Shown here: piece by piece, positions 1 through 56,636 of the stretch
Layout: every line of letters starts with the position of its first letter
Position numbering within the stretch: position 1 is the stretch's first letter
Source: an uncultured Candidatus Poseidoniales archaeon
GTDB taxonomy: Archaea > Thermoplasmatota > Poseidoniia > Poseidoniales > Thalassarchaeaceae
DNA: 56,636 nt
Assembly (NCBI GenBank): GCA_964003245.1
Contig: CAXFIU010000003.1
Coordinates: forward strand, 1 to 56,636
Direction: 5' to 3'
Notes under the pieces: model-generated
Told to the model about the DNA's origin: nothing
Seen by the model: the letters and a program-made list of their open reading frames with translations, nothing else
Databases searched by the model: none
Program-made: the position numbers and the translations under genes

Positions 1-3000
1 CTTGATTAGTTATTACTAAATTTGTAGTCACTAGGTCTCCATTTAATACAGGACGATCTGATGAAAGTCCTAATGGTCCTAAAGATAAGCCATCTTCCGA
101 AAATATTTCAGTAGTAAAATCACGGTTTTCGAAAACCTCAACCGTTGCTGAGTCAATAGAAAATAAACTTGGATCATTTACTGATTGTGTAGTGCAACTA
201 ACTCCTTCAACAGTCCCTGAAGCTGGAGAACCCAATACCTCATTAGGAATTCGAACTTTAATTGGAACCGGTAGGAATTGTAATCTAGAAAGTGGTTCGA
301 GATTTAGAACTGAGGTCCCACTATCTCCTACTCTGATTATCCAATGATTATCGGTCTCACAAGAAATTGTGTATTGAGTAGGGCCATTTCCAGTATTTAG
401 GATTGAGAGAGAAAATTGAGCAAATTGACCAGGGATTGCCCCTAAATCATCAGCACCTGCCACTACAGTAACTAAACCTTCAACCCTCTCTACAACGGTC
501 TTAAGTTGCATCGAATGATACACAGTAGGTGCGTTCTTATCCCATAAAGTGACTTGCGATACGAAATGACCAGGGAGTGCGTATATATCATTAGAAACAT
601 CGGCATCAACATCAGAAAATTCTAAACTGATAATTACACTATCTCCATCTTGACCCGATGGAGATAAAGTCCATGGCCCTGACTCATTGAATAATTTCCA
701 CCACTCATCTATTGGAGCTAATAGAAGCCCACCTACATCAGATAATTGGACTGGTGAAGCAGAGATTTCTACAGTAACTTCAGATGTTCCTTCGTTCTTT
801 AGTTCTAAATCAAAAGTAACTGCACTTGATTCACTAGGGTCTAGATAACGAACCTTGGATTGATCTAATTCGGAAGGAGTAGATGGATAACTACCATCAG
901 GCAATAAAGGAGTTAGTCGAACCCCTACCTGAGAAACATAAACATCAATTTGTACTTTGTTATTATCTAATCCAGATATTTCATCATTCAATTCTACAAC
1001 TTCTGAGTTAGAATCTAATGTTAACATTATTGTGTGTAGTCCAGTTGTGGAGAAAACGTGCGGATATGAAAGAGAGGCCAATGAACCGCCAGGAAGTGAA
1101 GTTTTGGATTGTTCAAGAATTATTGTGTTTTCAGTAATATCTTCAATCAAAACAGAATAGCTTCCAGTAGGACCAGCAGCTTGATTTTTCCACTGAGCCT
1201 CGATCAAAAATGTATCTCCCTGTAAAGGACTTCCTACAGACGTAGATAGTGAGTTAGTAAAAACTGTGAGATCGGGAAATATAGATTCACTAATTTGGCC
1301 AGACATTACTATTGCATAATCTTGTAAATTGCCACCAGCATGCCCTACTTCAACTGACCAAGTTCCAATTTCAGGAGTATCTACTCTAAACCTCTCCACA
1401 TTATTTAGAGAGTCTCCTACTCCACCTGTTACGCTATTACCATTAACGAAATTATTTCCATAGTATACTATTCCACTTGGAGAGGTGATTTTTAAATCTA
1501 AATCATTTAGCAACTTAGGAGATGATTGGTTAGCTACTGCAGAACCCTCTGGGTCATTCCAAACAAGTGTTATATCAAATCTAGAGTTGTCATTCGATTG
1601 AATTGTATATACGAAAGAATGTCCCGGTTTCAATTCCCTAGAATCATCATATAATTGTTCTAGTTGAATGCCAGAATCTTCAGGAAATAGACTATTTGAG
1701 ATATTTATTTGACCCCAACCTTCGAAAGCATTAGGAATATCTGGAGATCCTAAATCATCTGCTCCATTAATCAGAATGGACCTAATTAAGTCAGACCTTG
1801 GTTCTACTATACCTTCATTCACCCTGAGATATTGTCTAGCCATTGTAGTAGCACCTGCGGCTACTGCAGTTGACATTGAAGAACCGTTTAGAGTCATATA
1901 GAGTGGAATATCTGTATCTATATGTTCAGATGATGAACAACTATCACCCTCTACAAATTGTGCTTCTTCTGCTCGTGCAGAACATATCATCACACCTGGA
2001 GCAACTAAATCTGGTTTTATTCTACCATCTAAAGTCGTCCCTTTCGATGATGTTGAATAAACCTCGCCAGCAGGTTGACTACCAAATGATCCAGTAGTGG
2101 ATGTACCAATAGTTAGAACATTCTTCGCAGTCCCAGGTGGAGTAATGCTCTGATAACCATTCATCCCCAGATCTCCAGCCGAAAATAACGCTAGGAAACT
2201 AGGCTCATCAACTAAATATGAGTCAGCGGAACGTGAATCTGAACTATACTCGCCTACAAGATTAATATTACCCCAACTATTAGTTTGAATGCGCGCACTC
2301 TGTTGGTATGAATGTGCAAACATTTCGTAGAGAGAACCCCATCGGGCTAAAATTCCTGAACTATCTGCTTCTAATTGATAGAAATGAAATGTTGCAGCGG
2401 GAACGATTCCTGTGGAGTTTGAATCTCCTGAACCATCACCTAATATCGTAGAAGTCACATGGGTTCCATGGCCACTGTTCCTATCCTGATATGAATTATC
2501 AGGGCCAAATAAATCATATATCGCTCTAACTCTACCATTAAAGTCACCATGATCAGCATCAATTCCAGTATCTGAAATTGCTAAAATCTCTCCACTACCA
2601 TTCAGATTGAAATTGGACATTGCTGACGCAATATTGCTGCCTATTAGTTGGCTAGCATTACTATTATGAATAGAAATGGTTGAAGATTCATGAATACTAA
2701 GTATTCTTCCATCCATGGCTAAAACAGGCAACCATGAGGAATCTATTCCTTTAACTTGACATAAATGAATATCGCAAACATTCCTTGATATCGAACTATC
2801 TGAAATACGATTCATATCTGATTCAAGTTCAGATAACTCACTAGTTTTCAAGTCAGAAGTAATTGTTAGATCTAAATCAAGCAATAAACCGCCTCTTCCA
2901 GAAAAATCAACTAAATTTGGAGATACTCGCCAAGCAATTGGTAGACCTTCAATCCACCTTACAGAAGAGGATTTTTCTAATTCGGATTTAGAATTCATGA

Positions 3001-3421
3001 TATCTTCAACTGGAATCCTAATAATCAAGGCAGAATCTGGAAGATAATCTATTATGGAATATCCTTTCGAATCTAGTAAATTAATTAATTCAGACATATC
3101 AACACTATTAGATTGTATTATTGCCAATCCAGTACGTGAAAGTGCTGATGAATCATACAAACTCTCTGGGCCGAGAGGCATTGGATCAACTAAAGGATCA
3201 AAATTACCGAATGGAGAATGGATTATTCCTGTGAAACGGTTTAATTCATAATTAGATTCGGAAACGACTGATAATTTACTCCATTTACTAATTTCAGATG
3301 GTTCTTGTAAATCCGAAATTTCAGTAGATTCTGTAGTCTCACTGAGGGCAGAAACTGCACCAGACCATGATGAAAGAATTAGAATCAAGAGAATAGGGAA
3401 AATCGATTTCACAGCAGTCAT
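1..3421 (-). CDS. Secreted subtilisin-like serine peptidase (S8 family) with P-domain-like segment and C-terminal beta-sandwich array; 3' end runs off the window (at least 1140 codons)
   Basis: Absent from the ORF track because there is no stop inside the window. The reverse-complement frame from ATG at 3421..3419 stays open to position 2. The N-terminus MTAVKSIFPILLILILSSWSGAVSA looks like a signal peptide. Catalytic motifs all lie in this frame: ILAISDTGIDADHGDF (Asp codon 2572..2570), NSGHGTHVTSTIL (His near 2470), LNGSSMSTAVAAG (Ser near 1880). These are followed by LNDLDLKITSPSG...NNVERF, typical of S8 C-terminal P-like domains. Confidence 0.85.
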   Translation of the reverse strand, partial: MTAVKSIFPILLILILSSWSGAVSALSETTESTEISDLQEPSEISKWSKLSVVSESNYELNRFTGIIHSPFGNFDPLVDPMPLGPESLYDSSALSRTGLAIIQSNSVDMSELINLLDSKGYSIIDYLPDSALIIRIPVEDIMNSKSELEKSSSVRWIEGLPIAWRVSPNLVDFSGRGGLLLDLDLTITSDLKTSELSELESDMNRISDSSISRNVCDIHLCQVKGIDSSWLPVLAMDGRILSIHESSTISIHNSNASQLIGSNIASAMSNFNLNGSGEILAISDTGIDADHGDFNGRVRAIYDLFGPDNSYQDRNSGHGTHVTSTILGDGSGDSNSTGIVPAATFHFYQLEADSSGILARWGSLYEMFAHSYQQSARIQTNSWGNINLVGEYSSDSRSADSYLVDEPSFLALFSAGDLGMNGYQSITPPGTAKNVLTIGTSTTGSFGSQPAGEVYSTSSKGTTLDGRIKPDLVAPGVMICSARAEEAQFVEGDSCSSSEHIDTDIPLYMTLNGSSMSTAVAAGATTMARQYLRVNEGIVEPRSDLIRSILINGADDLGSPDIPNAFEGWGQINISNSLFPEDSGIQLEQLYDDSRELKPGHSFVYTIQSNDNSRFDITLVWNDPEGSAVANQSSPKLLNDLDLKITSPSGIVYYGNNFVNGNSVTGGVGDSLNNVERFRVDTPEIGTWSVEVGHAGGNLQDYAIVMSGQISESIFPDLTVFTNSLSTSVGSPLQGDTFLIEAQWKNQAAGPTGSYSVLIEDITENTIILEQSKTSLPGGSLASLSYPHVFSTTGLHTIMLTLDSNSEVVELNDEISGLDNNKVQIDVYVSQVGVRLTPLLPDGSYPSTPSELDQSKVRYLDPSESSAVTFDLELKNEGTSEVTVEISASPVQLSDVGGLLLAPIDEWWKLFNESGPWTLSPSGQDGDSVIISLEFSDVDADVSNDIYALPGHFVSQVTLWDKNAPTVYHSMQLKTVVERVEGLVTVVAGADDLGAIPGQFAQFSLSILNTGNGPTQYTISCETDNHWIIRVGDSGTSVLNLEPLSRLQFLPVPIKVRIPNEVLGSPASGTVEGVSCTTQSVNDPSLFSIDSATVEVFENRDFTTEIFSEDGLSLGPLGLSSDRPVLNGDLVTTNLVITNQ

Positions 3422-3490
3422 AGCAAGCCTGCGACACATTAAGCCCTTTTGACCGTTAACGTTTGATGAATCGAAAATAAGTCGAAGATT

Positions 3491-4531
3491 CTAGATACCA
3501 TAGTATTCAGATATTGCTAAATCAGTTTTTGCAACGCTAACTTTCCAATCTTCTTCAGTTCCCATTAAAGCTCTTACACAATCTACATTTTCGGGAATTA
3601 CATCACTTTCTTGATGTATGGCTTGAAAGTAATACAACCTATTGCCAACTAACTTCACACCATCTTCCCAGACAAAAATTTCGTGTAAATCACCCCATTT
3701 CCTACCTATATCTCTAGCCATTTCCATTACTTCTGCGGTAGTCGGAATTCGGTCATCTTTACCATTCATAATAATCACACGAGGGGTTTCTCGCCACATC
3801 TCAATAATCGAATCTGTATTCAGACCATGGCCCTCAGGTAGATCAGCGATAATCGAATGAACATGCATTAAAGTTGTAGGGACAGCGACTGCTAGAGAAT
3901 TTATATCAATTTCTGGCTTAACTGTCATAACATCGGGGCCATGATGACTTGGTACTTTCAGAACTGGTTTAATTGCATTAATTGGCCCCTTATCAGAATC
4001 ACCTGGGTCGGCTGCTCTTCTAATCATTGTACACTCAACTTTGAGAGAACCACAATGATCATACAATGGAACCAAAGTTCTTGAAAGACCTGTGGTATTA
4101 CATGAAACAACACGTGTACCCTGAGCATTGAGATTTTCCAAATGATTAGCGCAAGAGGTATATGATAAACCAGTAAGAGAATGTTTTTCACCACCTTGAA
4201 ACATATATTTCACACCTGCTGATCGATATTTCTCTAGATTGGCCGCCCCCATTTTACCTGGTGCACAATCAATAACAACGTCCGCAATCGATAATAAATC
4301 TGTTAATCCACCTTCACAAGTATATCCTTGCTCGGAAAATGAATCTATTTTTTCTCTATCATCAAAAGTACAATATAAAGGAAATCCGCGTTTTTTGGCC
4401 AGTCCACAGCCAAAGGAAGGGCCAGTTTTGGTGACTCCTATGACTTCCATATCATCTTGTGCATCTATAGCATCAGCTACTCTCTTACCTATTGTACCAA
4501 AACCATTTATTGCGACTTTAATTGTATCCAT
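3491..4531 (-). CDS. gap: Glyceraldehyde-3-phosphate dehydrogenase, archaeal type II
   Basis: 346 aa. VAINGFGTIGKRVADAI Rossmann N-terminus, catalytic VVSCNTTGL, SHHGPDV, VPTTLMHVH and QESDVIPENVDCVRA all match archaeal GAPDH. Confidence 0.95.
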   Translation of the reverse strand: MDTIKVAINGFGTIGKRVADAIDAQDDMEVIGVTKTGPSFGCGLAKKRGFPLYCTFDDREKIDSFSEQGYTCEGGLTDLLSIADVVIDCAPGKMGAANLEKYRSAGVKYMFQGGEKHSLTGLSYTSCANHLENLNAQGTRVVSCNTTGLSRTLVPLYDHCGSLKVECTMIRRAADPGDSDKGPINAIKPVLKVPSHHGPDVMTVKPEIDINSLAVAVPTTLMHVHSIIADLPEGHGLNTDSIIEMWRETPRVIIMNGKDDRIPTTAEVMEMARDIGRKWGDLHEIFVWEDGVKLVGNRLYYFQAIHQESDVIPENVDCVRALMGTEEDWKVSVAKTDLAISEYYGI

Positions 4532-4688
4532 AATATCACTAACTACCCTTTGACAATATCATGCCCGAGTAGAAACTCTATCAATATACCCTTTTTTAAC
4601 TACAAACTTAATTTAATTTTTAATACTTTAATTGCCCTTCAAGCCGTCAGAATCAAGACTAAATACACCCTCAGAGTCATGATAGTCT

Positions 4689-6227
4689 ATGCGCGAGGTC
4701 ACGGATAAGAGCGTTAAATTAAATCGTGACCTTGAAAAAATGCTTGTAGAAGCATTGGAACGTGACCTATTAGTCCGAATAGGATGGGGAAGAAATGGTG
4801 ATGAAAAGCCAAAAGAAGGAGAAATAGGTGTAATAACTCATCTTCCAAAGAAATCTAGAGTTTTGCTCCTAGGTAACTTAGGAGAATGCTGTGGAGCCAT
4901 GAATAGAGGAGGGAATCTAACTATTCAAGGAGGATGCTCTTCAATGGCTGGTGCTTTCCAAGAAGATGGAAGATTAATTATCGAAAAGGATGCGGGGGAT
5001 AGAATCGGTTCCAATATGAGAGGAGGGATGATTAACGTCCAAGGATCGGTATCTAATTTTGCAGGCGAATCTATGGGAGAAGGGACGATTCTAGTCCGCG
5101 GGCATGCTGGAGAAAGAGTGGGTGCAGGAATGTCAGGAGGGACAATAATTGTTTTAGGTTCAGTCGGAAAAGAACCAGGAATAGGTATGATTGGAGGGAA
5201 AATAATTGTCGCAGGGAATTGCCCACCCGCAGGAGAGGGTGCAGAAATAAGAGAAATTAAATCAAAAGAAATCTCAGAAGTTTCTGAACATTTAGAACCT
5301 TTAGGTTTGTCAATAAATAAAGATGCTTTAGTAATTATACCTTCAGAAAAAGACATCAATATTTTTGAGCATCCGGAAATTAGTATTATGGAAGGTTTAG
5401 AAAAAATATTACTAGTACCATCTGGAAAAAATAAACAGTCACTATATGAAAAATTAGATTGCAGAACATTACTAAAAAAAATGGATGAGGATGAGGGAGT
5501 TGTTTTCCCAATTCCTTGGCTCGTTGAAAGGAAAAAAATTGTAGATTCTAATAGTTTGATGACTTCTAAACAACCATTTTTAGTGAGGGAATCTCCAAGA
5601 GAAATCGATTTACTAGATATTGATCAGGATAATATAGTTCAAATCTCAGATTATCTAAATGCATGTTCAGGAATAGTTCTAAATTTAGAATCTCTTCCTA
5701 AAATGAACGATGCCGAAATAGAAGCATTAATTGTTTCCTTAAGAAGTAAAATGAATAATAAATCTCTTGTGATGTTAAGGGACAGAGTAGATAGGGTAGA
5801 GAATTTACTTAGGATGATTATTGATTTGAATTTAGATGGAGCAATTATCAACGCTGCAACCCCTGGAGGAAGTAGAGCAGCAGCAGCATTGCCTAGAATT
5901 GGTTTAGCATCAAGAGCAATGAATATCAAAGAACAAGGGAAATATTTGTTAATTAAATTAGATGAAAGCCCTAGTGCAGAGGATTTCATCATAGCTAAAG
6001 GTGCAGGGTGTTCATTAATTGTTGCTCCGAATAATGACGAAAAAATAGAAGAAAATCTTGTTTGGCTGAAATCAACCATAAATGGTTGGATGGCCGATTT
6101 AGGTGTTCAAAATTTAGAGGAAATTACTCGAAGAAATTTAAGGGCAATAGATTATGATACTGCTGCTATTTCAGGTCTGAGATTAATAGGATACGACCGC
6201 CCTCTTCCAATGTGGCTTGGAAACTAG
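4689..6227 (+). CDS. GXGXG-repeat (glutamate synthase domain 3 / FwdC-like) protein fused to a degenerate FMN-domain-like C-terminal half
   Basis: Residues about 60-190 are classic GXGXG beta-helix repeats (GNLGECCGAMNRGGNLTIQG, GSNMRGGMINVQG, GAGMSGGTIIVLG, GIGMIGGKIIVAG). The C-terminal DGAIINAATPGGSRAAAALPRIGLAS...IIAKGAGCSLIV resembles the GltS FMN-domain segment, with the GGTGA-type motif altered. Confidence 0.6.
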   Translation: MREVTDKSVKLNRDLEKMLVEALERDLLVRIGWGRNGDEKPKEGEIGVITHLPKKSRVLLLGNLGECCGAMNRGGNLTIQGGCSSMAGAFQEDGRLIIEKDAGDRIGSNMRGGMINVQGSVSNFAGESMGEGTILVRGHAGERVGAGMSGGTIIVLGSVGKEPGIGMIGGKIIVAGNCPPAGEGAEIREIKSKEISEVSEHLEPLGLSINKDALVIIPSEKDINIFEHPEISIMEGLEKILLVPSGKNKQSLYEKLDCRTLLKKMDEDEGVVFPIPWLVERKKIVDSNSLMTSKQPFLVRESPREIDLLDIDQDNIVQISDYLNACSGIVLNLESLPKMNDAEIEALIVSLRSKMNNKSLVMLRDRVDRVENLLRMIIDLNLDGAIINAATPGGSRAAAALPRIGLASRAMNIKEQGKYLLIKLDESPSAEDFIIAKGAGCSLIVAPNNDEKIEENLVWLKSTINGWMADLGVQNLEEITRRNLRAIDYDTAAISGLRLIGYDRPLPMWLGN

Positions 6228-6235
6228 GTGAGACT

Positions 6236-7990
6236 ATGCCGACATTGAAATTTAATCACAGCATATTAGAATATCTTCATGGAATAAAAAATCTAAAATA
6301 TGATTCAACAGATTGGGAAAAAAGAATGCCATCAATAGGTTGCGTAGTAGAAGAAAATGATAGTGAAGGAATTGAAATAGAAATTTTTCCAGATAGAACA
6401 GACTTACTCAGCCATGAAACAATTTCTAGAGCAGCAAGAGCTTTTCTAAACTCTGTTAGCGACTCTCCCGAGCTGGAAATAAAACAAGGAGAAATAAATG
6501 TGGATGTTGATCAAACCCTTGAAGAAATACGTCCAGTAATTTTGGGAGCTGTTGTCAGAGGAGTAGATAATGGGACAAGCCTCAAAGAAAAAGATGAATT
6601 TATTCAGTCATTGATGGACCATCAAGAAAAGTTACATTTAACTTTAGGTAGGAAGAGAAAATTTGCTTCAATTGGAGTTCATGATTTGTCCCAATTAAGT
6701 CCTCCATTCAAAGTGATTTCTGTTGACAAAAAATACAAATTTACTCCATTGGCTGAAGAAAAAGAAATGAGTATTGAAGATATATTAGAATTACATCCTA
6801 AAGGTAAGGAATATGCTCATCTCATGGCAGATATGGACAATTATCCCGTAATAATAGACTCTGGAAATAAAGTTCTTTCATTCCCCCCAATAATCAATGG
6901 AGACCATACTACTGTAAATGAGCAGACTAGAGATTTTTTCATTGACGTGACAGGTTGGGATGAAAGATCTTGTGAAGCTTGTTTACTATTGATATGTTTA
7001 TCACTCGCAGAAAGAGGAGGAGAAATCGAATCAATCCAGATAAATAATTGGAATCAAGAATCATTAACTGTCCCAAGAGGCGATTCGAAAAATCATAAAG
7101 TTCCAGATAGATTGATTAGAAATATTCTTGGTATCGAATTAAGCAAAACAGAAATTGCTAATTCAATTAGAAAAATGGGAGGAGAGTTAGTGGATACTAG
7201 AACTGTAACCGATGGCCCTGATAAAATTGAGAAATGGGCAGATTGTATTGTCGGTGAAAAGGAGCATATTATTTCGATGCCAAGATGGAGAAATGATATT
7301 ATGCACCCTGTGGATATAGTAGAAGATATTGCAATAGGATATGGTTATGACAACCTACCAGACCAGTTATCTACCGTACACCTAGATGCAATTCCTCTAC
7401 CTTCATCTAATCTACATAGAAGAATAAGTTCAAGTCTTTGCTCATTAGGATTACAAGAAACTCAAAGTTTAACATTATCAAATAAACGTGACCAATTTGA
7501 AAGAGTAAGATGGAATGAAGAAAATAAAAGTACAATAATTTCGAATCCTATAACTAACGAACATACAATGTTAAGGCAACATATTTTACCTTCATTGCTA
7601 AATCTTTTAGCAGCAAATAGACATCATGAACTACCTCAAAGAGTACATGAGTTAGGAGAAGTAGTTAGAGATTCAGAAAATAAAACCCGTCTTTCATGGG
7701 CTTGTGCTGAAGTGGGAGGAGGATTTTCTGCCGCTAAGGGCATTGCTAGTGCACTGCTTAGAGACTTAGGAGCAGACCTCTCAGAGATAAAATGGGAAGA
7801 AATTAATCATGGAGAGGGCCCTTGGATAAAAGGCAGAGGTGCTAAAGTAATAATTAATGGAATTGAAGTTGGACAAATAGGAGAAATTGATCCAATGGTG
7901 TCATTCGATTTTGGCTTAAAAGTTCCAATTCAAGCTGGCGAATTTGATGTAGATGCTCTAGGCAGGACAATACCTGACCCTATACTTTAA
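6236..7990 (+). CDS. pheT: Phenylalanine--tRNA ligase beta subunit (archaeal type)
   Basis: The ORF opens at GTG 6212, overlapping the upstream gene. ATG 6236 (MPTLKFN...) follows a GGTGAG Shine-Dalgarno-like element at 6227..6232. Length and overall layout fit archaeal PheT (call by overall resemblance, not by a specific motif). Confidence 0.9.
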   Translation: MPTLKFNHSILEYLHGIKNLKYDSTDWEKRMPSIGCVVEENDSEGIEIEIFPDRTDLLSHETISRAARAFLNSVSDSPELEIKQGEINVDVDQTLEEIRPVILGAVVRGVDNGTSLKEKDEFIQSLMDHQEKLHLTLGRKRKFASIGVHDLSQLSPPFKVISVDKKYKFTPLAEEKEMSIEDILELHPKGKEYAHLMADMDNYPVIIDSGNKVLSFPPIINGDHTTVNEQTRDFFIDVTGWDERSCEACLLLICLSLAERGGEIESIQINNWNQESLTVPRGDSKNHKVPDRLIRNILGIELSKTEIANSIRKMGGELVDTRTVTDGPDKIEKWADCIVGEKEHIISMPRWRNDIMHPVDIVEDIAIGYGYDNLPDQLSTVHLDAIPLPSSNLHRRISSSLCSLGLQETQSLTLSNKRDQFERVRWNEENKSTIISNPITNEHTMLRQHILPSLLNLLAANRHHELPQRVHELGEVVRDSENKTRLSWACAEVGGGFSAAKGIASALLRDLGADLSEIKWEEINHGEGPWIKGRGAKVIINGIEVGQIGEIDPMVSFDFGLKVPIQAGEFDVDALGRTIPDPIL

Positions 7991-7997
7991 TTTACAT

Positions 7998-8186
7998 TTA
8001 TTCACTATCGTCTGAGAGTAAGGCCATAGCGTCAATAAAAGTTTTATTTGTAAGGTGGGAACGATCGTTTTCTTCCTTTTTATCGCTCCTAACTTCCCTT
8101 TCATATTCAACTACTATGTTATCTTCAACTTTTGAAGATTTTTTGCTCCCAGAAGATTTCTTTCTGAACGGCCATATCGGTGCCAT
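7998..8186 (-). CDS. Small charged hypothetical protein (62 aa)
   Basis: ATG-initiated ORF filling the gap between pheT and the next divergent gene. Lys/Glu-rich with no recognisable motif. Could be non-coding. Confidence 0.25.
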   Translation of the reverse strand: MAPIWPFRKKSSGSKKSSKVEDNIVVEYEREVRSDKKEENDRSHLTNKTFIDAMALLSDDSE

Positions 8187-8278
8187 ATACTGGCAGCAGC
8201 GACTAAGGACTTCAACACTTCTCTATTTTCTGAACAAAACAGGGAGATAATCAAAGAGTAGAACACTCAGGATGTGAC

Positions 8279-11167
8279 ATGGAGAGAGGTTTCGCGGCAG
8301 TGTTTATTACATCCTTGATCTTAATACAAGTAGGAAGTTTTACAGATACTAGTGAGTTAAATTACCAAATGAAGGCTATCGCGAAAGAACACGAACAGGG
8401 CCACGAAGAAACAATTAGTTTAGACATATTATTAGTTGGAAATTCTTATACAAGTTTTAATGACTTAGATCAGGAACTAGAAAGAATACTAGATGTATCA
8501 GGAGAAAATTCGAATGTACAATCTGTAACAGGAGGGGGTATGAAATTATCTGATCATTCAGAGGATTTAAACCAACAAAATAGTGAATTGAATTTAAAAC
8601 TTGCTGAAGGTCATGACTATGTAATCCTACAAGACCAAAGTCAAGTCCCATCATTCCCAACTAGTTCTGAGTTCTGGATTGATAGTAAAAATGCTGTCGA
8701 AGATCTGAATGAAAGAATAAAATTAGAAGGAGGAGAAACAATTCTACTAATGACATGGGGGCGAAAAGATGGTGATACGAATAACCCCATTCGAAATCCT
8801 GATTATTTGACAATGCAACTTCATCTTCAGCAAGGCTATGAAATGTATCTTGAAAATACAACTAATACTGAAAAACCTGTATTTTTAGCACCCGCAGGAC
8901 TTGCATTCAAAAATATCTACAATCAAGTTAACGAAACAGGAATTGATCCTTCACAAGGAGAAAATTCGTTTTCAAATCTTTACTCAGATGGGTCACATCC
9001 ATCGATAGATGGAACATATCTTACTTCTTGTGTAATTTATGCAGTAATTACTGGCGAGTCCCCCGTTGGGGAAAACTTTCCATCGGGAATATCGCAAGAA
9101 AGGGCGTTAGAATTACAAAAAGCTGCAGCAGATACTGTTTTCAATAATACTCCAGATTATCTCTATCCATTTGAGATTGAAGAAGGCCCAGGCGTAGAAT
9201 TTGGACCAGATTCAGGATCGGTCTTTGCCATTGACCCCGGAAGTCTAATAAATTTAAATGTTAATTATACAAATCTAGCTGAATTTAATGACGTAGTGAA
9301 CATTAAGATTCATGGCCCAGATAATTGGCTAATTGAATGGGAATACTCGTTAGATACATCAAACGGATTTGATTTCGACATATCCTCAGACACTACGGGA
9401 TGGACTGAATTCTCAATCACGGCTCCGATGACTGAAAATGGAATGCCCTTGGCAAATTCTTTGCATCAATTCTCAATGGAAATCAATTCTAACATTACGG
9501 GAAGTAATGACTGGTATAATTTTTCAATGAGGTATGGTTACTTCCATGGAGTTGAAATTGTAAATGGAGGAGGGACTTATTCTATTTCTCCATACGATGT
9601 TGCGACAATTGAAATGACTGCTAGAAACTTAGGCAATACCCAAAGAGATATTGCAGTAAGTGTAAGGCCGGTCGATGAAAATGGAACAGCATTAGGAGAT
9701 TTCGCGCAAGCATTTGCATTAGAAGATTGGAATGTTTTCATACAAGATAAAATGGAACTTAATGCAATGTGGCCTAATGAAACCGGAAAAATAAGATTTC
9801 AAATTCAGTCACCATACCTAGTAACAGGAACAATATTCTTTGAGATTAAAGTGTGGAGTACTGCTGTACCCGATGAAGCGATTAATGTCACACAAAGAGT
9901 AAACATTGTTCCAAGATCTGGTGGAAACCTAGAACTGAATAATATAGACTGTCAATTTGAAACTCAACCAGGAGATATTTGTCGAACGGAATTAATTGTA
10001 GAAAATACTGGAGATATTCCATATGATTTTGAATTAAGAATTAAAGAAACTCCGGATTGGATTGGCCTTGAAATCAGTGAAAGTAACATTAATCTAGATG
10101 CAGGACAGATTAAAAATCAGATTTATCTGAATATTTCAGTAGATGACGGCATTCTTTCAGGAGAGTCAGCAGAAATAATTGTTGAATTATGGGTAGATGG
10201 ATGGAATCCAGAAACAATTTCTTTTGAAGTAGTTGTTGGAGACTATTTTAATTGGGCTTTGATTGATGAAGTATATATTCATGATTATAATTATCAAGAG
10301 AGAACTGTGAATGTCTCCGCACGATGGACGATGGAAAATATTGGAAACATTAATGACGGGTTAGTTGTCAATTTAGATTGCAATATTTTCACTGATTTTG
10401 AGTTTGAATTACCTTCAGAGGCAGAAGAACAGAGTTCATCTAATCCACGTTCATTTGAAGTATTAGACGTAGAAATAGGGCAGATAATTAATTTCACTGC
10501 TTGGATGAATATTTCTTATGATGAAATCTCTCAAACTATGTTTTATGTTGAAGGACCGACACTATCTATTGAAGCAAGATCAATCAGAGATCCTAGAATA
10601 ATCTTTGAAAATAGCGTTACTGAAGAAGAAGACTTGTTTAAACAAAAAACGGATGAAATAGATAATGATGAAAAAGAATCAGTAATTATTGAATTCTTCA
10701 GAATTTGGCAGACAGTTATTATTAGCCTAGTTGTAATAATATTCGGAAGTATAGGGGTGGTGAAGGCAATACAATACAGACTAGAACAAGACCGGAAAAG
10801 ACTAGGCCTACCTTCAGAGGTGGAAGATGAAACAGCAGGAGAATGGATGTCAAAATTCATTAAGAAATCAGAGCCAAAGATTTTTGTTGAAAGTGAAACT
10901 ATAGACTCTAAGGGATTTGAATCAGATTTTATTAGCAAATCCAAACAAAAAGAGACAAGAATAAACGATGGCCCATCTAAGTATGATATCAAAATTGCTA
11001 GTAAGTCCCTAGATAAGGCAATGACAGAGGATGCACTAGAGGACATAGTAGAGTTAGCAGACGATATCACTATCGATAAAGAAATACATCCACAAAATTC
11101 ACATCTTGAAAAGGATGATTTTGAATCAAGACTCTCGAAACTAGGTAAAGGGAATAAAGAGGAATAA
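8279..11167 (+). CDS. Type I membrane surface protein: signal peptide, SGNH/DUF4886-like esterase domain, CARDB-like beta-sandwich repeats, TM helix, long charged cytoplasmic tail
   Basis: N-terminal hydrophobic leader. LLVGNSYT and LYSDGSHPSIDGTYLTSCVIYAVITGESP resemble SGNH/DUF4886 motifs. ARNLGNTQRDIAVSV, VENTGDIPYDFEL and MENIGNINDGLVV are CARDB-like strands. TM is IISLVVIIFGSIGVV. Many N-X-S/T sequons. Confidence 0.7.
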   Translation: MERGFAAVFITSLILIQVGSFTDTSELNYQMKAIAKEHEQGHEETISLDILLVGNSYTSFNDLDQELERILDVSGENSNVQSVTGGGMKLSDHSEDLNQQNSELNLKLAEGHDYVILQDQSQVPSFPTSSEFWIDSKNAVEDLNERIKLEGGETILLMTWGRKDGDTNNPIRNPDYLTMQLHLQQGYEMYLENTTNTEKPVFLAPAGLAFKNIYNQVNETGIDPSQGENSFSNLYSDGSHPSIDGTYLTSCVIYAVITGESPVGENFPSGISQERALELQKAAADTVFNNTPDYLYPFEIEEGPGVEFGPDSGSVFAIDPGSLINLNVNYTNLAEFNDVVNIKIHGPDNWLIEWEYSLDTSNGFDFDISSDTTGWTEFSITAPMTENGMPLANSLHQFSMEINSNITGSNDWYNFSMRYGYFHGVEIVNGGGTYSISPYDVATIEMTARNLGNTQRDIAVSVRPVDENGTALGDFAQAFALEDWNVFIQDKMELNAMWPNETGKIRFQIQSPYLVTGTIFFEIKVWSTAVPDEAINVTQRVNIVPRSGGNLELNNIDCQFETQPGDICRTELIVENTGDIPYDFELRIKETPDWIGLEISESNINLDAGQIKNQIYLNISVDDGILSGESAEIIVELWVDGWNPETISFEVVVGDYFNWALIDEVYIHDYNYQERTVNVSARWTMENIGNINDGLVVNLDCNIFTDFEFELPSEAEEQSSSNPRSFEVLDVEIGQIINFTAWMNISYDEISQTMFYVEGPTLSIEARSIRDPRIIFENSVTEEEDLFKQKTDEIDNDEKESVIIEFFRIWQTVIISLVVIIFGSIGVVKAIQYRLEQDRKRLGLPSEVEDETAGEWMSKFIKKSEPKIFVESETIDSKGFESDFISKSKQKETRINDGPSKYDIKIASKSLDKAMTEDALEDIVELADDITIDKEIHPQNSHLEKDDFESRLSKLGKGNKEE

Positions 11168-11896
11168 ATGTACGAATTAGGAGTAGATGAAGCAGGAAGA
11201 GGTCCTGCCATAGGACCTCTTGTTGTTTGTGCATTAGCCGTTCCAACCTCGGACATAGAAATTTTAACAAATATTGGCGCTAAAGATTCTAAATCTTTAA
11301 CTGGGAAAAAGAGAGTAGACTTGGCCAAGAAAATATATTCAGAAGTAGAAAAAAGAGATTGGAAAGTGGGACTGATTACTTGTAGTGCTCATAGGATAGA
11401 TAAGGAAAGAGACAGAACTAACCTGAATGATTTAGAAGTAGAATTATTCAAAGAAGCAATTACTACTACAAAAGTTGAAGAAAAATATGGAAAAATATAC
11501 TTGGATGCATGTGACATAAATGAGCAACGATTTGGTAATCGAGTTAGAGAATCACTAGGTCAAGATTGGGAGCAATGGACTATTGAATCGAAACATAAAA
11601 TGGACTTAGAAAATGTTTTAGTTGGTGCTGCAAGTATTCTTGCTAAAGTCCATAGAGATAATGAGATTGAGAAGATTGGGCAATTACTTAATCTGGATAT
11701 AGGAAGTGGTTACCCATCTGATCCGAAAACTAAAGTTGCAATTCGAGAATTAATAAAGGGAGATTTACCAAATAAATATTTGAGATGGTCTTGGGCGACA
11801 GTGGAGAATATTTGGAAAAAGGAGAATGAAAAACCTATTCCAGAAAGAGGACAAAAAGAGGGAAATAGTAAACAATCATCAATTAGTGATTGGTAA
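11168..11896 (+). CDS. rnhB: Ribonuclease HII
   Basis: GVDEAGRGPAIGPLVV active-site motif, DACD, ASILAKV. The ATG directly abuts the stop of the upstream gene (TAAATG at 11165..11170). Confidence 0.9.
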   Translation: MYELGVDEAGRGPAIGPLVVCALAVPTSDIEILTNIGAKDSKSLTGKKRVDLAKKIYSEVEKRDWKVGLITCSAHRIDKERDRTNLNDLEVELFKEAITTTKVEEKYGKIYLDACDINEQRFGNRVRESLGQDWEQWTIESKHKMDLENVLVGAASILAKVHRDNEIEKIGQLLNLDIGSGYPSDPKTKVAIRELIKGDLPNKYLRWSWATVENIWKKENEKPIPERGQKEGNSKQSSISDW

Positions 11897-11904
11897 ATAG
11901 TGAA

Positions 11905-13656
11905 ATGGAGAAGTCTAGTGGTGAGGGCGATATTATGGTTGATGCGGCAAATTGGGATTCTGAAATCATAAATATTGTCAGAAAATATGCTTTGCAAAAT
12001 GCTGTTGAATATGATGGCGCTGGACAATCAGGTTCAGTATTAGGAAGAATACTAGGAGAAAGATCAGATCTGAAAAGTAAAGCTAGAGAACTTAAACAAT
12101 TAGTAGATATTGAAGTCAAGAATGCAAATGACATGGCTCGGAATAAAGGAATTATAGTCGTTCGTGAACTATTAGAAAGTATCAATCCTGAGGCGTTAAA
12201 TAGACAAAAACAAGTGAAAAAAACTGGATTAAAAGATCTGCCAAATGCAATCAAGGGAGACGTGGTTTTGAGATTTGCTCCAAATCCTAACGGCCCTCTG
12301 ACATTAGGTCATGCTAGGGGCGTGACAATTAATTCAGAATATGCTAAAAATTATGATGGAAAAGTCGTACTGAGGTTTGACGATACAGATTCTAAAGTTA
12401 AACCTCCGCTAAAAGAAGCATATTCTTGGATTGAAGAAGATTACAAATGGTTAACTGGAAAGGAACCAGATATAATAGTAAGAGCATCAGAGAGAATGGA
12501 TATCTACATGAAATATGCTAAAAAAATGTTGAATGAAGGTTTTGGTTACGTCTGTAAATGCTCTGCGGAGAATTTTAAGAAATTAAGAGATAGTTCCAAA
12601 GAATGCCCTTGTAGAATAAAGGATTCTAAGGAAAATCTTTCAGATTGGGATGAAATGAATAATGGGATAATTAGTGAAGGAATGGCGGTTGTAAGAGTAA
12701 AAACAGAAATGAATCTTCCTAATCCAGCGCTTAGAGATTGGCCAGCATTAAGGATACAGCATACAACTCATCCTATGGTTGGAGATAAATACAAAGTTTG
12801 GCCATTGTTAGATTTTCAAAGCGCAATAGAAGATTACGAGCAAGGTGTCACCCACATAATAAGAGGAAAGGATTTAATGGATTCGACTAGGAAACAAACT
12901 TTACTTTACGAGCATTTTGAGTGGGAATATCCGGAAACATTGTATTGGGGTAGAGTTAAAATTCATGAATTTGGAAGTTTTTCTACATCGGGTATGAGAA
13001 AAGAAATAGAAAATGGAAATTACTCAGGTTGGGATGACCCAAGATTGCCCACCCTTAGAGCTCTCCGAAGAAGAGGTTTTGATTCAGATGCCATGAGAGA
13101 TTTTTGGATAGATCTTGGTTTGACGCAAAAGGATATTTCAGTATCACTACAAACAATAGAATCTTTCAATTCGAGTAAGATTGATTCAAATTGTGAAAGA
13201 AGAGTTTTTGTCAGAAACCCGCATGTAATTAGATTAGATGACAATAATATTCAAATTGAAAGAAAATTGAATCTTAATAAACATCCATTAAATGAAATTA
13301 AAGGACATAGAGAATGGGATTTGGAAGATCTAGAAATATATATAGAAGCTAGAGATTTAAAACATAGTGAAGTTCGTTTGAAGGATTTTGCAGATATTGA
13401 AATACAAGATTCTAATGGTATCATTCAATCAATTGAACGAACTGATAAAAGACAAATTGTACATTGGCTTCCAAAAACGATAGCGAAAAAAGCAATTCTT
13501 ACTATTCCAAAAGATAATCAAATAATTATACAAGAAGGTATGATGGAAGATATTCAAATAATTAAAAATAATGTCGTACAATTAGAAAGAGTAGGTTATG
13601 CTAAAATTGAATCTAATGATGATGGTGTCATAAAATTACTTTGGTTGCACGGATAA
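11905..13656 (+). CDS. gltX: Glutamate--tRNA ligase (archaeal type)
   Basis: RFAPNPNGPLTLGHARG (HIGH-type motif) and THIIRGKDL. The ORF opens at TTG 11890, overlapping the rnhB stop. ATG 11905 or ATG 11935 (preceded by GGTGAGGG) are the plausible starts. Confidence 0.9.
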   Translation: MEKSSGEGDIMVDAANWDSEIINIVRKYALQNAVEYDGAGQSGSVLGRILGERSDLKSKARELKQLVDIEVKNANDMARNKGIIVVRELLESINPEALNRQKQVKKTGLKDLPNAIKGDVVLRFAPNPNGPLTLGHARGVTINSEYAKNYDGKVVLRFDDTDSKVKPPLKEAYSWIEEDYKWLTGKEPDIIVRASERMDIYMKYAKKMLNEGFGYVCKCSAENFKKLRDSSKECPCRIKDSKENLSDWDEMNNGIISEGMAVVRVKTEMNLPNPALRDWPALRIQHTTHPMVGDKYKVWPLLDFQSAIEDYEQGVTHIIRGKDLMDSTRKQTLLYEHFEWEYPETLYWGRVKIHEFGSFSTSGMRKEIENGNYSGWDDPRLPTLRALRRRGFDSDAMRDFWIDLGLTQKDISVSLQTIESFNSSKIDSNCERRVFVRNPHVIRLDDNNIQIERKLNLNKHPLNEIKGHREWDLEDLEIYIEARDLKHSEVRLKDFADIEIQDSNGIIQSIERTDKRQIVHWLPKTIAKKAILTIPKDNQIIIQEGMMEDIQIIKNNVVQLERVGYAKIESNDDGVIKLLWLHG

Positions 13657-13736
13657 GTAATTAATAAGGTCAAAGTGATGTAATTTGCATCTATTAAGCG
13701 TCGCATTGAAGTCTAATAAGTTAACCACGGTAGTTC

Positions 13737-15752
13737 ATGAACGGGCACTTGGCTGTTAGGTCCTTGGCCATAGTTGGCCTATTGGTGGTTTCTTTTTTCT
13801 CCGCACCAGCATACGCTCAAGATACTGGGAATGAAAATATATCGTGCTGTAGCAACACGGGTTTTGACCTGTTTTTATTGGATGAATCTTCTAATGGAAA
13901 ACTTTCTCCATTTGAAAATGAACTTTCAGATGAACAAGAATCAACCGTCACAGCATGGCAACAAGGAGAAGTAGAAGTTGGAACGTGGGAAACCATTTGG
14001 GGCACCGAGGGAGATTATCCAGCGGAAACTTGGACTTTCACAATACCTTACTTGGTTGAAGGAGCAGCCGGAGTTACAATTAATGCAACATTAGATATTA
14101 GAATAGGTGGTTCATTTTACTCGGGTGGTTCGGGACTTAACGGCGTAGAGCCTGTTCTAAATGCTGAAGGAAATCTAGAAATCACTGTACAAGTTTCTTC
14201 AGGCTCAGTAAATGACGGAGATAAATTAGAAGTCTCACTTTCTGTAAATAGTCTACTTTTCTCGAATCCTACTCAAGAAGCTGGATTGACTTTCAAATGG
14301 GGTTCTGATGATTCAGTAGGAAAGGTAACAGGAAAGATGCCATTGGTCGACATCAAAATAAAAGAGGCAAGTGTGACTTCAGGCCTTGTATATTTCCCAA
14401 TTGTTCTGAATTCTGGATTTGGAGGCGAAATGTGGTCTCTATCTAGCGGTAGTTTCAATCTACAAGGATCGCCATTAACTCTGAGCCCAATTGCAACGCC
14501 TCTAGAATCGGGAGTTGAAGTGACTTTTGTCTGGGAAATGCCTGAAGGAACAGAGAGTGGAACGTATTCTACTGAATTTATTCTATCGCCTCAATCTGGT
14601 TTAGAAATCTCTGCATCGAAGAACCACAATATAGATGTCGACGATGAAAATGGAGGAGGAGGTAGCTATTATCCCTCATCTGAACCTCTAAGAGGCAGTG
14701 GTTCAGAAATCAGTGTTGAAATCGATATTAAATTTGAAGGTGACTCGATAGAAAAAAATATTGAGATTTCTTTTGACAGTGCTATGTCTCAATGGATGAG
14801 ATGGGGGATGGACAATATTGGCAATTCTAGTTTAGATTCTAATAGTTGGTGGAAAAACTTGAACTCTTATTCTGATTCAGTTGCAACATCGCATAGAAAT
14901 AATGGAAAAGTAGATGATGATGAATTACTAGCATTGACTTCCCATATTACTGGCTCTTCTTCTGACATGCGATCATTTATGCAAAATGGATTATCCTTAG
15001 ATATTGAATCAATTATCGGAATAAATCCTGTTGATTTAGGGCCTACTGAGTACCAAATAGACATGGGTGGAACGAGGTCTTTTGCAGCTGAAAAGATAAC
15101 TATTAAGATTGAAACTTCATATTCTGTGATTGAGAATGAAAGACAACTATTGATTGAGAATTTTATTCGTAATCCTTCAAATAATTATTGGAATGAGGTT
15201 AGTGTCGATTTAGAAATTAAAACATCAATGTTGGCAGGGTTAGGTCCTGTTTCTGCAGAGAATATTGATTTCGAACATAGAAGATGGATATTCTTAGAAT
15301 CAATAAATATTGAACAAGAAAGCTTGGATAAAGATGAAAATTTTAGAATTGAATTTCTTCCGTCGGGAAATATGGCTTTTAGTCCTCTAATTTCTGCAAT
15401 GCTATGTGTTTTTGCTTTATGCATAGCAATAGGTATGGGATTATTCTTGACTAGGAATAGAAGTAGTGCGCCTGCTTTAATTTCTGTTACATCCTTAGGA
15501 GGATTATCTTTGGTAATTTATGTATTAGGTATGCCAATGCAAATAGTTCTTGCAATTGTAGCCTCCAGTATATTGTTGGTATTTCCAATTTCACTCGTAT
15601 CACCTAAATCAAATAAGGAAAGAAGGAAGAAGAATAAATCCCCTAGGATTGAATGTCCTGCTTGTGGAACAAGTAATCCCGTCGAATCAGATGTTAGGCC
15701 ACTAAGAATAGAATGTTCAGGATGTGAAGTAATGCTCCGGATTGAAGAATAA
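13737..15752 (+). CDS. Surface protein with signal peptide, large ectodomain, three C-terminal TM helices and a cytoplasmic zinc ribbon
   Basis: Leader MNGHLAVRSLAIVGLLVVSFFSAPAYA. C-terminal TM helices start at LISAMLCVFALCIAIGMGLFL. The protein ends ECPACGTSNPV...ECSGCEVMLRIEE (CxxC...CxxC). Confidence 0.7.
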   Translation: MNGHLAVRSLAIVGLLVVSFFSAPAYAQDTGNENISCCSNTGFDLFLLDESSNGKLSPFENELSDEQESTVTAWQQGEVEVGTWETIWGTEGDYPAETWTFTIPYLVEGAAGVTINATLDIRIGGSFYSGGSGLNGVEPVLNAEGNLEITVQVSSGSVNDGDKLEVSLSVNSLLFSNPTQEAGLTFKWGSDDSVGKVTGKMPLVDIKIKEASVTSGLVYFPIVLNSGFGGEMWSLSSGSFNLQGSPLTLSPIATPLESGVEVTFVWEMPEGTESGTYSTEFILSPQSGLEISASKNHNIDVDDENGGGGSYYPSSEPLRGSGSEISVEIDIKFEGDSIEKNIEISFDSAMSQWMRWGMDNIGNSSLDSNSWWKNLNSYSDSVATSHRNNGKVDDDELLALTSHITGSSSDMRSFMQNGLSLDIESIIGINPVDLGPTEYQIDMGGTRSFAAEKITIKIETSYSVIENERQLLIENFIRNPSNNYWNEVSVDLEIKTSMLAGLGPVSAENIDFEHRRWIFLESINIEQESLDKDENFRIEFLPSGNMAFSPLISAMLCVFALCIAIGMGLFLTRNRSSAPALISVTSLGGLSLVIYVLGMPMQIVLAIVASSILLVFPISLVSPKSNKERRKKNKSPRIECPACGTSNPVESDVRPLRIECSGCEVMLRIEE

Positions 15753-16607
15753 TTATATCATTCCATCCCTAATTAATTTATCAATTACCTTACTAGAGGC
15801 AATATTCGAATTATTGTCTTTCCAATATAATCTAGCAGAGGAGATTTGCCCAGCTAAATCAGTAGACCAACCAGGAGCCAAAACACAATGCCAGACTATT
15901 TCTTCTAATCTGGATGTCGAGGGTTTTGACCTAATCAAAGAACCTCTGACTAAGTTAGATAATACACGTGCCTTTCCTTCTAAATCAAGACTAATCCACC
16001 TAGAAGAAATAGCATTCAATGTATTTTCATCAATCCATTCATATTCAGAGACATTAGGTTCTGGAACTTCAGGCAAGGGTACTACTTTGATTAATCCCTC
16101 ATCTAAAAGAAAATCCCTTAATGCAGAATAAATAGGATCATAAGTATTATCCATCGCAGAATTAATCCAATTGCCAGAAATTAACCATGGACGTAATCTA
16201 CGTGTCCTCAGACCATTTGGAGAAATCAATTGAGAGAGGGCATGAGCTTGAGATACTGAAGTCAAAGGGCCTTTTCTAGGATCTCCTTTATGACTTATTA
16301 ATCCATCAACAATCACTGTAGATATTGTTAATCTAAAAGGATTGGTTTCAAGTGATGTCACCTCAGAATCATCATCAATTATCTTTATCGAAGGTGAATT
16401 ATCAGAATTTTCAATAGAAAATTTTCTACGATAAGTTATTCCATTATCGACTAAAGAAGATTCTATGGCTGCCATTGAAAAGGAAGAAGAAAGTGTTGGT
16501 AAGCAAAGTAATAACAATGGCTCATTTAATCTTTCAATTTCTTTAGAAGCAGATAACAAAATTTCAGAAACCGAAGAAAACTGAGTCTCGTTGACTAGTA
16601 GCCTCAT
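15753..16607 (-). CDS. Hypothetical protein; possibly a degenerate DHH-fold (RecJ/Cdc45-like) domain lacking catalytic residues
   Basis: ATG-initiated 284-aa ORF immediately downstream of rps15 on the same strand. Eyeball-level similarity only to the DHH layout: LLLLCLPTLSSSFSMAAIESSL (motif I position), IKIIDDD (motif II), VIVDGLISHKG (DHH position), LLDEGLI (motif IV). Confidence 0.55.
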   Translation of the reverse strand: MRLLVNETQFSSVSEILLSASKEIERLNEPLLLLCLPTLSSSFSMAAIESSLVDNGITYRRKFSIENSDNSPSIKIIDDDSEVTSLETNPFRLTISTVIVDGLISHKGDPRKGPLTSVSQAHALSQLISPNGLRTRRLRPWLISGNWINSAMDNTYDPIYSALRDFLLDEGLIKVVPLPEVPEPNVSEYEWIDENTLNAISSRWISLDLEGKARVLSNLVRGSLIRSKPSTSRLEEIVWHCVLAPGWSTDLAGQISSARLYWKDNNSNIASSKVIDKLIRDGMI

Positions 16608-16649
16608 AATCCGCCGAGGAGGGGGTACTACAAATCTTATCCGCAGAAA

Positions 16650-17105
16650 TCATTCAACCATCAATCGCAATTGATCGCGTTTGTATGTCCATGTTGATGA
16701 AATTCGTCCAGTACCTACATAGTACTTAGCCAAACGACGTAATCGAGATTCACAGAGTTCCAGTTGACGACGATTGTGTAAATCTTTCTTATTACTTGAA
16801 AGATGATCTATCAAACTAAGTGCTTTACGCATTAAATTCATCATATCTTCAGGATATGTTGATTCTAGATTATTACGCGATAGTGTCTTAGATATTCTTT
16901 CGCCCATTACTAATCTTACATCTGGGACTGCGTGCATATCCCTTAGCAAGGTTCCGATTTTTGCAGATGAATGACCTTCATTCGCGTATTTTATGATTAA
17001 TTCCTCAACAGTCCCTTTATCTGATTCAGACCATGAAGGTGCTGTATCAGTGTTGGGCTTAGAAGACCCGCTAGTTCCTTTTCCTTTGCTGTGCATGCGT
17101 GCCAT
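16650..17105 (-). CDS. rps15: 30S ribosomal protein uS15 (S15P/S13e)
   Basis: MARMHSKGKGTSGS N-terminus and the C-terminal LESRLRRLAKYY-type segment are typical of archaeal S15. GAGGT lies about 7 nt upstream of the ATG. Confidence 0.95.
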   Translation of the reverse strand: MARMHSKGKGTSGSSKPNTDTAPSWSESDKGTVEELIIKYANEGHSSAKIGTLLRDMHAVPDVRLVMGERISKTLSRNNLESTYPEDMMNLMRKALSLIDHLSSNKKDLHNRRQLELCESRLRRLAKYYVGTGRISSTWTYKRDQLRLMVE

Positions 17106-17179
17106 GTGAAGACCTCAGGTAGCCGGCCGACTTGCTGCCCCTCTTTAATCGCTACGCAAACTCAAACAACCAATTTTGA

Positions 17180-18964
17180 TTATAATCTGTGTTGAGCGCG
17201 AGCCAACCTACTAGGCCCATTTGGCCATTCCCAACCAGCAGCTTCTGCTCGAGCAGAACCTATTAATTCGTCATTTTGGTAAACTAAAACCTCATCTCCT
17301 ATTCTAATGCTTCCTTGAAAATCAATTACATTTGAGGCAAATAAATCGCCTCTCCAATCAATCCCTGGTGTAATATGAGCAATTGGAAACTTTTTACTAT
17401 CGGCTAAAAGTGGGAGGCAGGCTTTGGTAAAAGAAAAACGACCTAGCCGAGGATTCCATAATGCTAGTTGCTTACCCTCTTTGCGAATTGTAAAAATTGG
17501 GGGTCTGCCTTGTATCCCAGTACCATCTAACCAATCATCAGTACCATGCTGAAATTTTGATAATGATCTGAGTTTACCCAATCTATGTTTACTTTCCTTA
17601 GGGTCTTCTAAATCAAAATCTTTTACAGATTTTTCAACCATTTGTTGGAGATATTCAAGCGCTTCGGATGATCCCGCAGTCATTCCTCTTCTAGTATCAA
17701 TAATTTCTACAGAATCATGTTCTAAATCTATTCCACTATGATTTAAAACTCTTGAAAAATTATTTCTAGAAATATATTCAAAAGTCATCTCACGGATTGT
17801 TTTAAGTTCATCAATATCCCAATCACCAGTTACTGGAATATCGTAGTTAGCAGCCGGCCAGATATCTTCAAGTTCTCTTGGGACTAAACCGAGTGGTGCT
17901 GTGACTATAACCTCGTGAACTGTATTAGATGTAATGGATCTACTAAATCTCTTGTGAGATGCGGAAAGTCGGTAAGGTTTGGTTGCTGAACAAGGCAGTA
18001 ACACCATAACTTTAGATTGATGAGAAGGAGGCTCATGATTACGAGATACTCGTCTACGCCAGTCTTGAATTAATGGGTCATTTCTACTTGAAAAACTATG
18101 ACATCTAAGTTCATGAAATTGTCCTTTTATCCTTGCTAATCCCGATTTACCGCCATCTAAAGAAGACATTTTAGAGTCATGAATTCTTAATCTTTCTACA
18201 GATCTAGGGCTAGAGAGAGATTGTTTCTCTACTAATTCACGTAAATTTCCCTCTCTAATAGCAACTCTAGTAGCTGCTAGTGAGTTCTTCCAACATTGAA
18301 TTTGATGTTTCATTGAAGAATCTTCATCTATTGATTCCTCAACTTCTCTAGGTCCATTTTCTGATAAAATAACTCCAAGAGAGCTGGCATGTTTAGATCT
18401 CGCCAAATCAAAGATATCAACTCCCATCCAGGTTAGAATTGCACAATTATCTGGACCTCCAATACCAGGAGTCCAAATTAATGATGAGGGGAAACGTGTT
18501 CTAATGATATACAATGCCTCAGATAGCAATCCTTTTTGATTAGCTAATTGAGGCGCATCAGTTAAAATAATTATTGAGGGAAGTAAATCATCATCATTTA
18601 ATTTCAAATCATGATGCAAGGATTGCCAAGAAACAGGCAATACTTCTTTTCCTATGCCAAACTCCCCAGAATTAGATTCGACCAAACTAGGAGGAAGGAC
18701 TAATCCTTCACTAGCTAGCCAAATATCTAACTGATCGAAAGGTAAAGTAAGATTTGTTCTAGTCTTAATAGAAATTTTAGCAGGTAAATTGCTAGAGTCT
18801 CTAGAATACTCGAAAGGGGCTATAGAATATGGTAATTCTTCATCATCTTCGCCTAAAATAATTGCAGGAGTCCAAGAACTAGGAGAATTACGGTCACCTA
18901 GGCTAAATAAACGTCCAAAACGTTGTCTAGCGACTACACTCCGGGCCAATGGCCTCTCTTCCAT
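17180..18964 (-). CDS. arcS: Archaeosine synthase ArcS (TgtA2-type, C-terminal PUA domain)
   Basis: Contains the ArcS signature PC-X3-KPY-X2-S-X2-H as LPCSATKPYRLSASH. C-terminal PUA-like segment IRIGDEVLVYQNDELIGSARA. The ORF opens at 19045, but that start overlaps the divergent gene, so ATG 18964 (MEERPLARS) is preferred. Confidence 0.85.
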   Translation of the reverse strand: MEERPLARSVVARQRFGRLFSLGDRNSPSSWTPAIILGEDDEELPYSIAPFEYSRDSSNLPAKISIKTRTNLTLPFDQLDIWLASEGLVLPPSLVESNSGEFGIGKEVLPVSWQSLHHDLKLNDDDLLPSIIILTDAPQLANQKGLLSEALYIIRTRFPSSLIWTPGIGGPDNCAILTWMGVDIFDLARSKHASSLGVILSENGPREVEESIDEDSSMKHQIQCWKNSLAATRVAIREGNLRELVEKQSLSSPRSVERLRIHDSKMSSLDGGKSGLARIKGQFHELRCHSFSSRNDPLIQDWRRRVSRNHEPPSHQSKVMVLLPCSATKPYRLSASHKRFSRSITSNTVHEVIVTAPLGLVPRELEDIWPAANYDIPVTGDWDIDELKTIREMTFEYISRNNFSRVLNHSGIDLEHDSVEIIDTRRGMTAGSSEALEYLQQMVEKSVKDFDLEDPKESKHRLGKLRSLSKFQHGTDDWLDGTGIQGRPPIFTIRKEGKQLALWNPRLGRFSFTKACLPLLADSKKFPIAHITPGIDWRGDLFASNVIDFQGSIRIGDEVLVYQNDELIGSARAEAAGWEWPNGPSRLARAQHRL

Positions 18965-19026
18965 ACATACTGCGAACGAAGCATTTCGCTTGAAGGATTC
19001 TAAGAGGAGGCCGTGTCCGAAGAGAC

Positions 19027-21147
19027 GTGAGACGTACCGCTGCACTGTTGATGACAGTATTATTTATGATTTCAGGAATTATGAATGTTAGTGGACAAAA
19101 TGAAGAAGAAACCTTACTTTTAGAAGAAGATATAGTACTAGAAGGTCCCTTCTGGTACAGTGTTTCGTGCTTGAAAATTAGTTGCCCAGGATTAAATCTA
19201 GAGATTAATAATAATGGAGATATATATTACTTGGAAGATAGTCATCAATTAGAATGGGGAGGATTTCTCCATGAAGGAGCAGTTGTAAGTTTATTTTCTA
19301 GTTCTGAGGTGACAATTAATGATATTCAAATTAATATGATTAAATCGAATAATTTGTCTAATATTGAACATAATGATTTAATTGATTCAATTCCATCACC
19401 GGGTAATCAGGAGAATTATCCTACAATAATTACAGAAGATCATTGTTTTCTAGGAAATTGTGATGACTCAATACAAGAACAAAGATATATTGAATTTATA
19501 GGAATTTTAGAAAATCATTCGGACAAAGATTCCATACAAATCTTTGGAGAACCCGGTGATGTGATTGTACTCTCTGATATTATAGGAAATAATGATTTGA
19601 AAATTGAATTATGGCATCGGAATAATAGTATCAAAGAATTGGTGACAAATGATTTAAACGAACCTGAAAATTTATTTGAGTTCCCAGAAGAAAGTGAATT
19701 ATGGATCCGAATTGTTTCATCATCTAGTGAAGGAATACATCCTTATAAATTTGATTTATACCGAAATAATCAATCAAAAGAATCTGGAAATGAAGGGGAA
19801 TTGCAAGTCCCTTGGAATCATGGTGAACCATTATCTTATGCAACTTCATGGGATTATGAATCATACATAGCTAAATCTGATCAAAATGGTGATTCTATTC
19901 TATTTGGGATTGGAGCAGATATGAAGGCGTCAATGCATTGTTCAACAAGTAATGAAGGAGTTACTTTTGAGTCCTATTTAGTAGACTATTTTGGAAATAA
20001 AGAGAATATATCCTCCGATAATGGATTATGTCCAGAAATAATAGAAACAAAAGGAGATACCGCATCATTAGAAATTTGGATAATGTCTACTGAAACCACT
20101 AGGTGGAACATTTCATTCACACCATTAAGGTCTTTAGATGGAATGATATTTTCTGACGCTCCAGAGTCTAAATGGATAGATGCGCCTGATGAAAGATGGA
20201 ATGAACTGCAGTTAGATACTGAGACCTCGGGAAGTCTTCATAGCGGAGATAATATAGATATATTTTTATTGAAGATATCTGATAATAATGGCTCTAGAGT
20301 CTTTCTAAATGAGATAATTAAATCCGAAGTAAACTATACAATACAAGAGATAAATCAGAATAATGGGGCACTCGTAAATACATCTAATGGAGAAGTAATT
20401 GTTTTACCCCATGGCAATCATTCATTAAGAATAGAAAGAAGAGCTGCTGCAGAAGTTGAAATTTATTATACATTCAAATTAGAATATCTTGGAGAATATC
20501 AGGAAGCTCCAATTGACGATTATGAGGATCTCTCTTGGATGTTCAATGATTTCTATATTTTGATTGGAGTTTTGATGTTAAGCCCTCTTATGATTGTTTT
20601 ATTTTGGAATAGAGGTATTATTTTACAGCGTGGAGAAGGTTCAATACAAATGCAATTACATGAAAAGAAGAAATTAATTAGAATTAGAGAAAGAATTTCT
20701 AAACAAATAAATGAAAATGATAACAATGACGACATTATTGATGCTGCTTTGATTCAACTAGGAGAAAGTCCTTGGAGTTCAATAAATGAAATATGGGGGC
20801 AGCCCGAATTAAGGCATATGACTGAACAAATAGAGATCTGTGCTTGGAAGATATCTGAGAAAAAGAAAAATCTTCTAATTGGTTTGAAGACATCGAATTG
20901 GGATTGGGAAGTTGCATCAATTAGACTTAATTATCCAGAAGGAAATAAACTATCAATCATTGATGTTTCTCCAAAATATATCTCAAAAGAAGATGAAATA
21001 TTCTTAGATACATTATCTAAAAACTCACAAATATTCCTAAGAATTATGCTAGACGGAAAATCAGCCAATCTTGCTCTGGAATTATCGGGATTAGTTGGAG
21101 AAATACCATTGGCAGCAACGCCAAATAAAATAATCGAATGGAATTAA
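19027..21147 (+). CDS. Type I membrane protein: signal peptide, beta-sandwich (PPC-like) ectodomain, TM helix, about 180-aa cytoplasmic domain
   Basis: GTG start. Leader MRRTAALLMTVLFMISGIMNVSG. TM is FYILIGVLMLSPLMIVLFW. No catalytic motifs recognised. Confidence 0.65.
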   Translation: MRRTAALLMTVLFMISGIMNVSGQNEEETLLLEEDIVLEGPFWYSVSCLKISCPGLNLEINNNGDIYYLEDSHQLEWGGFLHEGAVVSLFSSSEVTINDIQINMIKSNNLSNIEHNDLIDSIPSPGNQENYPTIITEDHCFLGNCDDSIQEQRYIEFIGILENHSDKDSIQIFGEPGDVIVLSDIIGNNDLKIELWHRNNSIKELVTNDLNEPENLFEFPEESELWIRIVSSSSEGIHPYKFDLYRNNQSKESGNEGELQVPWNHGEPLSYATSWDYESYIAKSDQNGDSILFGIGADMKASMHCSTSNEGVTFESYLVDYFGNKENISSDNGLCPEIIETKGDTASLEIWIMSTETTRWNISFTPLRSLDGMIFSDAPESKWIDAPDERWNELQLDTETSGSLHSGDNIDIFLLKISDNNGSRVFLNEIIKSEVNYTIQEINQNNGALVNTSNGEVIVLPHGNHSLRIERRAAAEVEIYYTFKLEYLGEYQEAPIDDYEDLSWMFNDFYILIGVLMLSPLMIVLFWNRGIILQRGEGSIQMQLHEKKKLIRIRERISKQINENDNNDDIIDAALIQLGESPWSSINEIWGQPELRHMTEQIEICAWKISEKKKNLLIGLKTSNWDWEVASIRLNYPEGNKLSIIDVSPKYISKEDEIFLDTLSKNSQIFLRIMLDGKSANLALELSGLVGEIPLAATPNKIIEWN

Positions 21148-22298
21148 CCATTACGTCTTGATCTTGCTTCTTTACGAATTTTATCTTCTAATTCTTCATT
21201 TGAGTAACTCATTTCATCTTTGATATCAATCAATTTTTTCTTGAATGATCGAGATATCTTTTTGGGAATATCTAATTTAAGAAGTACCATTATCGAGCCA
21301 CGACTATTTCGCGATCTATTACTCGGTAGTCCTCGTCCTTTTACAGAAATTGTTTGACTAGGTTTTGAACCAGGTGGTATCTTAATTTTCAATATTTCAC
21401 CATCTAAATGAGGGATTTCCACAGTAGTACCGAGTACCAAATCAGTGAAAGTTAATGGCAATGCCATTAGCAAATCAGCACCATCTCTTTCAAACCATTC
21501 ATGTTCTTGAACATCTATCTCAATATACAAGTGCCCTGGGTCTCCATTTTCTGATTTAGATGATTCACCATAACCTGACATTCTAAGTCTTTGGCCATTT
21601 TCAACACCTGGAGGTACTGTAAATTGAACTTTTTTTGTTTGATTTGCGCGCCCTTCACCTCTACAACTGGGGCAAGGGTTCTGAATAATTCTACCTTCAC
21701 CTTTACATGATGGGCAGTCGCTTACAACTTGTTGAGTAAATGGGCCTAATCTCTCAACTCTCTGTATACGTCCACGACCATCACAAGCAGGACATTCTCG
21801 AACGTCATCAATGTTTTTTGCTCCAACACCATTACAATCTTTACATGTCTTTAAAACATCAAATTCTAATGACTCTTCACAACCATTCATTAAAGACTCA
21901 AATGGTATTGTATGCCTAACAAGTAAATCAGAACCTCGTTGTCTCTTATTTCTTCTAGGACTCGAAGAACCAAAAATTGAATTGAAAACACTTTCGAAAC
22001 CTCCGCCGAATAAATCTTCGACACTAATATTCACTCCTTGGAACCCCCCTGGGCCAAAAGGTGAGCCTCCTGGGCCGTTATGGCCATAAGTGTCATATTT
22101 TCTCTTCTCAGTTGGATTCGAAAGGATTGCATAAGCTTCCTGAACTTCCTTAAATTTTAATTCAGACTCAGGGTCGTCAGGGTTCTTATCAGGATGATAT
22201 TTTCGAGCTAAACTGCGAAATGATTTCTTGATTTCAGATTGACTAGCATCTCTATTAATGCCGAGAATCTCATAATAATCTCTCTTGACTGACATCAT
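21144..22298 (-). CDS. dnaJ: Molecular chaperone DnaJ (type I Hsp40)
   Basis: J domain DYYEILG...KYHPDKN, G/F-rich linker, and four CxxCxGxG zinc-finger repeats (CKDCNGVG, CPACDGRG, CPSCKGEG, CPSCRGEG). Confidence 0.95.
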   Translation of the reverse strand: MMSVKRDYYEILGINRDASQSEIKKSFRSLARKYHPDKNPDDPESELKFKEVQEAYAILSNPTEKRKYDTYGHNGPGGSPFGPGGFQGVNISVEDLFGGGFESVFNSIFGSSSPRRNKRQRGSDLLVRHTIPFESLMNGCEESLEFDVLKTCKDCNGVGAKNIDDVRECPACDGRGRIQRVERLGPFTQQVVSDCPSCKGEGRIIQNPCPSCRGEGRANQTKKVQFTVPPGVENGQRLRMSGYGESSKSENGDPGHLYIEIDVQEHEWFERDGADLLMALPLTFTDLVLGTTVEIPHLDGEILKIKIPPGSKPSQTISVKGRGLPSNRSRNSRGSIMVLLKLDIPKKISRSFKKKLIDIKDEMSYSNEELEDKIRKEARSRRNG

Positions 22299-22346
22299 CT
22301 CACCTGAATATATTTTTTTATCGCCCCTCTATGAAGTATTCTCTTT

Positions 22347-23099
22347 TCAGGACAAGTACGTCCCACATGATGTACAGTAAGGATTCTGAGAATTATTTAG
22401 AGTTCCGCATTCCTTACATGAAATAACTTTTGGAGTAATTTGAGCTTTAGAAGATACATCCCATTGATTATCATCATTTTGCGTATATCCCTTTACCTTA
22501 GTTTTATTTTTTGTTTCCTTTATTTCTCTCTTTTCCGCCTTCAGTCTTTTTTTCTCCAATCTCTTAAGAGCAGATTTTTCCAACCTCTTTGAAAAGAATG
22601 ATTTGGATGATTCCTTTTCATTATTAATTATTTCTTCGTCGATTATTGTACCAATATTTCGATGATGGGTCACTACTTCAATTTCTTTATCTTCATCTAC
22701 TTCTTTCTCTGATGACTCGGCATTCAAAGAACCGATGGTTCCAGACATCTTAGCTTGAATTAGAGCCCCTTTACGACCTTTGACTTGTTCTGAAGCTTGA
22801 TCTTCAAGTTTTTTGATAGCGACATCAGATTTCTCCCATAATCCCTTATCTTCTTGAGTATATGATTTACGAAGTCTCTTTATTGCCGCAGAGCGATGAT
22901 ATTCATGGTCTTCAATTACTCTATATCTTGAAAACATGATAATCCCGATAATAATTGCAAAAATATGAATCGAAAATTCAATTATTCTGTCGTTGGAGAT
23001 TACTTCATTAATTACTGGCAAACCATATCTTAATGCTACTATACAAAGAGTAGGGGTCAATAACAAAGCGCCGGAGATGGTACTAGAGCGCTCTGTCAT
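22347..23099 (-). CDS. Membrane protein with Lys-rich coiled-coil region and C-terminal zinc ribbon
   Basis: Two N-terminal TM helices, a KRLEKKRLKAEKREIKETKNK stretch, and an end CKECGTLNNSQNPYCTSCGTYL. The ORF opens at TTG 23114; ATG 23099 is preferred. Confidence 0.55.
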   Translation of the reverse strand: MTERSSTISGALLLTPTLCIVALRYGLPVINEVISNDRIIEFSIHIFAIIIGIIMFSRYRVIEDHEYHRSAAIKRLRKSYTQEDKGLWEKSDVAIKKLEDQASEQVKGRKGALIQAKMSGTIGSLNAESSEKEVDEDKEIEVVTHHRNIGTIIDEEIINNEKESSKSFFSKRLEKSALKRLEKKRLKAEKREIKETKNKTKVKGYTQNDDNQWDVSSKAQITPKVISCKECGTLNNSQNPYCTSCGTYLS

Positions 23100-23193
23100 A
23101 ACACTTCTCAGCAACTATTCAATTTCAACCATTCGTGTATTTGGGAGATTATTCAAACAGAGAACTCATGACTGGGCAATACTGCGGACAATC

Positions 23194-23712
23194 ATGGAGC
23201 CTGTTATTACAATCTCTTCAATAGTCCAACCATATGAAGATCTGGAAAAGATTATTCAATCAATAAAAGTATTTTTTCCCGATTGTGAAATTAAAAAAAA
23301 TCTTGAAAAAGAAGAATTTCCAACGGAAAATCTAGAAGAAGAAATCTATGGCAAATCTTGTAGTCTGGAATATCTATTAAATCAGATTAGAATACAAAGA
23401 ATATTAGACACAGCACTAGATGTTATGACTCTAAATTGTGATTCTGATTCGACCTACTTTCACATCTCAAGGCAGGCTGCCGTTGCAGGGAAAGTTTCCT
23501 TTGTTGTAGATGAGAAGACACTCGGTGGAATGATTAAAATCAATATCTCAGGTGAGGATATAGATATATGGCTGGAGCAACAAACTTGGCATGAAGGAAG
23601 GAACGAAATACCTAGATTCTCAGGTGATGAGTTAGCAATGAGGAGCGATGGTGAGCCGGCTGAATGGTTTGATAAGAGAGGAAATCCAACTATTAATATT
23701 GATGAGGACTAG
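23194..23712 (+). CDS. Hypothetical protein, possibly UPF0201/COG1931-like
   Basis: The ORF opens at 22993 but overlaps the opposite-strand gene; the first non-overlapping ATG is 23194 (MEPVITISS). VQPYEDLEKI and HISRQAAVAGKVSF resemble the PTED and KQAA segments of UPF0201 proteins. This is a weak recollection-level match. Confidence 0.45.
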   Translation: MEPVITISSIVQPYEDLEKIIQSIKVFFPDCEIKKNLEKEEFPTENLEEEIYGKSCSLEYLLNQIRIQRILDTALDVMTLNCDSDSTYFHISRQAAVAGKVSFVVDEKTLGGMIKINISGEDIDIWLEQQTWHEGRNEIPRFSGDELAMRSDGEPAEWFDKRGNPTINIDED

Positions 23713-24685
23713 GAATACCTTCAACAAACCATTCTTCAATAATTGGTAAATCAGCAGGTAACCAATTAACTTCAAATAATTCATGTTTATACAGCCATCT
23801 CATTTTATCATGTTCAACTAACTCAATTTGCTCCTCTTTGATTATTCCACAATTCAAAACCATTAATTTTACATATTTATCTTCATAATCAAAAAATTGC
23901 TCTGCAATAATTTTTGATGGCGAAACATTCAATGAAAGTTCTTCTTTTAATTCTCTAGATAAGGCCTGAAAGGGGGTTTCTCCCGATTCTACTTTCCCTC
24001 CAGGAAACTCCCACCATGACGGCCAAGACTTCCCCTTAGGACGCCTGCAAGAAAGAATTCTATCATTTCCATCAAATATTAACGCACCTACTACCTCAAC
24101 ATATAGTTTAGTAATACATCTAATTAAACGCTCAATAATTTCAGTCTGTTCACCGATGTCAATAATATTCTCGGGAGGTAAATGGACAAAAAGTACCTTT
24201 GTTTTATTATTCTGTGTCTTAACTATATTTAGAGTCTTGAAGTAAGTTTCATTACAAACAAAACGGCCAGGATTAATACTCCATTCAACACGAGGATCAT
24301 CTTGAAAAACTTCATTGATTACAATTTCATTTACATTTGTACGATGCCGTGTTATTTGACTCTGAATTATTGCACCGGAAGATACACAACGGCCAGAATT
24401 ATCTGAGTGTGACATATTATACTCGTTATATGCATATTTTTCAAAACGAAGTTTTTTTGATTTAGATGAAAAACCCAAATGAATTATTGTGTCAAAGTTA
24501 TCTCCAAGGTCGATTTTTTTTGCAACTAACTCACTACCCTCTTCATCAACAGATAGTAATTCAGTAAAGATATCTATATCTGAGAAATCTATTTCTCTAA
24601 TAATTGATAATATCTTTTCAGAGACATTATTATCGAAATTTGAGAATTTTGGATAGCCCGTAATTAACACACTTGGACGGCCCAT
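23693..24685 (-). CDS. Fusion protein: pyroglutamyl-peptidase I (C15)-like domain + MutT-type Nudix hydrolase domain
   Basis: N-terminal half: VLITGYPKF, IIHLGFSS...RFEKYAYN (Glu), GRFVCNETY (Cys), LFVHLPPE (His). C-terminal half has the Nudix box WWEFPGGKVESGETPFQALSRELKEELSL. Start taken at ATG 24685 (MGRPSVLITG); the ORF opens at 24748. Confidence 0.75.
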   Translation of the reverse strand: MGRPSVLITGYPKFSNFDNNVSEKILSIIREIDFSDIDIFTELLSVDEEGSELVAKKIDLGDNFDTIIHLGFSSKSKKLRFEKYAYNEYNMSHSDNSGRCVSSGAIIQSQITRHRTNVNEIVINEVFQDDPRVEWSINPGRFVCNETYFKTLNIVKTQNNKTKVLFVHLPPENIIDIGEQTEIIERLIRCITKLYVEVVGALIFDGNDRILSCRRPKGKSWPSWWEFPGGKVESGETPFQALSRELKEELSLNVSPSKIIAEQFFDYEDKYVKLMVLNCGIIKEEQIELVEHDKMRWLYKHELFEVNWLPADLPIIEEWFVEGIPSPHQY

Positions 24686-24769
24686 GGTAATTTGCATAAG
24701 TAGGAGATAGTTGGTGTTTTCCGTACAAATAATCGCTATCTTCATCATTCAGGTATTCTTAGCATAGGC

Positions 24770-25102
24770 ATGGCAGAAGAGCTTATCGTCAATATAGCTG
24801 AAGACGAAGAGCTAGAAAAAGTAAGCAGGTTAGGTGTTATTGGAGTAATTTGGAGTGAGCTTAATGGAGGAATAGGGCCATGGGGTACTTTGAGACCATT
24901 ATTCACAATTATCCTAGCTCTGATTCCATTCCTTTTCTTAGGTCAACATTTTAATCGACAGCATGAAAAGGCAAATGGTTGGTTTTTGATACAATTACCA
25001 TTACTTTTCACAATAATTTTATGGTTTCTACTATATGTATGGTCTATTGGAGACGCGTTTTTTGTTTCGAGTAGAATTGTAGCAAAGGCAGAAAATGGAT
25101 AA
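24770..25102 (+). CDS. Small membrane protein (2-3 TM), hypothetical
   Basis: ATG start, acidic N-terminus, then hydrophobic helices LFTIILALIPFLFLG and LPLLFTIILWFLLYVW. Confidence 0.5.
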   Translation: MAEELIVNIAEDEELEKVSRLGVIGVIWSELNGGIGPWGTLRPLFTIILALIPFLFLGQHFNRQHEKANGWFLIQLPLLFTIILWFLLYVWSIGDAFFVSSRIVAKAENG

Positions 25103-25573
25103 TCAAAAGCCATCATCTAATTCTAATGGACTGAATAAATGACCGGGGCTTGTAGATTTTGCAAGTTGAGTCCGGATAATTGCTTCCCAGTCTCTTAATA
25201 ACATAATAGCATTAACAAAGGGTATCTCTGAGCCATTGATTATAGTTCTAATTATTGTATCAAAAATATCCATCCTATCTTGGTCTATATTTTGCATTAA
25301 TTTATCAAGTGGGAAATCCTCTATCTTGGGTGTTTTTAGATTACCCATTATTGCTCTTGGTTCGGTTATTTCTAAAGGTAAGACTTCATTCTCAATAGTT
25401 GCTTTCTTTTCTAATTCATTTAATAGAATATTGATATATTTGGATATTACCAACGCAGATTCAATAATTGGTAAACTATACTGTTTGACAAAATTAGATA
25501 AATTTTCTTGAAGAAAAAGTAATTTTTCTTCTATAGAATCTGTAGAGGCAGGCATCTCCCCTTGACTATCCAT
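25103..25573 (-). CDS. Hypothetical cytoplasmic helical protein (156 aa), probably co-transcribed with the upstream giant gene
   Basis: ATG 25573 lies 41 nt downstream of the stop of the 1906-aa gene on the same strand. No signal peptide and no recognised motif. Confidence 0.5.
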   Translation of the reverse strand: MDSQGEMPASTDSIEEKLLFLQENLSNFVKQYSLPIIESALVISKYINILLNELEKKATIENEVLPLEITEPRAIMGNLKTPKIEDFPLDKLMQNIDQDRMDIFDTIIRTIINGSEIPFVNAIMLLRDWEAIIRTQLAKSTSPGHLFSPLELDDGF

Positions 25574-25614
25574 AAGTTAACCGAGAAGAGATGAGCAAAT
25601 TAATGCAATGAATA

Positions 25615-28600
25615 TCATGTAGTAGTTCTATCATCATATCTTATTGGTGAAGCACTATTTCCACGTACTCCATCCAACATATCATCTTCTATTTCAAAGA
25701 AGTCGTTTAACCAGTCTCCATCTGTGTCCCATTTTGTCGGATCAGTTCCATCAGCAATCTGATCTCCATCAATATCTAAAACCCACCAACCAAATACATA
25801 TTCTCCAAGACCGATATTAGGGAAATGATACTGGTCTCCTGCGAATCTTTGGTAAGAATCGGCCCATTCGCCGTTACACAATGTCTCGTCGTCTGTAGTG
25901 TCTAAGTATTGATAATCCAAATCATTATCATCAACAATTAATGCAAATAGTTGATCATTATTATTGATTTTATACATTCTAAAATAATTTGATGTAAGTG
26001 CTGATGAACCAGAGCATGTCCCTAACAAAGACTCTCTTAACTGCCACCATTCTTCAACATAATTACCTGAACAATCATTCAATAAAGACTGGCGGACTAA
26101 GGTTGGAGAAGATAGAGATGCATTTACCACACCATAATATTCTTGGAAATTATTGTAAGGTTGATATTCACAATTTCCTCCTGAACAGTCCCATCCTCCA
26201 TCATTATCAGCATCTTGACCAGCATCACTAGCATCTGTTGCATCATGAGTAAACCAAACCCAGTTTAAAATCGGTCTAGAAATAACATTATTAGAAATCT
26301 GTACTGGTTTTAGATTATTTGCAGAAATTTGCTCCCATTGTACTTCTATTTTAAGATAAGATGACCAATTGTCATTAGTTTCATTCCATCCTCTGTAGTA
26401 TTCATAGAAATCAGGCATCATATCTCCATCAGTATCGTTGTCTAAAGGATTTGTACCATACTTGAAAATTTCTCGACCATCACTTAGATTCATGTCCTGG
26501 ATATAATCTGTAACTTCGCCATTAGTAAAAACCGGCTTCATCACCATGGAGTCATCATCTGAGTCTGAATCCAGTGGCAATGTTCCGTTTTCATATTCCA
26601 TGATATTACTAAAGAATAAAGGAAGTACTCCATTACCAATTTGATTTTCCATATTTTCTGGTATAAATTGTCTATTCTCCCATTTCCCTTGGGTTGCTGG
26701 ATCATCTTCCCACTGCCTGTCATACCAACCATCTTCATCAGGATCGTAATTTACATCAAGTGGATTAATTGGATTCATTGACCATCGATAGTCATTAACT
26801 GGTAAATATTGACCATATATTGAGAAACAGTATTCCCAACCATCCGGCATTCCATCCCTGTCCGAGTCAGAATCTGTGGGGTCACTAATTCCTGCTAAAC
26901 TAATATTAAAATTATCAGGGTTTATCTGATTAATTAATCCCGATTTCTCAAATGAAGATATTGATTTCGAAGAAAAAGTAACATATAATTGACTTAATGC
27001 CAAGGAATAGCTCATAGATTTTTCATCCATGTATGCATTTACAGTGTCTGCACCATATGAAACAAGACCTGTTCCGTTGGGAATGCTATCAATTGCTAAT
27101 TTTTTACCATATATTCTTGATTCGAACTCTGCCAGATTATCATAAGATTCGGATGGAGAAATTATTCCATCGCCATTACAATCATATGAGTCTTCGTCAC
27201 TATCAACAGAAATATCAGTCCCCGTAAGAAGATTCATCTCCCAGCGATTATCTTCAAGATTCCATTCAGTAAACCAATATTCGTAACCATCACTCATCCC
27301 GTCTCTATCTGTATCTTCTGTTGTCGGATCTGAGACTCCAAATAGGGCTTTAAGAAGAGGTTTTGCTGTGGCTCCTCCTTGCCAATCAGCAAATTGCTGA
27401 AGTGCTAGTTGGGCCCTCCCTTCTTTGTTGAAAAGAATCCGATATACTCTATTTTCGGCCTCTGAAGGGTCAAGATACTCGGCCTCTTCCCAAAGTCTAG
27501 GTGCATCCGGAGGAGATAGCCCTCCATTGAATGGATTATTGAGTGTTAGATTGAGCTCGATCTGATCTGAAATACCATCATTATCTGAGTCATAATTTCC
27601 ATCATTAGGTACAAGAGGGTTGAGGGTCCAAACCTCATCGGTTGAGTTCCATCGTGTGAAGATTAATTCCATACCATCTAGTAACCCATCTGAATCTGTA
27701 TCAGGGTTATTGGGGTCTGCTGTTAAACCTGTAAGATTAATTTGTTCAGGTGTCAAAAATGAGCCGAAAGAACTGGAGGACTGTGCAGATAACCAGGGAT
27801 TAGGAAGATATTCGCCACCAAAGTAGAGAAGATAAAATTGAGGAACCGTAATTAGAGAATCTATCTCTGAAAGATTACTAGATATTACATTATATTCTTC
27901 CCAGTTGTTCATTCCATCTCCATCAGGATCACCTATGCGATCATTCTCGTTAACTGGATTGAGGGTCCAAGAGCTATCAAAAAGACTCCATCTAGCATGA
28001 TAAAACTCCCAACCATCTGGCATTCCATCTAGATCTGAATCGGAACTTAGTGGATTTCCTGAGCCTACATCTATTTCAGAAGTTGCATTGATTAGGTTAT
28101 TGTAATTATTACTAGCATACTTACCGAATGAACCACCGGCAAAGTCTTCCCACGTATCATTGAATAAAAATGTAGTAAAATTGTCAGGGAATGGAATATC
28201 ATTATCGGTACTGTCAGAAAAAATAATCTCAGATTTCCAATGGAACTCCATCCAATTAACTAGACTCTCTTCTAATTCCAAAATACCATTATGATTAATG
28301 TCATATCCATCACCATCTGGATTATTCAATGCATCAGAGCCATTCAAAGGATTGAGCCCCGCAGCATCCACAGACCATGAACAAGAGTATCTTGCCTCCC
28401 ATCCATCTGGTAATGTATCGCCATCTGAATCAACATTATTTGGATCAGTTGCAGTCCAATTTAAGGCGGCATCGGAGCTTTCACCATGTGAGGGGAGACC
28501 TTCATTAATGACAGTTTGAAGTAGATTAGACCATTTGTACTCACATAAATTGGAAAGTCCATCATTATCTGCATCACCTAGAGCATCATTAGGATCCCTA

Positions 28601-31335
28601 GGGTCCAATGTCCATAGATTACCGCCATTATATACATCTCCGATCCATCTTCGATTTGCAATTTCCCAACCATCCGGCATTCCATCACCATCTGAGTCTG
28701 TATCAGTAGGGTCTGTAGGTCCATCAGTTCCTCCGCCTGCACCAGAACCCAACCATCCTTCAAGATGTACAGACAAAGCTTCAGAACCAGTTATTTCATC
28801 ACAAATATACTCTTGGTTCAAATAATGGCAATCAAAATTAGTAGATTCTGTAAACCAGCCCCAATATTCTTCGCCATCAGTTAATCCATCTCCATCAGTA
28901 TCTATATTTCTCGGATCTGTTCCATTAAAACCATTTTCTGAATTAGTGATAAATCGGAACTCGTCTAGATTAGTCCAACTCCTATCGATACCTTCGCCGA
29001 ACTCAGGATTGTATAGGACACCATCGGCATCTGCATCTCTATCTCTATCATATGGATCAGTTGGATCAAGTCCGTGAATAAATTCCCAACCATCGGGCAT
29101 TCCATCAAGGTCTGAATCAGTTGATTGAGGATCAATTGGCATTATATTCATATAATTACCAGGAGAAATACCTGCGAACATTATGATTGATTCGGATGAT
29201 TCTAATGTCGTTAATGAAGTTACTAATCCTGGAAGGAATGTTTGATTTTCTGACATTCCAGTTACTCCCTGATAACCTCCTTCGAGAACCCAAGTGCCAT
29301 CTTTAGAACCAACTATTACTTGATTTTCAAATGTATGAACTGAATGAACATCGTTTGAACCTGATAACCAATTCTCTTGATTCCACATTCTCTCTGAATC
29401 AAAGGCAGTTACAGGCATTGATATCAATTTACCAGTATCAATTAAATGTAAGCCTCCAGATGTACCAATCCATGCACCAGTAATTAATTCAAAATTTCCC
29501 GAAGAATCTTTTGGCCCAGCAGGTTGCAAAATATTTACTATAGCTGATTTTGAAACATTAAGTAAATCGGCTTTTTGTACAAAATCTTCGGCGTTTTCTC
29601 TATTGAAGACCCACCAAGGAGTACCTACAGAGTCAGAACCGTCTGTAGTATTCCAGGCAACTAATCCACCATCCGTTCCTATCAAAAGTAAAGGTCCACG
29701 GCCATCCATTTCCATATGCAATGCAGTATTTACATTGGCTGCATTAACAGACAATATTTCCGAGATGGAATCAAGATAAATTAGAGAATCTATAGTTGTC
29801 CCAGATATTGATGCCGTCCATACATCTTGTCCTGAAAAAAGCATTAAATCTAGATTCCCACTACCTGTCTTAAGCACAACCATTTCATTTATTGAATCCA
29901 CAAAGATACTGGAATCCGATTCCTCAAAGGTTGATGATTCGATTTGCGGAATACCATTAATCATTTCAACTATTGATACCCCTAGGTTTGTTAATAAAAT
30001 TAGATATTCTCCCTCATCATCTGACCAATCCATCATTGAATTCAAAACTAAACCTGAAGGAAGTTCTATCATTGTAGATACCTGATTAAACGGATCCAAT
30101 ATGGTTATTCCATATTCTGAACCTACGATTAATCGATCTCTCTGATTATCAGAGATAATAGTATGTACACTAGCATCTACTAATTGTGGAGATGTTGACT
30201 GATCATATGTCAAGAAACTATCACCAGGATTGGACAAATCAATACTCCTGAGTCCAGGAGTAACTGAAACTCCTTGATCATAAAATATCATATATTCTTC
30301 ATAATTACTAAAGGATTCACCCCAACTAGATGTAGCTACTGAAGTGTCAGGAATAATATATCCGTCCCTATCCAGATCCCAGCCATCTGAATCTGAATCT
30401 ATAATTGCATCACTAGCATTTCTTGGGTCAAGCCCATAATGTACTTCCCAACCATCTGGAATTCCATCTCCAGGAACGGCTAAACCAACAGAAATAATCT
30501 CGGCCCATGAATAATAGTCTGAATCAGATTCGGTTGGATCACTACCTAACCATCCATCGCCAGTTTGTCTTTCTACAGATTTTTGGCATGATTCTGAATT
30601 TAACATGTTAATCTCACCGAAACACCACAAACCATCTCTCTCAGTTACCCAGTCTTCTGGAGTTCCGAAGAGATATTCCTCAGAATTAGTATATTTCTCC
30701 GTATCGTCTATAATTCCATTTCTATCCACATCAAAACCGTCCCCGCATCCAAATGTAAAATCTGCACATCTATCAATATCCTCCCACATATCGCTGGGGT
30801 CTAATGGATCAAACCAGAGACAAGTCCATGCATTTGTTGTGTTAAGATAACCAAGTCCGCCTTCAGTACACATATAAATTTCATAACCGTCAGGGAGACC
30901 ATCTCCGTCAGTATCTGCTACTCTAGGGTCAAGCCATTCTCTCATACCTGAATCTGTTAATTCTCCCGGCTTGCCAGTTAATGATACTCTATCTGTAAAA
31001 CATCTATCTAATGTATAAGGCCAACAATACTCAAGAAGAGCACTTGCTCCATCACGGTCATGATCAGACATATTATCCGTACCATTCCTTGAGTCCAATC
31101 CAGATATACTAATTATTTCAGTCCCTAAATTAAGAATAATATCTTCTCCAAATAATATTTCTTCATGGAAATCAGGAATCTTATCTCCATCTTCATCAGT
31201 CACTGGAGGACCTCCTCCAGCAGCATCTCCAGGGTCGACATTTTCTACCGGCGCCTGAGGCCTAGTTTGAGAAACAAAGGCTAAACTTGACAGGATTAGG
31301 ACTGTCATAAGAAGTGCTGTTTGTTTACGCCTCAT
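25615..31335 (-). CDS. Giant secreted protein (1906 aa): bacterial-type thrombospondin type 3 (TSP3) calcium-binding repeats flanking a Reg_prop-like beta-propeller
   Basis: Leader MRRKQTALLMTVLILSSLAFVSQ with GGAGAGGTGAT just upstream. Many D-x-D-x-D-G-x-x-D-G-(W/Y)-E units (DSDLDGMPDGWEF twice, DSDGDGMPDGWEI, DSDRDGMPDGWEY, DTDGDGLPDGYEI). The middle region has propeller-blade signatures IGTDGGLVAWN, IGTSGGLHLID, VGSKDGTWVLE. Confidence 0.85.
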   Translation of the reverse strand: MRRKQTALLMTVLILSSLAFVSQTRPQAPVENVDPGDAAGGGPPVTDEDGDKIPDFHEEILFGEDIILNLGTEIISISGLDSRNGTDNMSDHDRDGASALLEYCWPYTLDRCFTDRVSLTGKPGELTDSGMREWLDPRVADTDGDGLPDGYEIYMCTEGGLGYLNTTNAWTCLWFDPLDPSDMWEDIDRCADFTFGCGDGFDVDRNGIIDDTEKYTNSEEYLFGTPEDWVTERDGLWCFGEINMLNSESCQKSVERQTGDGWLGSDPTESDSDYYSWAEIISVGLAVPGDGIPDGWEVHYGLDPRNASDAIIDSDSDGWDLDRDGYIIPDTSVATSSWGESFSNYEEYMIFYDQGVSVTPGLRSIDLSNPGDSFLTYDQSTSPQLVDASVHTIISDNQRDRLIVGSEYGITILDPFNQVSTMIELPSGLVLNSMMDWSDDEGEYLILLTNLGVSIVEMINGIPQIESSTFEESDSSIFVDSINEMVVLKTGSGNLDLMLFSGQDVWTASISGTTIDSLIYLDSISEILSVNAANVNTALHMEMDGRGPLLLIGTDGGLVAWNTTDGSDSVGTPWWVFNRENAEDFVQKADLLNVSKSAIVNILQPAGPKDSSGNFELITGAWIGTSGGLHLIDTGKLISMPVTAFDSERMWNQENWLSGSNDVHSVHTFENQVIVGSKDGTWVLEGGYQGVTGMSENQTFLPGLVTSLTTLESSESIIMFAGISPGNYMNIMPIDPQSTDSDLDGMPDGWEFIHGLDPTDPYDRDRDADADGVLYNPEFGEGIDRSWTNLDEFRFITNSENGFNGTDPRNIDTDGDGLTDGEEYWGWFTESTNFDCHYLNQEYICDEITGSEALSVHLEGWLGSGAGGGTDGPTDPTDTDSDGDGMPDGWEIANRRWIGDVYNGGNLWTLDPRDPNDALGDADNDGLSNLCEYKWSNLLQTVINEGLPSHGESSDAALNWTATDPNNVDSDGDTLPDGWEARYSCSWSVDAAGLNPLNGSDALNNPDGDGYDINHNGILELEESLVNWMEFHWKSEIIFSDSTDNDIPFPDNFTTFLFNDTWEDFAGGSFGKYASNNYNNLINATSEIDVGSGNPLSSDSDLDGMPDGWEFYHARWSLFDSSWTLNPVNENDRIGDPDGDGMNNWEEYNVISSNLSEIDSLITVPQFYLLYFGGEYLPNPWLSAQSSSSFGSFLTPEQINLTGLTADPNNPDTDSDGLLDGMELIFTRWNSTDEVWTLNPLVPNDGNYDSDNDGISDQIELNLTLNNPFNGGLSPPDAPRLWEEAEYLDPSEAENRVYRILFNKEGRAQLALQQFADWQGGATAKPLLKALFGVSDPTTEDTDRDGMSDGYEYWFTEWNLEDNRWEMNLLTGTDISVDSDEDSYDCNGDGIISPSESYDNLAEFESRIYGKKLAIDSIPNGTGLVSYGADTVNAYMDEKSMSYSLALSQLYVTFSSKSISSFEKSGLINQINPDNFNISLAGISDPTDSDSDRDGMPDGWEYCFSIYGQYLPVNDYRWSMNPINPLDVNYDPDEDGWYDRQWEDDPATQGKWENRQFIPENMENQIGNGVLPLFFSNIMEYENGTLPLDSDSDDDSMVMKPVFTNGEVTDYIQDMNLSDGREIFKYGTNPLDNDTDGDMMPDFYEYYRGWNETNDNWSSYLKIEVQWEQISANNLKPVQISNNVISRPILNWVWFTHDATDASDAGQDADNDGGWDCSGGNCEYQPYNNFQEYYGVVNASLSSPTLVRQSLLNDCSGNYVEEWWQLRESLLGTCSGSSALTSNYFRMYKINNNDQLFALIVDDNDLDYQYLDTTDDETLCNGEWADSYQRFAGDQYHFPNIGLGEYVFGWWVLDIDGDQIADGTDPTKWDTDGDWLNDFFEIEDDMLDGVRGNSASPIRYDDRTTT
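26835..29106 (-). repeat. Four copies of the 22-nt core CCCAACCATCNGGCATTCCATC (antisense of DGMPDGWE codons) inside the 1906-aa gene
   Basis: Exact cores read at 26835..26856, 28008..28029, 28665..28686 and 29085..29106. There is a one-mismatch copy at 30447..30468 (encodes DGIPDGWE). Only the Pro wobble base (N) varies among the exact copies. Confidence 0.9.
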
Positions 31336-31512
31336 GCTATCACCTCTCCTTAACTACCCTTAGCGACTTTCATGTATTTATGACCATGATGGAGCGTCGT
31401 TCGGACAAATATGTATGATTGACACATTATGGCGGTCTCAGAATGGTGTGAAAATTTGATTTTTTGGGAATATAAAACAGATTCATTGAAGGACTAAACG
31501 TCCCCTCAAGAG

Positions 31513-32343
31513 GTGATTGATGTGGGGCTACAGATTACTCATTTAGGTTCAGGTAGTAGAGGTAACTCTACCTTGCTAGAATCCGATAATTGTAAAGTAC
31601 TAATTGATTGTGGTTTCTCGCTAAAACAAACTGAAAAAAGACTATCTAGAATAGAAATTGAACCAAGTTCAATTGATGCGATTTTTATTACTCACCATCA
31701 TGGAGATCATTCTAGATCCGCCCTTAAGGCCTCTCAAAAATGGGATGCAAGACTCTATTGTAATATTGAAACTGCTATTAAAATGGGTTGGAATCCTATT
31801 TTAGATTGTAGGACATTTGGTAATCTAGAACGAATCAATGTCAATGATGAGATTAGCGTTCTTCCGATACCCATACCGCATGATGATGCGGAGAATATAG
31901 CTTTGATTGTAAGTAATGGAGATGGCAATAGAGCTGGTTTCGTCACCGACCTAGGGGAAGCAACCGTAGAATTAAAGCGACATTTGAAAGGATGTGCACA
32001 TATCTCAATTGAAGCGAATTATGATCATAGTAAATTAATGCAGGGACCATATCCAGATTCACTAAAGAGAAGAATAACTAGTAGAGGTGGCCACTTATCA
32101 AATAGTCAAACCGCAGAAATCCTGAATGAAGTTATGACGCCCGAACTCAAAACAATAGTTCTATGCCATTTATCCGATAAAAATAATGCACCACATCTAG
32201 CAGAAAGTGAAGTTTTAATGATGATAGGTGAAGAATATAAAGGAATGATATTCATATCTGAACAGTCAGGACCTGAATTTAAAATTATAATTGGAGAAAA
32301 TAATCTAGAAACTAAGATTAAGACTGAAATTAGTGACCCATGA
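31513..32343 (+). CDS. MBL-fold metallo-hydrolase, YycJ/WalJ-like
   Basis: ITHLGSGSRGNSTLL, HxHxDH motif ITHHHGDH, and EANYDHSKLMQGPYPDSLKRRITSRGGHLSN, which is typical of the YycJ family. GTG 31513 opens the ORF. GTG 31522, preceded by GAGGTGAT, is an alternative start. Confidence 0.85.
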   Translation: MIDVGLQITHLGSGSRGNSTLLESDNCKVLIDCGFSLKQTEKRLSRIEIEPSSIDAIFITHHHGDHSRSALKASQKWDARLYCNIETAIKMGWNPILDCRTFGNLERINVNDEISVLPIPIPHDDAENIALIVSNGDGNRAGFVTDLGEATVELKRHLKGCAHISIEANYDHSKLMQGPYPDSLKRRITSRGGHLSNSQTAEILNEVMTPELKTIVLCHLSDKNNAPHLAESEVLMMIGEEYKGMIFISEQSGPEFKIIIGENNLETKIKTEISDP

Positions 32344-34858
32344 CCACTCTGTGAACTGAGTTCTGTACTTCTCTCATACGATCATTAGCACCGAGTTCTC
32401 GGAAAACTGAAAGTGCTTTCTGAAGATATTCCATTCTTTGAGAACGATCCGTTTCGACTTCTCCGAGGCGAGCGAGTAATTCTCCTTTCAAATGGCGGAA
32501 ATCATTGGCTTCAGCCAATGCTAAACCTTCCAAATAATGTTCGGAAGCTTCCTCTTTTCTACCTGCGTCACTCAATACTTGCCCCAAGAGCATTTCAACT
32601 TCAACAGCACTGTGAGGATCTGCCTGTTCTGAAAGAATCTCTAAGGCACCAGAGTAATGCAACATTGCTAAATCATTATCTTTAATTTTTGCATAATATC
32701 TCCCCAATACTGCTCTGGCTCTAGCATGAAGAGTGTCTTGACCATTATCCTTAGTTTCATCGTGAGCCAGCATTGCATGATCTCGTGCACGATCTAATTC
32801 TCCCATTTCTAAAAATGCAGAAGCAAGACGTATTCTTGAATCGCATAACTCAGGATTATTTTCTGATTCAAGAAGTTCCTCGACGTTTCCGTATACTTCC
32901 AAAGCATGTCTATTATCTCTACGACGACGGAAAATATAGCCCATATTATTGTATGAACGTGCTGCTGAAACAGCATCTCTAGTCTTGATTTGAATCTCTA
33001 ATGCTTGTCTATGTAACTCTAATGCATCATCCATTGCTCCTCTTTTGACCGCTATATCGGCTCTTGATGACAATAGTCTAGCTAATTCTTTATTCTGTTT
33101 GTTTTTACGTGCTATAGGGATTGCTGCATCATATTCTTTCTCAGCATCGTTCCACTGTCCTTGAATTGATAGGATATCACCTCTTAGTTCTCTAACAATA
33201 CCCCAAGATCTAGAATCAAAACCTTCTCTATCTAAAGATCTCAAAATTCCTAGAAGTTCTGTATGCCCTGATTGGACTAGATTAGGCCCTTCTGAAGATA
33301 ATACGGATGCCAACTCTTCTATTTGATCTGAATTATTCAAATGATGAATAAATTCAATCCTATCAGTAGGGCTGGCCTTACGATTTCGATACCAATTAAC
33401 AGCATTATTGTGTAACTCATTTCGTAAATTTTGCTCCATTGAGAGAACTAAGAATTCTCTAACTAAGTCATGAACATCATAGTTCTCACTATCTGCTTGT
33501 CTAGCTAATCCTTTCTCAACTAAATCATCTAACAAATCGACTGCTGCATCAAGATCACTCAAAGCACTGAGCGGCATTGGTTCACGGAAAACTGCAATAG
33601 CTCCAAGAAGTCTCTTTTGAGGACCAGATAGTCTACTAAATATTTCCTTTTCTACAAATGTTTCTAGAGTGGCGTGGAAGGTCCCTCCGACGCTACCTCT
33701 GTTAATCAACTCGAGAACAAGTGGATGGCCTCTAGAAAGTGAATAAATATGTAGGAACTGAGAGGCATCCATGTCAGGCATTGCTGAAAGAATCTGTTTG
33801 CTTGACTCTTTATCAAGTCCCTCAAGAGGCATTACTAGTGTGAGAATTTTTCCTTCTGAGTCTTTCTCAGGAACTACCATTCTAAATGATCTGGAAAACA
33901 TGATTACGCCAACTTGATTCAGACTAGGGATTCTTGTGGCTATACCTCTTAAGATAGTGATAAGAGTCTCATCACCAACTTTATGCAAATCATCAATTAC
34001 AATTAAACTAGGAGAATTTCTAAGACCTTCAATAATTAGATCAATGGCTACGTTAGACTGAGGTATTGGAGTGGCGGCTAAGTAATCAGATAGCCCATTA
34101 TTCCCCATAGTTGCTTGCCATTCTGCAGTTGCTTCAAGGAAAGCTCTAGAGCCTTCCCAATCCTGACATCTATGATATAAAAGATTTCTTTCATGAGTAA
34201 ATCTTTCAAGAATTTTCCCTGCTAGAGCAGTTTTTCCAATACCTGCAATTCCAGGAACTAATATCGATGAAGACCTTTTTTCAAGAAGATTGACCATATC
34301 ATCTACTTCTTTCTCTCTGCCGAAAAATTTCCTAGTTCTAGGGAGATCATTGAAAGAAGTTACTAGCTGTTTTTCAATGTGTTTTGATAAGTCTCTCTCA
34401 ATTAATTCTGCAGAAAGTACAGATAAATCTAAACTACCATTATCATCGATATATCTCAAAATATCTACATGCCTTAATGGTAAGTCTGTCAACTCAAGAG
34501 CATTCACAAGAGGCACACTTTTCGAACTTCCATCAGGAAACTTAAGTCTGACATTCTGTGTACTAACTTTTTCCCAAATACCATTAGCTACTTTTATCCC
34601 ATCATCTGTAAGAAAATATGCCTTTCTCTTGCGAGAAACTCCAGTCACATGAGCCTGTCTTTCTATTAGTAGACCTTGTTCCCTCATTCCGGAGATTGCT
34701 CGAGGGACATTTGATCGGGCTATTGCAACAGAATTAGCAATACCCATCTGTGAAAGCGCAAAAGGAACTTCAACCCGTCCAGCATGCTCAACATAGTCTC
34801 TAAGATGTAATAGAATCCTCTCTTGAACGCCGGGCCTAGGCACGGCCATGTTACTCAT
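32330..34858 (-). CDS. STAND-class NTPase regulator: N-terminal winged HTH + NB-ARC/LAL-like ATPase + C-terminal TPR array
   Basis: wHTH LSQMGIANSVAIARSNVPRAISGMREQGLLIE. FFGREKEVDDMVNLL followed by Walker A VPGIAGIGKTALAG, Walker B LIVIDDLH, and a GxP-type motif SRGHPLVLELI. The C-terminal roughly 300 aa is made of TPR-like helical repeats (YNNMGYIF, LASAFLEMGELDRA, LGRYYAKIKDNDLA). Confidence 0.8.
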   Translation of the reverse strand: MSNMAVPRPGVQERILLHLRDYVEHAGRVEVPFALSQMGIANSVAIARSNVPRAISGMREQGLLIERQAHVTGVSRKRKAYFLTDDGIKVANGIWEKVSTQNVRLKFPDGSSKSVPLVNALELTDLPLRHVDILRYIDDNGSLDLSVLSAELIERDLSKHIEKQLVTSFNDLPRTRKFFGREKEVDDMVNLLEKRSSSILVPGIAGIGKTALAGKILERFTHERNLLYHRCQDWEGSRAFLEATAEWQATMGNNGLSDYLAATPIPQSNVAIDLIIEGLRNSPSLIVIDDLHKVGDETLITILRGIATRIPSLNQVGVIMFSRSFRMVVPEKDSEGKILTLVMPLEGLDKESSKQILSAMPDMDASQFLHIYSLSRGHPLVLELINRGSVGGTFHATLETFVEKEIFSRLSGPQKRLLGAIAVFREPMPLSALSDLDAAVDLLDDLVEKGLARQADSENYDVHDLVREFLVLSMEQNLRNELHNNAVNWYRNRKASPTDRIEFIHHLNNSDQIEELASVLSSEGPNLVQSGHTELLGILRSLDREGFDSRSWGIVRELRGDILSIQGQWNDAEKEYDAAIPIARKNKQNKELARLLSSRADIAVKRGAMDDALELHRQALEIQIKTRDAVSAARSYNNMGYIFRRRRDNRHALEVYGNVEELLESENNPELCDSRIRLASAFLEMGELDRARDHAMLAHDETKDNGQDTLHARARAVLGRYYAKIKDNDLAMLHYSGALEILSEQADPHSAVEVEMLLGQVLSDAGRKEEASEHYLEGLALAEANDFRHLKGELLARLGEVETDRSQRMEYLQKALSVFRELGANDRMREVQNSVHRVVMGH

Positions 34859-34926
34859 ATTGTTACAGCAATCTGAATCAATACATGAAGTTTCGGTGGA
34901 GAAGTCTCTGAGTTAAGTCATATGAA

Positions 34927-37900
34927 TTAATAATTAGGATCTTCTACCCATTCATTAGATTCTTCATCCCAAATCCACCCCTCGGTAGACTCTTCATCAG
35001 CAGTAGAATCTGACTCTGAATCTTCTTCATCAGTCGAAGAATCTTCTTCTATCTCAACAAAGAAATATACAAAAGCACCACCTAATAGAGACAATATTAC
35101 TATCGAGATGAGTGCAATCATTAACGTTGACATACCTTCATCAGGCACTCCTACGGAAATCTCGACACCACTAGAATAATCAGAACCAACATACCTGAAA
35201 TCAGGAGTGACTGGCCGATCATCAAATCGAGATGAGGGGATATCGAGAGACCAAGTCGAATCACTATTGACAATTGTACTGTTAGCAGGAACCTTATCAA
35301 TTAATGCAGTAACAGTCTTACCCGGAAGACCTATTCCTGAAAATGTAACACTCTCTCCATCTTTAACAACAGTGATATCTGGAACATTAATTTCAAAATT
35401 TATCCCAATTACGGTAAAAGTTACTGGCGACGATATTTCTTTAGAACCAAATGGGTCAGTGGCAACAAAGATTACATTTTCTAATGTCCATGAACTCATA
35501 TCAGAGTCATAGAAAAACATTGAAATTGGATCATATGTAGCAATTCCATCCTGGCCCACATTAATTACTAATGCGAAATTGTCATCTAAAGTTGCATCAG
35601 GACTAGAGTCTTCAAAGACAGATAATATTAGCTCTTGACCATTATCTATTTCCGTAAAGAATTGCCCCAAATCTATTTCTGCCTTAGTACATCTATCCTG
35701 TGATTGTGACTCTTTCTCACAATAAAGAGTGATTTCTTGTACCCAGCCATCAGAATTGAAAACAGGTTGATTGTTACCAGCATCAGAAGGGTTATCTGCA
35801 ATTATTGTAATTGTAGTCATATCGCTGTAATCATATCCATCGTATGATAAAACATCAATCTCATATTCAAAATCGTGTTGAAGTATTGTAGGATCCCAAG
35901 TAGTAGACCAAGCACCATTAGGTTCGAAATCAGAAACTGATTGCTGATGTACTATAATATCGCCATTGTAAATGTCCCTTACGGTGATATCTACTCTAGA
36001 AACTGAACCATCATTATCTCTTGCTACGCCCTCAATTGTATTATCAGAGACTGAAAGTCGCTCTCCATCCTGAGGAGAAAGTAGACTTACAAAAGGTGCT
36101 GAATTAGAGTTGTCAATAGTCAATGTCATAGTTACAGGTTGACATTCATCAATTACACTCAAACAAAAGTCAGAATCAGAAGCCCAGATAGTGAATGTAT
36201 AGTCAGATATAACTCTTGGTTGACCACTGAAATCCCATGTCCATGACCAATCAGCACCTCCAGAAGTAGGAGTAGTCCCTTCGAAATTAGGGCCACTAAT
36301 ATAGAAATAAATTTCTCCAACGTCTTGGCTACAAGCAATAGGGCAACCATATTGATCATATGCAGTGCCCTCGAATGTTACAGTTCCATCGGACCAAGTT
36401 GATCCGTCACTAGGTGAATTTACACTAATTACTGGTGGTGCTGCATTCAACTTAATTGTCCTTGTAATAATTGGACTGTAATCAATTCCATCAAACGACC
36501 TGAACTCGAATGTATAATCAGTTTCTTGATATCCTGACATATCGAATGAGTAATACCAAGAATTGAATGGATGATTGAAGCGAGTAACAGTGCCAGGTTC
36601 GGCTCCGCTATCGTCAACTGCCTGCCCAGCAGAAGCCCATTCGCTGGTGAAAGGGTCTCTAACTTCAATAGAATGAATATATCCTTTCTGATCCCACTGT
36701 GCTAATTCGTCTGTAGCATAGAATCCAGCCAACTGGCCATCATGCGCTGAACCAGTAAAGTTGACTATCTTTCTGAATGAGTGACCTGTTTCTTGAGTTA
36801 CAGAAATAGATGGCCCTGTATTTACTAAATTAATCACATCTTGGTATGTTGTATCTTGAATGACAAAGTCATCCCTATCATAACCAAAACCAAATTTGTA
36901 TGCAGTATAGTAATAACGAGAAAGTTCACGAGTTCCCGCACTATAGTCGCAATCATCATCATTATTATCAATAGTTAAATCGCCATCATTATCTATTCCA
37001 TCGGAGCATGAATCTTCATATTCATCATCTGCAAAACCATCAGGATTATCCCCTCCAGCAAGTCCTCGGAAATCAAGATGTGAATCTGAAGCCAAGGCAA
37101 ACCAGGGAGTATATCCATCATCATCTGTATATAATGAATATAGGTCATTACCTAGAGCATCTTCAATTAACACATTGGCATTTTCTACTTTCATGCCATC
37201 GACTAACGTTTGAAATCTAACCATTTCTGCTCTTCTCACTTGGACGGCATATTGAGTGGGTTGAGATTTAATAAATATCTTTGATGTATCGACATTTGAT
37301 AGATTGGCAAATGTAAAAACTGTAGAATTATTATCCATATTTACTGCAAGTGGGAAATTTCTAGGAGTTAAATTATCACAACTAGCACATTCAGAAATTG
37401 GAGTAGGGATAATTGCACCTTGGAATCCATTGGCAGGCCAAGCTTCTTGATCAGGCCAGTCCAATATCACTGGATATTCACCAGGAGGTGAACTAGGTAT
37501 GAACTCTGATTGAACAGTTACAGAAGATTTAGTAATATTGTAAGCTGTTTCAATACCATTCCAAGTATTTAATGAAAAGAAACCCAGTGAACCGTATTGT
37601 TGTGTATTTGCAAAACCACTATCATAATTTCTAATCACAGCGCCCGTTCCAGGAGTATTGAATAGATTTCTTTGAACATCCATCAGTCCACCGATTGCTC
37701 TGATTCCATCAGCATCTCCACCTAAACTAAATTCATTGTCATAAAGCGTTACTCCTGAACGGAATACACTGACTGCAGGACAGGTGTATTCACCTCCCCA
37801 ATACTTGAAACTAGAACAAGTACCCGGAGTATTTACACTGACTGTGTTATTTGTAAAATGAAGTCTAGATGCTGAAGGAGCAGGTCCAGATGATGATAAT

Positions 37901-39147
37901 TCCCCAACTTGAATAGGAGTTTTGGCGGTATCAATAATTGTATTATATTCAGCAATGACATCGAATGAACCAGTTAGCCAGAGTCCATTCCAACCACCGA
38001 TTGGCCCGATATCATTATTGTGAATGTAGGCCTTACTAGATTGCACAGTAATACCTGAACGATCTGCTACACCTGAAATCTCATTGTTATGTAATTCCGC
38101 ATCTCCTCCATCATAAACTGTAATTCCTGATCCTTCATCAGTATTGATCTCATTATATCCTACCTCAAACGTATATGCAACTCCCTGTATCGCTTTGACT
38201 CCATTGATATCAACGCCATTACAATTTACATTTATATCGGAATTAGTTAGTAAACCTGATGAGCTAACAAATGCAAAACCATAATCACCAGTATTCACCG
38301 TTGCATCATTAATCTCAATGAATGTTTCTTGGGCCCATAATGTTGGACGGCCCCCGTCGTTGTTTCCACAACCATTATCCGTACCAATAAAGAACGGAGA
38401 ATTCATTACAAGAGGAGTGACCTGTGTCCCAGAACCATATATCTGGACCGCGGAACCACCTACTCCACTTTTCCCATCGTTACCAGCAACATAAGTCCCT
38501 CCCTCGAATATTGGTTGTGCGAGATTAGTAGTTAAGACACTGCTAGTATTAATATTTTCAAATCTCATTTGAGTCAAAGTAGGGGATGCTCCATCAATAA
38601 CCATGGCTCCATATCTCCATCGGTTAATTGAATCAATGTAGTATGGAATACCCCAAGCATCATCTATTGTAATGTGTCTGAAACCTGTTTCTGACAAATC
38701 AATAGAGCTGCGAATTAATATTCCTTCGAAGCATGAGGCGTCTTCAACCTGTATTTCTTGGGATCCTTGCGTCATTCCTTTACATTCTCCAATCTCACTA
38801 GAATTGGAAGGATCGGTCCAACGCAGAGTAATTTTATTCGCGAGACTTGCATCTCCTGAAGATCCGCAAGACATGTCTCCTGCACAAAGATTTCCTCTTA
38901 CGTCGAGATAAGTCCCGTTAGGGAAAATTACAGTGGTCCCCGGTTGAATAATCAGCTTGGCACCTGATGCGATAGTAACGTCTCCAGTTAACTGATGTGT
39001 CCCAGACCATGTCTCCGAGGTAGTAATGGTTCCTGAAGTAGTTTCATTATTTGCCATCACAGGACTTGCAGGCCCTACTAAAGCGATTAACACACTAGAT
39101 AACATCAGAAATACTAGGAAGGAACTTCTTGCTCGGCGCTTGGACAT
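34927..39147 (-). CDS. Giant surface protein (1406 aa): signal peptide, right-handed parallel beta-helix (PbH1) region, Ig-like domains, TM anchor, acidic cytoplasmic tail
   Basis: Leader MSKRRARSSFLVFLMLSSVLIALVGPASPVMA. Beta-helix repeats such as GITVYDGGDAELHNNEISG and GITVQSSKAYIHNNDIG. Ig-like units VTFEGTAYDQYG and IEGVARDNDGSVSRVDITV. TM is LMIALISIVILSLLGGAFVYFFV, followed by the tail EIEEDSSTDEEDSESDSTADEESTEGWIWDEESNEWVEDPNY. Confidence 0.8.
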   Translation of the reverse strand: MSKRRARSSFLVFLMLSSVLIALVGPASPVMANNETTSGTITTSETWSGTHQLTGDVTIASGAKLIIQPGTTVIFPNGTYLDVRGNLCAGDMSCGSSGDASLANKITLRWTDPSNSSEIGECKGMTQGSQEIQVEDASCFEGILIRSSIDLSETGFRHITIDDAWGIPYYIDSINRWRYGAMVIDGASPTLTQMRFENINTSSVLTTNLAQPIFEGGTYVAGNDGKSGVGGSAVQIYGSGTQVTPLVMNSPFFIGTDNGCGNNDGGRPTLWAQETFIEINDATVNTGDYGFAFVSSSGLLTNSDINVNCNGVDINGVKAIQGVAYTFEVGYNEINTDEGSGITVYDGGDAELHNNEISGVADRSGITVQSSKAYIHNNDIGPIGGWNGLWLTGSFDVIAEYNTIIDTAKTPIQVGELSSSGPAPSASRLHFTNNTVSVNTPGTCSSFKYWGGEYTCPAVSVFRSGVTLYDNEFSLGGDADGIRAIGGLMDVQRNLFNTPGTGAVIRNYDSGFANTQQYGSLGFFSLNTWNGIETAYNITKSSVTVQSEFIPSSPPGEYPVILDWPDQEAWPANGFQGAIIPTPISECASCDNLTPRNFPLAVNMDNNSTVFTFANLSNVDTSKIFIKSQPTQYAVQVRRAEMVRFQTLVDGMKVENANVLIEDALGNDLYSLYTDDDGYTPWFALASDSHLDFRGLAGGDNPDGFADDEYEDSCSDGIDNDGDLTIDNNDDDCDYSAGTRELSRYYYTAYKFGFGYDRDDFVIQDTTYQDVINLVNTGPSISVTQETGHSFRKIVNFTGSAHDGQLAGFYATDELAQWDQKGYIHSIEVRDPFTSEWASAGQAVDDSGAEPGTVTRFNHPFNSWYYSFDMSGYQETDYTFEFRSFDGIDYSPIITRTIKLNAAPPVISVNSPSDGSTWSDGTVTFEGTAYDQYGCPIACSQDVGEIYFYISGPNFEGTTPTSGGADWSWTWDFSGQPRVISDYTFTIWASDSDFCLSVIDECQPVTMTLTIDNSNSAPFVSLLSPQDGERLSVSDNTIEGVARDNDGSVSRVDITVRDIYNGDIIVHQQSVSDFEPNGAWSTTWDPTILQHDFEYEIDVLSYDGYDYSDMTTITIIADNPSDAGNNQPVFNSDGWVQEITLYCEKESQSQDRCTKAEIDLGQFFTEIDNGQELILSVFEDSSPDATLDDNFALVINVGQDGIATYDPISMFFYDSDMSSWTLENVIFVATDPFGSKEISSPVTFTVIGINFEINVPDITVVKDGESVTFSGIGLPGKTVTALIDKVPANSTIVNSDSTWSLDIPSSRFDDRPVTPDFRYVGSDYSSGVEISVGVPDEGMSTLMIALISIVILSLLGGAFVYFFVEIEEDSSTDEEDSESDSTADEESTEGWIWDEESNEWVEDPNY

Positions 39148-39245
39148 GTTTTACCGTGTTATGAATCATTTATGAACGATATAGTTACAATGTGCGTTTA
39201 TGTATCAACAAAGCGAATTAGTATCACGTTTCAGGAAATTAAAAA

Positions 39246-40493
39246 TTATGCTACATTAAATAAAAAGGCAACTTCATTGGACCACTCTACTAAATCTAAA
39301 GAGCCATACCCAGAATGTGAATTATGAGTGTCGGATTCGAAGTTAGTTCTGTCAGAAGATGTTGCTAATGCCTGTTTAACAAGACTCATTTCATTCTCAT
39401 CTATGATTCCATCGGACCCTTCAATATCCTCTCCAAATTGTTGAATTATTAATGCTAAAGCACCTGATACGAAAACGGTAGAGTCGCTGGTTCCTGAAGA
39501 ATAAGCATATGGTGATGGCAATGCGCTTGATGCTGTTGAGAAAATATTAACACCCGGTGCTAAAACCTCCGGTTTCTGATTTGGAAAATCTCTTTCTTCT
39601 CCAGTTACTGGATCAATTGATGAACCAAAAGCACTGCTCCCCCATACATTTCCAGATTTGCTAATAGCTCCAACAGAAATTACCCCTGGTATACTAGAAG
39701 GTTGAGAAACATCATTTATTTCGAGATCAAGTCCCGTATTTCCTGCAGCAGCTACAACGAAAATACCGGCATCCAATGCTTCTTGAACAGCAGAGTTAGT
39801 TTGTGAACCAGCCCCCGAATTAAATTGAGAAGGCGAGCCTCCTAGACTCAATGAAATAATGTCAACTTTCTGAGTAATTCTACACCATCTAATAGCTTGT
39901 GCAACTCGATCTGTAGAACCTGAAGTGCCTTCTGAATCCAAAGCTAGAGCCACCGATAAGCCTACTTCTGGAGCAACTCCCTTAGAAGTACCATTAGATA
40001 TTAATATTCCAGTCATTAATGTCCCATGCGAACTTTCACCGACGTCTCTAACTGAATCATGATTGCCACTTACAAAATCTCTGAACCCTAACAGTTTTTG
40101 ATGAGAAAAATCAGGGTGTTCAATATCTACTCCTGTATCCACAATACATACATGTACTCCTTGACCAAAATATCCTTCTGATTGTAATTGCCTAATTCCA
40201 GAATCTTCGTAAGCCCATTCTGAATCTGGGAGTATTGGTATTAAGTATGAGTTAATCCAAGGCCAACCAGCGATTAAAAGGAGTGTGAATAACGAGAATA
40301 GAATTGCGCCATTAGGCCATAGATATTTTTTGATTGGCCCCATAGGCCAGCGCAACTGTTGTGCCTCTTCGTCACTTAGACCATAATCAGAACCTGGATA
40401 ACCAGGAGCTTTACTATCAATTGCAGTTAGAATACGGTGGTCATCTGGTTCTGGAAGCAAATCAAGATTCTCTAAAGACCTCAAAAGAATCAC
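39246..40493 (-). CDS. Membrane-anchored subtilisin-like serine peptidase (S8)
   Basis: VCIVDTGVDIEHPDF (Asp), SSHGTLMTG (His), AAAGNTG (oxyanion Asn), SGTSDSTVFVSGA (Ser). Single N-terminal TM/signal anchor AILFSLFTLLLIAGWPW. GTG 40493 opens the ORF; ATG 40343 (MGPIKKYLW...) is an alternative start. Confidence 0.85.
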   Translation of the reverse strand: MILLRSLENLDLLPEPDDHRILTAIDSKAPGYPGSDYGLSDEEAQQLRWPMGPIKKYLWPNGAILFSLFTLLLIAGWPWINSYLIPILPDSEWAYEDSGIRQLQSEGYFGQGVHVCIVDTGVDIEHPDFSHQKLLGFRDFVSGNHDSVRDVGESSHGTLMTGILISNGTSKGVAPEVGLSVALALDSEGTSGSTDRVAQAIRWCRITQKVDIISLSLGGSPSQFNSGAGSQTNSAVQEALDAGIFVVAAAGNTGLDLEINDVSQPSSIPGVISVGAISKSGNVWGSSAFGSSIDPVTGEERDFPNQKPEVLAPGVNIFSTASSALPSPYAYSSGTSDSTVFVSGALALIIQQFGEDIEGSDGIIDENEMSLVKQALATSSDRTNFESDTHNSHSGYGSLDLVEWSNEVAFLFNVA

Positions 40494-40562
40494 TACCTAT
40501 ACATTAGGGAAAAGATTCAGTATAAGAATCTCTGTTCCTAAAGTACGGTAATCATCTCTTTA

Positions 40563-43500
40563 TCAGAACGGAGCGCCAGGGCGACGGGAACGTCCCTTGG
40601 TTAGATATAGCCCAATTAACACCAATGCAATGACTAAGATATATGCAATAATATCTGTATTCTCATCATCAGTAACAGCAGGAGATCGAACATCCACATT
40701 CATTACTCCTTGCTCCACTCCATCGCTAATATGCCATGAGTCATCGTCTATATTTTCTTCATTAAATCCTGTTGAGTTTATATCAAGCATGATGAAATAA
40801 GGCCCCACATCAATATCTGACAAATCAAACAAGAAACTAAATTGAGTAGAAGTTTTTGCAGAAATATCCATTATTGTTGTCGCAGTTACAGATGTAGGAG
40901 AAGCGCAAAGCGCATCCGCACATAGAATAGAATTGAGTTCTACATTTTTCGCATCGACCAATCCATCATTAGATAATGTAGCAATATATGTGATTTGTCC
41001 GCCTGCTTCTGGTTCTCCACCTCCATAGGCTTGTAAACTCTCAATCTTCAATACTGGTTCAGAACTCTGAATATTTATTTCAATAACTTCGTATGAGTTG
41101 TTGACTTTATCGGTCACAGAAACATAAATTGAGAATTCTTCATTGGAGGTTGCATCACTTGGAGATACTACTGTTACACTGTGAGAAGTACTAACGAAAC
41201 TACCAAGTGTGTGCGAAGTCGGACCTGTTCTACTCCATCCATCAGGTAACTCTGAGTCGTCAAACTCAAAATCATATTTTTCATCGCCATTTCCAGAATT
41301 TGTAAAATCAATCGGAATAATAATTGATTCACCAGGAGATACTCCATATGAATCAGCCATAGGATTTGTTAGTTCGAAGCCATGTATTTGAGGGACTCGA
41401 ACAATCAAATCATGTGTTGCTAGATAACCATCTAAAGTTGAGATACTGATTGTAATCTTATGGCCATCCTCGAAAGAATGTGCTACAGATTGGTTAGGTG
41501 GAATCACACGAACATTCAAACTGTTGAAATCAAGACTATTATCTAGACCGACTTCGAACTGTGTTGAACTAGTCCAGTTTCCAGAACCATTATTGAATTC
41601 AACTGTCCAATCTGAACTATCTGTTCCCGAAACAATACCTCCGACTGTAAATACATCAAACGATTCATGCCCTAGATAATCTACGCCAAGAGTGAAATCG
41701 ACTGGGATGAAACCATTCGTTTCATTTAGAACTAGTGAAACATCACCTAATGAACCGATGTAACTTTCATGCCCTGAAGTCCCATTCAAGGTATTAATCT
41801 CTATTTCATGATTTGAAACTCTGTTGAATAACAGATTCATAATTGGAGACTCTTGGCCAGAATAAACGTCAACACCTCTTCCTGCCGTGAATTCCATAAT
41901 CAATCCTCTCTGTTCTATGTCGAAGTTTCCTGAGAATTGGACATTACCATTAGGTAGCAAGAGATCTAGACTTCCATTTTCATCAACATTTTCTAACCAT
42001 TTCATACCAAATCCAATATCTATCAATACATTAGCGTCCAAAATTTCTCCTAGATTACGTGAGTTTCCATCATAATCTAACCATTCTGTTTGTACTCCAA
42101 GAGTACCTCCTCTAGTTAATTCCATATCTAAATTGTTTGAACTACCAGTTACATCAACATCCATAAGACCCATAATTACTAGATCTTGACTTGGCACACT
42201 GGCACGGACAATCCATAATCCTGGTTCCAATTCAGAAGACCAACTACCAGACCAACCAGTATCTTCATCAGCTACTATTTCGATAGTAACGGTATCTCTA
42301 ACTAGGCCCTCAGTAGGGATTAACATCAATACTATATCTTCGACAGGGATACTAGAAATACCAAGATCATAAGTAATGTTTCCATAAACATCAACTAAAC
42401 CTGCAATTAATTCTAGATCAACATCATTTGGAGAATCTGAAACCGCCACGTTCTCATCAATATTTTCAAAGCCATCATAAATTGTTTGGATTTGCCAACT
42501 TGTATTGTAAGGTACAAATAATTCCCATTCACCGGCTTCATCGGTTGAAATTGAATGTTCAATTGTATCTGATGTTGCTGTGAAAGTCATCTGGACTTCG
42601 GAAATACCTTCGCCAACGTTTGATACATTATTATCATTAAGATCCCAGAATACAGTACCAGCCAAGGCAACATATAGATTAGCTTGTAAATCAACATGAT
42701 TTTCGCCCACAACAATTGTAATTGGATGACTTTCTACAACCCATCTCTTACCATCATCAGTATAATTAAGAGAAACTATCCAATCACCTTCTACTATGTC
42801 AATAGTTGTAATTCCACTACTATTTGTTGCTTCAATACTAAATGAACCTAGATTATTAGCAGATTCCATTAATAGGCTAACTCCTGATAGAGGAGAATTA
42901 GAGGAATCTACAGAAACATTAAACGAAATTTCTGCGAGTTGACTAGTTGATAGCGCCAAACTATCATCAGAAATATCAGAATTAACAGATAGGAGAGTTC
43001 TCAGTCCTTCCCTAACATCGTTGTTTAACACCTCAGTAGTGGCTATCCAATCGCCTTGAGGGAAGAAATCAATAATGCTTCCATTGGAGTCAGTAGTTCT
43101 AGATAATACCCAACCATTTTCAACATTGGTGAATCTTACTAATTGTTCTGACAACTCACCTCCACTTTCATTGGTGAATGACATTTCTACTTTCCATTCA
43201 GGATCAAATCCGATGCTTCTTGAAATGTTGGTCGAGTCAATACCTACTTGGACATCTACTTCGCCGCTCATTATTCTAGTTCCAAATAAATCTCCTGAAG
43301 ATGGGTCAGCAATATCTACAGATATCCTATAAATTCCTGGTTCCACAGATACCTGTGCAACACCATTATCAATCCAATTATTTGAAGAAGAATTAACATG
43401 GTAATCAATACCATTAATTAAGGATAGAAGACTGAAATCATAAGTTACTGGAGTACCATTAGATACATTATTATCATCAGAATTATCGAGGAAGAAATCT

Positions 43501-46500
43501 AAAGTTAATACAGAATCTTCAGGGTAAATAATGACTTCAACGGTATTATTGTTATTATCTACATTTGTAATATTAGTTCCTGAATTGAGCTCGTCGGATA
43601 AAACTGTGAATTCCCATGTACCCTTAGGTAGAACCATCTCAAAGAAACCACCATCATTAGTTTCTGAACGCCATGTAACATCATATTCTTCACTTTGTGC
43701 GACTACTGTGACTGGCTCCCAACCACCTATCTCTGTATTGAATAAGTTGTTTTCTCGATTGACGCTTACTGCACCATCGATTGCTTGACCCGGCCGAGCA
43801 ACCATAGTAATCTTATCCATATTTTCATCGACTGTGAACTTTGTTCCATTTACTAGTTTCAGATCAACTCCTAATTGTGCAATTGCATCAACGTCAGAAC
43901 CTACTGGTAAAACAATACTGAATGTCCCATCAAATGAGGTTTCAACGGTCGTACTAAAATCATCCCAATAGAAAACGATAGGTACGAATTCCAGTATCTT
44001 ACTTGTATCTATGGTGTCTGATTCAATATTTTCATCATAATATAAAGTACCATTCACAGTCTGACTTGTATAGAAATTATATGTATCTGTAAAGTCGGAA
44101 TTGGCAAATACTTCAATTTCTTCCCATAATTGTTCGGTCTCGGATAAGGTATAATTTAAAATCCATGTACCAGGAGTTAATTCGACGTAATAATTGTTTG
44201 AAGAGTTATCATATAATGAATCCACTGGAGAACCTGAACCATTCTTCTGATTAAAGGTCAAATCAAGCCCCTCTACAGCTATATCAACACCATCTTCCAC
44301 TTTAATCAGTTGGAAAGTTAAATCTGTGGTTTGAGGTATTGGAGAAGGTAGAACAAATGATGATTCTTCGTTAGAGTCGACAGTGAACTCCAATATAGAT
44401 TCTGAGAAATTATCTGAATCTGTATCGATAGTTGCGATGTATGAACCTGGCATAATTGGGCCAAACTCAATCTTAGAACCTACTAATATGTCATTTTCAT
44501 AAGTTAACTGAGGGAAAATATGGCATGGCGCATATTTTACAACTTCACAGTCACCAATTTCCTCAACATTTGAAGAAGAATCTACTGATTCAAGAAGAAC
44601 ATGTGAATCGAGATAATTTCCTGAAACATCGATTAGTGTACCTGTTATCAAACCACCATTGATATCTATCTCCGTCGGAAGTACTGAAACCGCTTGAGTA
44701 ATTGTAAAACCATCATTAATTTCTATACGTGTATCGTCACTAAAAATAACTGCTACATCATAAGAACCAGGAATTGCATCAACCACATGGAACGTACCTG
44801 GTTGAACCATCACACCACTGAATATTCCCATTCCAGAGAATGTACCAGTTGCATTGATTGTACCATAATTTTCCAGACTACTATCTGATGTATCTGGAGA
44901 AAATACTCCTGAACCTATTAGAGTTGATTGAACTAGTTTCTGAGTAAATGATGCTACCCCATTAGCAGTGAAACGACCACTAGCATTAACAATTCCATCG
45001 AGAAGATAATTACCATCAGATTGTATGCATAAACTATTGTTCTCTGGCATTGTTTCATTTAATTCACAATTTACTATATCTGAGAGGTCATCATTGATCT
45101 CACCGTCAATAATTCCTTTACCTGCAAACTCTCCTTCACCAGTAACGCTATGATTATTGAATACAGTTTGAGTGTAGTTTCCAGTGAAATCAGATACTGT
45201 AGCTATAGATGATGTAATTACATTACCTTCTCCAGTAAAAGTAACTTCACCAGTCCCTTCAAATCTCAAATCATCGCCCATTATTGAACCATTTGATGTT
45301 GAAACCAAATATGGAGATGCTTCTATATTATCCCATGACGGAGAAAGTTCAATTGTAGCATCATCTAAAGAGTTACCAGAAAATATTTCTGAACCAGACC
45401 AAACTAGTCTTCCGATTGAAGATACGGGGCTAACTGAAATAGATACAGGAATTATTTCTTCTCCATTACTGTGACCATCTTCGCCTGAAATATTAACAGT
45501 GGTCTCTGAAAGCCAGGTTGAACCGGACACATTACCCAAAATACCTGTGATTGGATTCAGAGTACGGACTCCTGAAGTTTCACTCTCGAAAATATCTCCT
45601 AAAGTTTGGCCAACATTTGAAGTCATAATCTGAGTTCTAGCGGCTTCGAGATTCGATTCGCCATAGAATGCAGAAACACGAATTTTACCCGCAGGAGCTA
45701 AGAAACTGAAATCACCATTTGAATCTGCATCAGTAGTCCCTATTGGTATCCAATAAGTTCTTTGATCTCTATCTGTTACTTGACCATCAATTTCTACTTC
45801 ATCACCACTAAAAGCATCTCTTTCAATTAGAATTCTAGCATTAGGTACTGGACCTATTCCTTCTAATTCAACTGTACCTTCAATAGTAGCACCACTGTAG
45901 TATTTCATTACTTTAACTTGAGTATTAGCACTTCCAATACCCAAATTTTCACATTCAGGATCTAATTGATTACCATCTTCATCTGTCTCACAATCAGGAG
46001 CATACCAGTTCGAAAGAACAAGATGATTCATCATAGCACCAGGAAGAGGATAGGCGTTTTCCAAGTAAGAACCAGGCGCACCTGAGGTATAGAAGTGAGG
46101 AGCTGGTTGCTCTGCATCACCAGGTAGCCCTAAGGTAGAACTACCATATCCTACGTAAATTCTAGCAACCATTGTATCGAAGAATTCTGGTTGATGTTGA
46201 TAGTCAATATCAACCATTCTGATCATCTCATTAACATCTGTTAAGGCACCAGATTGTTGTCGAATTACATCGTTAAGATATTCATTTTCATATTCCTCAC
46301 CTGTTCGTGGAATAATTGGCCCATCTCCTCTTTGTGTCTGATAAACTGATGAAATATAGGTTTCAGTATCTAATCCAGATAACGAAGTAGGAGCATGGAA
46401 GATTCCTGTAGTTTGTCCTTGATGGTAACTATAATCCTCATAATACTGTCCTCCAAGAGGGTAAAGGCGATTATCTACAGCAAAATATCTAATCTCATTA

Positions 46501-49500
46501 TTCCTAGAAATTGTATCACCAAGAGGACCTTCGTAATTCTGGACTTCGTATACAAGTTCTGTAGACATATCATGATACAAATCATTAATCTCTTCAGAAT
46601 TGAAAATCTCTAGTAGTAGAGCACGGCTTAATGCCAACTTTGCATTAACTCTGTGTAACCCACTAGAAACATCATCAAAGTCCTCGATTAGATCAGGAGT
46701 ATATCTGTAACCCGAGATGTCATAATACTGGATTACTAATTCTCCCTTCCTTGCACCCTCTTTGTACCTATCTAATTCCGAAATTGAGTTCCTAGCGTCA
46801 TTGAAACTTGCAATAGCAGATTCCTCGTCAACTAAGTTATCAGAAATTACCTCGCCATCATCTAAGACTATCCATTCTTCGGATTCACTAGGAAGGCCAT
46901 TGGATTCCAAGGAGTAACCACGTAATAATTCATAATCACCATCTATTGCTACTACTGACATTGATCTATCAAGTACAATTTTTGAATCACCCATTGCTAG
47001 GCTCATGATTTTATCAAATTCACTCAATTGTGATTCATCCATGTACCCATCTAATAGTAAATTACTGAAGTCATTGGTGAATCCAGATTGATCATTGGAT
47101 CTTCTATCACCCTGTGCTAATGTGGTAATGAATAAAGAAACAGTATCTTCTTGACTAGCAGAAAGCAACATTGCTCCACTATTAGGAATTCCTGACTGGA
47201 AATTGTCTGCTACAGTAGGGTGGTCACCTTGAGCAAGTGCTTGGAAACCATAATCCCACCATGATACGAAAGCCGGGCGTTCTGAGAAACTATCTTCGGT
47301 ATCTTGTTCGGATAACCATTCATATGCTAAATTCCATGCTCCTGAATTAAAACCAGGTCCAAAAGTTCCCATGTACCACAAGTCGCCATTTGCATCATAA
47401 TTCTCACTATTTAGTAGTGAAAATCCTAATACTTCTTGCCTGAGGATATCAGGAGTTATATCATGAATTGTTTGATCTACATCCGAAGCAGATTGTTCGC
47501 CACGAGGTATACCTGAGTCAATACCATATGTCATGTGCTGAGAACAAACTAACATCAGAACAATCATCAAAGCAGGAACACCAGGATGTCTTCTTGAGGC
47601 AGTCCAATTAGCCCAAAATCTTGACCTAGGTGTAGATATTCCAGATTTTCTCCATTCTTTGAGGAACCCTGAGAAATTGGCATAATTCCACATCATAGCA
47701 ATTCCAATACCACCAACAACTGAAATTGCAGGAGTTGCATTGAAAATGAATCTTCCAGCAGACCAAGCCATGTAAATAGCAATTAAAACCCATAATCCTA
47801 GAAGTATATCGCTTTGTTTTTCTTTTCTTGCCCCTCTCCACAATAACATTGCAGCCACAAATATCGCGATTAACGAAACGATTGGTCCGTAAGAGGCGAA
47901 AAGTACACCTCTACTAGGAGCCTGAGCTTCCCCAATTGTCCCGAATATTTTATTCTTTGAAAAGTAGAATCCGCCAGTGAATAAAACATCCCATCCATCG
48001 TAAATATTTGCTTGTTGTAAGGCATATAATATAGCTAAAATTGAACCCATTAATACCGCAGTACTGCCGAGTACCAGTAGCCAAGGTTTATCTCTATAAG
48101 AAGAGGAAACCCAACCTAGAGCAAGGGTAAACCCAATAATGTAAAACATGGGTTGAAAACCACTAGGATCAAACAGTAGATTAAGCCCTGGCCAGCAGTA
48201 GAAAGGTAATGGAATGACAAAAGCGGTAAGCATCATTTGTAAAGATGCTGCAGTAATTGGAAGACTATCTCTACGACGGAACATATTGAAGAATATCTGG
48301 AATGCAAAAGCAATAAACAGAATTCCTGGCCCATATACGAAACCCTTCCATCCTAAAGCAACTACTGCGAAAGATACACCTGACAATGTAGCATTAGACA
48401 TTACAACAGGATTAGAAGACCACATTTGTCTTATTCCTGCTATGATGTAAAGTGGACTTAAACTTGGAGTCTGGAATAATCTCTCATTCTTCAGTTCATC
48501 CATAGCTTTGACCCAATAGTAAAATGCAATTGCTAGGAATAACATTGCGAATGCGTCGTGATCAGCTAATCCAAATGTCGAGTGCCCGATGTGACCGGGC
48601 ATTAATGCAATTAACCAAGCGGCAACAATACCGGCCATATTACTGTGTAGTTTCCTTGCAAGTCCTGCAATTGGTAATACAATTAATGCTCCGAAGATTG
48701 CTGGTAAAGAAGCTACACTCCACCAAACAGAGGTTTCCAAAGTCATTCCGGACAACCATGAGAGGAATAAACCTCCAAGTGCTAATGACCATGAGAAAAG
48801 AGGAGGTCTTGGATTAATTGCTACCATTGGATAAGCCCTATCTGCATCAATAATGAGGTGACTCTTTTGAAGTACAACATAATCTACAACTCTCTTCATG
48901 TACCAAGGATCAGAACCCCCAGACATATCCCATAATCCAGTCCCCGAAGCATTCATTGCAGGAAGAACGTTCCAACCTGTTCGAACGGCTAGACCAATTA
49001 TTAGCGCCGAACCAACCATGATTCCATAGGAGTGTTTATTCCACCATTTTCGGAAATCAGAATGTTCTCTACGAGGTGAGATGTCTCCAAACATACCACG
49101 TCCGGCTACCATCATTGCACCGATATTTAGCCAGAAAACAAGTAAAAACCATGTAAAGAGGCTGACATTATCATCACCGTTCAAAGTTGAAAGAGGCAAT
49201 TCATTTCCAATTTCTTCTAAGTGCGCTAAAGTATACATTAACCAGTTTAGACCTACAACTGTACCTAAAACATGCCACCTCTCAGAATTACAGAAAGAAA
49301 CGAAGAGAACAACTATTGATGCGAATATTGCCCAAACAGAACCTAGGTAATGATGATCATTATATGAATTGACATCATCTATGGTGCTTAACCAAACTAA
49401 TGGAATTAAATTAACTAAGAATATTATTCCAGCAGTTATCAAACCCGCTTTAGGCATAATTGAAGGAATATCGCGAAACCATGGGCCCTGCCCAGGATGT

Positions 49501-50081
49501 GCCTGCCTACCTCTAATAACTAAGGTAACAAGAACTCCGAGTATGATTGAAGCAATCCAGAATGCGAAGAACACTGAAGCGATTGATGCCCTAATTACAT
49601 CAATTAGTTCGTCAGGGCTACTACTCCATGAAGAATCATCCAAAGTGTATCGGGTAGCAAAAGAAATTGCTAGATGGAAACCAATTACCATCGATAGTAA
49701 AATTGAGGACTCCTCATTCCAGTTATTTTTATACAGGAAAAGAGTGAATACAAATACAAAAGCAAAAGTAAAACCTTCCATAGGAGTAATTGGAGTAAAC
49801 TCAGGAGCCAAAATCGACAAAATAATTGCTGCTAAAGAGCTAAGAATTATTTGGGAATCACCTTTTGAAAATTGGTCTACTACGATTCTACCGATAAACG
49901 CGGCAAAAGCAGCGATAACCGGTAGAATCAGGATTTCAGCATATCCGTCGTTCTCAATTCCACCATTAGCGACATAATCAGTCCCAAGGAAGAGTACCAT
50001 CAAAGTTGCTAGTACAGCAGGGACTGGGAGCAAATTCTTATTCGAAAAACCTCCCTTTGTCGCGTCATTATCATCGTTCAT
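40563..50081 (-). CDS. aglB: Giant (3172 aa) AglB/STT3-type oligosaccharyltransferase fused to an extra N-terminal polytopic module, about 2200 aa of beta-sandwich repeats and a C-terminal TM anchor
   Basis: Ordered STT3 motifs: SDPWYMKR (D391), GLADHDAF (D507/D509), TIGE (715-718, TIXE-type) and WWDYG (941-945). The downstream part has CarboxypepD_reg/Cna-B-like units (IEGTVELEGIGPVPNARILIE...NGDFSFLAPAGKIRVSA; LAGTVFWDLNDNNVSNVGEGISEVQMTF) and CARDB-like units. It ends IIAYILVIALVLIGLYLTKGRSRRPGAPF. GGTGAT lies 8 nt upstream of the ATG. Confidence 0.85.
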   Translation of the reverse strand: MNDDNDATKGGFSNKNLLPVPAVLATLMVLFLGTDYVANGGIENDGYAEILILPVIAAFAAFIGRIVVDQFSKGDSQIILSSLAAIILSILAPEFTPITPMEGFTFAFVFVFTLFLYKNNWNEESSILLSMVIGFHLAISFATRYTLDDSSWSSSPDELIDVIRASIASVFFAFWIASIILGVLVTLVIRGRQAHPGQGPWFRDIPSIMPKAGLITAGIIFLVNLIPLVWLSTIDDVNSYNDHHYLGSVWAIFASIVVLFVSFCNSERWHVLGTVVGLNWLMYTLAHLEEIGNELPLSTLNGDDNVSLFTWFLLVFWLNIGAMMVAGRGMFGDISPRREHSDFRKWWNKHSYGIMVGSALIIGLAVRTGWNVLPAMNASGTGLWDMSGGSDPWYMKRVVDYVVLQKSHLIIDADRAYPMVAINPRPPLFSWSLALGGLFLSWLSGMTLETSVWWSVASLPAIFGALIVLPIAGLARKLHSNMAGIVAAWLIALMPGHIGHSTFGLADHDAFAMLFLAIAFYYWVKAMDELKNERLFQTPSLSPLYIIAGIRQMWSSNPVVMSNATLSGVSFAVVALGWKGFVYGPGILFIAFAFQIFFNMFRRRDSLPITAASLQMMLTAFVIPLPFYCWPGLNLLFDPSGFQPMFYIIGFTLALGWVSSSYRDKPWLLVLGSTAVLMGSILAILYALQQANIYDGWDVLFTGGFYFSKNKIFGTIGEAQAPSRGVLFASYGPIVSLIAIFVAAMLLWRGARKEKQSDILLGLWVLIAIYMAWSAGRFIFNATPAISVVGGIGIAMMWNYANFSGFLKEWRKSGISTPRSRFWANWTASRRHPGVPALMIVLMLVCSQHMTYGIDSGIPRGEQSASDVDQTIHDITPDILRQEVLGFSLLNSENYDANGDLWYMGTFGPGFNSGAWNLAYEWLSEQDTEDSFSERPAFVSWWDYGFQALAQGDHPTVADNFQSGIPNSGAMLLSASQEDTVSLFITTLAQGDRRSNDQSGFTNDFSNLLLDGYMDESQLSEFDKIMSLAMGDSKIVLDRSMSVVAIDGDYELLRGYSLESNGLPSESEEWIVLDDGEVISDNLVDEESAIASFNDARNSISELDRYKEGARKGELVIQYYDISGYRYTPDLIEDFDDVSSGLHRVNAKLALSRALLLEIFNSEEINDLYHDMSTELVYEVQNYEGPLGDTISRNNEIRYFAVDNRLYPLGGQYYEDYSYHQGQTTGIFHAPTSLSGLDTETYISSVYQTQRGDGPIIPRTGEEYENEYLNDVIRQQSGALTDVNEMIRMVDIDYQHQPEFFDTMVARIYVGYGSSTLGLPGDAEQPAPHFYTSGAPGSYLENAYPLPGAMMNHLVLSNWYAPDCETDEDGNQLDPECENLGIGSANTQVKVMKYYSGATIEGTVELEGIGPVPNARILIERDAFSGDEVEIDGQVTDRDQRTYWIPIGTTDADSNGDFSFLAPAGKIRVSAFYGESNLEAARTQIMTSNVGQTLGDIFESETSGVRTLNPITGILGNVSGSTWLSETTVNISGEDGHSNGEEIIPVSISVSPVSSIGRLVWSGSEIFSGNSLDDATIELSPSWDNIEASPYLVSTSNGSIMGDDLRFEGTGEVTFTGEGNVITSSIATVSDFTGNYTQTVFNNHSVTGEGEFAGKGIIDGEINDDLSDIVNCELNETMPENNSLCIQSDGNYLLDGIVNASGRFTANGVASFTQKLVQSTLIGSGVFSPDTSDSSLENYGTINATGTFSGMGIFSGVMVQPGTFHVVDAIPGSYDVAVIFSDDTRIEINDGFTITQAVSVLPTEIDINGGLITGTLIDVSGNYLDSHVLLESVDSSSNVEEIGDCEVVKYAPCHIFPQLTYENDILVGSKIEFGPIMPGSYIATIDTDSDNFSESILEFTVDSNEESSFVLPSPIPQTTDLTFQLIKVEDGVDIAVEGLDLTFNQKNGSGSPVDSLYDNSSNNYYVELTPGTWILNYTLSETEQLWEEIEVFANSDFTDTYNFYTSQTVNGTLYYDENIESDTIDTSKILEFVPIVFYWDDFSTTVETSFDGTFSIVLPVGSDVDAIAQLGVDLKLVNGTKFTVDENMDKITMVARPGQAIDGAVSVNRENNLFNTEIGGWEPVTVVAQSEEYDVTWRSETNDGGFFEMVLPKGTWEFTVLSDELNSGTNITNVDNNNNTVEVIIYPEDSVLTLDFFLDNSDDNNVSNGTPVTYDFSLLSLINGIDYHVNSSSNNWIDNGVAQVSVEPGIYRISVDIADPSSGDLFGTRIMSGEVDVQVGIDSTNISRSIGFDPEWKVEMSFTNESGGELSEQLVRFTNVENGWVLSRTTDSNGSIIDFFPQGDWIATTEVLNNDVREGLRTLLSVNSDISDDSLALSTSQLAEISFNVSVDSSNSPLSGVSLLMESANNLGSFSIEATNSSGITTIDIVEGDWIVSLNYTDDGKRWVVESHPITIVVGENHVDLQANLYVALAGTVFWDLNDNNVSNVGEGISEVQMTFTATSDTIEHSISTDEAGEWELFVPYNTSWQIQTIYDGFENIDENVAVSDSPNDVDLELIAGLVDVYGNITYDLGISSIPVEDIVLMLIPTEGLVRDTVTIEIVADEDTGWSGSWSSELEPGLWIVRASVPSQDLVIMGLMDVDVTGSSNNLDMELTRGGTLGVQTEWLDYDGNSRNLGEILDANVLIDIGFGMKWLENVDENGSLDLLLPNGNVQFSGNFDIEQRGLIMEFTAGRGVDVYSGQESPIMNLLFNRVSNHEIEINTLNGTSGHESYIGSLGDVSLVLNETNGFIPVDFTLGVDYLGHESFDVFTVGGIVSGTDSSDWTVEFNNGSGNWTSSTQFEVGLDNSLDFNSLNVRVIPPNQSVAHSFEDGHKITISISTLDGYLATHDLIVRVPQIHGFELTNPMADSYGVSPGESIIIPIDFTNSGNGDEKYDFEFDDSELPDGWSRTGPTSHTLGSFVSTSHSVTVVSPSDATSNEEFSIYVSVTDKVNNSYEVIEINIQSSEPVLKIESLQAYGGGEPEAGGQITYIATLSNDGLVDAKNVELNSILCADALCASPTSVTATTIMDISAKTSTQFSFLFDLSDIDVGPYFIMLDINSTGFNEENIDDDSWHISDGVEQGVMNVDVRSPAVTDDENTDIIAYILVIALVLIGLYLTKGRSRRPGAPF
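47247..47261 (-). other. Codons for the WWDYG catalytic motif of the STT3/AglB domain
   Basis: The plus strand reads CCATAATCCCACCA here, reverse complement TGGTGGGATTATGG, in the frame of the 3172-codon ORF (residues 941-945). Confidence 0.9.
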
Positions 50082-50100
50082 TATTCATCACCATGTTGTC

Positions 50101-50114
50101 GAGCCTGCAGGCTC
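50101..50114. repeat. Perfect 14-nt palindrome GAGCCTGCAGGCTC in the aglB upstream leader
   Basis: Read directly from the sequence. It lies about 20-33 nt upstream of the aglB ATG (50081) and downstream of a TATA-like element. It could form a 5-bp stem with a 4-nt loop in RNA, or be a dimeric protein-binding site. Confidence 0.4.
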
Positions 50115-50172
50115 AGAGTTCCGGCGAAAATTGAGGATGTTATAACCGTTAGTGGGTTAAAGGTTTTCAGAT

Positions 50173-50192
50173 AAAAATAAAATAGGTATAAA
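50173..50192 (-). promoter_or_regulatory. Oligo-T tract (candidate purD terminator) overlapping or adjacent to a TTTATA TATA-box-like element (candidate aglB promoter)
   Basis: The minus strand reads ...ATATTTATACCTATTTTATTTTTATCTG... starting about 9 nt after the purD stop. Archaeal terminators are oligo-T runs and promoters carry TTTATA-like boxes. Assignment is by sequence pattern only. Confidence 0.3.
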
Positions 50193-50200
50193 TATTGCTC

Positions 50201-51460
50201 TCAGAGCCCTCTATGAGCAATATCCTTCCTGAAATATGAACCTTCCAATTTTATGTTCTCAATCACTTCATATGCGGCTTCAACAGCGGTGACTAAATCA
50301 GGAGCTATTCCTGTTGCTGCAAGCACACGACCACCATTAGAAATTAATTCTCCCTCATTAGAAATTACTGCACCAGCATAATGAACCAGCGCACTGATTT
50401 CACCTTCCTCAATTATTATTTCCGAACCTTGTATGACTCTTCCAGTAATTGAATTAGAAGGATAGCCCTCCGAAGACAGAACAATAGTTGCCGATGAATA
50501 AGGAAATGTTGTAAAATCATATTCAGAAATTTTTCCATTGGCACAAGAAATTAATAATTCTCCTAAGTCACTAGAGATTAATGGAAGTGTGACTTGTGTT
50601 TCTGGATCGCCAAAACGAACATTGAATTCTACTACAAAAGGAGCACCGTTCTCATCAATCATTAATCCAACATATAAACAACCACGATAAGGTATATCCT
50701 GATTTCTAAGAAAATGATGCATCGGCTCAATAATTTCGGAAATCGCCCGCTGCTCTACAGCAGGAGTATAGACGGGTGCAGGTGCATAAGCACCCATTCC
50801 ACCAGTATTAGGACCATTATCACCATCCAGAAGACGTTTATGATCCTGACTCGCAGGAAGGCAAACATATCCAGATTCATCCATCACTACCAAAACCGAT
50901 GCTTCTTCACCATTTAGAAACTCTTCAAGAAGTACTTTGCCATCCAAAACTATTCCATCGCTCAGAGCATTATATGCCTCATTGCGATCAGTTGTAACAA
51001 CAACTCCTTTACCTCCAGCGAGAACATCTCTTTTCACAACCCAAGGAGGAGGAAAAGTATCTAATGATTCATTAATTCTATCAATATTCTCGATTAAAAT
51101 TAGTCCAGCAGTAGGTACTTTCATTGATTGCATAATTTCCTTTGCATACAATTTCGAACCTTCTAACCTAGCACCTTTTGAATTAGGTCCGAAACAAGGA
51201 ATTCCTTCTTCTGAAAGTCTGTCGGATAAACCTGCTACTAGAGGTGCTTCAGGACCTACGACTACCAAATCAATTTTCAAAACTTTAGCTAGATTAATAA
51301 TACCTTCAATATCCATTGAATCTACCTTATGATTGGTTCCAGAAATCGCTGTACCTGCATTACCAGGACAGGTGTGGACATGATTTACAGATTCACATTC
51401 CGAAAGACTGAGAGATAGTGCATGCTCTCTTCCACCACTACCTACAACAAGAACTTCCAT
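50201..51460 (-). CDS. purD: Phosphoribosylamine--glycine ligase
   Basis: MEVLVVGSGGREHAL N-terminus and ATP-grasp segments. The ORF opens at GTG 51469, but ATG 51460 is preceded by GGGTGAGGTG (plus-strand 51469..51478) at Shine-Dalgarno spacing. Confidence 0.95.
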   Translation of the reverse strand: MEVLVVGSGGREHALSLSLSECESVNHVHTCPGNAGTAISGTNHKVDSMDIEGIINLAKVLKIDLVVVGPEAPLVAGLSDRLSEEGIPCFGPNSKGARLEGSKLYAKEIMQSMKVPTAGLILIENIDRINESLDTFPPPWVVKRDVLAGGKGVVVTTDRNEAYNALSDGIVLDGKVLLEEFLNGEEASVLVVMDESGYVCLPASQDHKRLLDGDNGPNTGGMGAYAPAPVYTPAVEQRAISEIIEPMHHFLRNQDIPYRGCLYVGLMIDENGAPFVVEFNVRFGDPETQVTLPLISSDLGELLISCANGKISEYDFTTFPYSSATIVLSSEGYPSNSITGRVIQGSEIIIEEGEISALVHYAGAVISNEGELISNGGRVLAATGIAPDLVTAVEAAYEVIENIKLEGSYFRKDIAHRGL

Positions 51461-51526
51461 ACCCTGCACACCTCACCCGAGAGAGTATAGGAATTAATGA
51501 ATTCGAATGCCGAATTATAAAAAAAT

Positions 51527-52216
51527 CTAGTAAGGAACTTCTTTAAGTCCGAATTTATAGCCTATAATATTGAAAGAACGATGAATAACTGGAGTGATAA
51601 GTATAAGAAATACAATTTCTTCTACTAAATTAGGATGAGTTATAATTTGGCCATCGAATAGTAAGAAGGCTGTAACGAATATAGCGATTGCAAATGGAAC
51701 TGTATCAAGCAGCGGGGCTTCAGAGCTTTCATCGCCTTCTCTCTTCAACCCTCTTCTACGCTTTACAAATGAACCACACATATCTCCTATCATACAAGAA
51801 AAACCGAGTATAAAACCCATAGTAAAAGCAGCGAAAGATGAACCCATTTCTCCTCCGAACAACCAAAACCAGTCACTGGAATTCGCATAAATTAATGGAT
51901 CAATAAACGGTGCATCAGTCCCATTATTATTCCAAAGATTATGAGCAATGATAAATAATATTCCGCTAAAAATACCGCCTCCAATCAATCCATTCCAAGA
52001 TTTACCATCTCCGAGTATTCTATGGCCATCAGAGTGATTTTTGCCACCATCAATAATTAGAACCGGCATTCCTGTTTTATCGGGTATCCATTTTCCGAAT
52101 AACATTGCTCCAGTATTAGCCAGATAAGCAGAACCATACATCAATAAAACACATAGTACGTTTACAAAAAAAGAGCCAAAGCCATCTGTTTCGAAAGGAG
52201 TTGATGAGATATCCAC
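51527..52216 (-). CDS. carS: CDP-archaeol synthase (CarS/DUF46 family)
   Basis: Polytopic membrane protein with YLANTGAMLFGKW, IDGGK, LGDGKSWNGLIGG and GDMCGSFVKRRRGL...PLLDTVPF segments typical of CarS. GTG start. Confidence 0.75.
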   Translation of the reverse strand: MDISSTPFETDGFGSFFVNVLCVLLMYGSAYLANTGAMLFGKWIPDKTGMPVLIIDGGKNHSDGHRILGDGKSWNGLIGGGIFSGILFIIAHNLWNNNGTDAPFIDPLIYANSSDWFWLFGGEMGSSFAAFTMGFILGFSCMIGDMCGSFVKRRRGLKREGDESSEAPLLDTVPFAIAIFVTAFLLFDGQIITHPNLVEEIVFLILITPVIHRSFNIIGYKFGLKEVPY

Positions 52217-52298
52217 AGCCTGTCGAAAAGACTTCTAGACATGAAACATTCCCTCATGAAGCCCAAGTATTAATTTCCTATTGACCATTCGCAGCACT

Positions 52299-54068
52299 AT
52301 GGATAACATACTAAAAATGAAAACTGGAATAGCCTCGATGTTACTAATTCTAGTTTTTTTCTCAGTTCCTGTAGTCGCAGATAATCATCAAGGAGATATA
52401 ATTATTGATGAAATTGTAGAATGGACTACTGATCAAGAAATCAATAAAAATATTCACATCACTAGTAATGGGAAGTTGACTATTAGTTCATCAATTACTT
52501 TCTCATCGTCATCCACAATAGTTATTGATGAAGGTGGTGAAATGAAATTAATAGGATCTTCCGAGTTAATCTCTGAAAAAAGAGCCACTTCTCTGGAAAC
52601 ACTAGGGATGATTGATGAGGTAAATAGATCGAAGATTATTATACCAAGTTCAATTCATAGTGGGGAAATAAATGTTATAATTAATGCTGAAGAAGGATAC
52701 CCATTAGATGGAAGTAATGTCTATGTAGGAGATATGGAACCAATACTGATGAGTGGGATGAATTTCTCATTAAATATTCCAGAGAGCCAAGAGGATACTA
52801 TTCTGGGTTTCACGGGTTATGGAAAGTTCCCTATCATTAAATCGATCATTTTGGAAACAGATAATGGTGATTTTGAATACAAAGCTAACGAATTACCATA
52901 TCAAAATATGTTACTCAATGGAGAAAATGGACTTACAATAAACTCAGCAGGAAAGATTGAAGTTATAGAAAACTCTACTTTACATGGTGTGAATATTATT
53001 TCAAGTGGTGAAATAATAGTTAAAGAGGGCTTTATCAGAGATAGTTGTCCAATGATTCTAACAACTGATAGTTCATCATTAATTATTGAAAATAGTGAGA
53101 TTTCAGGTAGTAAAGAAGATCATTATGTTCAAGCACAACCATTCTCTAACATTGAATGGGGTAGTTCAGAAGACGGCACTACAGTGGCTATAAAAGGAGA
53201 TTTAATTGATAGATGGGAAAGAATAATTTCTAATCAAATCATTATTTTTGATTCTGTGGGAGTTCATTTTAGCATAATTGGAACAGGGCCTAATGGAGCA
53301 CTAAATATCACTAGTTATAGTGGTCCTGATGGGAAATCAGTCATTAATGATGGAGGAGATTCTAGAACAATTGAGATAGGATGGGCGAATGGAGAAATAA
53401 CTACTGAAGAAGCGGTTATCTCTATTATAGAATATAGGACTGCTTGGAATACAGAGTCTAGCGGAATTATCAATTATGGACCACAGGGAGGAGATATTGA
53501 ATTAACCTGGGAAAAAGAAATAGATTTGACCGGTAATAATATCCCCGATATAGAGTGGGTTTCCCTTACAGCTAACATAGATAATTCAGACTCTGAGAAT
53601 GAAATTCGAACTGGGGTGACTCAACAGATTTCTGCAGTATTGGCTAATAGAGGAAGCGCCTCAGCTAATCTGTTCTTTGATTGTGATGTCACAGAAACTG
53701 GAATGGCGGCTGATATCGGAGGATATCAGAATGTAAATATTGATGCAGGAGAAGAAGTAGAAGTTTTCTTTGGTTGGAGAAATAGTGAACCAGGGACTTT
53801 TAGCTTGACATGTGAGGTTTTAACGCCGACGCAATTAGTAGATTATGAAAACTCACAAGCATTCGGAGGAGGTAATATGTCTACGCAGTCCATTATTTGG
53901 GAAGAAATTAATGATGATAGTTTCAATATGATTCCGATTTTTATCGTCATAATAATTGTCATGATTTCGGGAGGAGTTTACTTGGTTCACAATTTATCTA
54001 GGAATGCTGAACAAACCGCTGAGATTCTTGAGAATTATAATAAATCCACAGAAAATGAAGAAGACTGA
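52299..54068 (+). CDS. Type I membrane surface protein (beta-helix-like N-terminal part, CARDB-like domain, TM, short acidic tail)
   Basis: The ORF opens at TTG 52281. ATG 52299 or ATG 52317 gives the leader MKTGIASMLLILVFFSVPVVA. AVLANRGSASANLFFDCDV is CARDB-like. TM is IPIFIVIIIVMISGGVYLV, with tail ...STENEED. Confidence 0.65.
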   Translation: MDNILKMKTGIASMLLILVFFSVPVVADNHQGDIIIDEIVEWTTDQEINKNIHITSNGKLTISSSITFSSSSTIVIDEGGEMKLIGSSELISEKRATSLETLGMIDEVNRSKIIIPSSIHSGEINVIINAEEGYPLDGSNVYVGDMEPILMSGMNFSLNIPESQEDTILGFTGYGKFPIIKSIILETDNGDFEYKANELPYQNMLLNGENGLTINSAGKIEVIENSTLHGVNIISSGEIIVKEGFIRDSCPMILTTDSSSLIIENSEISGSKEDHYVQAQPFSNIEWGSSEDGTTVAIKGDLIDRWERIISNQIIIFDSVGVHFSIIGTGPNGALNITSYSGPDGKSVINDGGDSRTIEIGWANGEITTEEAVISIIEYRTAWNTESSGIINYGPQGGDIELTWEKEIDLTGNNIPDIEWVSLTANIDNSDSENEIRTGVTQQISAVLANRGSASANLFFDCDVTETGMAADIGGYQNVNIDAGEEVEVFFGWRNSEPGTFSLTCEVLTPTQLVDYENSQAFGGGNMSTQSIIWEEINDDSFNMIPIFIVIIIVMISGGVYLVHNLSRNAEQTAEILENYNKSTENEED

Positions 54069-54070
54069 AT

Positions 54071-54547
54071 TCAAATGTCCAAGACAACTTGAGCCATCCA
54101 ACCGGGACCCTCAAAAGTAGGGATATTTGGATTAACTCCATTTACTATTTCACCTGTCTTTATTTCTCTGAAAACTAGTTCATGTAATGTCACCGCTTTA
54201 ATTTCAATCTCACGCCCTACAAATTCAGAATCGACCCAAGAAACATGTGCAGATATTGATTCTTCATTAATTTTTATGGCTAAATCAACTAGCCATTGAT
54301 TTTCGACCGAACCTCTGTAAAGTGTTTCTTCTAGAAATTTAACAAGTCCTCTTTCTAGATCATTATTCTTAATTCCTACCGACCATACCCCATTGGATCG
54401 TGTCAAATGGTTGAGCGATTCGGGCCTCTTGTCCTCTAATTGTATGGATTGAAGTCCAAAAACACATTCAGTAATAGCGCCCTCTGCGGTGGAAGAAAAT
54501 GCTCTAATTCCTATATCAGCAGTAGTCGGAAGAATCCACCAAGACAT
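54071..54547 (-). CDS. Archease
   Basis: MSWWILPTTADIGIRAFSSTAEGAITECVFGL matches the archease N-terminal TAD-containing segment. The ORF opens at GTG 54559, overlapping the upstream stop; ATG 54547 is preferred. Confidence 0.8.
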   Translation of the reverse strand: MSWWILPTTADIGIRAFSSTAEGAITECVFGLQSIQLEDKRPESLNHLTRSNGVWSVGIKNNDLERGLVKFLEETLYRGSVENQWLVDLAIKINEESISAHVSWVDSEFVGREIEIKAVTLHELVFREIKTGEIVNGVNPNIPTFEGPGWMAQVVLDI

Positions 54548-54555
54548 ATTTAGCG

Positions 54556-56636
54556 TCACTCAAATTGATTGCATAACTCGCCCTGACTGGGGAAACTCAC
54601 GGGATCTTTTGGATTCGTATTCCATTTATTCTCACACTTATTCAGAGAACCATCTCCATCTGAATCAATATTGGCATCGGCTGCATCAAACGGATCAAAG
54701 TCAAAGAAATATTCCCATCCAGCCCACATACCATCTCCATCTTGATCTTGATGGAAAACTTCAGAACCATCAAACCACTGATCACCGTCAGTATCATTCA
54801 ATATTGGGCTCGTTCCATTTTGCATTTCCTCAAAGTTTGTATAATTTTCAAGATCATCATAGAATCTTTGACCATAATCATTCATTGGATCAATGTGACA
54901 CTCTGCATTTTGAGGATCATCCCAACCAGGACAATAGCGATATAGAAGATTTGTTCGATTGAGGCCATCGCTATCAAAGTCTTCCTGACCATCATCTATG
55001 CCATCTAAATCGGAGTCTTTCATTGCTGGGTCCATTGGCCCTCGAGCACCTAATGCATTCAATGAATTATTATCTACAATACCCAAAGAAATAGCTTCGC
55101 CTGAATAAAATACTTCCCAACCATCTGGGAGTTTGTCTCCATCAGTATCATCATTAACAGGATTAGTATTCCATCTGTCTGGTGCTTCTAATTGGTTCAT
55201 TAATGTATCATTATCAATATCATAAATATTATCTGTCAAAGAACCATAAGCAGGATCTAAGGCCCATCTACCATCATTAGGAATTACGAAACCAGACAAG
55301 TTCATCTCATGTAAGAAATATTTTGGATCCATTACTCCATCTCCATCTCTATCTCCAGATGTAGAAAATCCTTGAACATAATTTGTCCAAACCCATCCAC
55401 CAGGTCCTAGTCCACATTCAAACATATTATCGCAGCCAGGAGGGAGCCAATTGGTGCTACTAATCCACAAGCTGTGACTATTGGTATTCTGTTGTATAGA
55501 AAATACCTGCATTTCCCAACCATCAGGTTGCCCGTCTTCATCTGTGTCATTAATTAGAGGATTTGTAGCCGCTTGCCATGGTCTTGGGATAAACAATACT
55601 TCGCCACCGTCATTCAATCCGTCCCCATCACTATCGGCATTATTGCCATGAGTAATATACTGATCTTGGCCATCTACTACTTCTTCACCATCTGCTAATC
55701 CATCATTATCTGTATCAAAAGAAGAAGCGTTAGTAAAATATTTTTCAGTAATGTTCCAGTAAAATCCGTCCATGGCTTCTGTGAAATCTTCTAAACCATC
55801 ACTGTCAGTATCTCTATCTGTAGCGTTTGTGAACGTTTCATAATATTCTACTGCATCAGAAAGGCCATCACTATCGGTATCAAAGACACCAGGGTCACTT
55901 CGGACTAATACGTCTTTAACTCCATTATCGACTACTCTAATTGTCCATCCAATAACTTCTATTCCATCAATTAAACCATCATTATCCGTATCAGCTACAA
56001 GCGGATTAGTAGAACGACCATCAGTAATTCCATCTCCATCTCTGTCCCTAGCATTGTACTCATCTAAGTTAGTGAACCTTTCATGCTGCTCCACAACTAT
56101 GGCTAAATCTTGAGTACGAGTAAGTACTTCATCACCAACATTGACATTTATCTCATAAACCCAACCTTCTGTTTGAGTTTTTACTGGAATGTTTACGTAA
56201 ACACTATTTTGCACTGTTCGAACCCAAAGAATTGTTTTATTCACTGGCACATATTCTCCTAATTCAACTGAAATCAGGTGAACTGTACTAACTCCCACAA
56301 GTTCGTCATATCTAACACCACCATCTCCGTCAGAGTCATAACCATCAAAATCAGGGTCTTCTAGAGCATTTGCGCCATCGTCATTAGGATGTATCCCATT
56401 CAAGTGCTCCCAACCATCAGGCATTCCATCGTTATCAGTATCTGAATTTAGTGGACTAGTGAAATTTTCGGGACCCCAGGTATATGCAACTTCATATTCT
56501 TCTACATTGTTAAGACCGTCTTCATCTCTATCGCCATAAGCATCAGTTGCATTGGCGGGATTAAGAAACCTCTTATTTTCGTCATCTAGTGCATAACAAT
56601 ACTCGTATCCGTCAGGCATTCCATCGCCATCTGAAT
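54556..56636 (-). CDS. Giant secreted TSP3-repeat protein, 5' end off the window (at least 693 codons)
   Basis: The frame remains open through 56636 (upstream residues ...SDGDGMPDGYEY). Repeats present: DTDNDGMPDGWEH, DTDEDGQPDGWEM, DTDGDKLPDGWEV, DTDNDGLIDGIE, DTDSDGLSDAVE. Paralogous in repeat type to the 1906-aa gene. Confidence 0.85.
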   Translation of the reverse strand, partial: SDGDGMPDGYEYCYALDDENKRFLNPANATDAYGDRDEDGLNNVEEYEVAYTWGPENFTSPLNSDTDNDGMPDGWEHLNGIHPNDDGANALEDPDFDGYDSDGDGGVRYDELVGVSTVHLISVELGEYVPVNKTILWVRTVQNSVYVNIPVKTQTEGWVYEINVNVGDEVLTRTQDLAIVVEQHERFTNLDEYNARDRDGDGITDGRSTNPLVADTDNDGLIDGIEVIGWTIRVVDNGVKDVLVRSDPGVFDTDSDGLSDAVEYYETFTNATDRDTDSDGLEDFTEAMDGFYWNITEKYFTNASSFDTDNDGLADGEEVVDGQDQYITHGNNADSDGDGLNDGGEVLFIPRPWQAATNPLINDTDEDGQPDGWEMQVFSIQQNTNSHSLWISSTNWLPPGCDNMFECGLGPGGWVWTNYVQGFSTSGDRDGDGVMDPKYFLHEMNLSGFVIPNDGRWALDPAYGSLTDNIYDIDNDTLMNQLEAPDRWNTNPVNDDTDGDKLPDGWEVFYSGEAISLGIVDNNSLNALGARGPMDPAMKDSDLDGIDDGQEDFDSDGLNRTNLLYRYCPGWDDPQNAECHIDPMNDYGQRFYDDLENYTNFEEMQNGTSPILNDTDGDQWFDGSEVFHQDQDGDGMWAGWEYFFDFDPFDAADANIDSDGDGSLNKCENKWNTNPKDPVSFPSQGELCNQFE
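56409..56430 (-). repeat. Fifth exact copy of the 22-nt core CCCAACCATCNGGCATTCCATC
   Basis: Read directly (N = A). Same strand orientation as the four copies at 26.8-29.1 kb. Confidence 0.9.

Follow-up and report, generated by a model that had tools for sequence, protein, structure and literature searches.

The giant ORF described here lies in a 56,636-nucleotide stretch of DNA from an uncultured Candidatus Poseidoniales archaeon (contig CAXFIU010000003.1 of assembly GCA_964003245.1), which we refer to as the window. It spans 3172 codons plus a stop codon (40563..50081; all features below lie, like this one, on the minus strand) and encodes an oligosaccharyltransferase (OST) of the AglB/STT3/PglB family, CAZy GT66, that is continuous with a very large β-rich ectodomain. 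To judge from its homologs, this giant layout appears to be how AglB is normally built throughout the order Poseidoniales, including the Marine Group IIb (MGIIb) Thalassarchaeaceae. Overall, we think that it is probably best explained as a doubly anchored AglB whose extension may act as a glycosylated scaffold.

The frame is uninterrupted up to its single terminal stop, as the first-pass annotation of the sequence had read it. Searches of ENA, JGI, NCBI, TARA and Logan yielded 111 full-length orthologs of 3122–3338 aa, which are collinear with the window protein down to about 42% identity; the annotation had proposed to look for orthologs of similar length in related marine archaeal MAGs, and more than 100 exist. 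The Poseidoniales orthologs were recovered independently of one another, in metagenomes, single-cell genomes and long-read MAGs, and a genome scan found a relative encoded in 403 species-representative genomes. Complete stop-to-stop ORFs of 3147–3346 aa, all ending in APF, are present at 49 of 54 loci, and both single-cell genomes and long-read MAGs are represented in this set. The five loci with a shorter aglB ORF are the only observation we found in favor of an artefact, i.e. of a chimeric join or a missed frameshift that merged an ordinary aglB with the gene of a surface protein. Their shortness is, however, explained: L018 lies at a contig end with N runs, L037 is interrupted by N runs, L072 has a single in-frame stop, L074 has a single frameshift, and L021 comes from an assembly with many frameshifts. 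Four of the five can be traced downstream to the APF end, with L037, L072 and L074 resuming after the break and running on to it. Given the 49 intact loci, the 111 database orthologs and a GC content that is even along the whole gene, we consider such an artefact exceedingly improbable. The ORF and its architecture are real, and a stop, frameshift or contig join that splits it, the scenario against which the annotation had cautioned, is excluded by the intact independent orthologs, as far as sequence data can show.

The membrane-embedded GT-C catalytic core (residues 341–860; 47502..49061) is recognized by Pfam STT3, by NCBIfam TIGR04154 and by comparison with the A. fulgidus AglB-L structure 3WAJ, the best solved relative (E=8e-11). 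Pfam STT3 (PF02516) matches the window protein with E=2e-15 (57.7 bits; cut-off, 24.5) and all members of an ortholog alignment (15/15), and TIGR04154 (archaeo_STT3) matches residues 355–979 with E=1.7e-45, which confirms by profile the STT3 assignment of the first-pass annotation. The latter alignment spans positions 3–575 of 831, and hydropathy indicates multiple helices within residues 341–860, where the GT-C membrane fold of the family would have thirteen. The TIGR04154 score of 155.7 bits lies below the trusted cut-off of 450, which we attribute to the distance that separates this protein from the subfamily of haloarchaea and methanogens; the window protein is a related AglB outside TIGR04154, the archaeosortase A system-associated AglB subfamily.

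All catalytic motifs are found where the annotation had placed them. In external loop 1, SDPWYMKR (residues 390–397, with D391; 48891..48914) provides the first acidic motif and pairs with GGNDPWY of 3WAJ. The second metal-binding motif, D507-H508-D509 within GLADHDAF (residues 504–511; 48549..48572), pairs with NDHH of 3WAJ, so that D-H-D stands in place of the D-H-H of AglB-L. TIGE (residues 715–718, with E718; 47928..47939) is the TIXE motif of external loop 5, and the acceptor-binding motif WWDYG (residues 941–945; 47247..47261) aligns with WWDYG of 3WAJ, 3VGP and 3VU0. Among 112 aligned sequences, WDMxGGSDPWYMKR, DHD and the surroundings of WWDYG (RPAFVSWWDYGF) are kept in at least 97%, and the surroundings of TIGE (KNKIFGTIGEAQAP) in nearly all. 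The key elements themselves, D391, D507-H-D509, E718 and WWDYG, persist in at least 97% of these sequences, down to 42% identity, and the core is the most conserved stretch of the protein (mean column identity 0.61–0.78 in 43 orthologs). This conservation speaks against an inactive pseudo-enzyme, in which the STT3 part would merely be the membrane anchor of a surface protein; although the TIGR04154 score under the trusted cut-off and the lack of an assigned DK/MI motif, the one that completes the Ser/Thr pocket, could be cited in its favor, we regard it as very improbable. Instead, the catalytic module (about residues 341–1400) appears to be a complete AglB/STT3, whose metal- and acceptor-binding motifs are conserved order-wide, and the window protein is, by its sequence, very likely an active AglB. 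In an MGIIb MAG, aglB is transcribed in situ (PMC9723583).

With A. fulgidus AglB-L (3WAJ/5GMY) and TIGR04154, the protein shares the GT-C core, which begins at crystal residue 6, the order of the motifs (GGxDPWY, second metal motif, TIXE, WWDYG) and an extracellular domain after the last core helix. However, AglB-L has about 870 residues and one compact C-terminal domain, whereas the window protein is extended at its front by 340 residues that form ten helices, and at its rear by about 1750 residues and a membrane anchor. The front part (residues 1–340; 49062..50081) is a membrane domain found only in Poseidoniales; residue 6 of 3WAJ pairs with residue 341 of the query. Its AlphaFold model (pLDDT 87.5, pTM 0.84) shows ten long helices, with basic residues concentrated in the even-numbered loops, and both of its termini are predicted to lie on the cytoplasmic side. 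The model has no fold match in the PDB (best E=0.5, TM-score ≤0.25), and among the retrieved proteins, an HMM of this region matches only the family of the window protein. The domain did not arise by duplication of the membrane part of STT3 (hhalign probability 0.2%). The ten-helix domain had been overlooked in the first-pass annotation, and it had likewise gone unremarked that D391 is located about 340 residues deeper into the chain than in any characterized AglB.

Behind the core, about 2200 residues after WWDYG had initially been taken as repeats throughout. Tandem units are indeed present but lie at about residues 1760–3130, and they are preceded by two other regions. The first is the extracellular AglB peripheral region (residues 861–1400; 45882..47501) of mixed α/β character, with a weak AglB_core-like Pfam match (935–979) and matches to 3VGP and 3VU0 (915–982). 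Alignment to solved C-terminal domains stops at residue 982, and Q1018, E1021 and I1025 are invariant. The region also contains an insertion at about 1035–1190, which is less conserved than the rest, and a conserved segment at about 1294–1396 (column identity 0.64) with low confidence in the model. Residues 1194–1480 are common to shorter Thermoplasmata relatives, where they directly follow the core. The second region, defined by model and conservation, is a conserved β-rich module (residues 1401–1760; 44802..45881) that contains a first prealbumin-like unit and continues with very long strands (up to 42 residues) bearing repeated F-x-G-x-G. It is modelled with a pLDDT of 80–90 and displays invariant Gly, Phe and Cys columns, including Cys pairs (column identity 0.50–0.66); shorter relatives seldom align to it (1500–1760).

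The tandem array itself (residues 1761–3130; 40692..44801) consists of about 14 Ig-like β-sandwich units of about 95 aa, which are of the CarboxypepD_reg/CnaB/transthyretin-like type, with DUF11/CARDB-like units near the end. A profile self-comparison reveals internal repeats at offsets of about 90, 190 and 470 residues, and jackhmmer finds related units at 2009–2094, 2101–2185, 2296–2381, 2470–2565 and 2671–2717. The prealbumin-like and CARDB-like units of the first-pass annotation are thereby supported through self-comparison, fold and orthologs, 11 of 14 of which contain CarboxypepD_reg (best E=1.5e-15), but in the window protein this family scores 30.8 bits, short of its threshold of 32.3, and DUF11 matches weakly. 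According to Foldseek, the AlphaFold model of residues 856–2055 resembles the CnaB-type arrays of pilins and adhesins, with a best E of 2e-9; it matches the pilins and adhesins TIE, BcpA, RrgB and SpaA with E=2e-9 to 1e-5 and SlaB with a probability of 0.99, while its global confidence is moderate (pTM 0.49) and it says nothing firm on the domain arrangement.

At the far end of the array, hydropathy delineates a C-terminal transmembrane anchor (residues 3140–3161; 40599..40664), with a Kyte-Doolittle value of 2.44 for the segment 3142–3160. It is followed by the basic cytoplasmic tail KGRSRRPGAPF (residues 3162–3172; 40566..40598), and LYLTKGRSRRPGAPF covers residues 3158–3172. The terminal helix and basic tail, already described in the annotation, occur in all orthologs, and the terminal helix is also present in 82 of the 84 cluster representatives of related proteins with 2000–2999 aa. 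The invariant APF C-terminus had been missed: RRxxAPF is the conserved ending of every complete MGIIb ortholog, and an APF-type ending is absent from all other large ORFs of the window. This is not a PGF-CTERM/archaeosortase signal, the order being helix, basic cluster and PGAPF at the very end, and the NCBIfam sorting-signal models do not match the window protein. With its N-terminal and core helices at one end and the terminal helix with its basic tail at the other, the chain is anchored in the membrane twice, by either end. Together with the STT3 profile and the invariant motifs, the terminal helix thus upholds the central claim of the annotation, a catalytic glycosyltransferase fused to a giant membrane-anchored β-sandwich ectodomain.

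The annotation suggested that this ectodomain could be an S-layer or adhesin-like structure or a substrate-capture array. The adhesin idea, an adhesin or particle-binding surface fibre fused to AglB, draws on the best fold matches (TIE, BcpA, RrgB and SpaA, E=2e-9 to 1e-6), and Marine Group II (MGII) archaea are often particle-associated heterotrophs. However, the proteins most similar to the array in fold, i.e. Gram-positive pilins, MSCRAMM-type adhesins (BcpA, RrgB, SpaA, B. anthracis TIE) and Sulfolobus SlaB, are secreted, sortase-linked or lattice-forming non-enzymes, whereas the window protein is membrane-bound at both ends and therefore has no free distal tip domain. Furthermore, adhesins typically vary in repeat number, indels and length, but the ectodomain does not: MGII proteins measure 3151–3292 aa (5th to 95th percentile) with no variation in repeat number, no 100-residue bin in the alignment of 43 orthologs has more than 10% gaps, and column identity is 0.34–0.66 throughout. 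Neither lectin nor carbohydrate-binding families are among the Pfam matches of the window protein and its orthologs. Lastly, the many sequon-rich giant proteins that the annotation saw nearby, as substrates to be captured, do not bear scrutiny; the neighboring giant proteins have sequon z-scores of -1.8 to +1.2, with the exception of one 687-aa ORF (z=3.6). Both readings thus fit poorly, and we consider the adhesin rather unlikely.

The sequon-enriched protein of the locus is the AglB ectodomain itself. On average, the ectodomains of 43 orthologs contain 1.9 times as many N-X-S/T sequons as expected from shuffling (z up to 9.7), and 27 positions carry a sequon in at least 50% of the orthologs, nine of them in at least 80%. 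For the window protein alone, the enrichment is modest (37 sequons against 27.4 expected, p=0.027). Sequon enrichment and conservation suggest that the ectodomain is one of the enzyme's own substrates and may be heavily N-glycosylated.

These features lead us back to the scaffold. As known for the family, the AglB core would transfer dolichol-phosphate-linked glycans to the N-X-S/T sequons of proteins as they emerge on the outside of the cytoplasmic membrane. The extension would form a fixed-length, self-glycosylated arch or stalk in the glycoprotein coat of cells that lack a conventional wall or S-layer, and the glycosylating enzyme would stay built into the layer being decorated. Cultured relatives are reported to have neither wall nor S-layer but to depend on membrane glycoproteins or a glycocalyx (PMC10673518, PMC4243693); by analogy, Marine Group II may be wall-less as well, which is an extrapolation from these relatives. 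Because tight length, few indels and sequon enrichment at conserved positions fit a scaffold better than a variable adhesin, we hold the latter to be less likely, but put forward the scaffold role of the extension only tentatively. Against this role speaks the stoichiometry: for a protein that makes up much of the coat, a one-to-one fusion of enzyme and structure is unusual.

That stoichiometry would be natural for an accessory module, and one could imagine the protein as an OST complex in a single chain, whose additional domains and C-terminal helix act as OST accessory subunits. They would hold or present unfolded acceptors or attach the enzyme to the Sec translocon, and the C-terminal helix could pack on the membrane core. 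The best-conserved part of the ectodomain (about residues 1200–1800, column identity 0.50–0.66) is indeed the one nearest to the catalytic core, and the conserved segment there cannot be modelled without the core. Likewise, M. luminyensis encodes a thioredoxin with a weak OST3_OST6 match two genes downstream of its giant aglB. The eukaryotic OST, with ribophorin I/II, OST48/Wbp1 and Swp1, offers an analogy only, in that separate single-pass subunits place β-rich lumenal domains and C-terminal helices beside STT3; the window protein supplies the β-rich domains in cis, and its array exceeds theirs in size by an order of magnitude. Ribophorin, OST48 and Swp1 were matched neither by sequence nor by fold in our profile and Foldseek searches. 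Moreover, some 1750 extra residues with about 14 or more domains go far beyond any known accessory subunit, and a local chaperone role leaves the conserved length of the distal array unexplained. We therefore judge both the accessory-subunit idea and its proposed tasks in acceptor handling or docking to be unlikely.

The gene neighborhood brings in another possibility. An S8 subtilase of 415 aa (39246..40493; Peptidase_S8, E=2e-39), with one N-terminal membrane helix (hydrophobic segment at about 57–82), is encoded 69 nt downstream of aglB on the same strand; it is found downstream of aglB in 58 loci, also in a divergent MGII clade. It is accompanied by a secreted β-helix/Big_7 protein of 1406 aa (34927..39147), which is syntenic in 57 loci. 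Upstream lie the housekeeping genes purD (GARS) and carS (CDP-archaeol synthase; together 50201..52216), conserved neighbors in 76 and 66 of 84 loci, respectively. The order carS-purD-aglB-subtilase is conserved across Poseidoniales, and the giant aglB appears to be a core gene of the order.

With a membrane-anchored protease so close by and syntenic order-wide, the giant chain might be a polyprotein precursor that is cleaved after export into a normal-sized AglB and a C-terminally anchored, S-layer-like surface glycoprotein. The low-confidence segment at about 1294–1396 does separate the AglB-like from the β-rich part, and SlaB, which the array matches, is an S-layer stalk. Yet this putative linker shows a high conservation that would not be expected of a mere spacer for cleavage, the Methanomassiliicoccales version is flanked by a CARDB protein in place of an adjacent subtilase, and synthesis at a ratio of 1:1 would over-produce the enzyme. 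To our knowledge, there is also no precedent for an OST–S-layer polyprotein. Precursor cleavage, and with it a role of the subtilase as candidate cleaver, seems quite improbable to us.

The architecture extends beyond Poseidoniales. Among the 150 nearest cluster representatives, 92 have the same layout as the window protein, i.e. a core, a CarboxypepD_reg-type array and a terminal helix with a basic tail in at least 2000 aa. A shorter version of about 2170 aa appears, by sequence, to be standard in Methanomassiliicoccales and other Thermoplasmata, including the cultured Methanomassiliicoccus luminyensis. Methanomassiliicoccales-type relatives have a median length of 2170 aa (interquartile range 2165–2190), as exemplified by P0362 from M. 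luminyensis (2173 aa) and by P0347 (2169 aa), which carries the NCBI label AglB; the Thermoplasmata giant AglBs as a whole range from about 2100 to 2775 aa. They share with the window protein an STT3 core of 28–39% identity, the 1194–1480 region, the CarboxypepD_reg-type array, the C-terminal helix, the basic tail and the tight length, and purD is again encoded nearby, also in M. luminyensis. By contrast, they are about 1000 residues shorter, do not possess the N-terminal ten-helix domain and the APF C-terminus, and have a CARDB protein as downstream neighbor in place of the subtilase, as seen in M. luminyensis. The long protein would be derived from this shorter version, which has no N-terminal domain.

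NOMO of the BOS complex resembles these proteins in its bead-on-string CarboxypepD_reg/transthyretin-like domains and its single terminal membrane helix. NOMO-type Pfam models match Methanomassiliicoccales homologs, but the likeness is weak and generic (E=0.006 between NOMO2, 9c7v_B, and P0362), NOMO is not fused to an enzyme, and the window protein has no NOMO match in Pfam at E up to 0.1. In the literature, we found no paper that describes the giant AglB architecture in its long or its short version. The remark of the first-pass annotation that no OST with this architecture had been described thus holds for the papers found; the protein is nevertheless not unique but present order-wide in the databases, under generic and inconsistent names such as hypothetical, carboxypeptidase regulatory-like, GT39, peptide transporter or STT3 domain-containing protein.

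Building on the glycosylated scaffold, one may speculate, with a small chance of being right, that the giant AglB is a self-contained envelope-building device of wall-less Thermoplasmatota. Its arch might serve as a ruler for the thickness of the coat or pseudo-periplasm, or as a bridge that reaches a second membrane such as the one reported for M. luminyensis, with the enzyme glycosylating its own arch. In Marine Group II, the N-terminal domain, in turn, might handle or flip the lipid-linked glycan, or dock the C-terminal helix and the APF tail. If this were true, enzyme and envelope structure would be one molecule, in effect the single-chain equivalent, encoded in cis, of the eukaryotic OST with its several subunits.

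Members of Marine Group II, none of them cultured so far, rank high in abundance among the archaea of the surface ocean. A conserved AglB of about 3170 aa, the central enzyme of their N-glycosylation, provides a molecular handle on how they and their wall-less relatives build their surface, and it widens the architectural range of the universal STT3/AglB/PglB family about threefold. Given its inconsistent annotation, surveys of archaeal N-glycosylation can miss or misjudge giant AglBs. Since a homolog is encoded by the cultured M. luminyensis, the questions raised here are testable at the bench.

The giant AglB is encoded by a single ORF of 3172 codons (40563..50081, minus strand), whose translation shows the terminal stop alone, just as the first-pass annotation had claimed. 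The motifs that this annotation had placed in the protein were each located at the expected residues: SDPWYMKR (residues 390-397), GLADHDAF (504-511), TIGE (715-718), WWDYG (941-945, nt 47247-47261) and, at the C-terminal end, LYLTKGRSRRPGAPF (3158-3172) with a strongly hydrophobic segment (3142-3160) ahead of it. The profile searches that it had proposed bear out the family assignment: the window protein matches Pfam PF02516 (STT3) with E=2e-15 (57.7 bits; the cut-off lies at 24.5) and, over residues 355-979, the euryarchaeal AglB subfamily TIGR04154 of NCBIfam with E=1.7e-45, a score below the trusted cut-off of this subfamily. Its best solved relative is the Archaeoglobus fulgidus AglB-L structure 3WAJ (E=8e-11), with which the first acidic motif, the second metal motif and WWDYG are aligned. 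Judged by these matches, STT3 identity is statistically solid. The window protein fits the AglB/STT3 features that can be tested in a sequence, other than the DK/MI motif, to which no residues could be assigned, and the thirteen-helix fold.

The most conserved part of the protein comprises residues ~341-1000; in a set of 43 orthologues filtered to <80% identity, the pairwise identity of its columns averages 0.61-0.78. At least 97% of 112 aligned sequences keep WDMxGGSDPWYMKR, DHD, KNKIFGTIGEAQAP and RPAFVSWWDYGF..HPTVADNFQ.GIP, and the window protein is shown to hold a complete, conserved AglB catalytic module. Within the STT3 membrane core, a sequon at N781 (N-A-T in RFIFNATPA, nt about 47739-47741) is found in all 43 compared orthologues; it may mark a site of self-glycosylation that has been conserved, or the conserved motif may resemble a sequon by chance.

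A stop, frameshift or contig join that splits the ORF, the scenario that the first-pass annotation had set against its own reading, is excluded by the orthologues. Among 5.8 billion protein clusters, 440 relatives were found. The best 120 come from ENA, JGI, NCBI, TARA and Logan assemblies; nearly all of them measure 3122-3338 aa, and they align over the full length of the query, even at identities as low as ~42%. With each GTDB species represented by one genome, 403 of the genomes scanned encode a relative, and the best 80 of these are labelled Poseidoniales or Thalassarchaeaceae or bear unspecific MAG names (Euryarchaeota, Methanobacteriota or Thermoplasmatota); the MAG UBA439 is 99% identical to the window over the core. 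Where a contig spans the gene, the ORF is intact at 49 of 54 loci, where it measures 3147-3346 aa and terminates in APF, including those of four single-cell genomes (AG-313-L18, AG-404-A19, AG-457-A01 and AG-422-I18) and of the long-read MAGs LRMED-021 and LRMED-022. Of the five short loci, L018 lies at a contig end and has N runs, L037 has N runs, L072 carries one in-frame stop, L074 one frameshift, and L021 belongs to an assembly with many frameshifts; in L037, L072 and L074 the reading resumes and reaches the same APF end. An assembly artefact, be it a split ORF or a chimeric join, is ruled out by this recurrence across independent assemblies. GC content is level along the gene. A 202-aa antisense ORF (49369-49977, plus strand), which lies in the part of aglB that codes for the N-terminal domain, is most likely spurious, because the orthologues conserve the aglB frame.

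Residues 1-340 are an addition to the known AglB fold, since query residue 341 pairs with residue 6 of the 3WAJ chain. For this region, AlphaFold predicts ten long helices from a 46-sequence alignment (pLDDT 87.5, pTM 0.84). When the sequence is read against this model, it is in the even-numbered loops and past helix 10 that basic residues concentrate; the predicted domain therefore starts and ends on the cytoplasmic side, and the STT3 topology is kept. Despite the high pLDDT, Foldseek found no PDB fold match better than E=0.5 and a TM-score of 0.25, and neither Pfam nor NCBIfam matches residues 1-340 of the window protein. Likewise, an HMM of the domain matched family members alone among ~400 retrieved proteins, revealing no stand-alone homolog, and found nothing in the Methanomassiliicoccus luminyensis locus. 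An origin by internal duplication of the GT-C membrane module was rejected, given an hhalign probability of 0.2% against residues 341-840 and the absence of a repeat between the two halves. By sequence and model, the ten-helix domain is the one element of the protein without a known counterpart. In the eukaryotic STT3 chain 8i9p_Lh of the PDB (935 aa), the first acidic motif aligns at residue 244 and not at ~47, and N-terminally extended STT3 proteins therefore exist elsewhere.

Downstream of the catalytic module follow, all on the minus strand, a peripheral region of mixed α/β character (residues ~1000-1400) and a conserved β-rich module (~1400-1760; model pLDDT 80-90). The former includes a poorly conserved insertion (~1035-1190) and a conserved stretch (~1294-1396) that AlphaFold was unable to place without the core, and the latter begins with a prealbumin-like unit and continues into a segment of very long strands, in which the pattern F-x-G-x-G recurs and cysteine pairs are invariant. 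The tandem β-sandwich array (~1760-3130, minus strand) consists of units of ~95 residues, by our estimate roughly 14 of them; its profile self-comparison yields offsets of ~90, 190 and 470 residues, and jackhmmer links the units 2009-2094, 2101-2185, 2296-2381, 2470-2565 and 2671-2717. CarboxypepD_reg is recognized in 11 of 14 orthologues (best E=1.5e-15), with occasional matches to DUF11, CARDB, NPCBM_assoc, Big_1, SpaA and SdrD_B. The ectodomain is, in other words, composed of common domain types. At the C-terminus, the protein closes with a terminal transmembrane helix and, as its last residues, [K/R]xxxRRxxAPF. All MGIIb orthologues share the closing APF without change; in a divergent MGII clade, the tails end in RF or PF. 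A PGF-CTERM sorting signal was rejected, as the order of elements is reversed (helix, basic cluster, then PGAPF; 40566-40598, minus strand), and so was a shared sorting signal, as none of the other large ORFs of the window ends in APF. We know of no recognition partner for this cytoplasmic tail (...RRxxAPF).

The best fold matches of the modelled array are CnaB-type pilin and adhesin arrays (TIE, BcpA, RrgB, SpaA; E=2e-9 to 1e-6), along with the S-layer stalk protein SlaB, and an adhesin-like role had been suggested in the first-pass annotation. Throughout the order, however, the ectodomain keeps its collinearity: no 100-residue bin has more than 10% gaps, and column identity is 0.34-0.66. MGII proteins fall within 3151-3292 aa (5th to 95th percentile). 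This narrow length range, the collinearity and the double anchoring argue against a variable adhesin, which we regard as improbable, and favor a structural element of defined size; with roughly 14 or more domains of about 4 nm each, fixed at both ends, it would stand an estimated few tens of nanometres above the membrane.

Sequons (N-X-S/T) in the ectodomain average 1.9x the number expected from a composition-preserving shuffle across the 43 orthologues (z up to 9.7), with 37 observed and 27.4 expected in the window protein (p=0.027); at 27 positions, a sequon recurs in at least 50% of orthologues, and at nine in at least 80%. The neighboring giant secreted proteins of the window, which the first-pass annotation had described as sequon-rich, show no such enrichment (z -1.8 to +1.2), and we found no support for them as dedicated substrates; the exception is a 687-aa ORF (54556-56619, minus strand; 14 observed, 6.1 expected, z=3.6). 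Bacterial TSP3 (thrombospondin type 3, calcium-binding) repeats occur in this ORF, which has no obvious signal peptide at its called start, and in a 1906-aa ORF (25615-31335, minus strand) with a signal-peptide-like N-terminus.

To place the protein in its wider family, the core alone was searched with HMMER against 1.84 billion cluster representatives, yielding 765 matches, 231 of them below 1e-30. Among the best 150 of these, ten are at least 3000 aa long, possess the N-terminal domain and the C-terminal anchor, and are Marine Group II proteins, including the divergent clade at ~50-55% identity. A further 82 measure 2000-2999 aa and end in a terminal helix with a basic tail; they are without the N-terminal domain, because their core starts within the first ~150 residues. 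The remainder are shorter proteins, and fragments make up many of those that were looked up. The 2000-2999-aa relatives are collinear with the query at the core, in the segment matching 1194-1480 and in some repeat units, and come, by source name, from Methanomassiliicoccales, 'Thermoplasmata archaeon', Thermoplasmatota MAGs and the cultured M. luminyensis; the Methanomassiliicoccales-type set has a median length of 2170 aa (interquartile range 2165-2190). Since they have the same layout, the doubly anchored giant AglB is, as far as sequences tell, a trait widespread in Thermoplasmatota, to which Marine Group II adds the ten-helix domain, ~1000 ectodomain residues and the APF tail.

The M. luminyensis protein (P0362, 2173 aa) combines STT3 with six CarboxypepD_reg units, SdrD_B and a NOMO-type transthyretin domain in Pfam. 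A specific evolutionary link to NOMO was rejected, with a marginal PDB match (E=0.006) for this protein and none for the window protein, and we treat the likeness as generic transthyretin-fold similarity. Naming within the AglB family is inconsistent: P0362 is labelled 'carboxypeptidase regulatory-like domain-containing protein', one MAG copy (P0347, 2169 aa) AglB, the fragments P0158 and P0168 from Methanomethylophilaceae and Thermoplasmata MAGs 'peptide transporter', and other members 'glycosyltransferase family 39 protein'.

The gene is flanked by housekeeping genes (carS, purD) on one side and by a small cluster of surface-protein genes on the other, and is followed on the same strand, 69 nt downstream, by an S8 subtilase with one N-terminal membrane helix (39246-40493, minus strand; mycosin-like below cut-off), a secreted β-helix/Big_7 protein of 1406 aa (34927-39147, minus strand) and, as third gene, a STAND NTPase with HTH and TPR domains (32330-34858, minus strand). 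Up to the large β-helix protein, this order recurs throughout Poseidoniales: at 84 loci examined by tblastn, many of which end early at contig ends, purD was found 76 times, carS 66, the subtilase 58 and the large protein 57 times, and even the clade at 55% identity (L083) keeps the order, together with the STAND-TPR gene. The three downstream genes may form an envelope-related cluster. That the adjacent subtilase cuts the giant AglB as a polyprotein appears quite doubtful to us. In M. luminyensis (L081 14519-15760, CAJE01000020.1), where purD is also nearby, the aglB stop overlaps with the start of the gene for a 245-aa CARDB protein, after which comes a 107-aa thioredoxin with a weak OST3_OST6 match. 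OST3/OST6 are thioredoxin-like subunits of the eukaryotic OST, and this thioredoxin may therefore be a lead on accessory factors.

With 3172 aa, the protein is roughly three times as large as any characterized AglB, PglB or STT3; PDB chains measure 696-935 aa, and Haloferax volcanii AglB about 1050 aa. The main phylogenetic survey of AglB is reportedly that of Nikolayev et al. (2020, Mol Phylogenet Evol). Our full-text literature search found no paper describing a giant AglB, though an earlier mention may exist; the sequences are already public, lineage-wide and deposited under mixed names.

In the observed layout, the extracellular domain of the catalytic module continues into a long Ig-like array and back to the membrane. 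As in the family at large, the enzyme would move dolichol-phosphate-linked glycans onto the sequons of proteins being exported, on the outer side of the membrane, and, given the enrichment and positional conservation of sequons, its own array would be a heavily glycosylated substrate. The role of the array, which we can only infer, is the weakest step of this explanation. Since one array per enzyme tells against a bulk S-layer role, an accessory, substrate-handling function, by analogy with the separate lumenal subunits of eukaryotic OST, stays alive, mainly for this 1:1 stoichiometry, and seems unlikely rather than implausible. Cultured relatives reportedly have neither a wall nor an S-layer and rely on a glycocalyx or on glycoproteins of the membrane, and a second membrane may be present in M. 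luminyensis (PMC10673518, PMC4243693). In the sea, the aglB of an MGIIb genus-O1 MAG is transcribed and ~fourfold enriched when the genus is active (PMC9723583). With somewhat less than even confidence, we propose that the array would act as a self-glycosylated arch of fixed length and thereby form part of the surface coat of these archaea.
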